Below are positions 1-64,000 of a DNA stretch of 64,000 nucleotides, piece by piece. The DNA lies in the NCBI GenBank assembly GCA_900088475.1, contig FLMG01000943.1:57402-121401 (forward strand). The letters are read 5' to 3'. A program made the position numbers and the translations under genes. The notes under the pieces are model-generated. The model was not told where the DNA came from. It saw nothing but the letters and a program-made list of their open reading frames with translations, and searched no databases. Within the stretch, counting starts at the first letter, position 1. Each line of letters starts with the position of its first letter. This DNA comes from Hyphochytrium catenoides. Taxonomy: Eukaryota > Protista > Hyphochytriomycota.

Positions 1-1023
1 GAGGTACTTCCTATACTCGGTTATGAACGGCCATTGAGACAATATGCAGATGCACTTTGGCTCGAAGACGCCAGAGCATCTGGCAAAGTATGGGCAGGTA
101 TGACAGATTGAGGAGATCAGAGTACGGTGTGAGTAGTTGGCTGCAGGCAGATCTCGGACAATTATTGTAGGCCAACACGCATAAATACAGGCATAGTGGC
201 AATTTGGTGGGCTGCAGTATCCCGATGAGTAAAGAGAGGCCCTACGAAAAACAGCGACAAGCACCACTTTGAAGAATGCCATTGGGGCAGGGGGGCGGTA
301 TGACTTACAAGCAGTCCTCTTTATGCTCGACATCCTCAGTTTTAAGCGGGGCTGCTCCTTGAGCTTCTTGGTATACAGTTGGGAGCCTTTCGCCTTGGAT
401 CTTATCATGCTGTCCGTCCAACTCGCCGTCCTCTTCCTCCTCCCCGTCCTCGTCCAATGGTTTGCTCGTAAGTCCAGCCATAATCTTTCGCATCTGGTTA
501 CAATGGCGCGGAAGAAGTTTCTCATAGAATGTAATGCAGCAGCCATAGAGGCGCTGTCCTACACCAGACGTTGAGACGAAGGTGAAGTAGCGGGGAGTGG
601 GTGGATTTTTTGTCAGCTTCAAGCCATTTGGGAAACAAAATAGCGCCACTCCTGAAGGAAATGGTGATCCTTCATGGTCTTTAATGGGAAACCTATCAGT
701 TACTTCGGCAGCAAAGCCAAGGTCCAAAACCTGGCTCAGAGACCGCTCGCATGGCTTAACCGGATGGCCTGATGGTGAGACAGGAACCTGATTGGGGGTG
801 TAGAAAGGTTATACAAAGTGTCAATCCATTGTAGATGGTGCTGCAGTCAACTAACAGTCCGGAGAGGTTGCTTGAGACGCTAAGGATGGTGCAAAAAAGT
901 TGCCGATGCTAAGGATGGTGCAAAACGAATAGCTTAACGCCCGCTCACCATATCTCCGCCAATGCCAGTGGTGACAAAGTATTCTGACAAGTGGGCATTT
1001 TTCTTGTTAGTGGGAGAGAACAT
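1..1023 (-). CDS. DENN-domain protein (Rab GEF family), 5' part; continues off the left edge
   Basis: Exons 1023-949 (MFSPTNKKNAHLSEYFVTTGIGGDM), 787-309 (uDENN: DRFPIKDHEGSPFPSGVALFCFPNG...FTFVSTSGVGQRLYGCCITFYE) and 79-1 (DENN core: FEPKCICILSQWPFITEYRKYL). GT-AG introns join in phase 0 and phase 2. Confidence 0.93.
879..925. repeat. 18-bp direct repeat in DENN intron 1
   Basis: gctaaggatggtgcaaaa at 879-896 and 908-925. Confidence 0.85.
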
Positions 1024-1281
1024 CACTCCTCCTGCGGGACTCCCGCTGCAGCAGAAGGTTGATTCTGAATACCAACGGCTGGATACAATCCTCCTACCGC
1101 CGGTCTAGTCTGTTCTCTGCACTGGAGAACGCTCCTACTGTCGCTTCATCTGACACGGCCAGCGACTAGCCCCGAGCGGCACTCCATTAAAGATGAGAGC
1201 AGGACCCTCCGTACTATCAGCTTGCTACTGAGCTATTAAGTCTGGGTGCCGTAGATCTCTGTGTCTCTTCGGTGTTGAACC

Positions 1282-4254
1282 TCACTGATGTCGTTTAGTT
1301 CGGTTCTCCGTCCGCATGCCAGCTGCGGTTAGGCTTAGTCTAGGTTCGCTGCAAACCTTCAAGGCAATAAAATAGCAGAGAGATTCCCTGCTCTGTTTTC
1401 CCAACGGGGGTGCCCTACGCCAGGAGCCATGAGGCTGATCAGTGATGAGGCTACAGAGTGATGAGCCCTGCATGGCCTGAAGGGCGAGCCTAGAGCCTGT
1501 AAAGCTCACCTGTCTCATCATCAAGAGACATGTTATTTCTCAGCAATCAAGAGAAACGGTAAAGATCACCTTCAAAGTTCCATGGTGATAACTGTATGAT
1601 ATAGCGTTAGCGGCTATCTGGGCATCCCATTATTAATCGCTCATCAGCATTTCTCTTCTTCTGCTGCACGATGGGATAGACTCGCCAAGCCTTGACATAC
1701 TTTATAAATGGTTAGACCTCGTCAAAGGTGTAAGCCGCACCATCATCAGCTAAAAGGAAAATGTGACATCTACATCCAGCCTCAGTCATAGGTCGTCTTT
1801 GATTTGTCGCAGCATCCCAGGTCATCTGGAGCTTCATCACATTCAAACCAGCTTTTTCTTTCGTATAAGTGTTAAACTCCTTATGTAGGAGGGAAAGGAA
1901 AACCTCAAAAAGCTGCAAGAAGGAGGAGGCGTGACTCTTGCTACTGCTATGCCTCGCTCACTAACCGCATTCTATCATAGGTTTTCCTCTGTCCAACGCG
2001 GTATTCATTAGGGATAAAGTGGTGTAAGTCGGTGTTTCGCATCATCGTCCAATAGTCGGGTGAAGAGGGTCAAATTCAACCAGGTCCGTTAGGAATACTT
2101 CCGCCGTGGCTTGTAATGGTCTTTAAGGTAGAAACCGCCTGCGGTTGCAGTACATAACACCGTTGCGTTGCGGGCAGCAAGTAGCACACTTCCTACAGTC
2201 ATCAAAATGAGAATAATGTCCTCTAGCAAAAGAAGTGGTGGTACGGAAGAGCAGGAGATGTGGGGTACAACCGGTATTGATATGCCAACCAGGTGTACAC
2301 TAGGAGGGGTACTTACTTCTAAAGAGGTAAGTCGGAGCAGCTGCTGTCAAGAAAAGTGCCGAATAGAAGAGCTCAGGGTGGGTACGGCGGAATCCATCAG
2401 CCTCGTGGAAATCTGTCCTCCATGACCTTGGTGTTAGTAAAGAGTTGCTTTTGGGATATAGGTCAAGCACGGACCAAAAGTACGTACAGTATTGCGCGGA
2501 CCGGAAGGATGACTCTAACGGCTGAAGCTGCGTCTTTACTTCTTCTGCAGTCCGTTGTAGCATTTGCTAGAGTCCGTCTGAGTCAAGGTACTAGTCCAAA
2601 GGTACGCTAACGTGCTCACCTCCTCTTGCACCAAAATCCGGTTCAGTTTCTGCCTTCCAGAGGCAATGTACTGTCGAAGAAAAGTCCCTTCGCCCTCAGG
2701 ATCATAAGACCGAGTAAAGTCAACCGCAAACTTTGTGGTCTCCGCTACGGAGTCCTTTACGCTCTTCCACATCTGTTGCCATCGTAACCAAACAATCATA
2801 CGCAGGTTGAGCTACGCTATAGTATAATGAGTACTCTCCCCAAGGGGGCGGTGTAAATGCAACCTCACTGGAGTCCTCACCACCCATACAGCCATCAATA
2901 AAAAAAAAGAAAAGTATAATGAGTACAAGGTCTCACCTTTGAGGCTTCGTCTCTGACAGGTGAGATCCGCTTATTTATGTCATCCACCCCATCCTTCACT
3001 CTGGTAGACACAGCCTCTTGAGCGTCCGAGAACTGCATGTAAGAGCAGAGAACCGTCAGCCTCTATCTTGTTAATGCTGCACGGGGTACGGCGCAACCTG
3101 CCTTCTGATTAGCTGCCTCCCTTATATTACTTGGAGAGAGTCGTTCAGGCTCCTCCTTCCTTAGGTTCTGCCTTGGTTTTGTTTCAACCTCTGGGGAGTG
3201 CGACGACGAGGCATTGCTTGCCATCTTGGTGCTGTAGGGTGAGTCCTAGTGGGACTTAACTGTCACTCCTTTTACTCTTTTACACTTGCCACTCTCTTCC
3301 AGAGGCACTAGAAGGTGACTTAGATCAATACGCAGCAAATTAGTCGCGTGTAGTTGTGGTACCTGCCTCGCTTGATGATCTCGCAGAGCGCTTCCAAGCT
3401 TCCGTCTTCACAAGCCAGGTCAAGAAGTTGTGCCCTTGAGACACGCTTCGTCAGGCTTTTCTTGTCCTTGGACCTTGGACTTTGTTTCCCAATAAAAAGC
3501 CCGAGTCCTGCAGTCACGTCGCCGTGAAGAGAGTCTGTAGGCTATGGTCTCGAGTCTCTCTCCTACGGTACTTTACTAACAGACGATCGGGAAGCTAGCT
3601 GTCCTACTCCCCCGCCTTTATGTGAAGATCCCGTCAAGGGTATCGTACACCGTGTAACGTGATGTTCGCGTCGAGTCAAAGCTGTACCGCGGATACTGTA
3701 TATTCCAGTCAAGGTGTTCAGCTTCAGAACAGACCTCAATACTAGGCGTATTATTCTGAATAGAGGGACTGTATACATCCGTTTCCTCATCTGTTCCATT
3801 AACCAATGTCAAAGGTCTGGCAGCTGATGATCACACACAACCTTTCACCTTCTCCCTCACTCACCGTGTAGTGCCTTTCATGAAGGTAGGGAGACTCGGC
3901 TTGGAGCTCTTCTCATCTTGGTTCAGCTGGGGTGTAAGCCAATGTTGGGCGCCTGGCTATGCCACATATAGAGACCACCCACGTTGAGCAGAAGCTCTAG
4001 TGAAGCATCCCGCCATCAGGGAGCGGTAAGTAAAGCGCTAGGGCGACGTGGTGGTGTTAAGGGCAATGCCAATGGGAGCGAAAGGTAGGAGCCGCATTGA
4101 GTCCTTCTAACCTTCTTCTGCGGTATGGGGCCCTTACCCCGTACTCTTGAGCAACCGGCGACCATGAAGCAAGAACCGCGGCGTGATGGATCTGGTAGGG
4201 TTCCACCTTCTCGGTCAGATGGTCATTCTCCACATCTTGACACTGTGGACACAA
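1282..4254 (-). CDS. Multi-exon hypothetical protein; both ends uncertain
   Basis: Chain of minus-strand ORF pieces with GT-AG boundaries. Phase-consistent joins: ...AQEYG|PGAQHWLTPQ...KGTTR|PLTLVNGTDEE. Further protein-like exons lie at ~2770-2620 (MWKSVKDSVAETTKFAVDF), ~2560-2320 and ~1915-1715. No domain recognised. Confidence 0.6.
2821..2926 (+). mobile_element. 5'-truncated non-LTR (LINE/SINE-type) retro-insertion, 78 bp plus 14-bp TSDs
   Basis: Identical agtataatgagtac at 2821-2834 and 2913-2926 flanks an insert ending in caataaaaaaaaagaaa. It lies inside intron ~2771-2936 of the minus-strand gene. Confidence 0.8.
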
Positions 4255-4290
4255 AATGGTGCTTTGGTTTGACGACCGTTTACTAGGAGG

Positions 4291-7200
4291 ATGAGGTCAT
4301 CGGTAAACTCTTCCCCTAGGCTCCCTCCACCCTCTGGCTCGCCTAGAGTGGACAGTCAGGCCATAAGCGCTCAGGCACGAAAGCACGAAGCCACGAATTC
4401 TGCTACAATGCACCCCACCTCTTCACCTAGACTTCCATCCCTTGATCCTTCTATACCATCAGCGATGTCCCATCAGCATTGTCCGGTAGCTGACCTTGCC
4501 TTCCACTCGGAGAAGCAGGCGGTGCCCTCCCGTACCTTCTCAAAGAGGGAGAATCTCAGAGGACCAGTATTGGCTCCACTTATACATGCGGCACCGCTAA
4601 ACAGGCAGTGTCTGAATCTTTCACAAAAAGACCAGACACGGCATACTGAAGATGCAGAAGGTGCATCTTCAAGCGAAGGTGACAGCGACACCGCTTCTTG
4701 CTACTGTTCTGCGGGAGAGCAGCTGATGGAAGATAATGTGCAGTTGCTAATTGCAAGAAGCCTGGAGAACTACTCAGAACACAGCCCCTATAAGGCTAGT
4801 AATAGCTCTGGAAACTCTTTGAAATCCCCTAGACGAAGGAAAGGCCCTAACTCACCCCGAAAATTGCTGAGCAAAGATGGCAATGATGAGCTGGGTCCGT
4901 CTCAAAATGTAGAAGCGCCAAGACGCAACGAGCCTCCTACTTTACAGGGAAGTGCGTTAAGGAAAAAGAAGAAACGTGCCAACTCTGTTCGTGACTACCT
5001 CCGCTACACCCCTGAGGAGGAGATACCTTTCCCAGGTAAGAGGAAGAAAGTCCTCTAGAGAGGGTTGTGAAAGCGCACCACCACTCTTGTGGGCTCATTC
5101 TTTCGTCCTCTTCCTTCTCCCATATTTCTCTTGTTCCTCCAGTCAGTCCCAATCAACCAAGCTCAGGCAGGCTACTACTTCAGAACACCTCTTCTAACAG
5201 TGCAGTGGCTTTCAAGGTTAAAACCACTGCCCCTAATCGCTATCAAATCAAGCCCCCAATGGGCATCATTGGGCCTCTATGCCAATTTGCTATTGAATGT
5301 AAGCAAAGGTTCTAATACTCATCGTTCACCGTCGAACTACTGGCTGCGGCCTGCAATGTCTTCGTGTCCATCTCTCACCCTGCCTCCCCACTTGCATATA
5401 TCCCCATTCGTTCCTTACGGCCTTGGGCTTTCTTCTTCTATCTACAGTCATCATTCCTGCCACAGAAACGGAAGCTTTGTTATTCCCAATTGGGTCAAGA
5501 GGCACCACAACGAAAGGGCTTATTCCTTCACTTTATGGGAAAGACAAGTTTCTGGTCCAGAGCGCCATACTTGAAGAACAGGACTTTGGTGCAGAGAGCA
5601 AGCAAAAGACCCTCAATTCAGTGGTAAGCGATAGGGCTTAAGCGCTGCAGTTCTTTTGGGCCAGTTGACTTGGCGGACATCAAATTGGCTTCCTTTTCAA
5701 TGTCACTGATGTAGTGTGAAGTTCATTTAATCTTCGTTTTCATTGGCGTTTGGCTTTGGGATCTGATAGCTTCACGCAGTGGATGACGACTCGATGGAAG
5801 AACAAGACAGTGGAGAGGAAGTTCAAATCAAAACACTTTCAGCAAGTAGTAGTCTCTGACGACAGCGATAGCTCGGAGGGTGATGGTAGAAAGATTGAGA
5901 CCACCAAGGTCATGGCTGAGCGCGAGTTGCAACGAGAACCGCGGAAGAGGATGGCGAACCAGCCTTTGGGGCCATCGACCGCTAACCTAGACCGAGTTGG
6001 TTGCGGTAGCCTCCCAGGAACTGACGGACTCTTCAATACAATGACCTCTCCTCATGGTCCTTCCCCAGCTGCAAATGGAATAGCATGGGCCTCAATTGCA
6101 GAAACTCGTGAGTCTTCCCTTAAACCGAAACATGCTGCACAACCAACAAATCAGCCAAATAGGATCATTGGGGATAAGGAGCCAGGCAGACAAGAGGCAA
6201 CCTCCTCTTGGAAGAGAGAAGCACTCTCCTCCGAGGCGATACAATCGCCAGACGAGAGCTCACGCAAACTTGCCAACACAATGGAGAAGCTAGTGTCTTG
6301 GCTGTGCTATTCGTATGAAACTGCGAATCGCGACCATATCGGCGTGACAGCTCTTCCAAGGTGGGGTAGCGCCTTATGAAAGCTTCTCACTTTTTGAATC
6401 TGCTCGCGATCTCGCATAACTTACCCGCCTATACCTGCCAACCTATGTATCGTTGCAGGGTCGTTGGGGAGGTTCGTGACTTCCTGTCATCGCTTTCAAG
6501 TGGCACTCCTCTAGAGTTCTTCAAGGCCCGTGATGTTGCGAATTTTCCTGAGATGGTACTATCACCTGAGCGTTGTGCTGCCACCCTCGAAGCGGTCATC
6601 CAAAGCTTAAAGAATATCTTATCAGCTTTTCTAGCAGACCTTGCTGGTGGAGAAGTGGCTATCGAGCTATTTGGCCAGCAAGGACTATTGCTCGTGCGGG
6701 AGAGAAATGTGCTGAGCATAGATAGGGGCTTAAAAAAAGTTATTGACCTCATGCACCGGAGACGCCCAAAGAACAATCAAGAAACACCAGGAGGCAATCG
6801 AAGGAAACAACGAAATAGGCGACAGTCAGATAAAGTTGTTGAGAGCATGCCACACAATGACGGAAAAAGCATTGAAAGAAGCCAGACATTGCCAAAGAAG
6901 GATTACGCACGCCATGGTACTGGTAGTAGGCGACGATCACGGAAAGAGAGCTCCAGAGTAAGTAGGAACCGCGATGGTTTTGTCCTTTCTCTTCTCCACA
7001 ATGCAAGCACTTTTCGTAGCATTCGCATCTCTGCCTACTCACTTTGAAGTTACCGGTACAGCCGCGTTGGTCCACATCACTCCTTGCTCTCGAGATGCAA
7101 CAACATTAACCGTTTGCCAAGCTATTGAGCACGCCCATCTTCTTCACCAAAGTCCGTACAAGCCAATGATCTAGTCCAATAACCTTGTTCCTCTCCGAAT

Positions 7201-8786
7201 TTCCTTGGTTGGGTTAAGCCCAAAGGTGAAGTGAATTCTGGCTCCAATTATTTGCTCACGGCTCTTTCCAAATACTTCAACAGTCTCGAGGTCTTGAGTC
7301 AGCCGAGGAAGAGGACGAAGGCAGCAGCAGTGGGATGTTTAATGACGATGGATCGTCTACCTCGAGCTCAAGACAGCGTTATCTAGGTAGTCCTAGAAGA
7401 AGACGCAGGGATTCTCGTCTCGGTGGTAAACACGAACCAGGCGGAGAAGAGGGCAGCTCTGACAACTCATGTCCGACCCAAAGGGAGAAGCCCAAGGCCT
7501 ATGCTAAGGTCACAAAGCCAAATCTGGTCTTTCGAGCAATTGCCCTTGATTGGCTCCTGGATGCGAGGAACTACCTCTATCGTGACACTAAAAGAATAGG
7601 AAAGGAACATGATGGGCCGACGGTTATAGAGGACGCAACAAGTGGCAAACTGAAGCAGAATGAAGGTGAATCATCTTCCACGTCCACCAACTGGCTCCGA
7701 GCTTTATCTCTTTATAGGGCGGAATGCCAGGAGGCTCTGTCTCTGGGATTATGTGGAATGACCCTACTGGCTTTCGTTCAGCTTATTCTATCGTCGGAGG
7801 AGGAACTGGCCTCTATTTGGGACGCGGTAGAAATAAACTGCAGATTGCGCCTAGAAGAGAGCAAATGCAACATCCAGTTACTGCGAGACACAGAAGCCTT
7901 GACGATCCCATCTCCCTCCTCTGCCCGCTCTAACTCCACTAACGGGTCTTCCTCCTCGTCTGGTCCTGCTTCAGTGTCTGTCTTGGACATCAACAGAGAA
8001 GAGTTGTCTCTTTTGGTGGAAAATAAGGAACATATTGATGTGAACAGTCATGATAATGTTCTCCAGTCGGCGTTGAAGGATGAGAAAGAGCAAAAGACTA
8101 GGTTGGAAGAGGTTCTTCGCAAAAGGCAAAGAATTGGAAAGAAAGCTCAATCCACCACAACCCTTCTCGCTGAAGCCTTTCTGGCCCTGGACGATATATC
8201 AGAATCTGTTACGGCTACGCTGTTTGGTCTTCAGAAGTTCTCGGGAGAGAGTATTCGGACCCTTGCTTCAGAAAGAGGTCTCTTAGAGTTTCCTCCAATG
8301 ACCGTCGTGGCAGTCAATGATGCTCGCAGAAGCTACCACTTGGGTTTCCCCTTAGTTGACGTGGACAAAGAATCTTTATTATCCAGTTGTCGTCTCCATG
8401 GTACTGAGCCTGGAGTAAGCCCACCTCCTGACGTTGGGAAAGAAGAGACAGAAGAGGTGCCGCCTATAACAGATCTCTCAGGCAGCAGAGTTTGTGCTCC
8501 CTACGTTGAGACGACAGTGTCTGCCTGTGCTACTCCCCTCCTCACAGTCAAAGCTTTGGCTGCCTATGAAGCGATAGATGATAGTGAATTGCCCCTTCTT
8601 GAAGGCGATCTACTCACAGTAAGGACTCAGGATCCTAGCGGCTGGTGGTATGGAACTAATAATGGCACTGGGAGAAGCGGGTGGTTCCCCTCCACATTTG
8701 TGCAGGTAGCATATGATCTATGGACAATTATGGAGACTGGCACCCCGCGATCCGAAGACTGGGACGATCAGACACCACGACGGTAG
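4291..8786 (+). CDS. MSP (VAP-type) domain plus C-terminal SH3 domain protein, ~1219 aa, 6 exons
   Basis: Exons 4291-5035, 5143-5298, 5448-5623, 5780-6360, 6459-6957 and 7284-8786 sum to 3660 nt in frame. MSP signature AVAFKVKTTAPNRYQIKPPMGII and DKFLVQS. SH3 signature VKALAAYEAIDDSELPLLEGDLLTVRTQDPSGWWYG...GWFPSTFV. Confidence 0.85.
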
Positions 8787-11700
8787 CGTTGATTAGACTG
8801 CCAGATTTTGTCGGTCCAGACAATATCTATACCTAAAGAAGGTATCAATGGGACAACCAAGGAAGACACATCAATAATATATTGGTGGCTCACCCCTGTT
8901 CTGGTGGTTAAGCTTGCAGGATAAGGGGAACAGTAGCAGGTGGTGGATTTAAAGCTAGAGATGTGATCCATCAACGACGCTTTCAGGGCTACCCTCAAGT
9001 GCTTTGCATTTGCAGCTGCTACCTGATGATTGAAGCTAACAGTCTGGTCGTGTAAGAGATTACCAAGGGTAGTCACATCTACTAGTTGATATAGCTACCG
9101 CCAAGGTTACGGAACAGACCTCAGGGTTCAAGCAGGAACTGTCTGTGACCGACTTAGGAAAATCGGGCAATTTGGTCTGACTGCGTAGTCAGTTGGTGGC
9201 TCATTCGACTTCTATTAGACAAAAGCTCTCTCGGAAGACCATAATGTTGGAAGGGGGGCTTAAGCTAAACCTTCGCATTGCCGTCACGTCTCCATGGGCC
9301 ATAGTAGAGAGGCACATAACCCGATCTTAGACCATTGGACCTCTGGGACAACCTTTTGCAGACGGCCAAGAACCGGACGCGGAGGAACCTATGTAGTTTA
9401 TTTATTAAATGCGCGTACGTTGAGGTGATAGTACGACAAACCACTCCGTGTCACTTGCGAAGATCCTCCTCAGACTCAAATTTTATTCACCGTGCTCGAC
9501 TGCATATCTTCATTTCGCTGAACGATGATACAGCCTATCCACTCTTTCCTTGATATTGCGAGTTCTTCGGACCTCGAGCACTAGTCCGTTGTTTACCTTT
9601 CTTAGACCATTCCTTAGCAGATGTGGCTAACCTCCACTCCACATACTCCCGTTATCAAGACTTAGTGTTTGGTACTCACGAAAAAAGTGCATGCCGTGCA
9701 ACGACCGATTAGCTAACGGCGGGCGAAGCTCCTAGTCGTTTTATCGAGCCTGCTTTAAGGACATATGGCTCCCATCACAACCCCATACTACATCCTCTTG
9801 GGGGTAATATACCTGGCTTCTGTCAGAGCCAATATGTGCCCCTACTCTCTTTGGAACAGCAGTGATGATGAATGCACCAGGGTAGCGACCCTGGAGCACC
9901 CACTTACGGGAGCCCAACTCCTGTAGATAGATACGCGTCACCCGCAGTGTCTCGGATATACAGTCAGTCAGAAGTCGACGCCAGTTCCGTCAACAACGAA
10001 GACGGAGAAAGAAGGCCTCCTTCGATTGATTGGAGTGAGACATGTGGTGGGCGTGGGACGATCGGCATCATCATCATCTTCAATCATCACCATCAGATCC
10101 TACATGTATAGACCAACAAACGTTTTGAGGTGAAAGGGGATACCCGATCGAAGTCTTAAATTGCCTGTCCTTTGTTAAAATGTATGATATGATGTTGCTG
10201 GGTAGTAAGAAGGTTGGTGGTGGTAATGACTCGTGTCACTGGTACCGTAGTGGAGCGGCCAGCGCTTATGCGTCATCACTCTGGATTCGTTCCTGCTTTG
10301 TTTCGAAAATCAGGAGCCAGTCCTGTGCGATCACTGGCTCCCTGATGATGCACTCTCTGTTCCATCGTTCTTCAGTTCCCTGTTCACAAACATGTCAACC
10401 ATCATTCTCCAAGGGAGTCCGACTAGTGTGTTTGGACTCGATGAGAGACAGTGCACCTTGAGTTCTGGCGCAGCTTGGGGCCTGATGACGCGTGCAAACA
10501 CATACCGTTCCTCGTAGCGCTGCAAACTACTATCGAACTACTGTACAGTGCAGCTTCTTGTCCGTGTATACAGATGCAATGTTATGGCTTGCACATAGCT
10601 AGCGAGGACGCTCGAAAATAATAGTTGGTTCTACCCAAGAGTACTTTGATCTGAAGTATATATGGTCCCCTTGGACGAAGAAGGATCGCGTGCGTAAATC
10701 CCTCCCAAGAAGGATCGCCATCAGAGCGTACATCCTCCTCCCTCCTAGCTGCCAAGGTGCATCAGCCATCAATAATATGTACGGCTAAGGAATGTTTGCA
10801 GAATATCACCAGCAGATAATGCCACAGTTGCTCCATTGTACTGTACCTCAGCCGATGATATGACGCGAACAGCGACTACCATTACTTCTTTTGTCTGACC
10901 CTCACCTTTACTGCGGTACCGTGACGAGGCTTATATCTGCAGCGTAGTCCTGGAACGTAGAGTAGTACTTTTCGAGCGCACCCAGGGGTCAGATGCCTCT
11001 CAGGTTGTTGGGTGGTGTGGGCTGATGAACACAACGCATGGGTTCCATGTGTTCTACTGGAACTCCGTTTTGCATCAGGGACGAATATACGTTCTCTCTC
11101 ATACTGTCTAAAATAGTAAGCACTAGTACTCTGGAGGTTAGGTAGGCCGGGTATGCAAGAGACCAGTCCGAATAAGAAAGTATAATCAGGTTCGTTCCCT
11201 GTCGAACCTGCCAAAGTAGTGCCAGACTACAGTGGGACAAGTAAGGCTTAGTAGTTCTAGGTTTAATATTTGCCCTGTAAATTTAGAGGCCCGTAGGAGG
11301 TAGGAGAGGGACCCTATTATAAGCGTGCTATAACAAAGTCAACCAGGGCAAAATGATGTTACTGTGTGCCTATTGGTGACCATCGACCTCAATGATCTTT
11401 GCTCTGGATGGCCGTCATCTCAGATCCTACTGGTCAGTAGGTAGATGATAGGTGCTGCACTACTGTATATACAGTGACGATAAGAACTCATGTTGGTTTC
11501 TACGTACAGTTATTCTCAAGCAGTCTAAATAAAACGGATACGGATCTTCTGATCACTACGGTAGAGAGGGACTGTCGTTCGAAAAGGATGACGCTTATAG
11601 CGTCCTTTTGTGACGTCTGACGAGCGGGCAGACCCCAAGCCCCTTTAATGGGTGCAGTACTTGTAAAAAGGAGACCTTCACATATAGAAACGTTAACAGC

Positions 11701-14700
11701 ATCCATGAACCTCAGAGAAAACTCAATTAAGCTTGCTTCACTGAGTCAACCCTGTCTCAACGAGGCGCAGTTCAACGAGGACGGTGTTAGTCCTTGTCTA
11801 TTATTTGCTGAAGAAGCGGACACCACTTACAGAACAACCACCACTACTAAAACGGAAGCAGCCTTGATCATGGTTCTATGTCCCCGGTCTAAAATAAGAA
11901 AGTACTCTGCAAAAGGTTGCCTTTATTGTAGGGAGAGGGAGGAAGGATTATAGAGGTCGAAACAAACGATGCGCTGAGTAGAGGGAGAGTGAGGGAGCGT
12001 GCCAACTCTAGAGGCTTCCACCAGCGACAGTCGCAGGTGTCCATACTCACCTGTCGCACATACTCAGTCGTCGTCATCATTGCAGCTATATTGTACTAAG
12101 GCCCATAGACGACATATCACTACTCTATTCAGATTTCTGTCACATATCAGCAGGGCGCAGTAGCAATTAGGGTACTTGTCAGGATTGTAGTTCTACGCTA
12201 CCTACTTTGTTGTTGGTGATCGAGCTGTAAGGAACAGAAGGAACTACTTTTTAGATGTCGTGATCAACCTCGAGTCTATAATAGGCCAGCTCCTTTTGAA
12301 GAAGTAGTTCTATATCTACTGCAAGAGCCAGGCAACACAAGAGTAGTAATAATGAGAATATATTCGGAAGGAAAGGTCTAATCCCCCACCAAAAAGCCTC
12401 TGCTAGAGAGGAAAGGCAGCCGCGATCACACTGCAGTCTCTAAATAATTGTACGTCGTAGTACGCGTAGAGCCCACTGATCTGCCTCCTAGGAGGAGCGG
12501 TTGCTGCTGGGCTTATGTTTGCACAAGAATACCTTCGCCTGTCCTCCATTGGCCCTCCTGGATAATCGCTTGTTTACATTTCCGACACTTTTAGCCTACC
12601 TCCAAATAACAGTAAGGTAGTTTATCGCTAAAAGGGCACTGCTACAGCTACTGTCATAACAGTCACAAGCAGATTGAAGATTGAGGACGCACCCACTTCT
12701 TGTAGAAGTAAGAGCTTCCGGGACGGAATGGAACAAGTTTGGAGAACATGCCCTTCGTCGTCGCAGTACAGACTGTCATAGCAAGTGAAGGGGAGGAAGG
12801 ACGGAGCTACAAATACGGGGCCGTCTAAGATACCAGCACCCAATCTAAGAATTCTCCCGTCTTATCTAGTTCACTCTTCTCATGCAGCTGAGTCAGAAGC
12901 TGCATAAAGAAGGCAGAGTCCTTTTTCTCTGTTTACAGAACATAGGGACTGTTGTTTGTAAGACGAAATCAAGGTTCATAATGTTATGGCCTTCCCTTTG
13001 CTTTTCCCCCAGCCTGAAGCATCAGCTAGAGGGGGCCAGTTTTCCCCCTCCAGCTGAGAAAGGACAGTGCATCACTGGGAACAAGTCCCAAGCCTAAATA
13101 ACGTATTGAGCACCACTAGTTGAACAGCCATAATGAAAGCGTACAACTGTCAGTATAGTTCTATGTGGGCTTTGGAGAAGGGGCCAAGCAGAGTCCATTG
13201 TATGATTCTAGCTGTCCTCACTAGAGGGCAGTGAAGGAGAGCATGGAATGACTGAAGAAGAAAACAATGGAACAGCTAAGACTTAGTTCTATGGGGTCGT
13301 CAGAGGTCACCCGACACACTTAACCTTCTGAACTTTCCTTCTGATGATACTGGAGAAAACAACCTTAACAAAGACCTATTCACTATCAGTGTATAGCATC
13401 AGCCATGAGGGGCTGGGGCGGGTGGGAAAGTGCAGGAAAGATCAGGTAGGAAACATGCAACAGCGCAACAGCTGAGAACTCCCAACATTAAGTGCAAGCC
13501 CAGGACCATTCCGTCAAGTCCTAACAGACAGACACCATTAGTACGGTAACAATGTATTAAGCCGTGTTACTACGGTCGTCTTGAAGATGACGAGCAGGAA
13601 TACGGTGGAAGCGGGTGGCATGAGGAACGAGACGTCACTCCTAAGAGCAGAGTGATGCAGCCGACCGTTGATGACAGAGGGTGAGGAGGCGAAAAACCGT
13701 TCCAAAAGCCAGGACGGAAGCTCCTGGTACCATCAAAACGGGACCATAAAATTGGTCTGCGGCAGCACATGTTCTGCCTCCTTTTCCTCCTGATGTTTCG
13801 AAGCCGAGACTAGCTGAACAGTTGTCTTCGTTTCTCCTCCCTGCCTGACCTGACAGCAGCAGAAAGAAGCCGCTTCTAGATTCAGACTTCAGATATAGAG
13901 AGATAGTAAAAGAAAAATAGAATTGTGGGCCGCTCTCCTACCTCCTGTGGCCAATCGGCCAGCTCAGCAGAAGAGTCGCTTATAATCGATTCTTCCCTAC
14001 TCTTCTTGCACACGCGAAGCCGCGCTGCGTCGCGAAGAGTGCGCCTCTCAGGAGATTGACCACTTGTCCTTAGTTCTTCGCCAAGGTATGCGCACCACTT
14101 CAACGTTATCACTTGACGAACGACAAACGGCGCTAGAAGGAGCGATCTCCTCTGTCAAGCAGTTGACCCTCGCAGCTTCTTCTGGTGAGTTCCTACTATT
14201 CTTTGGCCAACCACTTGCTACCTGTAGAACCTATACTATCTCCACCTCTAACTTAAACTGGCAAAGCTAACCTGGAAACCATCAACTTGATCTCATATCT
14301 TTTTTTAGAAAGAGGCAAGAGATGTTAAAGGTTACAGGTAGACCGCATGAGCTGCGGAGCCCTCGTGGTCTACCGCGGAGAAGTGACTAGCAAAGCACGT
14401 GACGAGGAGCTCTGAAGGACAGGTCTACAGCCCCTGGCCTCAGGAGACTGTTGCTCTTCAATAGGGGAGAACTGACCACCCTACCATACGGTATAAACAA
14501 GACCCGGCAAGGGCCGCGGTCCGCTCTTGCTGGACTAAACGTAGTTGACTTGAAGCTATATAATATATTGAGCCATGCATAGCAACCATGGAGACGGAGA
14601 AGGTAAATTTTTCTCTCGGTCCCAGTTATTTCAGCACCTCTAATTCTATTCACGGCAGCTTCTTACTTAGTCTGGCTTTCACTTCTTGCTACTTGCCACG

Positions 14701-14925
14701 GCAGTGGACAACCACCGAAGGAACCTAACGGAAGCTGTTATAGTGGAGTTAGACCGCTAGCAGTTATGATGATATATATTGCCATATATTCTCCGTTTAA
14801 GGTCCTTGTTGGGTTCAATCCTCCGAAGGTCACTGTTTTAGTTGAATCTAACCAGTAAATGAACCTTAAATCCCTTAGGAGAGCCTTCGACAAGGAGAAT
14901 ACGGAGGCAGGTCAACACTAGCACA

Positions 14926-15865
14926 ATGGAAGAAAGGACTGACTACTCCATTCGCATGCAATGGCAAGGCAGCTCGCGAGGATATGCCAATAAGGCAGGC
15001 GAAAGATGGGGAGCCCAAAGTATCAGAGGCAGGGAAGAGTGGTCTGAAAACTATCACTCGCCAGTGCATAGGAAGGAAGAGTGTCTATCTCTACCTCCGT
15101 CCGCGGATTCAAGGAAGAATCAAACGTCTCCTCGTGTTTCGCCTTTGCAGAGTGCTCAGGTTGGCGTTCGTTTCTCGCTTTATGACTCCGAAATGGCAAG
15201 GACGGAAGAGAGCGGTGTTAGAGATGAGAGACTACTTTCACCATCCATTGGGAAGTCAACTTCAATCGTACGGCCAGTACGGATAGACAGAACTGCAATT
15301 ATTGGTTTGGAAGAACCTGGCCCCCTGGTCTCTCAGACATCAGAGGTAGAGGAAACGAGAAAATTTTCTATGGACTCTCAAGCATGTACTAGAGGATTGA
15401 AAAGGCAATCGCGGCGGTTGACTGATAACTATAGACAACACGCAAATTTCGAAGCTAGTGCAGACGAACGGCAGCCTAAACAAGCGTCTATCCCGCAGAC
15501 GAGCCAACCTATCAACCTTAATACGGCCCTGCCTGCTGGTGCCGCCGAAATGCCAACCAGGGGAATGGGTGCTCCCTCTAACCATGATCAGAGCTTCCCC
15601 AAGAAGCGGAAGGGTGTGAAACACAAGCCTTGTAAGTCNNNNNNNNNNNNNNNNNNNNNNNNNNNNNNNNNNNNNNNNNNNNNNNNNNNNNNNNNNNNNN
15701 NNNTGCGTCGAGGATTGCAATAAGCACGCGGTAAAGGAGGGAATGTGCCGGCGGCACTACTTATCCATTATTCGCACCTGTTCCAGGGAAGGGTGTCAAA
15801 GATATGCCAAGAAGAATGGAGAGTGCCTTAGACACAGCAACGGATCTGATGAGGACACAAGTTGA
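14926..15865 (+). CDS. Protein with C-terminal C-x4-C-x9-C-x2-H zinc-finger repeats (WRKY19-like, stramenopile type); 5' end uncertain
   Basis: After the 65-N gap a frame reads CVEDCNKHAVKEGMCRRH-YLSIIRT-CSREGCQRYAKKNGECLRH...TGA at 15863-15865. Before the gap is PKKRKGVKHKPCK (NLS-like, then the first Cys). The frame offset across the gap is probably a gap-size error. Confidence 0.8.
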
Positions 15866-17040
15866 GAATATGGTTGACAATTGTAGGTCCTGCGGGTGCC
15901 TGCTTCGAAGAGAGGTAAAGTCTAAGTGACGCACAACCATGATGGGAAGAGATCCACATCATGGAACAAAAGCATAAGAAGGGAGAAATCTCATTCTCTT
16001 AAGGCTTTTTGATACAATCATAATGGTGGCGATATGACTATATTGTTTGTCGAAAAGAGCACAACAAAGCTGTTAGCACAGGAGCGTAAGCAATTGAGCG
16101 GTCCATATTCCCTTACTTCGAATTCTCAAGGTCTTGGCAGCTCTATGACGGTCCTATTAGTGCAGCTTAGAAGTAGAGTCGATCTAGCATAGACTCTGGT
16201 GCCGCCCCCCCCCCCNNGCCTCGTAAACAATTACTGATTTTACGGTAAGAAGGAGCAACGAAGGCGTATGCTTTTCGAGCTTCGTAAAATGGGAAGGTTG
16301 TAGCAGTCAGGCAAGCCATCCTTATCATCACTTCCAGATCTAGCAGATGTGTGGACCCACCATCGCATTGTAAGCCAGCAAAGTTGACATACGATCTCTC
16401 AAGGAAAGAGTTAGAAATAAGTAGATTTCGAGAAATTTTGCCTGATAGGACTATGGCGTCAAGAGTTGACTAATACGAAGCTGGGGCAATAATGTCATGG
16501 TGGTGTTGTGGGGTGACTTGCAGATCCGCCTCTGTCCTGAGATATTAGTAAATATTTTCCCCATTTCATCCCGCTACGTGTCGTCGTTATATCACGTATG
16601 TAGTATGGGACCCTAATAATAGCAGGAAGCCCTTGTCATGTAAGTAGGGCAAGGAGTACTGGTGATTAGAGGTGGGTCTAAGATGCGGGCACCGATAGCA
16701 TCAGCGTTCGATTGTTGCATACTCCGTCGTTAACTTCGCTCTTCCTCGTGTTTAGTTCGTCCAGAGGAGGCGTTATGATATCGACGACGCAAGTGATCAT
16801 ATATAGTAGGCAGCAATCAGCACGGATACGGATATTAGAGAAGAAGAGACCCTATGGAGAAGACGTGGTAAGACAAAAGGATAGACTTTGCCGCGATTGA
16901 TTAAAAAGCTAAAATGATGAGGTAGATGAGAAGAAGTAAGGTATAGGAGCGAGACAGTAACTAACGACAGGAGCGGAGAGTAATAGAAAGGTGATGATCT
17001 CTGAAAGCATAAGTCTTCCGTACTAGTGACTGGCGATATC

Positions 17041-17262
17041 ATCCTGCCAGGACATTTATTCGGCCAGTCCGGCCAGTATGAGAGGAGGAAAGATAGAGGA
17101 AAAAAAGGGCTCCGTCTGTCCAGGAAGGATATCGTCTTGACTGACAGTCTACCTCATCCTGCCCGGACATGTATTGGGCCAGTCCGGCCAGTGATGAGAG
17201 AGGAGAAAAGATACAGGAAAAATAGGGCTCCGTCTGTCCAGGAACGATATCGTCTTGACTGA
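17041..17262. repeat. Two-copy ~115-bp tandem duplication
   Basis: atcctgcc.ggacat.tatt.ggccagtccggccagt...gggctccgtctgtccaggaa.gatatcgtcttgactga at 17041-17144 and 17156-17262. Confidence 0.92.
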
Positions 17263-17455
17263 GAAAGGAAAACGGCCATCCTCCGCACAATATTATGGAT
17301 CTTCATGCTGAAGGATAACACTATGATTGTGGGCTTAATTGCTGAAACTGCTGCGGATGCTCGATTATCGAAGCACCTCATAATCCACTGTTGTGCCTCC
17401 GCTTCTGGGTTTGCTCTTCAGGCCAATTACCTGCTAGCTTTTCTTTCCTCCATGG

Positions 17456-18196
17456 GGACTCGATCCTGACAGCGAAGGGCATAAGCAAATGGATGAAGAG
17501 GAGCTCAATCAGGGACCAAATGCCTCGATAGAGGAAGGACAAAAGGAACGGAGACATATGATCTGCAGAGAATGGTTATAGCAGAAAGGGTGACTTAATG
17601 AGAACATGACCAAGGTTACCAAGGTTGGGTGCAGGCAGCAAGGGGACACGAGCTGTCTGAGAGACAAAGAGCGTCGTGTCCCAGAGGATAAAAGACGATG
17701 CCGAGAGAAGCGAGTTCCAAAGCAAGAAACACAGCATAAGGTGGGAAGGTGCGTCGAGAGAGGTAGGAAGACTTCGTGATATGTGGAACTGCAGATGATA
17801 CACGAACGGTGTGAAAAAGAGATGAAAAGAAGGAAGCTAGCAGAAGAAGGGCAACGGCAGCGAGAAAAAAGGTATGAACGCAAACACGCGGGACGACGGA
17901 AAGTCAGCGAAGTAATAAGGGGAATGACGGGGCAGGAAGGGAAAGAAGTAGTTGCGTAATGAAAGGACGTAAATGAAAGAACTCCTGAGAGACAGAGAGA
18001 GCATCAAATAGGCATCGGCGCTGACCTTTCTCGTCTTACGCCCATGAAGGAAGACCACAATGATGGGTACAATATTTCAGCCTCGTCCACCTCGCTAATA
18101 TCAACGTCTGAGCACTCCAATGAGAGGTTGTGCCGTACTAGCATTACTGCAAAGAGCACCAGTTTGAGGCAGACGTTGACAAATCAAGGCACCTAG
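17456..18196 (+). pseudogene. Possible decayed E/R/K-rich coding sequence
   Basis: One frame of ~245 codons reads DPDSEGHKQMDEEELNQG...ERCEKEMKRRKLAEEGQRQREKRYERK... with 5 internal stops. Confidence 0.35.
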
Positions 18197-21100
18197 TCTT
18201 TGCTTTCAGTCAGGCGATGAGGTTTCAACCCAGACAACCTTTGAAAGCAATCTGAACCCTTGTTGCTGGTTGTATCCGTTAGTTGTAGGTGGCCCACCAC
18301 CTGTAATAGCAATGAGTGGATGGGTTAAATGAACCTGTTGGCCGATTACACGCCCTGCATCGGAGGGTGGGTGCAAGCAGATGCATCTGGAAGAATTGAA
18401 GGAAAGTAGGTCGTTTAAAACGAAGAAAGATACGGCTCCTCTTACACATGGAGCCAGAAGAAGAAGAGTATGAGGTTCCGAGACGCAGCAAAGGGCAAAG
18501 TGTTGCCAAGGAACATAAAGGCGAAGACGAGGATACTAACTGTGGGCAAGTAGTAGTTCTTTCTCACCTGTGGTGTACTTTCCTACCGTCCCCTCTCGAG
18601 TAGCACATGTTCACAATATTGTAGACAATGACAGGCGATAGCTTGGATCAAGGTGTCCATGAGTCATGTCATACGACGGAAAAAACGAAGAAGAGGAGGC
18701 TTATGCTCAGGAAAATGAGAAGATATGAGGGGTCTCACGTTCGTCCAAGCCGTCGCTGGAGCCAACAGAAAGTGAAGAAGCAGAACAAAACAATCAAACA
18801 TCGGGAGTGTACTGGCTATACCGTCTACTAACACTGCTCATAGAGTTTGTTAGAGTCATAGCACAAATAAGAACCCCCATGGTCATCTAGACGTTGTGTC
18901 GAGTATAGCAGCTTAAGAACCGTGATCTGTCTCCTTACATCTTTCCTTTGTCCGTCGGCTCTATGAGATCTGTGATTGCTCATCATTCACGCGACTGCGA
19001 CCCAGCTCTGGAGCAGATCTAAGAGCAATAGTAGCTTGTCCTTCACATGGAACTCATTCCAAGGTCAAATTTGTGCCGACATTGCGTTGGTAGGCTTGCC
19101 CCTGTTCCTTAGTAGAATAAAGAGAGCAGAGGAGGGCCGATTAAATGGATAAAGTGGCTCTGCTCTCTTCGAAATTTATCCTACTAGCGTGCAGTTTTCC
19201 TCTAATCCTCTCCTTGTTCACTAAAAGGGCTATTCCCGACAAATAAGCTAGTTAGCATTAGATGACTCAAACCGATATTCCAAGGTTCAATAGCATTCTG
19301 CGCAAGTTTAATAGCAACATAATACTGACCAGAAAGCTCCTAGCGACAGGTACTATCCCGTGTGACTGTCTGCCGTCTGGATTCGCTACCATCATGAGAG
19401 ACTGTTGCCTGGGTTCGCTGGGATCATGAACAGCTGAACTCACCTCATGACCTATCTATCGCTCGTTTATTCTTTAGCTTCCTTAGCGCCGTATGTTTGA
19501 TCAGGGATGAACGCGGACGACTGGAATGAATGTCGGTTAGGGCTTTGAGGTGTTATGTTTATGACCCCTACTTGAGAGCGACTTTATGTACCTCTTTCCT
19601 GCAGGAAGCTCCGGCCCTATTATGGGCGTTCTGTTCTTGGGAAGTCGTTCCTGCCAAGCCTGGAGAGGTGATAAGTCGAGCAGCAACTGCGTGGAGTATC
19701 TAGATGTTCCCTCGATAATCTTTCGACAAGGCATCGAAGAGGTGATGAGCTCCCTTTAGAAAAGTAGTATAAGCATCATGTGGCGGCCCCACGCCGTCAC
19801 CTGCGATGGGAGCTTACAGTAACAGCAAGGATCGCGTTTCCTTGTTGCCGTCTTGCTTTTTATTGCTCTCTTCATCTGCCGCCGGTATCACCCGTGAGTT
19901 CTCCAGCCACATTATCAAATTGGTCAAGACCACTGCCCTCCTGTCTACCATCATCCTCAGCCCGCTCCTTGCTTTCTGCCAGCGTACGGTGGCTTGGCGA
20001 TTTATGTACTTCTAAACATGTTATTCCTGCTGCTCTGTTTCAGTACACCGCTTTTCTAGCAGAATTGGATCAGATAATATAGACTTTTCGGACTCGTGAA
20101 TAACTAATGGACAACCACCATAGTAGTAATAAATGTGCTACCCTTTCATGATCTAGTTGCTCTACGGGCCTGTCCCTGCCCATCAGTGAAATTTTGTCAA
20201 GTTGGAGTTTTATAAATGCGGAAAAGTCCTTTGGGAAGACATAGAGTACAAGATCAGGAGCAAGAGAGGCCTCGAGATAAACAAAGGATGAACGTCCCCC
20301 AAATAAGGAGGCAAAAGTGGAGATACTACGTATGGGGGTATGGGACAAAAGTTCTAAGGAGTTGTCGGTCTTCTTGTGCTAATCATAATAAAAGAAGTCG
20401 AGAGTCCTGGTTGGAAACAAAAGGCGAAGCACTGCCATGTGGTGGTTCGAAGTGACTATATTTTAAGTGCCATTCCAATGTTTCTTCTCTACTGAGCAAG
20501 GCGGCATTGATAAGAAAGTATCGGTAGAAAGAAGGTAGTTCTAGATGCTTCGAGTTCCTTGGATATTTTTGGCCTCTTCTACCCTAATACATCCTAATAA
20601 CGTAGTACCTCGTTGCCAAACTGAAGAGAGGCGGGTGTAGCGTGGGGTTGTCGGTTGAAGTACTAACTGGAGCTATATACCGGGAGCTTGTTGATTGGTG
20701 GTACTCGTACCCTTCTCTCTTCTCACTTCCCTTCAAGGATTGGTCCAATCTCGACCGTACGAGTGAGCTTCTTTCCCCGAGGACTTCCTGGTGGCAATAA
20801 TTCCTGACTGCTACGGAGGTAGAAATGGGATGAAGGGATACAACAGGTATAAAGCACTCAGCGGTCAATGTGCTGAGTTGCGGAGTCCAGCAGTCTTGTG
20901 TAGAAGAGAACTCGGGACTGGGTAGGACCAGTCGTTCTACTAGTTCCTCCAGCCGTCGCCACCCACCATTAGCTGCCGATGTCCCACCCAGACCATTCAT
21001 GCGTCGTCAGTCATCAAAAACCCATAATCTGCAAAATTGCGTTTGTTTTCAGAAATTTATTGCTTTTTTGGTTGGGTGGGGAAGCCACAGAGAAGTCCTT

Positions 21101-22340
21101 ATGCTGGAGAATAAAGTAGATGATTGGTTCCAAGAGTCTTGCGCGGAACTGGAGAACGTGCTGGACGATCGCTTCCGTTCTGCGACTTTTTATTTTGTTT
21201 TTCTTCGTAGAGTTCTCTTCCATTTTTGATTCGCCTCCTTGCCCCTGGTTGGTGATTGCTGAAGGAGCGGAAGCGGAGACCATCTTGGCCAAATGTCCTA
21301 CGCATCACTCCTGCTCAGTGCCCAGCAATTTTTACTTGTAGTAAGCCTCTGTCAGCTCCTCTGTCGCGCTGTGTTTATAAAAAGATGAAAAATTTACATT
21401 ACAAAGTACTTTACTTTGCTACTATACGCATTGTCCTTCAGAGAGATGGCGATGACTTGTCTGTGGCTAGTTTTCTGTCTATTGGCCACAGCACAAGACA
21501 CAGAAACTTCTCGTGAATGATGGCCATGCGACACTTGTGCTGACAAGTGATGAGCGAGCGCGACACCACTTGCGCTTATTAGTCCTACGTTTCTACTCAA
21601 ACCTGCGTTTTTTCTCTACGCGGCTACGTCTCGGACAGCAATCTGCTAAGAAGCAGCCGCCGCCTCGTGTCGCGAAGACCAAAATCAAACAGAGCAATCA
21701 TGGCGCCAGCTAGCCGACGGGACACACAGCAGCGAAAGTTTGCTTCTTATTAGTGCATCCTTTCTATCGTAATCTCCTCGCAAAAGTAGCTCGTTTGAAG
21801 TCATCAGGTCACATGTCGTCTGGGGTTGTAAGAAATCATAAGAGTTCGAACTCCTATGAATCACCCATCAACTTCTCCCCCTCCCTTCTTGGGCGCCCAC
21901 AAGATGCAGATTCCTTACGTTGCAGCTAGCACTTCGAGCTAGAACGCCGCTTTACTTACATGGATTCGACTCCAGCAACAAGGATGTGTCTACCTCATAG
22001 AGTAGTGGGCAAATGCTGCCGCAACCACTTTGAGTTTTCGTGCCAGCATTTCCTGCATCTGTTTGCAAGCTCTCGTGAACATGGCCGCAGGCGTCATATT
22101 TTACTCTGCTGCTTTTTATCTGCTAAAGATCAAAGCTGCTGCTCCAGATTCAATTCCAATCATGCAAACAACAACCAGCTCGGAACCAGCTCAGGCGTGA
22201 ACCATATTTAGTAAGACCGCGGGATCACAAAACGAGCTTTGCTCACCCGCTCTAAACGAAGCTTAAAAAGAGTTATCACCTCTGGCAAATCCTGTTAGAA
22301 CGGGAGTCACGACATTAAGCACTTGCTCGCCAACCCTTTT

Positions 22341-25300
22341 TGCTATAGTGGCCAGAGCAACCGATAATGTCTCCTGGTAAGTAAGACGTCTTTTTCTTGC
22401 TGGAGTTCGTTTGCTATATATCCTTGCCTACCGCGGGTTTACATCCATGATAATAGACTACTTGGGATATCCGCATGACCTCGATAGCCCTTTGGCGTCT
22501 ATTTGCGTAAAGAACATCAGTTCGGGCTTATATAGCACTCTTCCCATATTTCATAGCTCGCCTTTGTGAACCCTGATTTTCGCCCGTACCACGGAATGAG
22601 CTCTCATGCATAGATAATAACCTTCTTCTTTGTCTCCCTTATGAACCACCGCCCTTAGTATGATTGTGATGGGCCAGGCTTATGCTATCGTTGGCGAGAG
22701 AGACCGAAGATGTTCTCCAAGTGAGTAAGGCGTTTTATCTGTTGTTGGAGTTCCTTATTTGTCAGTACATCCTTGTGTATCACCGGTCTACATTCGTGGT
22801 AGCCTATTTAGGATATCCACATGATCTCGATAATTCTCTGTCCTCCATTGTTTGCGTAGCGAACATCTTTTCGGGCTTGTATAGCACTCTTCCGATATAT
22901 CATAGCTCGCAAAATCTGACTTTTTGTTGCGTGCGTACGTGATGAGTGACCTCTCATCATAGATTATAACCTTTTTAGTCTCCCCCTTATGGAGACCGCC
23001 CTTAATATGAGTGTGATAGGCGAGGGTTCGCTACTATCGTTGGCGAGAGAGACCGAAGAAAAGTTCTCCCGGTAAGTAGGGCGTTTATTCTGTTTGTTGC
23101 TAGAGTTTGTTTTCTTAACGTCGTCTATTACCGGTTCACATCCTATCACCCGCATGACCTCGCTAGTTCTCTGTCCTCCATTTTTGTGTAGCGAACATCA
23201 CTTCCGGCTTGAATAACGCTCTTTCCATAAAGTGTAGCTCGCTTTCCTTGAACCCTGGCAATTACTTGCGTCCCAGTGAATGAGCTCTCATCTCATACAT
23301 AATAACATTCTCGTCTTCTCCCTTATGAAGACCGCCACCCTTAGATATTACGAGTGTGATACGCACAGACTTATGCTATATTTGGCGAGAGAGACCAAAG
23401 ATGTTCTCCCGGTAAATAAGGCGATTTTTCTGTTGCTGGAGTTTATTATTCTAAGACATCGTCGTCTATCACCAGTTCACATCCATGATGGTCTAATTCC
23501 GATCAGCATGATCTCGGTACTTCTTTGCCCTCTTTTTGCGTAGCCAACAACATCACTTCGGGCTTTACATAGCACTCTTAAAAGTTGGTGCAGCTCGCTA
23601 TTCTTGAACTCTGGCTTTAACTTGCGTATAAGGAATAAGCCCTCCTCCCATAGATAATAACTTTTCTTTTGCTTTCCCTTATGAACCACCGCCATTAGTT
23701 TTCTATGCTATAGGTAGCGCGAGAGATTGACGATGTTCTCCGGGTAAGTAGGCTTTTTTTTCTGTTCCCTGGAGTTTTTAGTCACATACATGCTAGTCTA
23801 TCGCATGTTTACATCCGTGATTATGCTATAAGGATGCCCGCATGACCTCGATACTCCCTGTCCACCATTTTTGGCGTAGCGAACATTACTTCGGGCTTAT
23901 ATGCACTTTTTCATAAGTACTAACTCGCTTTTCTTGAACTATGGCTTTTGTTGCGTGAATGAGCCCTCATCTCATAGATAACAACTTTCCTTTTTCTCTC
24001 CGTCAAGAAGACTTCCTTAGTATGATTGAGCTTGAGTAATAGTGTGATAGGCCCAGGACTACCGCTATAATAGATGACGAAAGAGACCCAAGATGTTCTC
24101 CCGGTAAGTAAGGCGTTTTTTCCTTGTTGCTGGGGTTTATTATTCTAATACATCGGCTATCACCAGTTTACATCCATGATGGGCTTTTACGAAATCAGCG
24201 TGATCTCGACACTTTCTTGTCCTCTTTTTGCGTGACGAACATCACTTCGGGCTTACATAGCCGTCTTAAGATATGCCGCTCTTTTTTAACTTTGGCTTTC
24301 TTCACTTGCGTATCAGGGAATAAACTCTCAACCCATAATAGATAACAAACTTACGCGTTCTCCCTTATGAACACTACCCTTAGTATGAGTGTGATAGGCC
24401 CAGGCTTACGCTATAGGTGGCGACAGAGACCACAGAAGATCTTCTCCCGGTAAGTAAACCGTTTCTTCTATTGCTGGAGCTTACGTAATACAACCAGGCT
24501 ACATCAATGATAGGCTCTCTAGGATATCCGCATGATCTTGATGGTTCTCTGTCCACCACTTTTTGTCACTTCGGCTTAGATTGCACTCTTTTTACATATA
24601 TCATCGCTCGCTTTTCTTCAATCCTGGTTTTTTAAAATGCGCACCAGCGAATGGGCTCTCACCTCATGGATAACAACAAACTTTTTTTCTGTCTCCTGAA
24701 CACCGTCCTTATATGAATGTGATAGGCCCGGCCCGGCTTACCTTACATTAGGTGTAGAGAGAGACCGAAGATGTTCTCCCGGTAAGTAAGGCGTTTCTTC
24801 TGTTGCTGGAATTCACTTTATACATCGTCATCTATAAACAGTTTACATCTATAATGGGCTATTTAAGATATCCGTATGACCTCGATGTTTCTCTGTCCTC
24901 CACAAATTTTTGGCGTAGCGAAAATCGTTCCGGGTTTGTATGGCAGTCTTCCGATATAACATAGCTCTCTTTTCTTGAACGCTGCCTTTTGTTGCTTACC
25001 ACTAGTGAATGAGCTCTCGTCTCATAGATTATAATTTTCTTTTTTCTCTCCCTTAAAACACCGCGTCTAATTTGAGTGTGATGCGCCCAGGCCTATGCTA
25101 CTAGCTGGCGAGACCGAAGATGTTCTCCCGGTAAATAGGCGTTTTATCAGTGGTTGGAGTCCATTAGTTGTTAGTACATCCTGGTCTATCACCGCTTTAC
25201 ATCCATGATGGGCTAATTAGAATTGCCGCATGACCTCGATAGTTCTTTGTCCACCTCTTTTTGCGTAGGAACAACACTTCCGCTTATAGAGCACTCTTTC

Positions 25301-25740
25301 CATATACTATAGCTCGCTTTTCTTGAACCCTAACTTTTGCTTGCCTACCAGTGAATGAGGTCTCATCTCAGGATCAATACCTCTCCTTATTCCTCTGCCT
25401 TACAATAACCACCTTTAAGATGAGTTGTCATAGGTGAGGGTTACGCTATAGGTGGGGAGAGAGACCAAAGATGTTGTTGGAGTTCAATATCTGTTAGTAC
25501 TTCCTAGCCTCTCGCCGCTTTATTACGCCCATGCTGATGGGCTATTTAGGGTCTCTGCCTGACCTCGATAGTTCTCTGTCCTCCTTCTGCGAAGCGAGCA
25601 TCACAATGGACTTATATGGCACTCTTTCCATATGTCATAGCTTGCTTTTCTTGAGCCCTGGCTTTCTGTTGTGTACCATTGAATGAGCTCGCATCTCATA
25701 GATAGAGATGTTTCGTTTCCTTCTCCTCTTTAAGACCGCT
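22341..25740. repeat. Diverged tandem array, 10 units of ~344 bp
   Basis: Anchor gagagaccgaagatgttctcccggtaagt recurs with its GT at 22377, 22721, 23072, 23412, 23744, 24104, 24450, 24782 and 25131. The tenth unit (~25459) has that part deleted. Other shared blocks: cgcatgacctcgatagttctctgtcc, gcgtagcgaacatcacttcgggctt, gtgaatgagctctcatctcatagat. Confidence 0.97.
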
Positions 25741-27945
25741 CGCGCCTGATATTCCGGCTTTCTTCGGACACTTGTCTGTGTAGGTGTGAGTAAAGCATCC
25801 TATCCTCCTACCCATCTGCCGCTTTCTTGGCGCGCGCGCTCAAGTTATCGGCTATTGGCGGTAATGAGGATTCCATCTTCACTTCACACTTATGCATCTA
25901 CTTCAGTGGAGATGTAGTTAGCTACTGGACAACGAGCCACAGGTAGTAGTGAAGACAGATTAGAGCTATGAGAAGCAGCTTTCTAAAAATAAGCAAGACC
26001 ATGGTGCTTCTCTCGGGCATCTTAGGTAAATGGATGGTGGATCTTGATGTCTAGGCGGCTACTCGATTACACTTGACACTTGTCAGAGTTAATCAAACAA
26101 TTGGACAGGGCATTCGTAAGTTGATTTGAGGAGAAGGTATAGCCTATCTTGCATTTCCCTTTCCCTTCTCTTTCTTTGGATACCTTGTACAAGAGACCTA
26201 TAGAGCTTTAAGAATTGGCATTTCCGAATGTACTCAATCACTTACACCCGTAAAAGGGTAAATAAAGTTCAACAGTCGTGGATGAAGTAGGGATAGGCTC
26301 GAGTTAATGCTTCTACAACCGGACCAGCAGTGATGACCCGCCATTCAAGGAGTAATGTATGCAAGAAGTAAGACGATTAGTAGAGTATGCGTACTCTCCT
26401 GTTGTCAACACTCCAAGGCGGTGCACTGCGAAGGTCAGCAAATCAAATGCTATAAGTAGCAAGAGATTCACTTAACCGTAGATAGGAGTATCCCGCCCCG
26501 CGCCCTATTGTCTGCCATCCGCGACGGGCTATTGCCATTTCTCTTTATGTTGGGCTCGATTGTGTTGCTCTGATTCGAACACGCTAGCTAAAAAATAAAG
26601 TCTGATGAGATTTGATTTTCATCCTTTCGCCACCCTTTCTTCCTTGGGCTTCCTCGCACTAATAGGAAACCTATAAATCCTAAAACTGACTTCCTCTTCC
26701 ATGTACATCAAGGGACGAACAAGAGGCGGCGGGAGAGGGTAATCCCAGCATAGTAGGTCTCGCAGCCGCTAAGCAGGATAGCTGCCACTGCGGGTTCTCA
26801 TGTTTACGTTGCTATCATCCTCCTTGGACTCTACCGTGGATGCTGAACTACATTCTTTGCCCAAGAATCCCGGGTGCCGCAGCTCCGTCCTACTGGTCCA
26901 TGGCAAGTAATACCCAGCAGCCGCAGGGGTATTAAGCATTCACCACAGTGTAAACCGAGCAATCTCATTAGCTTTTGGCGAGATCACCTAAATTGGGCCC
27001 GGCAGTGCTGTCACTCCCGACAAAAGCAGTCATAAGTCCCCACTTAACCTTATTCTAATAATTGACATGAATCCTGTTTAAAAATAGTCAAACTGTTCCC
27101 GCACTTCCCCTCCGATGTTCTTCTTGTTACGTCCAGTTTCGTATCACATGTTGTTGAGCGAGGACGTGTTAGATACCAATGACAAAAGACGGTGGCAGAG
27201 AGGAGGGGATGAGAAGGCAGCCAACACTGCATGATTGTCCTCTACGCAATTCGGAAGTGCCCGATGGGCGTATTTGTTATTGCTGCTTCTACGGCTTCTG
27301 CTGCTTCTTTCGCCGATTAGCGACAGCCGTCAGACGTCCCGCAAGCCACAGCAGCAAATGAAGTAAAAGCGGGTGTAAAGAAGGCCTGCAACATTTACAT
27401 GTGGCCTTATGGACTTACCGTCACTCGTCTTCTCTTTCTGGCGGAAATAAAATATGGGATGCTGAGCGAGTCACCGCCCTGCTTGCTATCTTGCCTCCCG
27501 AGCTCGAAGACTTATGCCGTTGGATACTTCCCTCGCGTTATTACATCTTCAGGCCACAAAAGAATGACTCCTTGTTCCTGTGCGCTACCAGTAAAGGTCT
27601 TTATCACTTCTACTACTAGGAAATCTTCCTGTTCCTGGTGCTTATTATCAGCAACGGATAGCGGCCGGAAGCGGCCTAACGAGAAGGATGTGAATCTCTT
27701 CTTATTACTGTTCTTTCATGCTATTGGTGGGGTGACTAACGGAGGACTACTTTTGACACAGACAAGAGGAGCGGGAAGAGGGCACCCAAACAGTTAATTA
27801 AGTACAAAGAGTGAAAGGTAGCACTCTCAAAAGACAAGATGGAAGCAAAAGAGAGATCAGGTGACCACTTAGGGAGCTGCAGGTGTTGGAGGGCATTAGG
27901 AGAGACAACAAAGGGGAGGCCACCACAGCCGAGACGACGAGGTAG

Positions 27946-28006
27946 GAAGCGGCAGGATGTGTACCAAGGCAGTAGAAGCGGCGGGATGTGTACCAAGGCA
28001 GTAGAA
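27946..28006. repeat. 29-bp tandem duplication
   Basis: gaagcggc(a/g)ggatgtgtaccaaggcagta twice, head to tail. Confidence 0.9.
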
Positions 28007-29798
28007 ACCTCTTCCTCGCTGATGCGAGAAAGGAAAAATATCTCGTTTGGCCTCATAACTGACGAAAGGAGAGGAATAAGAAGAGACAGGAGCCGGAAGC
28101 TCATGTGGCAGGGAAACAGGAGAAGATGACTGAGCAGCAGATGAAGAGAAGAAGGAGTGTTATTCGAGATTCTTCAACTTGGAAGGATTGGGACTAAACC
28201 TCTCCTTCTTTCTGCTGCTGTCGGCCTCAGAAGAGAGATGAGAGAGCTCAAGTTGTTACTGTTCTTCTACTAATAAAGGTAGAGGTGATCTCTCTATTAT
28301 TAATTTTAATGTGGATAGTCCAAAGTGTTTCACTCTCTGTGTTAGAACCGAGGTATGTTCAAGGCAGGTCCGCACTCAGCTGCTTGTCATGTGTATGTAC
28401 GCCTTCCACTTGCTTGTACAGCTGTCGATGCGACGGAGGAGAGGTGGAGCAGTCCAAGATATTTTTCTTTTTCACTCCTCGAGGTAAGAATAGTTGGTAG
28501 GTTTATTATTACTTGTAGGGTAGCGTAGAGGTTTGTAGTACGTTTCAATTCTTTCTACAAGTAGCCTTTATTTCTAGGAAGTTGTACTCGTACAAGCAGG
28601 ACGGCCATCACACCCATGCTACCCGATCACTCACGCAGTCTAATCGACACATAAGAACTATGGGATCGGGAGGTTCTGTGTCTGTGACTACCTCCTAACC
28701 TTGCATGTGATGTAGACGTCCAAGGTTCCTGCCCCGTGCATTCCACTCTCCCATAAATACAGGGAAAGATCCGGTTCTTCGTGGCTTGGTTTCGAATCAT
28801 CCGGGCAACCTTAAACCATAAAGACAGTTCTACACCCAGCCGCTCTCTAAGCCCTAGGATTATCCCTACAGACACAACCTGAAGTACGTGATTCTCATGT
28901 GGGTTTGGCTGTCAGGAGGAGAGCAAAGATGGACGCTCTGTAGAATGATCAGTGTATGTATAATATTAGGGCTTGCTCTCTTGTGCAGCAGATGCAGCAT
29001 CTGGGCCCAGTTCTTTTTCTGCATCACTCCTGGATTGCATCGCTCCTGGGTTCCTTTCGCTCTGTCCAAACGTTAACAACACCAGCCACAGGGTCAAGGT
29101 AAGCTTCGGTACCAAACCTCCGCCGCTTTGAGGTGCCCCCCAAGGATAGGCAGCTGATGAGCCAAACACTCCACGTTCGGATAATATGCCGCCTCCTTAC
29201 CGTCAACCTCCATCCATAAGCAGATTCTGGAACTCGAGGTTTCGCTGGTCTTCGGTGATGTTTCAGCTGATTGGCTGAGGAGTTTTTGTGTGCAGTTGCA
29301 GATTTGTAGACGTCAATGGAGAGTTAGTGGAGCCGCTGGAAGCAGCAAGAGGAGTGGAGGTCGAGGAGGTAGCTCGAAGGATTGGCAAGCATGCATGCCG
29401 CCGCTGCGAATCGCTTGTTCTTCTTCACCTCATCGAAGGCTGAGCAGTCTCTTGTTCTCTAACCCTAGGCAGCTGCGCCACTTTTCTTCGCTTCGTCCCT
29501 CTGAGTGCCTGCTCAGTGACTCTCTTTCCTTCCTTACCTGTCTCACACTCGCCTCTTCCTGCTAGGTCTCTATTCTGTGTCTTCCAAAAGAGGGGTTTCC
29601 ATGTCACTATGAAGAGAGAAATCGGGGCCCTTCTTCTTCCGATATATCAGTCTCATTCTTTGCTTTTCTCTCTGGTTTGCAGAAGTCGCCGCTGTAGGCC
29701 GGAGCTGTGCTTGCTGTCGCCCTGCATTATGTCTCTTATTTAAGTTTCTCTCTCCAAGGGCAGTCAAGAAGTTTGAAGGGATCGGTACCAATCGCAGG

Positions 29799-31334
29799 AT
29801 GGTGGCTGTCGTAGGGGATCATCCTCGGCTCCATACACTCGCAGCACCAGTCGACACTTATAGCTCCACACCATGCCATGACGACACCCGTAACTTCTGC
29901 AGCTGGTCTCCTCCCAATCCATCCTCGAACCATCTTCACCGGTCTGAACACCAGTCATTCTCTCTTCTCAACACAAGCGGACGTGAAGAACAGGCTGGGC
30001 GCCTTAGTGTGGCGCTGCATCAGCTCGAAGACGGCGCTTGTGGGACTTTGTCAGCCCACCCAAAGCAGAAGTTTGTCATCGAATTTGTCGCCAGACTTTC
30101 TTCCAGATTCCCTCTTTCAGTAAACACTCAGAGAGCTGACGAGAGCTTGCCGCCTCGGTGCTCCATGAATGTCCCAGAACTTCTTCGTACGCTCTCCTTT
30201 TCCTCTGCTTCTAGCACCGGTCAATCTTCCCCCTTTGTCACCAATCGGAAAAGAAGAAGAGGAAGGAAAACCTGCTATACTTCCTACCTTCTTCAGGTTG
30301 CAGATGAGAGTGGTAGTGTTTCCTGGTGCTTTCAACGGCGGTATAGTGAATTCCGTGCCCTCCGCCAGGAGCTCTTACTGCTCAACCGGTCGGTCACCAA
30401 GTGTTCTCACTGCAAGGAGTTCTTCCAGGACTTGAGATCCAAGAAATTCCCATCTCGACTGCGTTTTGGCTCGTCGGAGCAACTTCGGACCGCTCAACTT
30501 TACAGCTTCACGGTGCATTTGCTTTCGGCCCTACAACGGACACACGCAGGACTAGACCATATGGAAAGGGAAGGAAGGAAAGATAGACTCTGTGCCGTGA
30601 TGCTAACAGTCCTAAATTTCTTTGCCGCTACATGTCCCACATGCCACCTAAAAGTGGTGGGCAACTATGGACGACGGTCTTCAAGCCATTCTGAAGAGTT
30701 TGAACTGGGGTCAACGGGGGACGACAAGTACAATCGGGAGCGTGAGAGCTACTGCACGCTCTGCCGAATAAATGATGGTGCACTGTCCCGCACAAGTCCT
30801 CTGAGACCCGAGTCGGATTTCTCCTGCCACCATGCGGACTTACGCGTTTGTAGACAGTCCAGTTGCTCCTCCACGCTGAGTAATACGAACAGTCTGAAAC
30901 AAGAAATCCTGGGTCGTTACCTTGAAAGCTTACCGGCTTTTGGAGTGACAAGAATGGTAAAGCTCTCATTTCCGAAGGTCAAGAGTTTTGACCTGTACCT
31001 TGGCGAGAGCCCAGAGGGCTCAGCTCTAATGGCGGAAATGGGACTAATCAAGTCCGTCTCAAACACCTCACTCGCTTCCTTTGCTGCCACCGCAAGCGTT
31101 AGTAGCGCCAGCTTTGCCGAATCTTCAGCCACATCGTTCTCGGCCGGGATGAAGAAGTCCAGCTCCAGCACTTCTTTCACTTCCTCTTTATCCTCGTCCT
31201 CCTCTTCCAGCTCAAGCGGAACTTTCAGACCCCCACCTTCTATTCCTCAGAGGTCATTCTCTCGCGCTTACACCGGATCGTGCGTATCGAGTGATAGGCC
31301 CAAACATGCTACCAATAGAACTTTGTCAACATAG
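29799..31334 (+). CDS. PX (phox homology) domain protein with CxxC motifs and Ser-rich tail, intronless
   Basis: 511-aa ORF. PX motifs YTSYLLQV...WCFQRRYSEFRALRQEL...KKFPSR...EQLRTAQLYSF. The start codon is uncertain. Confidence 0.8.
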   Translation: MVAVVGDHPRLHTLAAPVDTYSSTPCHDDTRNFCSWSPPNPSSNHLHRSEHQSFSLLNTSGREEQAGRLSVALHQLEDGACGTLSAHPKQKFVIEFVARLSSRFPLSVNTQRADESLPPRCSMNVPELLRTLSFSSASSTGQSSPFVTNRKRRRGRKTCYTSYLLQVADESGSVSWCFQRRYSEFRALRQELLLLNRSVTKCSHCKEFFQDLRSKKFPSRLRFGSSEQLRTAQLYSFTVHLLSALQRTHAGLDHMEREGRKDRLCAVMLTVLNFFAATCPTCHLKVVGNYGRRSSSHSEEFELGSTGDDKYNRERESYCTLCRINDGALSRTSPLRPESDFSCHHADLRVCRQSSCSSTLSNTNSLKQEILGRYLESLPAFGVTRMVKLSFPKVKSFDLYLGESPEGSALMAEMGLIKSVSNTSLASFAATASVSSASFAESSATSFSAGMKKSSSSTSFTSSLSSSSSSSSSGTFRPPPSIPQRSFSRAYTGSCVSSDRPKHATNRTLST

Positions 31335-31652
31335 ACTCCACTCCTTCTCAGCTGAACGACGATTTGTTGCAGTCTCATCAGTGTCTTTAATCATCCTTAA
31401 GTTTGTGGAGGGCTTTTAGCCCCATTGTGAATGATTGGCGTTGTAACTTATAAATAGAATACTCCTTACGTTCTGTCCGTCCTATTCCTTTGGTGCGGTC
31501 ATACCCTGCAGTCCTTTGTCCAAGGTCCTTTATTCTTAACCGTGATTGGGGTTTTGGGTAGATGCTGATGCTGTTTGTTAGAAAACCACCACGTGCCTCC
31601 CCCCTTCATCAACTAAGTGCTTCGTTACCTCCGCTGGGAGGCAGTGTTGTTT

Positions 31653-34509
31653 CTATGAGAAGTTGGGTTTGGGGCCATTTAAGCTGTCTAGTCTCTTTGT
31701 CCTGAGTTCTTTGCGCTTGGCTGCTTCCATCGATGTCCTCCTAGGACCATTCTTTCCTCCCACAGACATGCGCTGTATAGCACGGGTCGTGTGACGACAA
31801 TGGAATTTCTGCGCCTCCTTAAGATCTTTTAAACAGCGGTGCCTGGTGGGGTGAAGGAGGCCCCAGATGGGAACAAGATCCGTGCCAGGCCGAGCCCCAA
31901 AGCCATACAGTTCACCTGGGACACTGCTGTTAATATGCTGTTACAGAAGAGAGAGAGGGTCGTTGTTATGAGTGACGCCAGATAGTACACCCAAACTGTC
32001 AAACAGTGTGCGAAGCTTACCGAGGTAGTAAACTGGTAAATGAACGCGTCCTGCAGCTTGTCAAAGCTTTTTTCCAGCAGTGTCTTCATGGGCCTGACAG
32101 CAGGTGCATATTTGTCAACCCAGAGTACCACGTCGCCCGGATAAACCTGCCTCCAGTCCACGTCTTTGTTTAGACCACCAACATCGTCTATGACCCATGA
32201 TGGCTCATACACAGAAGGAGGATCATCTGGTGTACGGACACTGCTTGGATTCGGGGAAACGTCTTCTCCACTCCGCTCGAGAGAGCTCTTCTTCCCCACT
32301 TCTTCCTGTACACTTTTCCAAAGTTCTCCCTGTCCCTGACTTGCAAAGGGTCCCCTTGAGGGTACAGGCAGTCCTGACAAGTGGCTTGTTGAAAAGTTTT
32401 TGGTCGACACTTCAGCCCGTACAAGTACAGCTGTCAGCTCAAAGACGGAAGCAGTTGAGGAAAAGGAGAGGGGCATTCCCCTTACAGCCTCAACGCTATA
32501 CAATGGAACGCCAACCGCGACACACTCATTCATACTATTCATCAGACAATGCATTGTTCTTCTACCCTTTCCCCTCTTGCATAGGGAAGCTATACCCTCA
32601 CCATCGCTCCTCTGTCCTTTAGACGTTCCTTCGGAGGCGAGGACAGGCAGGTCCGCCAATGTCTCTTCAGCTTCAGAGGAGGTCAGCGCTTCTGGTGCCT
32701 TTGGTACTAGGGACAGTACCGCAAAAGCTTGCTCACTGATGTGAACTTTACCTCCCGGACAGCACGCAGCACAAAACTGGTTATATTCAGTCCCAGCTAA
32801 GATCCCCAAGGTTGTTGAAGGAGAAACAACAGAAGGTAGTAGGGAGCTCGGCCTAGCCCCGATCCCCCGACTCCCTCCGCCACCTAGCGGTTGCTTGGTC
32901 TGCGAGTGATACTGGGTCAGCTGCAACGAGGGGACAAACTCACTTGCAAGATGTGCGGAGAGGAAGAGAGACAGGTTTTGACCCCAAGAGAAGCAGACTT
33001 TGACTTTCATCTGCAAGGCATCCTCCACTTCTGCGGCATTGAGGTTAAATGCGGCGAAGTCATTCCTCAGGATCTTGTTCAATTTTATTGTCAGCTCTTC
33101 CTTGGTCACAAATTGGGATACCTGCCCATGACGTTCAGTATAGACAAGTTGTTTAGCGATGATAGGCGGGTCAGTAGCCTAACGTAGAGGGTGACAGGAA
33201 GAGCTAGAAATAGGAAGATCCTAAAGAAGAAGTGTGACAACAGTTGACCATGTTAGCAAGCAACAGCTATGACCAACGATCAGTTGTTCTCCTATGCTGA
33301 CTTTGACCAAGAAGTTGTGGTACTGCATAAGGCTCTTTTAGCCCACGCTCATACGGTATCGACAAGGAGAACCAGAGCAAAGACATGTGCAGTGAGACTC
33401 TGTCTGTCAGACACTTTCTGCCGCCCAAGGAGAGGCCAAAGCGTCACATGTCCATACTAATGGAAAGACGGTTTTGTAGCAGCTTGTTATTATAGCACCG
33501 GAACACAGAGCGTACCTGCAGCTTTAGCATAATGTTATTGCTCTTCACCATGTTCCATATCAATGCTGCACCGAGCCTCCTCTTATCTGCAATAGGGGTT
33601 TCATGCGATGGCGCCCACAGAAGTTAGCACTAGCGCCCAAAAGCAATGCCTCAGTGTAGGAGGAACTATAAGCTTACGCAGGGCATTGGTGACCAGCAAA
33701 GTCATAAGCCGCCTTAGCCCTGCCATTGACTCTATAGCAGATCTCAGGGAGGGATTGATGCTAGCGTTCAGCAATGCACCTAAGGCAGCCGTTTCTCGTT
33801 TCTCTTGCTCAATATTCTGTCGGACGGTTCCATCGCCATTCTGCTTTTCTTTGTCTTCTGATAGTCCCCAATGAATTAGCCAGTACAACCCGCAGTTATG
33901 GCGAGTGTGGAGTTTCATACAGCCAGACCTACATTTTATGAGGAGAGTAACGGAGAACGTGGAGTGTGACAAAGCTAGCGATTGACAGACAAAGCTAGCG
34001 ATTGACAAACAACGCATAGGGCAAGCAACCCCCAGGTTTTTGCACTTAACTCTTTGCAGCGAAATATTCTGGGTCTGGCACTGTCTTCAAGCATTAGGTT
34101 TGCTGTAATGCTAGAGATTAAGGAGGAGGACGACTATCAATGCATGCAGTCGAGGATTAGATTTTATCCAGCACCCGTAGTCAGGCATAATGCCATGTCG
34201 AAGAGTCAAGAGCAATTACCTCAGAGCCCATTTCACCACCCCTGGCCTTTCATCTGCTAGATAAGAGACAAGAGTGGAAAGAGCTCCCTTCTCTCTGCAA
34301 ATCTTTTTCCTTGATTCCGAAACCAAACTCAAACAGTGAAGCTGCTCTAGCACTGCCACGACCTCCGCCTCCGAAAGGCGTGGCTCAGCGACAAGCTTTT
34401 CAGTGAGTTCAGCTGTGAGATCACGACTGAACTCGCCTCCAAAGAGCTTTTGAAAGTAGGATGAGAACGCCATGGGGGCATCGCCCGCTTTGCGAAGAGC
34501 TTTCTTCAC
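31653..34509 (-). CDS. Multi-exon protein with ARM-like helical N-terminus; 5' end uncertain
   Basis: Exon pieces SRKKICREKGALSTLVSYLADERPGVVKWALR; AALGALLNASINPSLRSAIESMAGLRRLMTLLVTNAL; KRRLGAALIWNMVKSNNIMLKLQ|ATDPPIIAKQLV. A long exon lies within ORF 31829-33109. The last exon, 31937-31653, joins in phase 0 (HINSSVPGELYGF...PKPNFS*). Confidence 0.65.
33968..34007. repeat. Perfect 20-bp tandem duplication (intronic)
   Basis: gacaaagctagcgattgaca x2. Confidence 0.92.
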
Positions 34510-35582
34510 CCAGTTTGACCCTCGTAGCTGGAAGTATTAGACTGTAAGTCAAAACCTAAAATATCCTAATAATAGCTAGTTGCAGAAGCTGCCAGACAAC
34601 AGGTCCCTCAATGCGCCTTCATAGACACAAGATTCGCCCGCCAACCCTATCGGTAGTCATATAATAAGAAGAGAAATAGTTCTTCTTCTTCAAAGCTGAT
34701 GATCTACTCGTGAGGGCATGACCGACGACGGCTGCTGCTATCATAGCTAAACCTCTCGAGGCGCGCCTTGTTAAACGCCTGACACTGTTATGGCCTGTCC
34801 TCCTATGGCGCTAAGGCCTGCCAGGCGCGATGACGGACCGAATCTTCATTCTCAAGGCACGTACATGATGATGGGTCCATGCATCTACTCAACGCAGTGG
34901 TGCGAATGAAGAGAAGAGGAGGAGGAAGAGTCTTGAAAGACCACCAGCAGCCCCATTCCCTTCTCCTACCTAAGACCACCCAACAGCCATCCTCCTCCTC
35001 CTTCCAAGAACCTGATGTTCTACACTGTAACGCTCATTTGACAGATAACCATGCCTCAGTTATCAATAGTGCTGATCCTAGGAAACTACTGTTCCTGAGG
35101 ATTTGTTGTTTTTGTTGGTTATACGGAGTAGAAGTATAATAAGGAACTATGTGGTTCCAAGGTGGAAGTCTTTACCAGTAGTAGAGAGAAAGAAGGGATT
35201 ATCTGATGAGGAGAATAACATTCAGGAGTATACTATTTACTACTGCCACGGGGCCTCCTGTCGTCAGTAGAACTCGTACTTGGAATGGTGTATGTTGGGA
35301 CAAGTCGTCGTCAGAAGGTTGACGTAGGGAGGGGGGGTCGGGCTGCTGTGTGGGAGGAGGAAGGGGCTGGGATGGGGTAGTAGGGGTTGGAGCCGAAGAA
35401 CAGGAGGTAGGGGGACAGAAGGGGACCACCATCGACGCTCCTTTTTCATCATACCAAACTGTACTACTAGATCCTAGGTACTGTCGTCTTCAATGATAGT
35501 GCTTGTGGAGTTGCTGCTATTCTTCTCTATATTCATATTATATCTTTGCCTAGGAACCATATTATGATACAGACATGACCTC

Positions 35583-37661
35583 TCAAGTTGCTCCGATAAT
35601 GTTCACCAAGGCATGCTTATCGGCGATGGAGTTGAAGTCAAACCTATCTCTGGCAGTGGCGTAGAATAATGCATGAGGACAAAGGTAAGGGGACCCAACC
35701 AGGAGAAGACCGAATATCGCTGGTAAAAAGTAACGCTTTGGTGTTACGTACCACCAAGTCAGCAGGTCAATGCCAATGACGCGGTGGACAAGGACCAACA
35801 ACAACAACACCTGCAAAGTGGCCACGCAGAGCTGCACCGCAATAGGCTCTGCCGCGTAGGTCAAAGCGGCCCTGAATCTGGCCTGGTAGCCTAAAGAGTG
35901 GTCCAGATAGCCCATCTGAATCTCGTACGCCTTCGTGTGGATGCCTGAACTGAACCCAATGCCACCGAAGGCTGTGAAAGCCATAGAAAAGGAGGTGTAA
36001 AGGTAAACACTGCGCGAAGTCTTGACCGCGTCGCTACGCTCTGATCCACTTTGGTCGAGAACAGAACGGCGCCGGTTTCGTTTGCTCTTACGAGGATGCT
36101 GCTGCTGCTTTTGGTCGCCTTCATCATCACGTCCACTACTTGTTGTCTGACAGTGATCATTATGACCATCCGTTTGGAGTACATCATGCTCAATCAGGCG
36201 TAGCTGGGACGGGACGGAAGAATGGCTAACAGCTGGCTGTGAAAATTGCTCCTGAGCGCTCCTGGGAGGATCTCGCATCACCTCGCCGGACAGGATTGGG
36301 TCTCCGTCGTGAGGTGGTAAGCTCTCGATGGCTGTGACTTGCGTTGCCGAAGCTGACGGCCTCCTTGAGCTTCTTTGATAGGCAGCTAGCAGCCGCCTAG
36401 TCGTTCTCGATATTCTGATGCCTATGAGGGCATCTCTCAGACCGATCGACAGAATGCTAGCTAGCGATACAAACCCGCTTGACAGGCAGACACTTAATAC
36501 GTAGGGCAGATCTCCAAAGTTAACGACCTGCTGGCAACCTGATATAGCGAAGTTGAACACAAAAACGTGCGGAAACCAGTTCTTATCTACCTCCCCGAAG
36601 TTGAAGTGTCCAGTGAAATGCAGCTGATACGTTTCATAGCGGACAAGATTCTGAAACACGAACACGACAGCTGGGATTGCCAGCGTGCTGAAACAGATCT
36701 TGAATATCGTGGAGTACTGCCCTTGCCATAGCAGAAGCTGCATAGGAAGGATGACTTTGGCGATGATCTCCACGGACACAACTGCGCACACGACAGGAAA
36801 GGCAACCCAAGCGGCCAATTTGACCCGGTCCCAGCGACTACCTAACGGCAATGCCAGCGGGTCTGGTGAAGACATTCCCGCTCCAGTGTGAAGTACCCTG
36901 TATGTCCCTTCGACACTAGCAGTTCCCAAGGGCCCCTTTTCGCGCCCCTCCTGTTGCTGCGTTTGGTGTGATGCCCCTTTAGTCCGTTGGGCCTTCTCCT
37001 GAACGTGATCTTTGACCTCCACTCTTCTGACACCGTTGTTGACTTTGCTTCTACAGACGTCAGTAGTAGGGCTTGCTGATGCTCCTATTCTGGTGCTGGT
37101 GATTTTCTCTTGATTGGCCTTGTAGCGCAGCAGGTAGGTAACATAGAAACTTGAGTAGATAAAGGTGAGGAGAACGGGGGTAACATAAGCAATGTAATAT
37201 GGCCAGCGCGTTCTTGTGCTATAGCCCCAGAAGTTTGAAAGTGCGGTGAGGACAACATTTGTCGTGTACATGCCGAAGAGCTTCCATAAGGGGTAGAACT
37301 TCCCGATGCGTCCATAGGTTGAAGTCAGTAGTACAAACAAAGGCAAGAATTGAGCGGTGGTTGCAGTGAAGGTTGAGTTATAAATTGCTCGACCTGCGGA
37401 GGCAGACAGTGCTGAAGACCCAACAGCGAAGAGTCCATACGCCTTTGCCAGCGGACTCTCGCAGGCGTCGGGCCTCTCTTGTATGATTAGCTGGCAGTCG
37501 ATCGGTTCAACGACAAGCTCCATGAAGGCCGAGACGACCGCGTAGGAGCACCCGAAAGCAAAGAGAAAGAGGCAATAACATAGCGCCAGAAGGGAGGATG
37601 CGGACACCCATACGGAGGGAGAGCCCGCATGACTCGACCGGAGAAAGCCTTCATCAATCAT
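35583..37661 (-). CDS. Uncharacterised ~11-TM membrane protein, paralog A (692 aa, intronless)
   Basis: Long ORF with hydrophobic segments in 4+4+3 blocks separated by two low-complexity loops. It aligns end to end with 40609-42951. Confidence 0.9.
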   Translation of the reverse strand: MIDEGFLRSSHAGSPSVWVSASSLLALCYCLFLFAFGCSYAVVSAFMELVVEPIDCQLIIQERPDACESPLAKAYGLFAVGSSALSASAGRAIYNSTFTATTAQFLPLFVLLTSTYGRIGKFYPLWKLFGMYTTNVVLTALSNFWGYSTRTRWPYYIAYVTPVLLTFIYSSFYVTYLLRYKANQEKITSTRIGASASPTTDVCRSKVNNGVRRVEVKDHVQEKAQRTKGASHQTQQQEGREKGPLGTASVEGTYRVLHTGAGMSSPDPLALPLGSRWDRVKLAAWVAFPVVCAVVSVEIIAKVILPMQLLLWQGQYSTIFKICFSTLAIPAVVFVFQNLVRYETYQLHFTGHFNFGEVDKNWFPHVFVFNFAISGCQQVVNFGDLPYVLSVCLSSGFVSLASILSIGLRDALIGIRISRTTRRLLAAYQRSSRRPSASATQVTAIESLPPHDGDPILSGEVMRDPPRSAQEQFSQPAVSHSSVPSQLRLIEHDVLQTDGHNDHCQTTSSGRDDEGDQKQQQHPRKSKRNRRRSVLDQSGSERSDAVKTSRSVYLYTSFSMAFTAFGGIGFSSGIHTKAYEIQMGYLDHSLGYQARFRAALTYAAEPIAVQLCVATLQVLLLLVLVHRVIGIDLLTWWYVTPKRYFLPAIFGLLLVGSPYLCPHALFYATARDRFDFNSIADKHALVNIIGAT

Positions 37662-40608
37662 TGCTCAAAAGCTGCGCAACAATCATGCTCAACTGCAGCA
37701 GCAGACAGGTAATCTTCCTCTCTCATTTTTTCTTTTCAATGAGTGTGACTTGTGTCCATGCCGCCGTGGTAAACGGTTGGCGAAATCCATTTATAAATTA
37801 CCTTGTTGTGCCTTGTTTGCTACCCGAAAGATTCCTGTTGACGGCATGTGTGGATGCTGAAAAAAGATAGGGATGCAATTGCTGCCGATTGACTTCGTTT
37901 CCTTCACCACAATATGGTCTCCACCCAGCAATAATAATGAGACGGACACAAACAGACCGCCCCGGTTGGTTAATAGCGCCTTGAAGAACTCAGCTCGTTC
38001 CATTAGAAGACGACAAGGCGGACATCCGTCGTGCACATGCAGACTGAACAACCTATAACCATAGGTAGACTACCTTTCAGCTTTCTCATGTGGCCAGACC
38101 ACAATAGCGTCGATGATTAGGATGGGCGGCGTTGGACATCAACTGTCACCAGCGCCGAGACGGGGTCCGTGCTGCCCACAGCAGAGACGTATGTAGGAGG
38201 TAGAGAGCCATAACCATAGACTGAGAAGAGATGTAGAACTAGAGGCAGCACAATCCAGTGTTGGAAATGACGACCAGCACCAAGCTGGAGATGATGGGGT
38301 GGGGCAATCTCAGAATCCCATGACACACCACAAAGCCAAAAGCTACCTCGAGAGCTTCACAGTGGGCCGTTTCACCTCAACTTGGAGCCTTTCAAAACTT
38401 CACTTTCAATCTGAAGAATTCACCACCTCTGGGTCAAACTATACACGGATGTGGTATAGCTACGACTGGAAATTTATTAAAAGAGAACGAAAGATTTGAG
38501 AGAAAATAGTAGTTACCTACGCCTTAAGGCCTTATTCCTCATTCTTCAATCATACAGATTTCCTGTTTCTATTCCTGTCTTCTGCTTTCTGCTGGACAAC
38601 AGGAAGCAAGCAACAATGAGGGTGAGGTGGTGGGTGGGAAGGGTGATGAGACGCTTGGTAAATTTAGTGAGTATCACCACTTTTTTTTACTGCTAGTAAG
38701 GCCTTAGGCAGGCCAGGAAAGACGCTTGGTACAAGCAGTTTGTTCCTAGTGCGGCCAGGGCCTCTGATCCGGAGCAGAAGGAGGAAGCAAAAGCTGTGGT
38801 GCAAAATCAAAGATGAATCTTATAATTCTCACAGCGACGACTCCGCAATCCTTAACTCCTTACCTTTCTCAGACGGCACAGCAGGTGGCTCTTGGCCAGC
38901 AGCAGTGATGAAGAGAAGTCTTTATCAACAACAACTAACCAGGCAGAAAGAACTCCGAACTAGATCCGAGACGAACCGTTCTTTCAGACCCAATTAATCT
39001 TTACTTTGTTATCAGTACCTACTCCCTGGGTTGTCTTCCGGTCAGGAAGGCTTATAGGATGGTGCACCTAACCAATGCTGCTCTTGCTGTATAGCAGTCA
39101 TTATTAGCAGGAGGACCTATCGGAAGAGCAGAAGAAGGAACAAGAATCAAAGAGATATGGAAAGATGGCATTTTCTATTATAAGCAAATACTCATGAGCA
39201 CCACCACCACGTGTGTGCAAGAAGAAGAAGAGGAGCTAGTCAAGATTCATTATGCGCTATGTTACTTACCCTTCGCGAGAAAATAGCCTTAAGCAGTTTA
39301 TCCAGTTATTACTACTACCACCATATCGCGAAGGGAGAAGTTGTTTTTTCGTGAGCCTTCTTATCAAAACCCTCTCGGTTGCGACCAGTAGTTGTGACAA
39401 AGAAAACGTAGTAGTCAAAAAATGAGTAACGAATGAAGATGCTCGCTGTCTGTTACTACTAATAATAACCAAAGATAATTGGTATTTGTGCTTGTTGAGC
39501 TGTTGGTAGGACAACAGGATGGCAAGACGACGACGTCCCCACCACCGCGGCGACCGCCCGCTCGTTCGCCCATCGGTCGTATGATTATGATCGCCGCTCA
39601 TCGGAGTTAACTAGAAGTCCCAAGCAGAAGAAGAAGGGAATTCAAGGAGTGAAGCGGAAAAAGATGCCGCACGAGGGCAAATTTCCGCCAGCGATTATCC
39701 TGAGGATGACGTTGGTTCTAATGACGATGATGATTGTGCGTACGCCTTTCTCATCAAAAGTTTCCTCTGTGGTATCATCAGATCATCAGCATTTCGCCTA
39801 CGAGATTAGCGTTACCGGCTTCTGTAACGGCCTCCATCCCCACCTTGTTGCCTCCTAACTTTGACAGCCCTATCAATAGACCATGATCTCAGCAAAGCAG
39901 CAGGGAGTCCGCTCTGGAGGTAGAAAGACCGGAGAGGTAAGGCAGGCAATTAGGGAGATTTGCGAGTGGTGCTAAGACACTCAGGATGAGGAGGGCCAGG
40001 CTGTCTCTCTCCCGTGTTGGTTCAAGTATCATAAGAGACCACCCCAGGTCAACGAGTTGAACGATGGCGTTTGTTGTCTCCACAGGCAGGACCTCCAGGC
40101 TGTTTCCAGCCGCTGCAGTCGACAGGTTATAATACTTTGATGGTGAGATATGCCAAGCAACAAGAGGAAGGGAAGATCTGTTGGCAGCAGTGATGATCAA
40201 CGAGAACCTAAAAGATTGATCATGACATAGGTACTAACAGAGGCAAGACCAAGCAGAATGGATGTTTGAACCCCTCATCCTACGAACCTCCCGATGCTCT
40301 TGTTCCGCATTCACCTTACTGTGATGAATGCGGCGAACAAGGACTGTTAGGGAGACCACCTTATGGCTTCTCGTCAGTCAGCGGAGTCTCCATCTGGCAT
40401 CATCCATCATGATCATCAGCGTCTAGCGAGAAGTGTAAACAACAAGGACTCCATAGAGTCTCTTGCAGAGGCGGTCTCCATGCTGAGATGGTCCAAAAGT
40501 GATGAAAAATAGTTCTTCTATTGCTCAGATGTCACACGCTGCTTTTATTATTGCGAAGAGTCTGTCAGGAAGCAGAAGTGGTGGACAACCGGACGACTTC
40601 CCGTAAGT

Positions 40609-42951
40609 ATGATGATCTATCCCCTGACAGATGGGACGGCCAGCGACGCCGACGCCCAAGGGCGCAGCAATGCCCAAGTGACAGTATTCTCATCAGAAGA
40701 GGAGCACAGAAGACTATCCAAAACAAGGAGTAGTAGCATGATCTTGTCATCTTCGCTTTTCAGGCTCTTACTAGTTTGCACCGTAAACTTTGTGGCAGCG
40801 ACAGTGTATATGTACGCTACTGCGACAATGTTTGTCTGGCTAGTGACGGGAACTTTTGAATGTGAACAGCAGCTCGATGAGTCGAACAGCTGGCGATGTG
40901 AGCGATATTGGTCAAGAGCTCATGCTCTCTTCACGGGGTATCCCGAGGTTGTTTCCTACTCCTGGGGCCGGACGCTCTACGACCTTACGGTTACCACTCC
41001 CATAACACAATCAATCCCTCTGGTGATGGTTTGGATCTCAACTAATGGAAAAGTGCAGGAAGTCCATAGCCTGACAGTTATCCTTGGCTTGCAAATGAGC
41101 AGCATTGCTACCTGCAGCCTGACCGTCATCGGCGAACTACTGGTTGACCACCGACTGATATATTGGAACTACATCGCACCCCTGTTGCTGACTTTTGCGT
41201 TTGCCAAAATTCACCTGGACTTCCTCGTCCATAAGAAGAAGACGAAGATAACTCTTGCCACGGCCGAGAAAGGCGATAAGGCGAGAGACAACGACAAGAT
41301 GAGATGTAATGCAGGGGAAAACAATGTTTGCACCAACCAACAGACCGCAAAGCTCGGTAGCAGTAATGGCTGGAGAGGTACCCGAATAGTTGCAGGTGAC
41401 TCAACACCCACAGCCTTTCTGCCACCTGGGACTGATGAGGTTGTGGAAGGGTCTCATCAGGAGGAGAGCACTAAAATTACCACCACTGTGCGCTACACGG
41501 CTACATGTGGCGAGGAGATGAAGCAAACCCATTCTTACGAGCAGCAAAAGGGCCCTATCACCACTAGTACAAAACCAAAACACCACTTAACCCATGCTGT
41601 TGGCTCCTCAACAAGAGACAGAAACACAGAAGAGGGTGCTAGCCGCGTTCACAAGGACTTAGCAGCCGCTCCAAGAGGGCTTAGTAACTGGGGCAGAGCA
41701 GAGCATCAACCAACAACAATGTTGCGCAGACCAGATCGTAAGGAGCTTAAGCTCATGTCCTATATTGCGTTCCCTTCCTTAGCGGCAATAGGATGTGGAC
41801 AATTGATTGCTAAGGCTGTTCTACCAATGCACATTAAACTCATTGCAACTGAGGGTTCAACACATGTGACAAGAGTGTTGTTCAGCTCCATCGCTATCCC
41901 AAGCGCGGTCTTCTTCTTCCAGACCGTTCTACGCATCATTAGCTATCGGCTGCATCATGAGGGCCTCTTCACCTTTGGAAAGCTCCATCGCAACCTCTTT
42001 CCGCAGATCTTCATTTTCAACCTCGTAGTCTTATGTCAACAACAGCTGCTCTGCTATGGTGATCTATCGTATGTGGCTGGCGTCTGCTTTTTGTCGGCTA
42101 CCATATCTCTTGCTGCTCTACTCTCTATCAGCATCCGGGACTCCTGCTTAGGCCTCCGGGCCCTGCGCAGTAAGCGTCTTTCCACCTCTTCCTCCTCTAC
42201 CGGTTGCAATAGTCACGAAAAAAGTACACGATCCTCTTTTTCCACTCCACGTCGTTCTTCGTCAGCTGACTTCCTTCAGAACCCTCACGCCGGACGGACA
42301 GCAAGCCCTCGAGTACTAGATTCGTCCACGTTTGGCAGCCGTGAACCTGACAAAGATGGTCGTACCTTGCGTGCTTCGGGGGTTGGAGGGAACACAATTC
42401 CTAGGCTGGAACAAGTTTCCCAAGGAAATGGATTACACCACCAAGGCGTCAGTCAGAAGAACTGTCGGTCGGCAGCAGTGACGTCTGACAAGCTAATAGG
42501 GCCTCCCCGTAAGCCAGGGGGCTCTGCTGCCACACCAGGGATGATGACTGTTTCTCGTGCCGTATATCTTTACGTTGCCTTCGTCATGATTTTCTCAAGG
42601 TTCGCTGGGATTGGCCTCAGCGCAGGAATAGAGCTCAAGACCATGGAGATTATATTGGGCGAAGCTAACCCACAGGTTACCAACGGTGACGTGTACACCC
42701 TAGCTATTCGGTCTGTCACCCCATCAGTACTAACACAACTGGCAGTGACAGTACTTCAAGCGATTGCCCTCATTTATCTCCTGCAACGAGTGGTTAAGAT
42801 AGACGTTCTCCAGTATTGGGCAAGCACTTCCAAGAAATATTTTCTCCCTGGCATCCTAATCCTTCCTTTCGTGATCGGCCCCTTTGCCTGTTCGCACGGC
42901 CTTATTTACGCTATCAAACGTGGCACATACTTCGCTCAGCAGCAACCCTAA
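40609..42951 (+). CDS. Uncharacterised ~11-TM membrane protein, paralog B (780 aa, intronless)
   Basis: Same architecture and colinear motifs as 35583-37661, e.g. AFP...IAK..LPM, FS..AIP..VF.FQ, SR.VYLY..F.M.F..F.GIG.S.GI, K.YFLP. Confidence 0.9.
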   Translation: MMIYPLTDGTASDADAQGRSNAQVTVFSSEEEHRRLSKTRSSSMILSSSLFRLLLVCTVNFVAATVYMYATATMFVWLVTGTFECEQQLDESNSWRCERYWSRAHALFTGYPEVVSYSWGRTLYDLTVTTPITQSIPLVMVWISTNGKVQEVHSLTVILGLQMSSIATCSLTVIGELLVDHRLIYWNYIAPLLLTFAFAKIHLDFLVHKKKTKITLATAEKGDKARDNDKMRCNAGENNVCTNQQTAKLGSSNGWRGTRIVAGDSTPTAFLPPGTDEVVEGSHQEESTKITTTVRYTATCGEEMKQTHSYEQQKGPITTSTKPKHHLTHAVGSSTRDRNTEEGASRVHKDLAAAPRGLSNWGRAEHQPTTMLRRPDRKELKLMSYIAFPSLAAIGCGQLIAKAVLPMHIKLIATEGSTHVTRVLFSSIAIPSAVFFFQTVLRIISYRLHHEGLFTFGKLHRNLFPQIFIFNLVVLCQQQLLCYGDLSYVAGVCFLSATISLAALLSISIRDSCLGLRALRSKRLSTSSSSTGCNSHEKSTRSSFSTPRRSSSADFLQNPHAGRTASPRVLDSSTFGSREPDKDGRTLRASGVGGNTIPRLEQVSQGNGLHHQGVSQKNCRSAAVTSDKLIGPPRKPGGSAATPGMMTVSRAVYLYVAFVMIFSRFAGIGLSAGIELKTMEIILGEANPQVTNGDVYTLAIRSVTPSVLTQLAVTVLQAIALIYLLQRVVKIDVLQYWASTSKKYFLPGILILPFVIGPFACSHGLIYAIKRGTYFAQQQP

Positions 42952-43394
42952 TAATCTTGAACTTGCTCTTACTACTAGGTATGGTAGACAATGGTATCTA
43001 ATCTGGCTAATCTAGTAGAAGGTTTATAAGAACAGCAAACACGGCATCAAAACAGCACCTGGATTTAGCGTCTTGGCGGAATGGGCCAGGCAGAAAATCT
43101 CAGCCCTATTTCCGACGCCTCACACCGCCGGTGCAATAAACAGCAGCGTTAACAAAATACCAAGTTCAATATACGAGAGCGGGAAACAGTGAGACATGAG
43201 ACATGTGAGGGGCTAAAGCAGACGATTTGAATGTAGACATTGTTACTGAGCTAAATGCACTACTACTTAGTCAGCAAGGATAAATAAAGCATGTACGAAG
43301 TGAAAAATCGACAAACATAGGGGCCGTTTGCGAGACGGTGAGATTGCAAAATCGAAGGCTACTCTTCTTGGGCTTAAGTGAGTGAAGGTTTGTC

Positions 43395-45788
43395 CTAGAG
43401 GTCACGTTGACCAGAGGTGCCGAGATGTGTGATGGTGCCCAAACCCCAGTGCTTCTCGAACCTCCACTCCAGATTATCTTTCAAAAGACGCTTAGATTGC
43501 GGCATGGCACACTCATCGTTGTATGAATTCCCTCCGGTTTTGCAACGGAAGACATAGTGATTATAGACGACGAACCAATTTGCTGGGACAAATTGGACCC
43601 AGCGGAGCCGATGTCCTGCAACCGCGCTAGGCGACTTGCCTAATAGAATGGATGCGTGCACTTCGAATGCTTTCTTGAGTAGATTGCCACGGGTGGTATA
43701 AAGATCAATGCCCTGATGCCAAAGAGTTTCTGCGATGCCTGAGAGGCCCCCAAGAGACATCTGTGCATGAACAACGTCCCTCTCGATGGTTTCACTGGTC
43801 AATCCGTCACCCTTCAGCACTTTCTCATATAGTCGCTTAGCGTTGGAGACGCTACGGTCAAATAGGACTTTGTTGTCAGTGAAAATAGCGTACTGGAGTT
43901 TGGCTTGCGTGATGGTGGTTCCCCAATTACCCTCTCCGGCCCATTCCGTTAGCATCCCGTTATCGTCATCAAAAAAGTTGAGATGTGGCATAAGAATTCT
44001 GTCTACAAAGCTCCTGAAGCGGCGTTCGACGTCGACATTGGACCAGCCAGAGTATGTGTGCTTCAATAGCTCCGCAGACATGGCAAAGCTTGCCAATCCC
44101 CACCCTGCTTCTAAGGGCCCGTTTTGCTCCATCGGACCGAATTTCTTGCAGGTAACGGACCATGCTTTGATAATCTGGACCGCTTTGGCGGCATATCTCT
44201 CCTGCCTGGTGAGTAAGTACGCGATGGTGTGCTTATAGCTACGCTCGGCATCCCCGGTGAAGTGCTCGTGACCACCAAACGCTCCCATTTTTACCTTCGC
44301 TTGAAACCATCCTCTTTTCCTCTGCAATGTCTGAACTGCGGCGCTGGACATTCTAGCTAGCTCACTCGGCCCGGGATTACCGATGACATAGACTTCTTCT
44401 CTAGCCTGTGGTGAAACTGTTAAGTCAGCAGCCACAAAGTCCAATAGCTTTCTAGTGCTGGTCTGCACAAGTTTCGAGTTGCTACGGAGCCCGCGAAGCT
44501 TTCTGATCTCTGCAATTGAAAGCATTGTACCCGGATGCTTGAACGTTTGACCTGTATCACCGTAGGAATTATCCAAAGTAGCCGCAGGATCAGAGTCACC
44601 TAATAACTGCGATTTAGATTTAGTTGAGGTCGGTTGGGGGGTGGGTTTTGGTTGAGGGAGAGGTCTAACAGGAGTAGGAGGAGGAGGATACCCCACAGTC
44701 GACGCTGGTGAACGCGGGGACGGCTTAGGTTTGTTCACGGCAGGAGGCGGCGGAGAGCTAGATGGCTTCACGTAGCCGTCGCTAACATCACGTTGAGCTT
44801 GAACATCCGGCCCTATGCGGTCAGACTCTGTTCCGTAATCATTGGTTATGTCTGGCACAGGAGATGGGGTTGGGGCAGCAATTTCTGGGAAGGATGGGCT
44901 AATGGGTCTAGGGTTTGGCAGTGGTCTTGGTGTGGTGGAGTCGTATCCATTACCGCTGCTTTCGGGTCCATTACTCTTTGTGATCGTTATTGGTCTGGTC
45001 AAAGTCGGCAAGAGGTCCTCCTCCGCTTCTTCAGGGCAGGGTGGATCTTTCGGAGAGGAATACCACTGAAGATTATCCGAAGGAGTATCTGAAGCGTCGG
45101 AGCTAATGGCATCCGGTGCTCCCTTCCCAAATATTCCTAAACCATTCCAACGACCGCTTAGGATAGTAGGTTGTGTCAACAAAGCTGGCATCATGGCGTT
45201 CCCTAAAATGATATCATGGGCGTTTACAGTACTATCATCTTTATCTGTGCTTGGTATGGGCTTGACAACAGGCGTGGGACTAGGACTCTCACCTCCGCCA
45301 TAATAGCCAATATTCTTGTCTTCGGCTTGTAACTCCGTTCCAGGCAGGAAGGGGGCTAAGTAGCCGGTAGCCTCCCGGATTGGAGTCATGGCATCAAAAG
45401 ACTGAGAGGTTCCGTCCGTGGAAGTTAACACACCCTCTGTGTCCGATGACTCCCATACGGAACCAATAGCGGACGACGGGGACCTAGTATTGACCTCGCG
45501 CAGAAAAGGTCCTGAGCTAGATTCCCGGTTCCAGCCATTCTGAAAGTTTTCATAGTCTTGAGTTTGGGGTACTTGAGGAAGCCAAGAGCCCTGACTATCT
45601 ATGCGTAGCGAAGGTAGGCCGAAGTTGTTCAACAATTGATTCACCGAACCCAGCATGTCCCAACCTCCGAGTGTCTTGCTACTTCCAACCTGAGGGGAAG
45701 CTAGATTTACGTTGCACCTTGCCGACGCTACCATAAGTAGTAGTAGTAGCATGGAGGAGAATACATATTCTCTAGCACAGGCGGTCAT
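43395..45788 (-). CDS. Secreted polysaccharide lyase-like protein (Alginate_lyase/PF05426-like C-terminal domain) with Pro/Ser/Thr-rich linker, intronless
   Basis: Signal-like MLLLLLMVASARC, then ~400 aa of P/S/T-rich linker. The C-terminal domain has FKHPG, YAAKAVQIIKAWS, AELLKHTYSGW, GNWG, ETIERDVVHAQMSLGGL..IAETLWHQGIDLY and WGLGTITH. Confidence 0.8.
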   Translation of the reverse strand: MTACAREYVFSSMLLLLLMVASARCNVNLASPQVGSSKTLGGWDMLGSVNQLLNNFGLPSLRIDSQGSWLPQVPQTQDYENFQNGWNRESSSGPFLREVNTRSPSSAIGSVWESSDTEGVLTSTDGTSQSFDAMTPIREATGYLAPFLPGTELQAEDKNIGYYGGGESPSPTPVVKPIPSTDKDDSTVNAHDIILGNAMMPALLTQPTILSGRWNGLGIFGKGAPDAISSDASDTPSDNLQWYSSPKDPPCPEEAEEDLLPTLTRPITITKSNGPESSGNGYDSTTPRPLPNPRPISPSFPEIAAPTPSPVPDITNDYGTESDRIGPDVQAQRDVSDGYVKPSSSPPPPAVNKPKPSPRSPASTVGYPPPPTPVRPLPQPKPTPQPTSTKSKSQLLGDSDPAATLDNSYGDTGQTFKHPGTMLSIAEIRKLRGLRSNSKLVQTSTRKLLDFVAADLTVSPQAREEVYVIGNPGPSELARMSSAAVQTLQRKRGWFQAKVKMGAFGGHEHFTGDAERSYKHTIAYLLTRQERYAAKAVQIIKAWSVTCKKFGPMEQNGPLEAGWGLASFAMSAELLKHTYSGWSNVDVERRFRSFVDRILMPHLNFFDDDNGMLTEWAGEGNWGTTITQAKLQYAIFTDNKVLFDRSVSNAKRLYEKVLKGDGLTSETIERDVVHAQMSLGGLSGIAETLWHQGIDLYTTRGNLLKKAFEVHASILLGKSPSAVAGHRLRWVQFVPANWFVVYNHYVFRCKTGGNSYNDECAMPQSKRLLKDNLEWRFEKHWGLGTITHLGTSGQRDL

Positions 45789-48094
45789 GACACCGCTTTT
45801 GGTTTGCTTGCTGTAGACTTCAATAGAAGGAGTGGATTCTCCAAGAACTTCACAGTGTTTGATCCTAACAATAGACAGCTCTTAGCTGGAGCGTCTAGAA
45901 TGATTCAAAGTTCTTTCGTTAGAACTCAACTGCAAATTCACTCTCTCCGGCCGACAGACGCGTATTGAGTGACCTGTAGAGGCGACGAAGAGGTCTTCCG
46001 TAGACCTATGGCCGAACCTTACTGATCTTGTGTTTGTTGTGTGACGGAAGCTCAGCATTAAGGACCGCTGTGTTACCGGTACCAGCTTAGAACAGGACAA
46101 CAGCGATAACAGTTCCGTCCCCTACTACCGATGACAACTCGTTATCGGTGCGCTTGAGAGAACAGATTGACGCTCTCCAACATGCTGCGACCTGGAGCAA
46201 GTAGAGTAGTCCTATCAAGGTGAGCGGCGAGCTCCTTACACTTGTCCCCTAGCTTTTTCTCTATAGTCATCCACGATGGAAATGAGTGTTACTTCGGAGG
46301 ATGTACTTCTTAGCTGAACAGCCAGAAGCTTTTTACGATAGTTTTTACAGGGGCTTTCCGTGAGCTTTCCCGAGCCTAAGATAAGGACTAAGCCGTATCA
46401 GTATTGTTTGCCTTGAGACCTCGGAGATAGAGGCATGCAGTTTGCTAGACGGACTGCAATGGGTAGAGCAGTACCGTTTTGAGAATAGGATACTTTCCTT
46501 CTTTCGAAACTTTCTCTTTCTGGGTACTTAATAAGTATGTCTCTCTTGATAAATTTCAACTCGAAACTCTCAATTGTGCCCTACCAGAACAGAGGAGCTG
46601 GTTGCCAACCGGCTCTTCGGTTGCCCGGGAGATTGGCATCGTCTGTTGTCCGAAAAGTACTGAACATCAGGAATAGCTATGTGCCGCTCGCTTGCCCTGT
46701 GCTTTGCATCTGTAGTGCGAAGTTCACGTGTGTGTGTCTACACTGTGTCTACCAGGATTGTGCGTGACCTCTCAATCATCGAGCCAGCTTCGTCAATGCT
46801 TAAAACAGCTAGAACCTACTGCTGTCCCACCACAATATTGGCTGGAGGAGGGGATGACCGTCATCAAGCCACCAGCTTGATAGCTATTTGAATGTGGTTG
46901 TAGCGTTGTAGTAGAGCTAGTCTTACAGGATTGCAGAGTCAGGACGTCAAGCTGGAAGTCAGTGCTGTCACATAAAGACGGATACTTCGCAGCTCCTCAC
47001 TGCTGGAACCTTGCTGATTCCTTTTCTCCCATGACATTGGTTCCCTTTCAACGAGCGTTGCTCAGTGTTGTCTCACAAACGTAAAGGTGGAGATGCTTGA
47101 TGAAGAGTCGGACTGGCATAAGTTGCTGATGGCGTAGAAAAGGTGTTTGTGTGACCTTGGGCCTCTTGAAGCACAACAGAAGTGTGTAACACCAGCTTCC
47201 AACGCATATTCTTCTTCACAGATCAAACCAGAGCTCCCAGTTCCTCACCAGTATGATAATGATAAAGCTCGCTATTGACAACGCATAGCAATGAGTGTCG
47301 CCGCCATCCATTGTTTTACGTTTGAAACAAGACCAACTGGAGGGCTCTCATCATCAGAATCTTTTAGGGTGGCGGGAGAACTTTCACTGATGCAATAATA
47401 CTCTTGATGGCTCTTGTTGGAGCCTCAACCACCACAGTGGTTCTAGTTGACATCGACAGACAAGAGAACAGGGCTTGCTGACATGTAGAGCCTCAGTGCG
47501 GGCAAGCTGGTGCATGAAACATTACTTTTCCTACTACCTACTAACATCGCGAAGATGCAAGAGTCAATTCTCTCTTTACCTCTCGCTTCCCATCATCAGG
47601 CCCCCTGACGCACTTCACTTTCTGCTTCTAACATATTCCCGATTAAGTAGCTCGCAGGCAATATTTTCAAGACAAAATCCGTTCGAGTCGACGGTAGATC
47701 ATGGCACTGTAAATAATCTCCTGCCTACGTATGCAAACAAACCCTAGGAAGCCTGTTATCACGAGTTTCTGACAATAACAAAGATGATCAATTAATTATC
47801 AACATCGCCTGCAAGTCAAGAAGCCCTACGGCCTAATAGAGTTATCTAGACCTGGGTGGTATAATGGCTCAGTAACAGCTATTTTGCGCTATATGTCACT
47901 GAATAGTGGGAGCGCCGCCCGGTGATGAGGAACAATGTACTAGGCAAGTAAATAGGGACAAGGATATTACAGCTATGATATGGGACAACGCTAACTAACA
48001 TCAGGACAGAGAAAGACGAGAGAGAAAGAGAAAATAGATAAATAGTAGCTAAAGCACACGGAAAAATGGACCAAGACAGTGCCGGACTGGATAT

Positions 48095-51000
48095 TTAGGG
48101 TGAGTGACGCACGTGCGCAAGCTCTCCAGGGCATTCCCACGTGGTAGATCCTGTAACAACGTCATAGTAAAAAAAGTGCCCAGTAGCCTCGTCCACGTAG
48201 ACTTGCCAATTGCCTGTCTGCTGTATCATCGGGTTCTGTGATCGCCGATCGGTCCAACCCGAGGTGGAAGGGCCGGCGGGTTCTTCTCCCTGTCCGCCCC
48301 CACTAACGAGGGCGGGGGGAGGTTCCCATTGGCTCTGTCCTGTAGTAGGGTCATAATAGTATGTGCGCCCACTGCTTGGCTCGACTGCTTCGTACCACGT
48401 CGCCGTCGTGTTAAAGCTGCGTTCCGACTGGCCATAGTCTGACCTCCAAGTTCCTTCTATTCCAACGGAACCTTCTTCTGTGGGAGGCAGGATTACCGAG
48501 AGGGGACCAGGTATCGAAGGCGTGAATTGGAAGGAGGAAGGAGGAGCCCACTGTGAGACTCCGGTGATGGTATTATAATAATATACTTGGCCATGTGGGT
48601 CGGTCAACTGTTGCCATCCATCGTCCCGGGTATTGAATGCTGGAGAAGTTGAGGACGGCGGGATCCCATCGGAGACTCTTTCCACCTTAAAGCTTCCTGC
48701 ATGCCGGCTGCTGTCCTGTAGCTGTTCGTCTACCAACGCGAAAAGGGATGCGGAGGTCTGCACTCGCACTAAATCAGGACTTGGTGTCGTCAACGAAGAC
48801 GTCCTTTCCTTCTTCTCCTCCGCTGGCGGATAGTCTATCTTCTGCTCCTTCCTCGGACTAACCAGAAGAGAAGTTGAAGACGTTATGGATGGGAGGACCT
48901 CTGGAGGAGGTTCCCATCGAGATTCGCTTGTGATTGAGTTGTACCAAAACTTCTGCCTCGTTGCCTCATCGAAATACTCTTCCCAGCCCTCGGTGAGTGA
49001 GTTTACCTTTTTAGAGCTTATTCTCCTCAAAGTCCAGTCCGTTTCACTTTTTGGTTCCGAGATCCTGTCTTTTTGCGCGCCAATGACATCGAGGGAATTC
49101 TTTAAAGTCCCCGACACGGGTTCAGTTGGAGTGTATGCCACCGAGAAGGAGCCCTGCGGAGGCGCCCAGCTGCTTTCTCCCGTTTCCGGGTTGTACCAGA
49201 ATGGCTGACCACTGGCTTGATCTTGGTATTCTTCCCACCCTAAAGGAAGCTTTGCCATCTTTTTGGACTTCAGTCGTCTCATTTCCCAAGTCCTGCCTTC
49301 GTCTGTTGCCTGTTCAGCTTTTGCCAAGAGAGGAGAGGAGGAAGACGCAGGTGGAGTTGACACGGGTATTGAGGTGAAAGATGCAGTTGGCGGTTCCCAA
49401 CGACTCTCTCCCGTCTGCGTATTGTACCAGAAGGGTTTGCCGCTGGTTTCGTCACAGTATTCCTCCCATCCCAATGGAAGAACGTTCACCTTTTTGGACT
49501 GCAGCCTGCGCAGCTCCCATTTCTGAGCTCCTTCCTCTTTGTTCTCTTCGGCCTGGGTGCGGTTCGGTGGATTGAGCGAAGTAGAAGAAGATGTGGACTC
49601 GGCAATATGGGCCACTGAGTGTGACCTGATAGGAACATCTGAAGGAGGTGTCCAGCTGCTCTCGCCTGTCTCGCCGTTATACCAAAAGGGCTGTCCGGTG
49701 ACCTGATCTCTGTACTCCTCCCAACCCAGTCCAAAGGCACCCATTCTTCTTGAGTTGACACGGCGAAGTTCCCACTCCTTGGCGCTATTGTTATCCCCTT
49801 CTAGACGCGTCCCCTTAACTCCATCCTCTTTCCGCTTCCCGTCCTCATGTGATGGCTCATCCCATTGGTATACTCTAGTCGAGGGACAAAAAAAGAAGGA
49901 CTTGCCATAGCTCTTAGTATCCTTCATCACGTACTTTTCCCATCCGGGGACCGAGAGGGGAACACGGGATGATGTTGACCTCATCTCTTCCCAAAGACTT
50001 ATGTGCATTGAACCCTGAGAGGGCCCAACCTTTGTGCTTCGCTCTCCCTGACCCACACCTATCTCCGCAGGAATCTCCCACTGACTTCTTCCTGACTCTG
50101 CGTGGTACCAGAACGGCTTGAGCGAGACGGGATCGTAATATTCCATCCATCCTCCTGCAACCTCTCCTCTCCTCATGGAATTTTCCCGTCGCAAGCTCCA
50201 GGCGCTATTTGGAGCCTCCCACTGCGATTCACCGGTCTTGGCGTTATACCAGAAAGACTTTTTGGTGTTAGGGTCAATGAACTCTTGCCATTCGTTTATC
50301 GTCTTTGCAGAGCGAATGGATTTCTCTCGTAGAAGAGTCCAGTCAAGAGAGCCTTGGTCTTCAACTTTTGTCGTGGGCTCAGGAGGGGTAGCTTCAGAGA
50401 CCTTGTGGATATGCACAGGTGGAGGGCTAGGAGGCGGGGCGGGAGATGCTCCTATATCTTCTCTTGAGTCGCTGTCTTCAAAGTCTTCCTCGTCCAAAAT
50501 CTCTGCGTCTATGCTATCATACAAGTCCACGTGAAGAGAAGCCAAAGACTCCTTTATGGATGGTTTTGCGGCTCTGCCATCTGTGTGCTTCGCATCTCGC
50601 GCTTGCACTTCTGATTCCCTACCGCGTGAAGCAGAACTACCTGGCTCATTCTTCTCTCTCGGCAAGGTTCTATCTTCTGCTAGGATGTCACCTTGATCCT
50701 CCCGGTCCTTCCGCTCTTGCCCCTCCTGTTTCACCCGTCGAAACTCTTCCTGCAGCCTTTTCGCCTCTTCTTCCCTGTTTCTTGCTTCTTCCTCCTTCTT
50801 CCTCCTTTCTGTCTCCTCTTGTTGTCGCCGCAGAGCCTCTTCTGTAGCTCCTGATTCCTGGTCCTCCATGCATCGGTTGAGCTCCTCTTTATTTTTTGTC
50901 TCTACTTCTTTGCTCTTGTCTTCTAGGTCTTTCTTTCTCATCGCCGCCTCCTCTCGCTGTAGACGGATTTCTCTGGCTATCCGGTCCTCTGCTTCTTCAT

Positions 51001-54000
51001 TTGCTTGTTTGATGTCTTCCTGCCGCTGTTTCTCCTCTTCTTCCCTCTTTCTCGGTTCTTCTGCTTTTCTGTGATTTGTCTCTTGCTCCTCTTGTTGCTG
51101 GCTAAAGGCTTCTTGGCTAGCTATTCGCCACCTCTCTTCCTCCTTCGCTCTTCTGGTTTCTTCCTGTCGCTTTGCCTCTTCTGCCTTTCCCTTCTCCTCG
51201 TCCTCTTTCTTGCGGTGGTCTTCCTCCTCTTTCTGCCGTACCTCCTCCGCCTCTTCTCGCTGGCGCTGAACGTTTGTAGCCGAATGACGCTCCTCTTCCT
51301 CGTCCGCTTGCCTGAGTTTTTCCTGTCGCTGCGCCTCGCTCTTTCTGCTCTTCTCCTCCTCGTCCCTCTTTCTCCTCTCTTCCTCTTGGTGTTGCCAATG
51401 GACATCTTCTTTTCTGGATATTCGCCTCTCCTCTTCCTGCGCTACCGCTCTTCTGATTTCGTGACGCCGCTCCGCTTCCTCCTCCTCTCTCTTTTTAGAC
51501 TCCTCTCCTCTCTTTTTGGACTCCTCCTCTTCCGCTTGTTTCTTCTCTTCCTCCTCTTGTTGTCGCCGGAGTGCTTCTTCTCTCACTATCCGCCGCTTCT
51601 CCTCCTCCGGTCTCAGTTCCTCTTGCCGTTCACTTTCCTCTTTCTCCCTCATTCTCCTCTCTTCCTCATCTCGGTTTTTCTTTTCTTGGTCCTCTTTCTC
51701 CCGTTGAAGGGCAAATTCTCTCGTTATTCTCTGCTCTTCCTCCATCGCTCGGTTTTTAAGCTGATTCTTCCGCTCCGTCTCCTCGTCTTCTTTTCTCTGT
51801 CTCCTCTTTCCTTCCTCTTCTTGCCGCCGCTGTGCAGCTTCTCTCGCTAGCTGCTCCTCCTCCTCTGTTACTCGTCTTGACTTCTCCTCCTGTTTCCTCT
51901 GCTCCTCCTCCATTCTCCTTATACTCTCTTCCTCTTTCCTTTTCCTCTCTTCTTCCTCCGTCTTTCTTCTCTCACCTTCCTGCCGTTTTCTCGTTTCTTC
52001 CTCCTCTTCTTGTCGCTCAAGTGCGGCTTCTCTCGCTATTCGCCGCTGTTCCTCCTCTTTCGATCGCTGAAGGTGCTCTTGTCGCTCCCTCTTCTCCTCC
52101 TCTTCCCTCTTTATCCTCTTTTCCTCATCTCGCTTTATCCTCTCTTCCTGCCGGCGCTTCCTCTGTTCTTCCTCCTCTTGCTGTCGCAGGAGTGCGGCTT
52201 CTCTCGCTATTCGCAGCTCTTCTTCCTCCTTCGCTCGTTTACGTNNNNNNNNNNNNNNNNNNNNNNNNNNNNNNNNNNNNNNNNNNNNNNNNNNNNNNNN
52301 NNNNNNNNNNNNNNNNNNNNNNNNNNNNNNNNNNNNNNNNNNNNNNNNNNNNNNNNNNNNNNNNNNNNNNNNNNNNNNNNNNNNNNNNNNNNNNNNNNNN
52401 NNNNNNNNNNNNNNNNNNNNNNNNNNNNNNNNNNNNNNNNNNNNNNNNNNNNNNNNNNNNNNNNNNNNNNNNNNNNNNNNNNNNNNNNNNNNNNNNNNNN
52501 NNNNNNNNNNNNNNNNNNNNNNNNNNNNNNNNNNNNNNNNNNNNNNNNNNNNNNNNNNNNNNNNNNNNNNNNNNNNNNNNNNNNNNNNNNNNNNNNNNNN
52601 NNNNNNNNNNNNNNNNNNNNNNNCCTCTTGCTGTCGCTTGAGTGCGGCTTCTGTCGCTATTCGCACCTCTTCTTCCTCCTTCGCTCGTTTAAGTTGATCT
52701 TCTCGCTCCCTCTCCTCTTCCTCTTGCTGTCGCTTGAGTGCCGCTTCTCTGGCTAGTCTAATCTCTTCTCCCTCCCTCTTCCTTCGCTCCGCTTCTTCTC
52801 TCTGTCGTCTCTCTTCTTCCTCTCGCTTCCTCTGTCCTTCCTCTCGCTGCTTCCTCTGTTCTTCCTCCTCTTGCTGTCGCTTGAGTGCGGCTTCTGTCGC
52901 TATTCGCACCTCTTCTTCCTCCTTCGCTCGTTTAAGTTGATCTTCTCGCTCCCTCTCCTTTTCCTCTTGCTGTCGCTTGAGTGCCGCTTCTCTGGCTAGT
53001 CTAATCGCTTCTTCCTCCTTCCTTCGCTCCGCTTCTTCTCTCTGTCGCCTCTCTTCTTCCTCTCGCTTCTTCTGTTCTTCTTCCTCTTTTTGTCGCTTAA
53101 GTGCGGCTTCTCTCACTATTCGTCGCTCCTCCTTCTCTTTCGCTCGCTGAAGTTGATTCTGTCGCTCCCTCTCCTCCTCTTCCCTAATTCGCTTTTCTTC
53201 CTCATCACGCTTTCTCCTCTCTTCCTCCTCTTTTTGTCGCTGAAGTGCTGCTTCTCTCGCTATTCGCAGCTCCTCTTCCTCCTTCGCTCGCCTGAGTTGG
53301 TTCTGCCGCTCTTTCTCCTCCTTTTCTTCCTCCTTTCTCCTCTCTTCCTCCTCTTGCTGTCGTCTGAGGTCCGCTTCTCTCGCTAGCTGCAACTCCTTCT
53401 CTCTCACTCGTCTGACTTCGTTCTGACGCCTCCCTTCTTCCTCTTCTTCCTTCTTTCTCCTTTCTTTCTCCTGCTTTTGTCGCTGGATTGCAGCCTCTCT
53501 CGCTAATCTCTCTTTCTCCTCCTCCTCTCGACTAAGCTTCTCTTGGCGCTCTTTCTCGAGTGCTTCTCTCTTTCTCCTATCTTCCTCCTCTTTCTTCTTC
53601 TGCAATGTGACCTCTCTAGCTATGATCTCCTCCTGTTCTTTTGCTCGTCGGAAGCCCTCCTGCCGTTGTTTCTCCACCTCGTCCCTCCTTCTCTTCGCCT
53701 CCTCTGCTTGCCTCGTCTTGTTTGTCTCCTCTTTCTGTCGCAGCAGCACCATCTCTTTAGCTACTTGCAACTGCTCCTCCTCCTCCGCTCTTCTTACTGT
53801 GTCCTGTTGTTCGCCTGCCTGCACTTCTTCCTGCTTTTGCCTTAGATCCTCCTCGCTCAATGTTTCCAGCTCGGCTTCCGGCTGTCTGCTCCGTAGTTCC
53901 TGCTGTTCTTTCTCCTCCTTCCTTCGCGCTACTCTTCGAGAGAATACGAAAAGCCGGTAATTGGTCTGAATCACTTTGGCTGCTTGTCTCTTCATCACCC

Positions 54001-56407
54001 TTCGCCGAAGACGATCCCTTAGCATTAGGCCTTGAATTAGCCGGGCAGCGTCCTGAATGACAGTCTCATCCTCTTCTTCGTCGTCTTCCCATGAAGCTTC
54101 AGCTTCCCAGTCATCTGAAAACGCTGTTGCTGGCCCTTCCGGGTCAGCCATGGAAGCCTCTATCTCCCGGCTGATCTTCTTGACGATGGGACTGATATCA
54201 CTTGCAAAAGAAGGCGGAAGGAATTCCGAGTCACCTGGTTGCCCCGTTTCCTTAGACTCCATACTTATCTCCTCCTTAACTCCCTTGCTATCCCGCCCTA
54301 TGGTTGACGATATAGGACTCAACAGTGAAAGCTGGGCGGATTTTGCCCTACCGAGCAGTAGAGAGGCAGACTGAAGTGTGTCATCCTCCTCATCTTCCTT
54401 CTTCTTCTTCTCTTCAGAGGGTTTGTCCTCTGCTTTCAGCCTGCGGCGGCGGCTTGCCATAATCACGTCCCAGTCATCCTCATCCTCTACATCGGAGCCC
54501 ATGTCCGTGTTACTGACAGGTCCGACAGATGTTTCGCCAATGTGTCCCTTTCTCTGTTGACCTTTGCGAAGTAGATCATCTAGTTCCTTTAGGTTAATGC
54601 CCAGCTGCTCCTCCTCGGAGGATGCAACCCTGCCTTTTCCATTACTCTCTGTGAGTTGCTCTTCTGACTTAGAGGTTATAGGCTCGTCGAAATCTTCCTC
54701 ATAGGCCACCTCTTCCTCGCCACGACCTTGTCCAGAGAATTCAGTCTTTCCTGACAACGATACTGTCCCCACTCCAGCAGCGATCTCTTCTCCTGCCTCA
54801 ATTCCTGAAGAGGTGACCGAGGGGGCGAGAGAGAGTGATGTGGTGGCAGGAAACGTCGAAGAAGTCCTGGTATTTGTTGGAACGGGACGGGAGACCGGGG
54901 GCATAGATAATAGACGAGGTGGGGACGTCGAGCTGCCAAATGTCGATTTGGAAGCAGCTGCTGCGCTTGTCTCTCGGACCAGGGATGTGCGGCTAGAGTC
55001 AGAAGAGACCAGTTCTTTTCCATCATGTCTCTGTTCCAGTGAAGAGACGGGGTCTTTTCGGTCTTGCTCCTTCTTGAGTGCCGAAGAGGAAAGAGATTGG
55101 TGACTCCCAGTAAAGTATGTACCCCTGCTTCGGGAAAGAAACATTGTCGTTAGAGAAGAACGAAAGAACACAATTGGGACAATGACAAAAGCCTGCTACC
55201 AACTTCTTGAAAGGAAGCACTGACTCATAGGATAATGATAAGCTAGACTCTCAGCACGAAGAGGTAGCGGTAGTTAAAGCTAGACCCACCGAGACTCTCT
55301 TGAGTTTTGGACATCAATAGGAGCGAGGCTAACATTGCGACCTATCTCCACAGTCTTAGGTCGAACATCTGCAAGGAAATAGGCTTGTTTGTGCGAGGTG
55401 GCATTCCGTTCCCCTTCTTCCTCGTCTCCTCCCTCTGTCTGAAGATCAAGATCTTGGACCTGGCCTTCTTTGAAGCGGTTGATATAGTGCTCAATATGGC
55501 GAGAGCGTAACCTGTGAACGTATGCAGGCTTTTTCCACGGCTTCGAGGGACATGATCAGAGAAAATAAGATTCAAACGCATAAAATGACCAAGCGCTACC
55601 TTCTGCTTGTTCGCAATCTGTCGTTGAGGAGATTTCGGACCCTGCTCGTCTGCTTTCTTCCTTAGATCTCCCGCCGTCTTCGGCCTTCTCTTTATCTCCT
55701 GTCCCACTTTTTTGGCGGGAGTTAGCGTTTCCTTAGTTCCCTGAGCGGTAGCCTTCACGGTCCCCTGACCCGCGACTGTGTTGGGTTTGGGCGCTGTAAG
55801 TCTCAAGGATGGTGCCTTGGTGACCTTGCTTGCCTTGATTTTGGTAGGTTGTCTTGCTTCCTAGTTAGGATCACAGCTCCGAAGTCAGCCAGAGTTCTCT
55901 CGGACAAGGTATCGCAAGCAAGTCATTGCCGTATTGAGTGCTACGGCATAGACATAGCCGTTGACCTATCGTCTTTCTTCTTACCTGTAAAAGTAATTGA
56001 GTTTGTTGCTCAAGATTTCGAAGCCGTGAATCTCTGAACCCCGGCATCTTTGCGGCCATCTTGCCCCAACGGGTAGCGGCCTCATACTGCGCTGTCCCAT
56101 AACTGGAGCTTGGCGCGGCTGTACCGGGCCGCGAGGTATGCAGAGAACGTTCAGGACGCGCCGTACCTGGAGAGCGGCGAAGGGCAGGACTGGATTGAGG
56201 CCGTTCTTTGGGGCTTTTGTGGACTTCACTTGCAATTTCAACGTGTTCCAGATCTTCATCATTGTGACTCAGGTCCGGGCCGCCCTTACTTTTTTGTCTC
56301 TCGGTAGTCAGAGCAAAACTCTCTATATTATGGCGCCTGTCGTCACTACCCTCCTCACTCCATACTTGTATTGCCCGCTTGGCCGGGCGAATTCTACCAG
56401 GAGACAA
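48095..56407 (-). CDS. Giant protein (>2600 aa): disordered N-terminus, 2 IQ-like motifs, ~1000-aa E/R/K repeat rod, 10 WW domains; 5' end uncertain
   Basis: The final exon 55124-48095 joins phase-consistent upstream exons (...LLLQ|EARQPTKIK...NKQK|PWKKPAYVHRL...RESR|GTYFTG). IQ-like AARLIQGLMLR and AAKVIQTNYR. Ten W-x8-12-(F/Y)(W/Y/F)(Y/F)-x8-W-xx-P units. The CDS spans a 379-N gap. Confidence 0.88.
50700..53930 (-). repeat. Coding repeat array (~35-45 aa units) forming a charged helical rod
   Basis: Repeated RAKEEEE.RIAREAAL.RQ.EEEE.RKR units. A near-identical 243-bp-offset duplication occurs at 52624 vs 52867, next to the gap. Confidence 0.9.
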
Positions 56408-58098
56408 CTCTATGTCCCTGTCTTGGAGTGGGCTAAGGGGTCGGCATGGCTGCTAAGGTTTGCTTCCTCAAACTGGCGATTCTGATCCCGAGGAGACAAC
56501 TCTGCGAAGATGAAGTCATCGTCTCTAGGTAGCTGGTAAGGCGCTTGTGGTTAGTTTCGAGTGACGTCTCGCAGGATTGTGATATAGTAAAGTACCTGTT
56601 TTGGTATGGGCCCGATAGAAGCCATGTAGAAAGTCCTGTTGAGTTCAGGTCAGATACTCTGACAAGGGTCATGAAAGGAAGGGACGGAAGCTCTATACTA
56701 GAGAGGTTTGGGGAGTAGGGCGCTGTATAGAAGAGAAGTGAGCGTAAGTGCCCGAAAGACCAATGACAGACATAAGCTGCTGGCGAGTGCTGGAAGGATA
56801 GCGGGATCCTAAGCCACAAGCCGTGCGAGGACAGAGAATAGAAGTTAGCCAAACCTGTGGCTATCGTAAGCAAGCCCTAAGAGCTATGCGTGTGCCCCGT
56901 CGATGGAACATGGAGCACGATAGATTATTGGAGCGGAGGTAGATGTCCTCAGTCGCTAGGAGGATATAAGATAATAGCGTCCTGTACAGACCACTGTCTG
57001 CTGACCCTCGTTTGGATAAGAATATCGTGAAGGTGGTGGCGTTTGTTCACGGTGAGGGTAGCATTGCACAGAGGAAACCTTTCACTGATTCCCTGAGAGC
57101 CAGTATGCCAAATGCTGTCACGCGTCTCTAAATTCTCAGCCTGTTATAAGGCTCTGCGCAGAGTGAAGCGTATCAGACTTTGAAACCGGTAGGTGAGCTC
57201 TGATCGTTCATTGCTGCCACACCGTTATCGAGTCTGAACTGTGGCCTTCCCGGCTCCTCCCACTCGACTCCCTGCTCGCTCCTTCCCTTAATTGTGGGCG
57301 TAGTCGCTGTGCTACCCCTGGAATTCCATCGTCCAACCCATCTAGCTTCGATGGGAGGCGCTCTGCTCGTCCCGCCTCATTCTTCAGCCTCACCATGGCT
57401 GCGGTCATTCATCGCGGAAGTGAATGGCACTCAGGAAACTTCAGCACGTAACTGATGCTCGTCCTGGGTTCGACTCGTCCGTTTTTCCCTCCTCCAATCC
57501 CGCAACTCTGTCTCCTCTCTCTTGCACATCTCTGTCTCTCATAGGCGTGTATCTCTTTGGTCTCCTTTCATTCAGGTTTTGAACTTGACAAGGTAACTCG
57601 TCTTCCCGGTCCTCTATATCTCTTTCTAGCCTCTGTCTCATTTCAAGTTTTCAGACTTACCCCTGGAGCGTCGGCATGGACCTGATCAACGCCGACTGCC
57701 CAATCTCTGCCCACGCTGTGCAGTCATTGCGGAAGCAAGAAGGACTGAGTTGGCAGTTCGCCGCCCTCCAAACTGCTGCTCTTTCCAAGGGAAAGGACGA
57801 TGTAAAGAGAGCCGAGAGTGCGATGCATGGAAGAACAATTGCCAGGAGTCGTCTGGGAGGCAACAGTCACACTCCTCATGTCAGCTCTTACAGAGTGTCT
57901 TCTCTGTTTCTCGAATCTCTAGAAGGAAAGCAGCAATGCGCCTGCAGGAAGTTCACAGAGTAGCAAAACATTTCGCTCTTTATGTCTGCGAGCGGTGATC
58001 GGAAGTTCAGATTCATTCTATTAGTGAATAGAACTTCATATAACTTGGCCAGTGCCCACAACTGTCCTCCTCAACTAAGCTAAGAAGAGTTGCTAATT

Positions 58099-59816
58099 CT
58101 AGGGACCCCCAACGTTAAGTTGGCTAATCATCTGCGCCAGATACTGCTTTCCGTTCACTTGCTTGTTTTTAGGGGTACTCTTTGCAGCTCTAAGATGGTC
58201 ACCCTGTGAGATTTCATCCTCCTTTGCATTGGTGCCCAGTTTAAAGTCTAGCAGAGGCTGTTTAGGCTTCGCGGGAGAAGCTAAGCCGTTCTTCTGGATG
58301 ACCTGTTGAGAAGCCCTATTATGTGAAGTGGAGACGGAAGGTACCGACAGCAAGGACAAGTCAATCTTGGCGCCTGGCTTCGTAGTCTTGCCATACATGG
58401 GTGGCGTCGGTGCAAGACGGTCCTCTGCCGCCGAACAGCCATTGTGCTGCGCTCGGTATTCGTCTCCCATGAGCCACATACCTTCCTGCACCTGCTCCAT
58501 AAACTCTTGCTGAGGTCCAATAATCATACCAGGCCTAGATGGCATATGGGTACCCTTCATGAGTCAAACTGCAATTGGAGCTCAACCACATACCATGACG
58601 ACCTTGCCTTATATTCTCTCACTCTCTCATGCTGCAACCCGGCACTAATGCTTCTCCTACACTTTTAACTCACCTGCACAATCTCAGCCACCCAATGACC
58701 TCCCCAGCTGTAAACTTATAGTGCTTCATCAAGTAGGAGCCAATGAGGGACCCAGTTCTTCCAAGTCCGGCCTTACAATGGACAGCTAGTACACCTGGAG
58801 AAGCTTCCGCCTCAGCAAGAAAGTTCTTCAGAATCTTGTTAGGTGGGGTGCTTCCATCCAGGAAGTACATCTCTCTATGCTCAATGCCGGCACGAGTGAA
58901 GATAGACTCATCGTAGTACTTCTGGTTTAGCCTGACGACCATTGTAACACCATGCTTTAAGAAGTAAGGGATATAAGTGTCAGGTGTATGGGTGCAGTAG
59001 CCCTCAGGAGATACGGTAGATTCGCTGTGAGGCCCTGCGAAGGCAATGAACTTCTTTCCCACCCAGTGGAAGTCACCGTTCTCCACTTTTTCATAGTATT
59101 CGTACTCGTCGGCATCAAAGTCCGCAAAGTCAAAAAAGCCAAAGCGCAAAGCTTTTTCCATGCCCTTGGCCACGTCAAGAATGGTAAGATTATAAGTGCA
59201 GGCCGTTGGAGTTGCATCGTGAAAGGGCACAAAGGCCGGGTAGAAGTTTTGAAAAGGCCTGAAGGCTTCTTCTGCTGTCTTCTTTTCGTAGATGACACTC
59301 CAGCAGGTAATGAGACAGGCAGCGTTAGCTTGTCGGTGAGGATGTGTACCAGAGTAAAAGACGATGCGCTTTCCCTGAAGTTTGGGGTCTTGTAGCTTCC
59401 CATTGAGCATCTGACAAAATCTGTTGACGGGACCAGTGGAGTGGTTAGAAGTTAGATCAATTTGCCGTACCGTCATTGCCCTGTCTGGGCTTAGGGAACA
59501 TATGTCCGCAGAAGGACTGAAGCACAAAACCGTAATACATGAAGATATGCAGCCATGCTCAGGGCGACGTTGCACATAATGCTCTGGAGCAATGATGGAA
59601 AAGGGTAAGCCACTGATAGTTTCCTATCGCTTACCGATACAGCTGTCCAAGATTGAGGGGCCCAAAGTCCAAGAAGAAGTTCCAGTAGAGGAGCGTATCA
59701 TCAATAGTGAAATAATGGTCTCCAGAGGTCATGGTAGGAGGTGACCTCAAAGACATATAATACAGTCTATCAGGGACAATTTTGACAGCACCGCGAACTT
59801 CTAGCTCGTTTGGCAT
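58099..59816 (-). CDS. CDC14: Cdc14 dual-specificity protein phosphatase (~454 aa, 3 exons)
   Basis: Exons 59816-59635, 59420-58674 and 58534-58099 are in frame. Motifs FFLDFGPLNLGQLYRFC, YEYYEKVENGDFHW, catalytic HCKAGLGRTG, RPGMIIGPQQ. Confidence 0.97.
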
Positions 59817-60894
59817 GGTTCCTTTCTTATGCACTTTGCTCGTACTTCCAACCGAGGTCTACGCTCTGAATATGCGGTTGAGATACTAACGAATGACGGA
59901 GCTCTATTGACCGAGTGCCCTTAACAAAACTGAGCAACGAAGCAGATGGCACTCAGCAACAACTCTCACCAAGCACAAGCGGATAAGGCCCAAGCAGAAC
60001 TGGTCACAGGAAAGAAGATGACTCAAAGTACTTGCTATCAAATGGCGCTCCGTATTCGTAAGTGCATAGGATGCCAGGACGATTACCTTGAGACCTTGGT
60101 TCATCAATGACGGGCTGAAAGACTGCCGAAGAGATGAGGGAGAAGGGTCAGAAGGCGATGGGATGCCGGGGAGCTAGCCCTGGACTACCCTGCACCACAG
60201 AAGTAAGCTCCTCGCCCATCCCTGGCCGCGATGGCGAGAGAAGGGGAAGGAAGATAAGCTGATCGGATGAGAAGAAGGTGAAGGGGTAGAGTGTCAATAG
60301 AAGAGGAGGAAGTCAGAAGCCAGGCATGACGGAGAACGGAACAGGAGGAGCAGAGAAGCCAAGGCACTCTCAACTCTTTGCCTTGAAGGTAGAAGAAGAA
60401 GGGTAAAGGTACCATCACCCTCGAACCCCGCCTCCTCCTCCTATGAAGGACCACCAGGCATCATCAAAATCTGATTGAACCCAAAGGCCACGAGCCTATT
60501 ACGAATAGATCTGATGATTGGTATCGTTAGTGGAGATATCGGTAACAACCTCCACCATTGTCCCGAATACAACTCAGGTCGGTTACAGTGTCAGTTGAAG
60601 CTGCTTCCATTCCAAATCAAAATAAGAAGCAATATTATATAGAATATATGCCCGATATTGGGAATGGAGGCCTCTGCCTCAATGTACAAGGAGACAAGGA
60701 ATTGGACTATTGACCTTTGGAAAGCAGCGAAGATCGCGATAACCTTTGATCGCGACAGAATGTCCGCAATGCGGAACTCACATGCATTGAAGATCATCGA
60801 CCTCCGATCCCAGACCCGTCCCATCTCAAGAAAGATAGTTATAGCGGACAAACAACGCGAGACGGACCAGCTCAACTAAACTTCTCTGGGAGCT

Positions 60895-61310
60895 ATGGGT
60901 GACGATTCCAGAAGTGCCAGCGAACTTCGACAGAGATATGCAAAAGGTGGTACTGCCCAAGACAGTGAGCTGTCTGCTTCTCAGCTCAGGGCTAGGTACT
61001 CAATCCCAGCGAATAAGCAAGGTACGAAGTGATTTCGAGAACCTCGTGACCTGAAATGCCTCTATTCCTTCGAGCGTTTTTGAGAACTGTGAGTAGATTT
61101 GTTTGCCAATTGGGCTTATTTCTACGTCCCCATTCAGTCCCAGTTAATTCTGTTTTACTGTTCAATTGGAACGTCATATTGTAACCTTCATTCTCCGTAC
61201 GCTTAGAATGGTCTACAAGCTCTAGAGGCCCTCCTGTGGCCCTAATTGCCCTAGTGGTCATAATAGCTGCAGGACTTGCAGCAGGTGCATACTTCGTCTA
61301 CATGAAGTGA
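60895..61310 (+). CDS. 76-aa tail-anchored membrane micro-protein, 2 exons (absent from the ORF track)
   Basis: Exons 60895-61021 and 61207-61310 (phase 1, GT-AG) give MGDDSRSASELRQRYAKGGTAQDSELSASQLRARYSIPANKQEWSTSSRGPPVALIALVVIIAAGLAAGAYFVYMK*. Confidence 0.8.
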
Positions 61311-61529
61311 TTACGGTGATTACGGTTCCGCCATCCGTATCGTCTGCGGGCTCGTAAGTAAGACCCTGGCGGAAAGCGAATGATCTGATGCTACGCAGCA
61401 TGCAAAGTGCTAAGCCAGCATTGGTAGACGCAAGATAGAAGCGCCAGAAAGAGGTTACTAGTTATAAAAGAAGGTTTGATTTAAGGGTCACAATGTATAC
61501 ATCAGCCATGGTGGCGACGGCGCCCTCGC

Positions 61530-63708
61530 CTAATGGTTGTTCTCCGTCTGCAGAAGTGCTGAGGCGTGATGGCGAATGTGACTTTCCATAAAGGTGGCGA
61601 TAAAAAAATAACTATGGTCGTATCCGGGCTGGAAAGGGAGTTGCAGGTTAATATTAGTTGACCATAGTCAAACACATCGAGAAACAGGAAAAAGAACTAA
61701 GTGGGTGTACTAATGGCGAATAGCTAGGCTCTGAGTGAGAAGAGCATCACAGCAAGAGATGCATAGATGCTTACCTGCATCCTAAGGGTTAGCTTTTGAC
61801 GGACCTCATCACAAGCCGCCTAAGAAACAGAAAGGCATGGAAGCACGTGGTTGAGACAGAGGAAAACAAGCGGCCACCATCTACGTCCCTTCCTTACCTG
61901 GAATGCCTGTGGTAGAAGTTGCTTCTCAAGGAGAAAACTATCGTCCTCCCCTTGGTCAATCAGAATATCCCAAGCATTGACGGGTCCCGCTGATCGCATG
62001 AGCTCTGTGGCGTCATAAGGCTAGCATCGGAGAGGTGATACGGTCAGATAGATAAGACAAGTCTTGTATGGAAATAAGATGAACTTAGGTTCGCGAATAT
62101 GGAGGAATAAGGGGGTAAGCAAACCGCATTTCTTGCAGTAGATGGAGGCTGGAATGAGACATCCCACCTTCCATGCATTCTGATCGCCTCCTAGGTAGCC
62201 AGTGAACGCCTTAATACCCCAGGGACATTCGCAAGGGTGGCAAATTGGAGAGAACGCGGAGACAGACTTGTACTTGTCCTAGCAGGGTCAGAGAACAACA
62301 CAGAGGCAGGAAAGGATATTGAATGAAACGCGTAGAGACTATTGTGACGGAAAGTGGTCATAGCATGCCGCAGTCCATGTAGACCCTGAGGTGTCACTGA
62401 CCCGAACAAAGGGAGGAGGACTAAAAGTGGGTTCACACCCTTTATCACTACCTAACCGAGACCGCTTTCGTGTCCCATCGCTCGCCAGACAAGGTGATGC
62501 TCACCGGATTTCTAAGTGCAATCACTAAAGCTCCGTGTCCTCCCATGCTGTGACCCATAATAGACTGAGCGGAGCTTACTGGGAAGTTCGAGGCAATGAG
62601 ACTGGGTAGTTCCTAAACTCATGGCAAGTGGTCAGCAGACGGTATAGCGCACCCTACTGATGACCTAAAGGGGACAAGTTGCCTTCTAAAAAATATCTAA
62701 ATGGTCCAATAGAGGTTGTAAGCCAAATGTGTTCTTCTCATTTACCTCTGTGATGTACTGATACATGTTGTAGTGATTCTTCCATGGCTCAGTCGTCGCG
62801 TTCAAGTAGAATCCTGCTCCTAATAATAACATGTTAGGTCTGACGTCGCCTCGCCTCTTTGTCGTTGCTGAGAAGAACGGACCTGTCCCGAAGTCCCAAC
62901 TATCATCTTCGCCGGGGATATTCGCGCCTCGAGGGCTTGTGATGGAGACCACGGACCATTGTCAACCGGGGGGCGGTAGTTAAGTCTCAATAGGATGGAG
63001 GTCTTTGAATCAAAATAGAAAACAGCAGCAAGATCAAGGAGAGCCCATCAGCAACAGAGGGCTAAAATGCCAGAGAGCAACATAAGGAAAGCCCCACGAG
63101 GGGTCTCGGACGCAATGCCAATGCATCAGATGGCTAGTTAGTAGAGGCAAACCTGGTATCAGGGGCGACAAAGGCGATACCCAGCTCTGCTGCATACTTT
63201 TGAGCACCTCCTTTTTGAATCACATTCTCGTCCGTGCACGTAAGGCCGGACAAGTAGTACAGAACCTTCAATTAAGTTATAAGGGCCAGAATCGTCTAAT
63301 AGAGGCTGCACAGGGTTGGAGCACACCGCTGGAAGGGCCCAAAGGTCAACTACGCAATAGCATAAAGAGCTGGTGGACGAGTCACCTCGATAACTGGCAT
63401 AAATGGGGATGTAGAGAAGGAACAAGACAGAAGGTTGCACCATAGAGAAGGCATTTGTAAGGTGCAAGTCAACAGCAAAATGAAGAAAAAGACCTCAATA
63501 ATGTGTTGAGGGCTCCTTCGATCAGGATAAAGTGGTCTGACGCATCAGAACTCACCGGCACGTTTTTCTGTTCTGCTTGTGGAGGAATAAAGATGGTGAA
63601 CTTCATGGTCGTGTTCGTTGACGATGAAGGGTGTGAGTACTGCCGCAGACTGCCGCCGAAGCACTTCCATTGCTTGAGAAGGGTGAGTGAATTAGTAGGG
63701 CTGGACAT
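61530..63708 (-). CDS. ESD: S-formylglutathione hydrolase (esterase D), 9 exons
   Basis: Spliced translation contains [43 protein letters not shown], nucleophile [19 protein letters not shown] and [12 protein letters not shown]. Confidence 0.97.
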
Positions 63709-64000
63709 CTCTACAAGTTTCGAAGTATGCGACTGTTATAGATCCTGAGATAGTGAAGTTAACTGTACCCTTGAGCTTCTGCTGGCTTTATAAAGTTAAG
63801 GGTGTACGGCATGGCATCTCCTGCGACGGAGACGAACACTATGTAGAGAACCAACGGCAAAAAAGATCTCTCAAGTCTCTGCGCGCACCAGTCCGGGTTC
63901 TTCTTGATACTTGTACAACAGATCTTCTTAGCGACCGAGCGAACGCAAGTATCATCAGAAGCATCGCAATATGGGTAATCTGGCTAACGGCCAATAGAAA

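Follow-up and report, generated by a model that had tools for sequence, protein, structure and literature searches.

Membrane proteins of the TMEM16/TMC/OSCA-TMEM63 (TCS) superfamily, which comprises channels and lipid scramblases, underlie hearing, osmosensing, chloride secretion and lipid scrambling. They are built on a core of 10 helices, with a folded cytosolic domain after TM2. The family described here has 11 helices and, in place of that domain, a disordered loop of 100-165 residues behind each of TM4 and TM8; it has neither a cluster of acidic Ca2+ ligands like that of TMEM16 nor the N-terminal cytosolic domain.

The analyzed window is a stretch of 64,000 nucleotides from Hyphochytrium catenoides (contig FLMG01000943.1, positions 57,402 to 121,401). 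The features considered below are listed with their positions in the window.

35583..37661, minus strand: gene A, an intact intronless ORF from the ORF list, 692 aa, about 11 TM helices
37116..37610, minus strand: A block 1, residues 18-182, TM1-TM4 (family alignment, hydropathy), with two conserved cysteines (C56, C67) between TM1 and TM2, in a loop predicted to be extracellular
36837..37115, minus strand: A loop 1, residues 183-275, disordered (pLDDT 30-38), unalignable across the family, predicted cytosolic
36387..36836, minus strand: A block 2, residues 276-425, TM5-TM8, the most strongly conserved segment and source of the best cross-paralog matches
36030..36386, minus strand: A loop 2, residues 426-544, disordered (pLDDT 28-48), S/R/Q-rich by composition, predicted cytosolic
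35622..36029, minus strand: A block 3, residues 545-680, TM9-TM11, with conserved G569, Q617, L634, W637 and Y667
37662..40608, no strand: A-B spacer, 2,947 bp between divergent start codons, a putative shared promoter region
40609..42951, plus strand: gene B, an intact ORF of 780 aa without introns, colinear with its paralog A
40741..41238, plus strand: B block 1, residues ~45-210, TM1-TM4 with the Cys pair (BLASTP, hydropathy)
41239..41733, plus strand: B loop 1, residues ~211-375, disordered, T/K-rich
41734..42168, plus strand: B block 2, residues ~376-520, TM5-TM8 (BLASTP, hydropathy)
42169..42528, plus strand: B loop 2, residues ~521-640, disordered, S/R/G-rich
42529..42933, plus strand: B block 3, residues ~641-775, TM9-TM11 (BLASTP, hydropathy)
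43395-45788, minus strand: alginate-lyase-like gene (Alginate_lyase PF05426 at 8e-15) with an N-terminal hydrophobic leader

Gene pair and block architecture

The start codons of A and B face each other head to head across the spacer, and the DNA around the two ORFs has a GC content of about 49%. The spacer is single copy in the genome; a check of its sequence for repeats gave nothing significant. In a BLASTP comparison, some 650 residues of A and B aligned in colinear order, at 27% identity and an E-value of 3e-78. The alignment recovered the Cys pair after TM1, the motifs S.GR..Y..T.T...Q..PL and AFP...IAK..LPM, the FS..AIP...Q...R...Y.LH block, SR.VYLY and ID.L..W....K.YFLP.

Hydropathy and AlphaFold secondary structure placed 11 membrane helices in both proteins, in 4+4+3 blocks with the two disordered loops between them. 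In the AlphaFold2 model of A (pTM 0.62), the TM helices had pLDDT values of 70-90. For the loops of A (183-275 and 426-544) and of B (~211-375 and ~521-640), pLDDT was below 50. Serine, threonine and arginine made up 25-39% of the loops, with loop 2 richer than loop 1. An hhalign search for an internal repeat among the three blocks found none. The invariant columns of A block 2 in the family alignment are P306, P330, Q337, R341, Y345, Q377, S395, S399 and D410.

We counted 18 lysines and arginines in the even loops of A versus nine in the odd ones, a bias that would put the N-terminus, and with it the two long loops, on the cytosolic side; the TM1-TM2 loop would then lie outside, where its conserved cysteines probably form a disulfide. 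The original prediction had described a pair of intronless head-to-head ORFs at these positions and on these strands, colinear end to end with shared motifs, and about 11 TM helices in 4+4+3 blocks around two S/T/R-rich loops; all of this was reproduced.

Family members, pairing and selection

The genome holds eight family members at five loci. Three physical pairs were observed, one head-to-head, one tail-to-tail and one tandem, and in the tree the two members of each pair grouped as sisters (support 100/98, 100/100 and 100/100). No additional copies flank the C3930 and C1288 pairs. At least one member, C2295, lies without a partner on a short contig (7.3 kb), C212 is an interrupted copy and C1288a spans an assembly gap. 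Since every pair is its own sister clade, the pairs are independent local duplications and, given their differing orientations, there is no conserved A-type/B-type pairing. We read A and B as having arisen by a single local inverted duplication in a small lineage-restricted family; they are best seen as diverged isoforms rather than obligate partner subunits.

With respect to selection, a dN/dS of about 0.2-0.27 was obtained for one younger family pair; for A-B and the C3930 pair dS is saturated, so no dN/dS is given for them. The allelic comparison covered 40 of 89 variants. Among the 15 listed allelic differences of A and B, every one in a helix block is silent; for example, both listed changes in B block 1 (D125 and S135) are. 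The listed non-synonymous changes of A fall in loop 2 (codons 479-495), together with the only listed coding indel of the two genes, an in-frame one of 3 nt, and B loop 1 has non-synonymous changes at codons 266-273. Among the listed variants, the spacer contains indels of 1, 2 and 8 nt, with none such in the coding parts. Purifying selection acts on the helix blocks, while the two long, predicted cytosolic loops are free to diverge.

The originally proposed scenario, an old inverted duplication with both copies kept under selection, is supported, in its first part by the BLASTP alignment and in its second by the dN/dS of the younger pair and the silent helix-block alleles. The proposal of a dedicated two-subunit, heteromeric system was not supported: we found instead a dispersed, though small, family in which pairing is not conserved.

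Relatives outside the genome

A profile search of 1.84 billion representative proteins detected a single relative, P0001, a 561-aa protein on a 3.8-kb contig of the public sequencing run SRR28521184 (profile E-value 3.8e-12; hhalign probability 97%, with 511 columns aligned colinearly). Helix blocks and Cys pair are shared with the A/B family, and A block 3 also yields a match to P0001; however, its identity to the family is only about 16-17% and its loops are much shorter. Its contig carries no second family copy.

The word-index protein search with P0001 returned only P0001 itself, and with A it gave no match; a scan of metagenome contigs with A found no relative. Pfam gave no match to A or B at E<=1 and none to ten family members at E<=10, and PDB sequence and profile searches with A, A2 and A3 gave rows at chance level only, with no TCS chain among them. 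At the sequence level, the family has no detectable relatives in known families, and in public data it is nearly an orphan.

In the ESM Atlas feature search, the nearest clusters for A and C3930a were those of oomycete 'transmembrane proteins' and of PF28488 (SPCC553_12c), with scores of 0.90-0.93 and 199-210 of 256 features in common. The recognition values, 1439 and 1398, are under the level where such scores are reliable, and no HMM matches to proteins of these types were found among the 1.84 billion representatives; the clusters are a candidate lead only.

Resemblance of the predicted fold to TCS proteins

TCS proteins were the only membrane chains that aligned end to end with both predicted models, at about 3 Z units above the other membrane folds (ABC, MFS-like, PPase, Mrp and adenylyl cyclase chains). 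Foldseek with both models against the PDB had no hit at E<=0.001, and TM-scores in the ESM Atlas shape search were all at most 0.26, except for one short partial match of 0.45. None of the ten members matched Anoctamin (PF04547), RSN1_7TM (PF02714) or TMC (PF07810) in Pfam at E<=10, and A2 and A3, compared by hhalign with 12 aligned anoctamin sequences, reached a probability below 1%. The family is also unrelated to the 11-helix membrane module of a giant TIG protein encoded in this genome (hhalign 0.6%). The absence of MFS, GPCR, APC and ABC signatures noted earlier was borne out, by Pfam as well as by fold. The family is likewise still unrecognized by sequence in Pfam and the PDB, although its predicted fold most resembles that of TMEM16/TMC/OSCA.

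Of the invariant residues of block 2, D410 alone is acidic, the mapping of these helices onto TMEM16 being itself inferred; a single invariant acidic residue makes TMEM16-type Ca2+ gating unlikely. The genome also has at least 10 loci for canonical anoctamins and about five for OSCA proteins, so the A/B family is not their replacement. We consider it possible, if somewhat short of probable, that the family is an unrecognized and extremely divergent TCS branch that lacks a Ca2+ site, has an extra, eleventh helix and exposes two giant disordered loops to the cytosol. It would so far be known only from hyphochytrid-like stramenopiles, expanded there by local duplication beside the canonical anoctamins and OSCAs.

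Proposed function and alternative explanations

As a whole, the observations would be best explained, in a model that we hold tentatively and at not quite an even chance, by A and B being isoforms from an inverted duplication in a small family of TCS-like helix bundles with a groove or pore function. As suggested by the predicted fold, the bundle would be built as in the TCS superfamily, and each protein would most likely form its own membrane-spanning polar groove or pore, probably working as a dimer. TM5-TM8 would line the groove through the conserved prolines, Q337, R341, Y345, Q377, S395, S399 and D410; the proteins are predicted to conduct ions, scramble lipids or both, and the disordered loops may be regulatory.

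If the fold assignment is true, it adds to the superfamily a branch invisible to sequence comparison and shows how far the TCS scaffold can drift, to an extra helix, a missing Ca2+ site and large disordered inserts. A serious competitor, which may well be right without being probable, is an orphan family with a fold of its own, whose members transport solutes, act as receptors or have a structural role in the membrane; the TCS likeness would then be a generic product of long tilted helices when AlphaFold has little depth to model from. Against it stands the end-to-end alignment in both models of TCS chains alone, and their lead in Z over other membrane folds. In such a case the family would be one more lineage-specific orphan membrane family from an under-sampled protist group, useful for the annotation of hyphochytrid genomes and unsurprising. 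Either way, the two-subunit, lyase-coupled reading loses its support.

An obligate heteromer, with A and B as subunits co-regulated from a shared bidirectional promoter, is unlikely. The head-to-head genes do have one unique 2.9-kb spacer between them, both copies are kept and constrained despite their 27% identity, and dimeric families often permit paralog heterodimers; the other pairs, however, are tail-to-tail and tandem, each from a separate recent duplication, and neither C2295 nor P0001 has a partner on its contig. Non-functional relics or chance open frames would account for the absence of the gene from the RNA runs searched, as well as for the interrupted C212 and the gap-spanning C1288a. 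This is scarcely credible for open frames of 692 and 780 aa in DNA of such GC content, with blocks conserved in eight paralogs and one foreign relative, the low dN/dS, only silent listed alleles in the helix blocks and a lone coding indel that keeps the frame. The suggestion that the pair senses or imports oligosaccharides freed by an adjacent secreted alginate-lyase-like enzyme, originally drawn from this neighborhood, fits the PF05426 match and the hydrophobic leader of that gene, but is highly improbable: no lyase matches were found on the contigs of the other four family loci and, of the four alginate-lyase loci in the genome (C2510, C3354 twice and C3636), one, that in the window, adjoins a family member.

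Gene anatomy and membrane topology

Both genes of the head-to-head pair were intact, uninterrupted ORFs with 2,947 bp between their facing start codons.

Genes A and B and the long loops between their helix blocks
35583-37661, minus strand: gene A, 692 aa; long loops at residues 183-275 and 426-544
40609-42951, plus strand: gene B, 780 aa; long loops at residues about 211-375 and 521-640

In a BLASTP comparison, A and B were colinear end to end (27% identity, E 3e-78), and the alignment recovered the shared motifs listed in the original prediction. Hydropathy and the AlphaFold secondary structure agreed on 11 membrane helices in 4+4+3 blocks; the long loops between the blocks were unalignable, rich in S/T/R/Q/G and modeled with pLDDT below 50. 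The predicted anatomy of the pair, from the ORFs to the loops, was thus confirmed by the ORF coordinates, BLASTP, hydropathy and AlphaFold.

The flanks of even loops (N-terminus, TM2-3, TM4-5, TM6-7, TM8-9 and TM10-11) were richer in K+R than those of odd loops (18 vs. 9), which would make the N-terminus and the two long loops cytosolic. With that orientation, the TM1-TM2 loop carrying the conserved Cys pair would lie outside, where a disulfide is plausible.

Family members and local duplications

Six-frame searches of the assembly (61.0 Mb, 4,759 contigs), made first with A and later with a profile of six sequences, found a family of eight members at five loci.

Family loci in the genome
Window: A and B, head-to-head pair
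Contig C1288: tail-to-tail pair (locus L016, 1366-3422, plus strand, and 5087-7270, minus strand); one copy spans an assembly gap
Contig C3930: tandem pair
Contig C2295: single copy on a 7.3-kb contig
Contig C212: one copy (locus L015, 2494-4613, minus strand) in two reading frames of 302 aa and 313 aa, with the break between TM6 and TM7

The split of the C212 copy was caused by either an intron or a frameshift. No additional copies were found flanking the C1288 and C3930 pairs.

A and B had been proposed to form a co-regulated two-subunit system. In the maximum-likelihood tree, every physical pair was its own sister pair (support 100/98 for A and B, 100/100 for the C1288 pair and 100/100 for the C3930 pair). 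Therefore, each of the three pairs goes back to its own, independent local duplication, with the orientation differing from pair to pair, and no conserved A-type/B-type arrangement was present among the family loci of the genome. The head-to-head pair is one of several products of local duplication and is unlikely to be a two-subunit system. Within the C1288 pair, identity was 88% in the C-terminal third (dS 0.23) but fell to 59% in the N-terminal two thirds (dS 1.2-1.5), a difference that suggests partial gene conversion between the copies.

Selection and allelic variation

We found that the family is real and constrained. The proposed test of dN/dS gave 0.20-0.27 for the C1288 pair; for the A-B and C3930 pairs dS was saturated, so that no ratio could be computed.

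Allelic differences were collected by comparing contigs from three DNA runs of one study with window positions 35583-41582. The differences listed cover 40 out of 89 substitutions and 12 out of 22 indels, so their pattern is indicative rather than conclusive. Among the 15 coding differences listed and classified, all those in helix blocks (N143 in A; D125 and S135 in B) were silent; most others were non-synonymous and fell at codons 479-495 of A loop 2, at codons 266-273 of B loop 1 or in the N-terminal tails. The sole coding indel among the 12 listed was 3 nt long, in A loop 2; the intergenic ones listed included indels of 1, 2 and 8 nt.

The spacer between A and B was present in one copy in the genome and had no significant repeats. 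Numerous SNPs and short indels, as well as a 96-nt skip (39321-39418), distinguished the second haplotype from the assembly across this spacer (37662-40608), a pattern that fits the high heterozygosity reported for H. catenoides (PMC5795050).

Relatives outside the genome

The family is nearly orphan. A word-index protein search gave zero matches, and a metagenome scan found no relatives. When 1.84 billion cluster representatives were searched exhaustively with the family profile (HMMER), a single protein matched: P0001 (561 aa, E 3.8e-12). It sits by itself on a 3.8-kb contig from a single public run (SRR28521184), and hhalign aligned it colinearly with the family (97%, 511 columns); no further relatives of P0001 were found. 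Since the proteins of the window itself were missing from the searched libraries, the low number of relatives stems from both sparse sampling of this lineage and genuine rarity.

Structural comparison

As originally predicted, the family was not recognizable by sequence, with no family match in Pfam and no match in PDB sequence searches. Models were built for A (7-sequence alignment; pLDDT 62.8, with helices at 70-90; pTM 0.62) and for the short-looped paralog C3930a (10-sequence alignment; pLDDT 64.2, pTM 0.71). At E<=0.001, neither model had a Foldseek match, and an Atlas shape search gave no informative match. Structural comparison of both models led to the same superfamily, TMEM16/TMC/OSCA.

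Structural matches of the two models (Z score, residues)
A model: TMEM16A (5nl2_A) 8.2, 240; TMEM16F (8b8g_A) 7.8, 236; TMC-2 (8tkp_D) 6.9, 257; TMC-1 (7usw_A) 6.8, 255; TMEM16K (5oc9_A) 6.8, 272; OSCA1.2 (6mgv_A) 6.3, 233
C3930a model: TMEM16A 8.9, 244; TMC-2 8.5, 259; TMC-1 7.9, 249; TMEM63A 7.4, 254; afTMEM16 7.0, 238; OSCA2.3 6.3, 248

Below these in the C3930a list, the first other membrane folds were adenylyl cyclase and Hrd1, at 5.9 each. A second comparison, against Foldseek's top 977 chains, gave 8.0 for nhTMEM16 (264 residues), 8.1 for TMC-2 and 6.6 for OSCA3.1, while ABC exporters, PPase, Mrp and adenylyl cyclase 9 all scored 5.2 or less. Because chains of this superfamily came out on top repeatedly and other membrane folds lower, the models resemble it reproducibly, and among membrane folds the resemblance is specific to it.

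Sequence tests gave the fold lead no backing: when the family profiles were compared by hhalign with an alignment of anoctamins (the genome's own anoctamin plus 11 database homologs), the probability was below 1%. The layout of the family also differs from that of the superfamily, with 11 helices, long loops after TM4 and TM8, and D410 as the sole invariant acidic residue in TM5-TM8. The resemblance may also reflect an aligner bias toward this fold. On balance, we give a TMEM16/TMC/OSCA-like fold an even chance or slightly less, and this tentative structural tie is the most interesting lead.

The genome itself carried at least 10 canonical anoctamin loci and about five OSCA/RSN1_7TM loci (L024-L029; contigs C807, C4042, C3664, C3288, C2974, C603, C2726, C3031, C701 and C4483). 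The C807 anoctamin was intronless (L025, 1264-4497; 1,077 aa), and its best matches, C2-domain anoctamins of the oomycete Aphanomyces, were only 37-44% identical.

Proposed mechanism

Proteins of the TMEM16/TMC/OSCA superfamily are described as channels and scramblases (PMC11534332). The best-supported reading, which depends wholly on the fold lead, is that each family protein would form its own membrane conduit of this type (ion pore, lipid groove or both) and would probably do so as part of a dimer. The conserved TM5-TM8 block would line the conduit, and the disordered cytosolic loops may serve as regulatory elements. The data themselves show the anatomy, the pattern of selection and how the family duplicated.

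Neighboring genes and other loci

A link between the pair and the adjacent secreted lyase had also been suggested.

Other genes in the window
43395-45788, minus strand: alginate-lyase neighbor, 797 aa; C-terminal Alginate_lyase domain (PF05426, 8e-15)
7335-8786, plus strand: SH3-domain protein
58670-59575, minus strand: CDC14-type dual-specificity phosphatase fragment (DSPn + DSPc)
48095-55171, minus strand: 2,358-aa open frame with at least nine WW domains (PF00397, 1.7e-75)

The lyase has a hydrophobic N-terminal leader and a long P/S/T-rich low-complexity region preceding the domain. Four Alginate_lyase loci were found in the genome (C2510, C3354 twice and C3636). Only one of them, that of the window, adjoins a family member, and chance best explains this adjacency.

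Two giant TIG-repeat genes were observed elsewhere in the genome, on C4462 (30-53 kb; L030) and C2121 (29-57 kb; L031). After a frame change, the C4462 gene goes on as a multi-helix membrane module of 863 aa (L030, 4283-6871), which was considered as a relative of A and B and found to be unrelated. In the window, the phosphatase and SH3-domain genes are ordinary eukaryotic genes and, together with the WW-repeat frame, mark the genome as eukaryotic. That frame overlaps a tandem-repeat region with a strong CT skew (51.4-53.5 kb).
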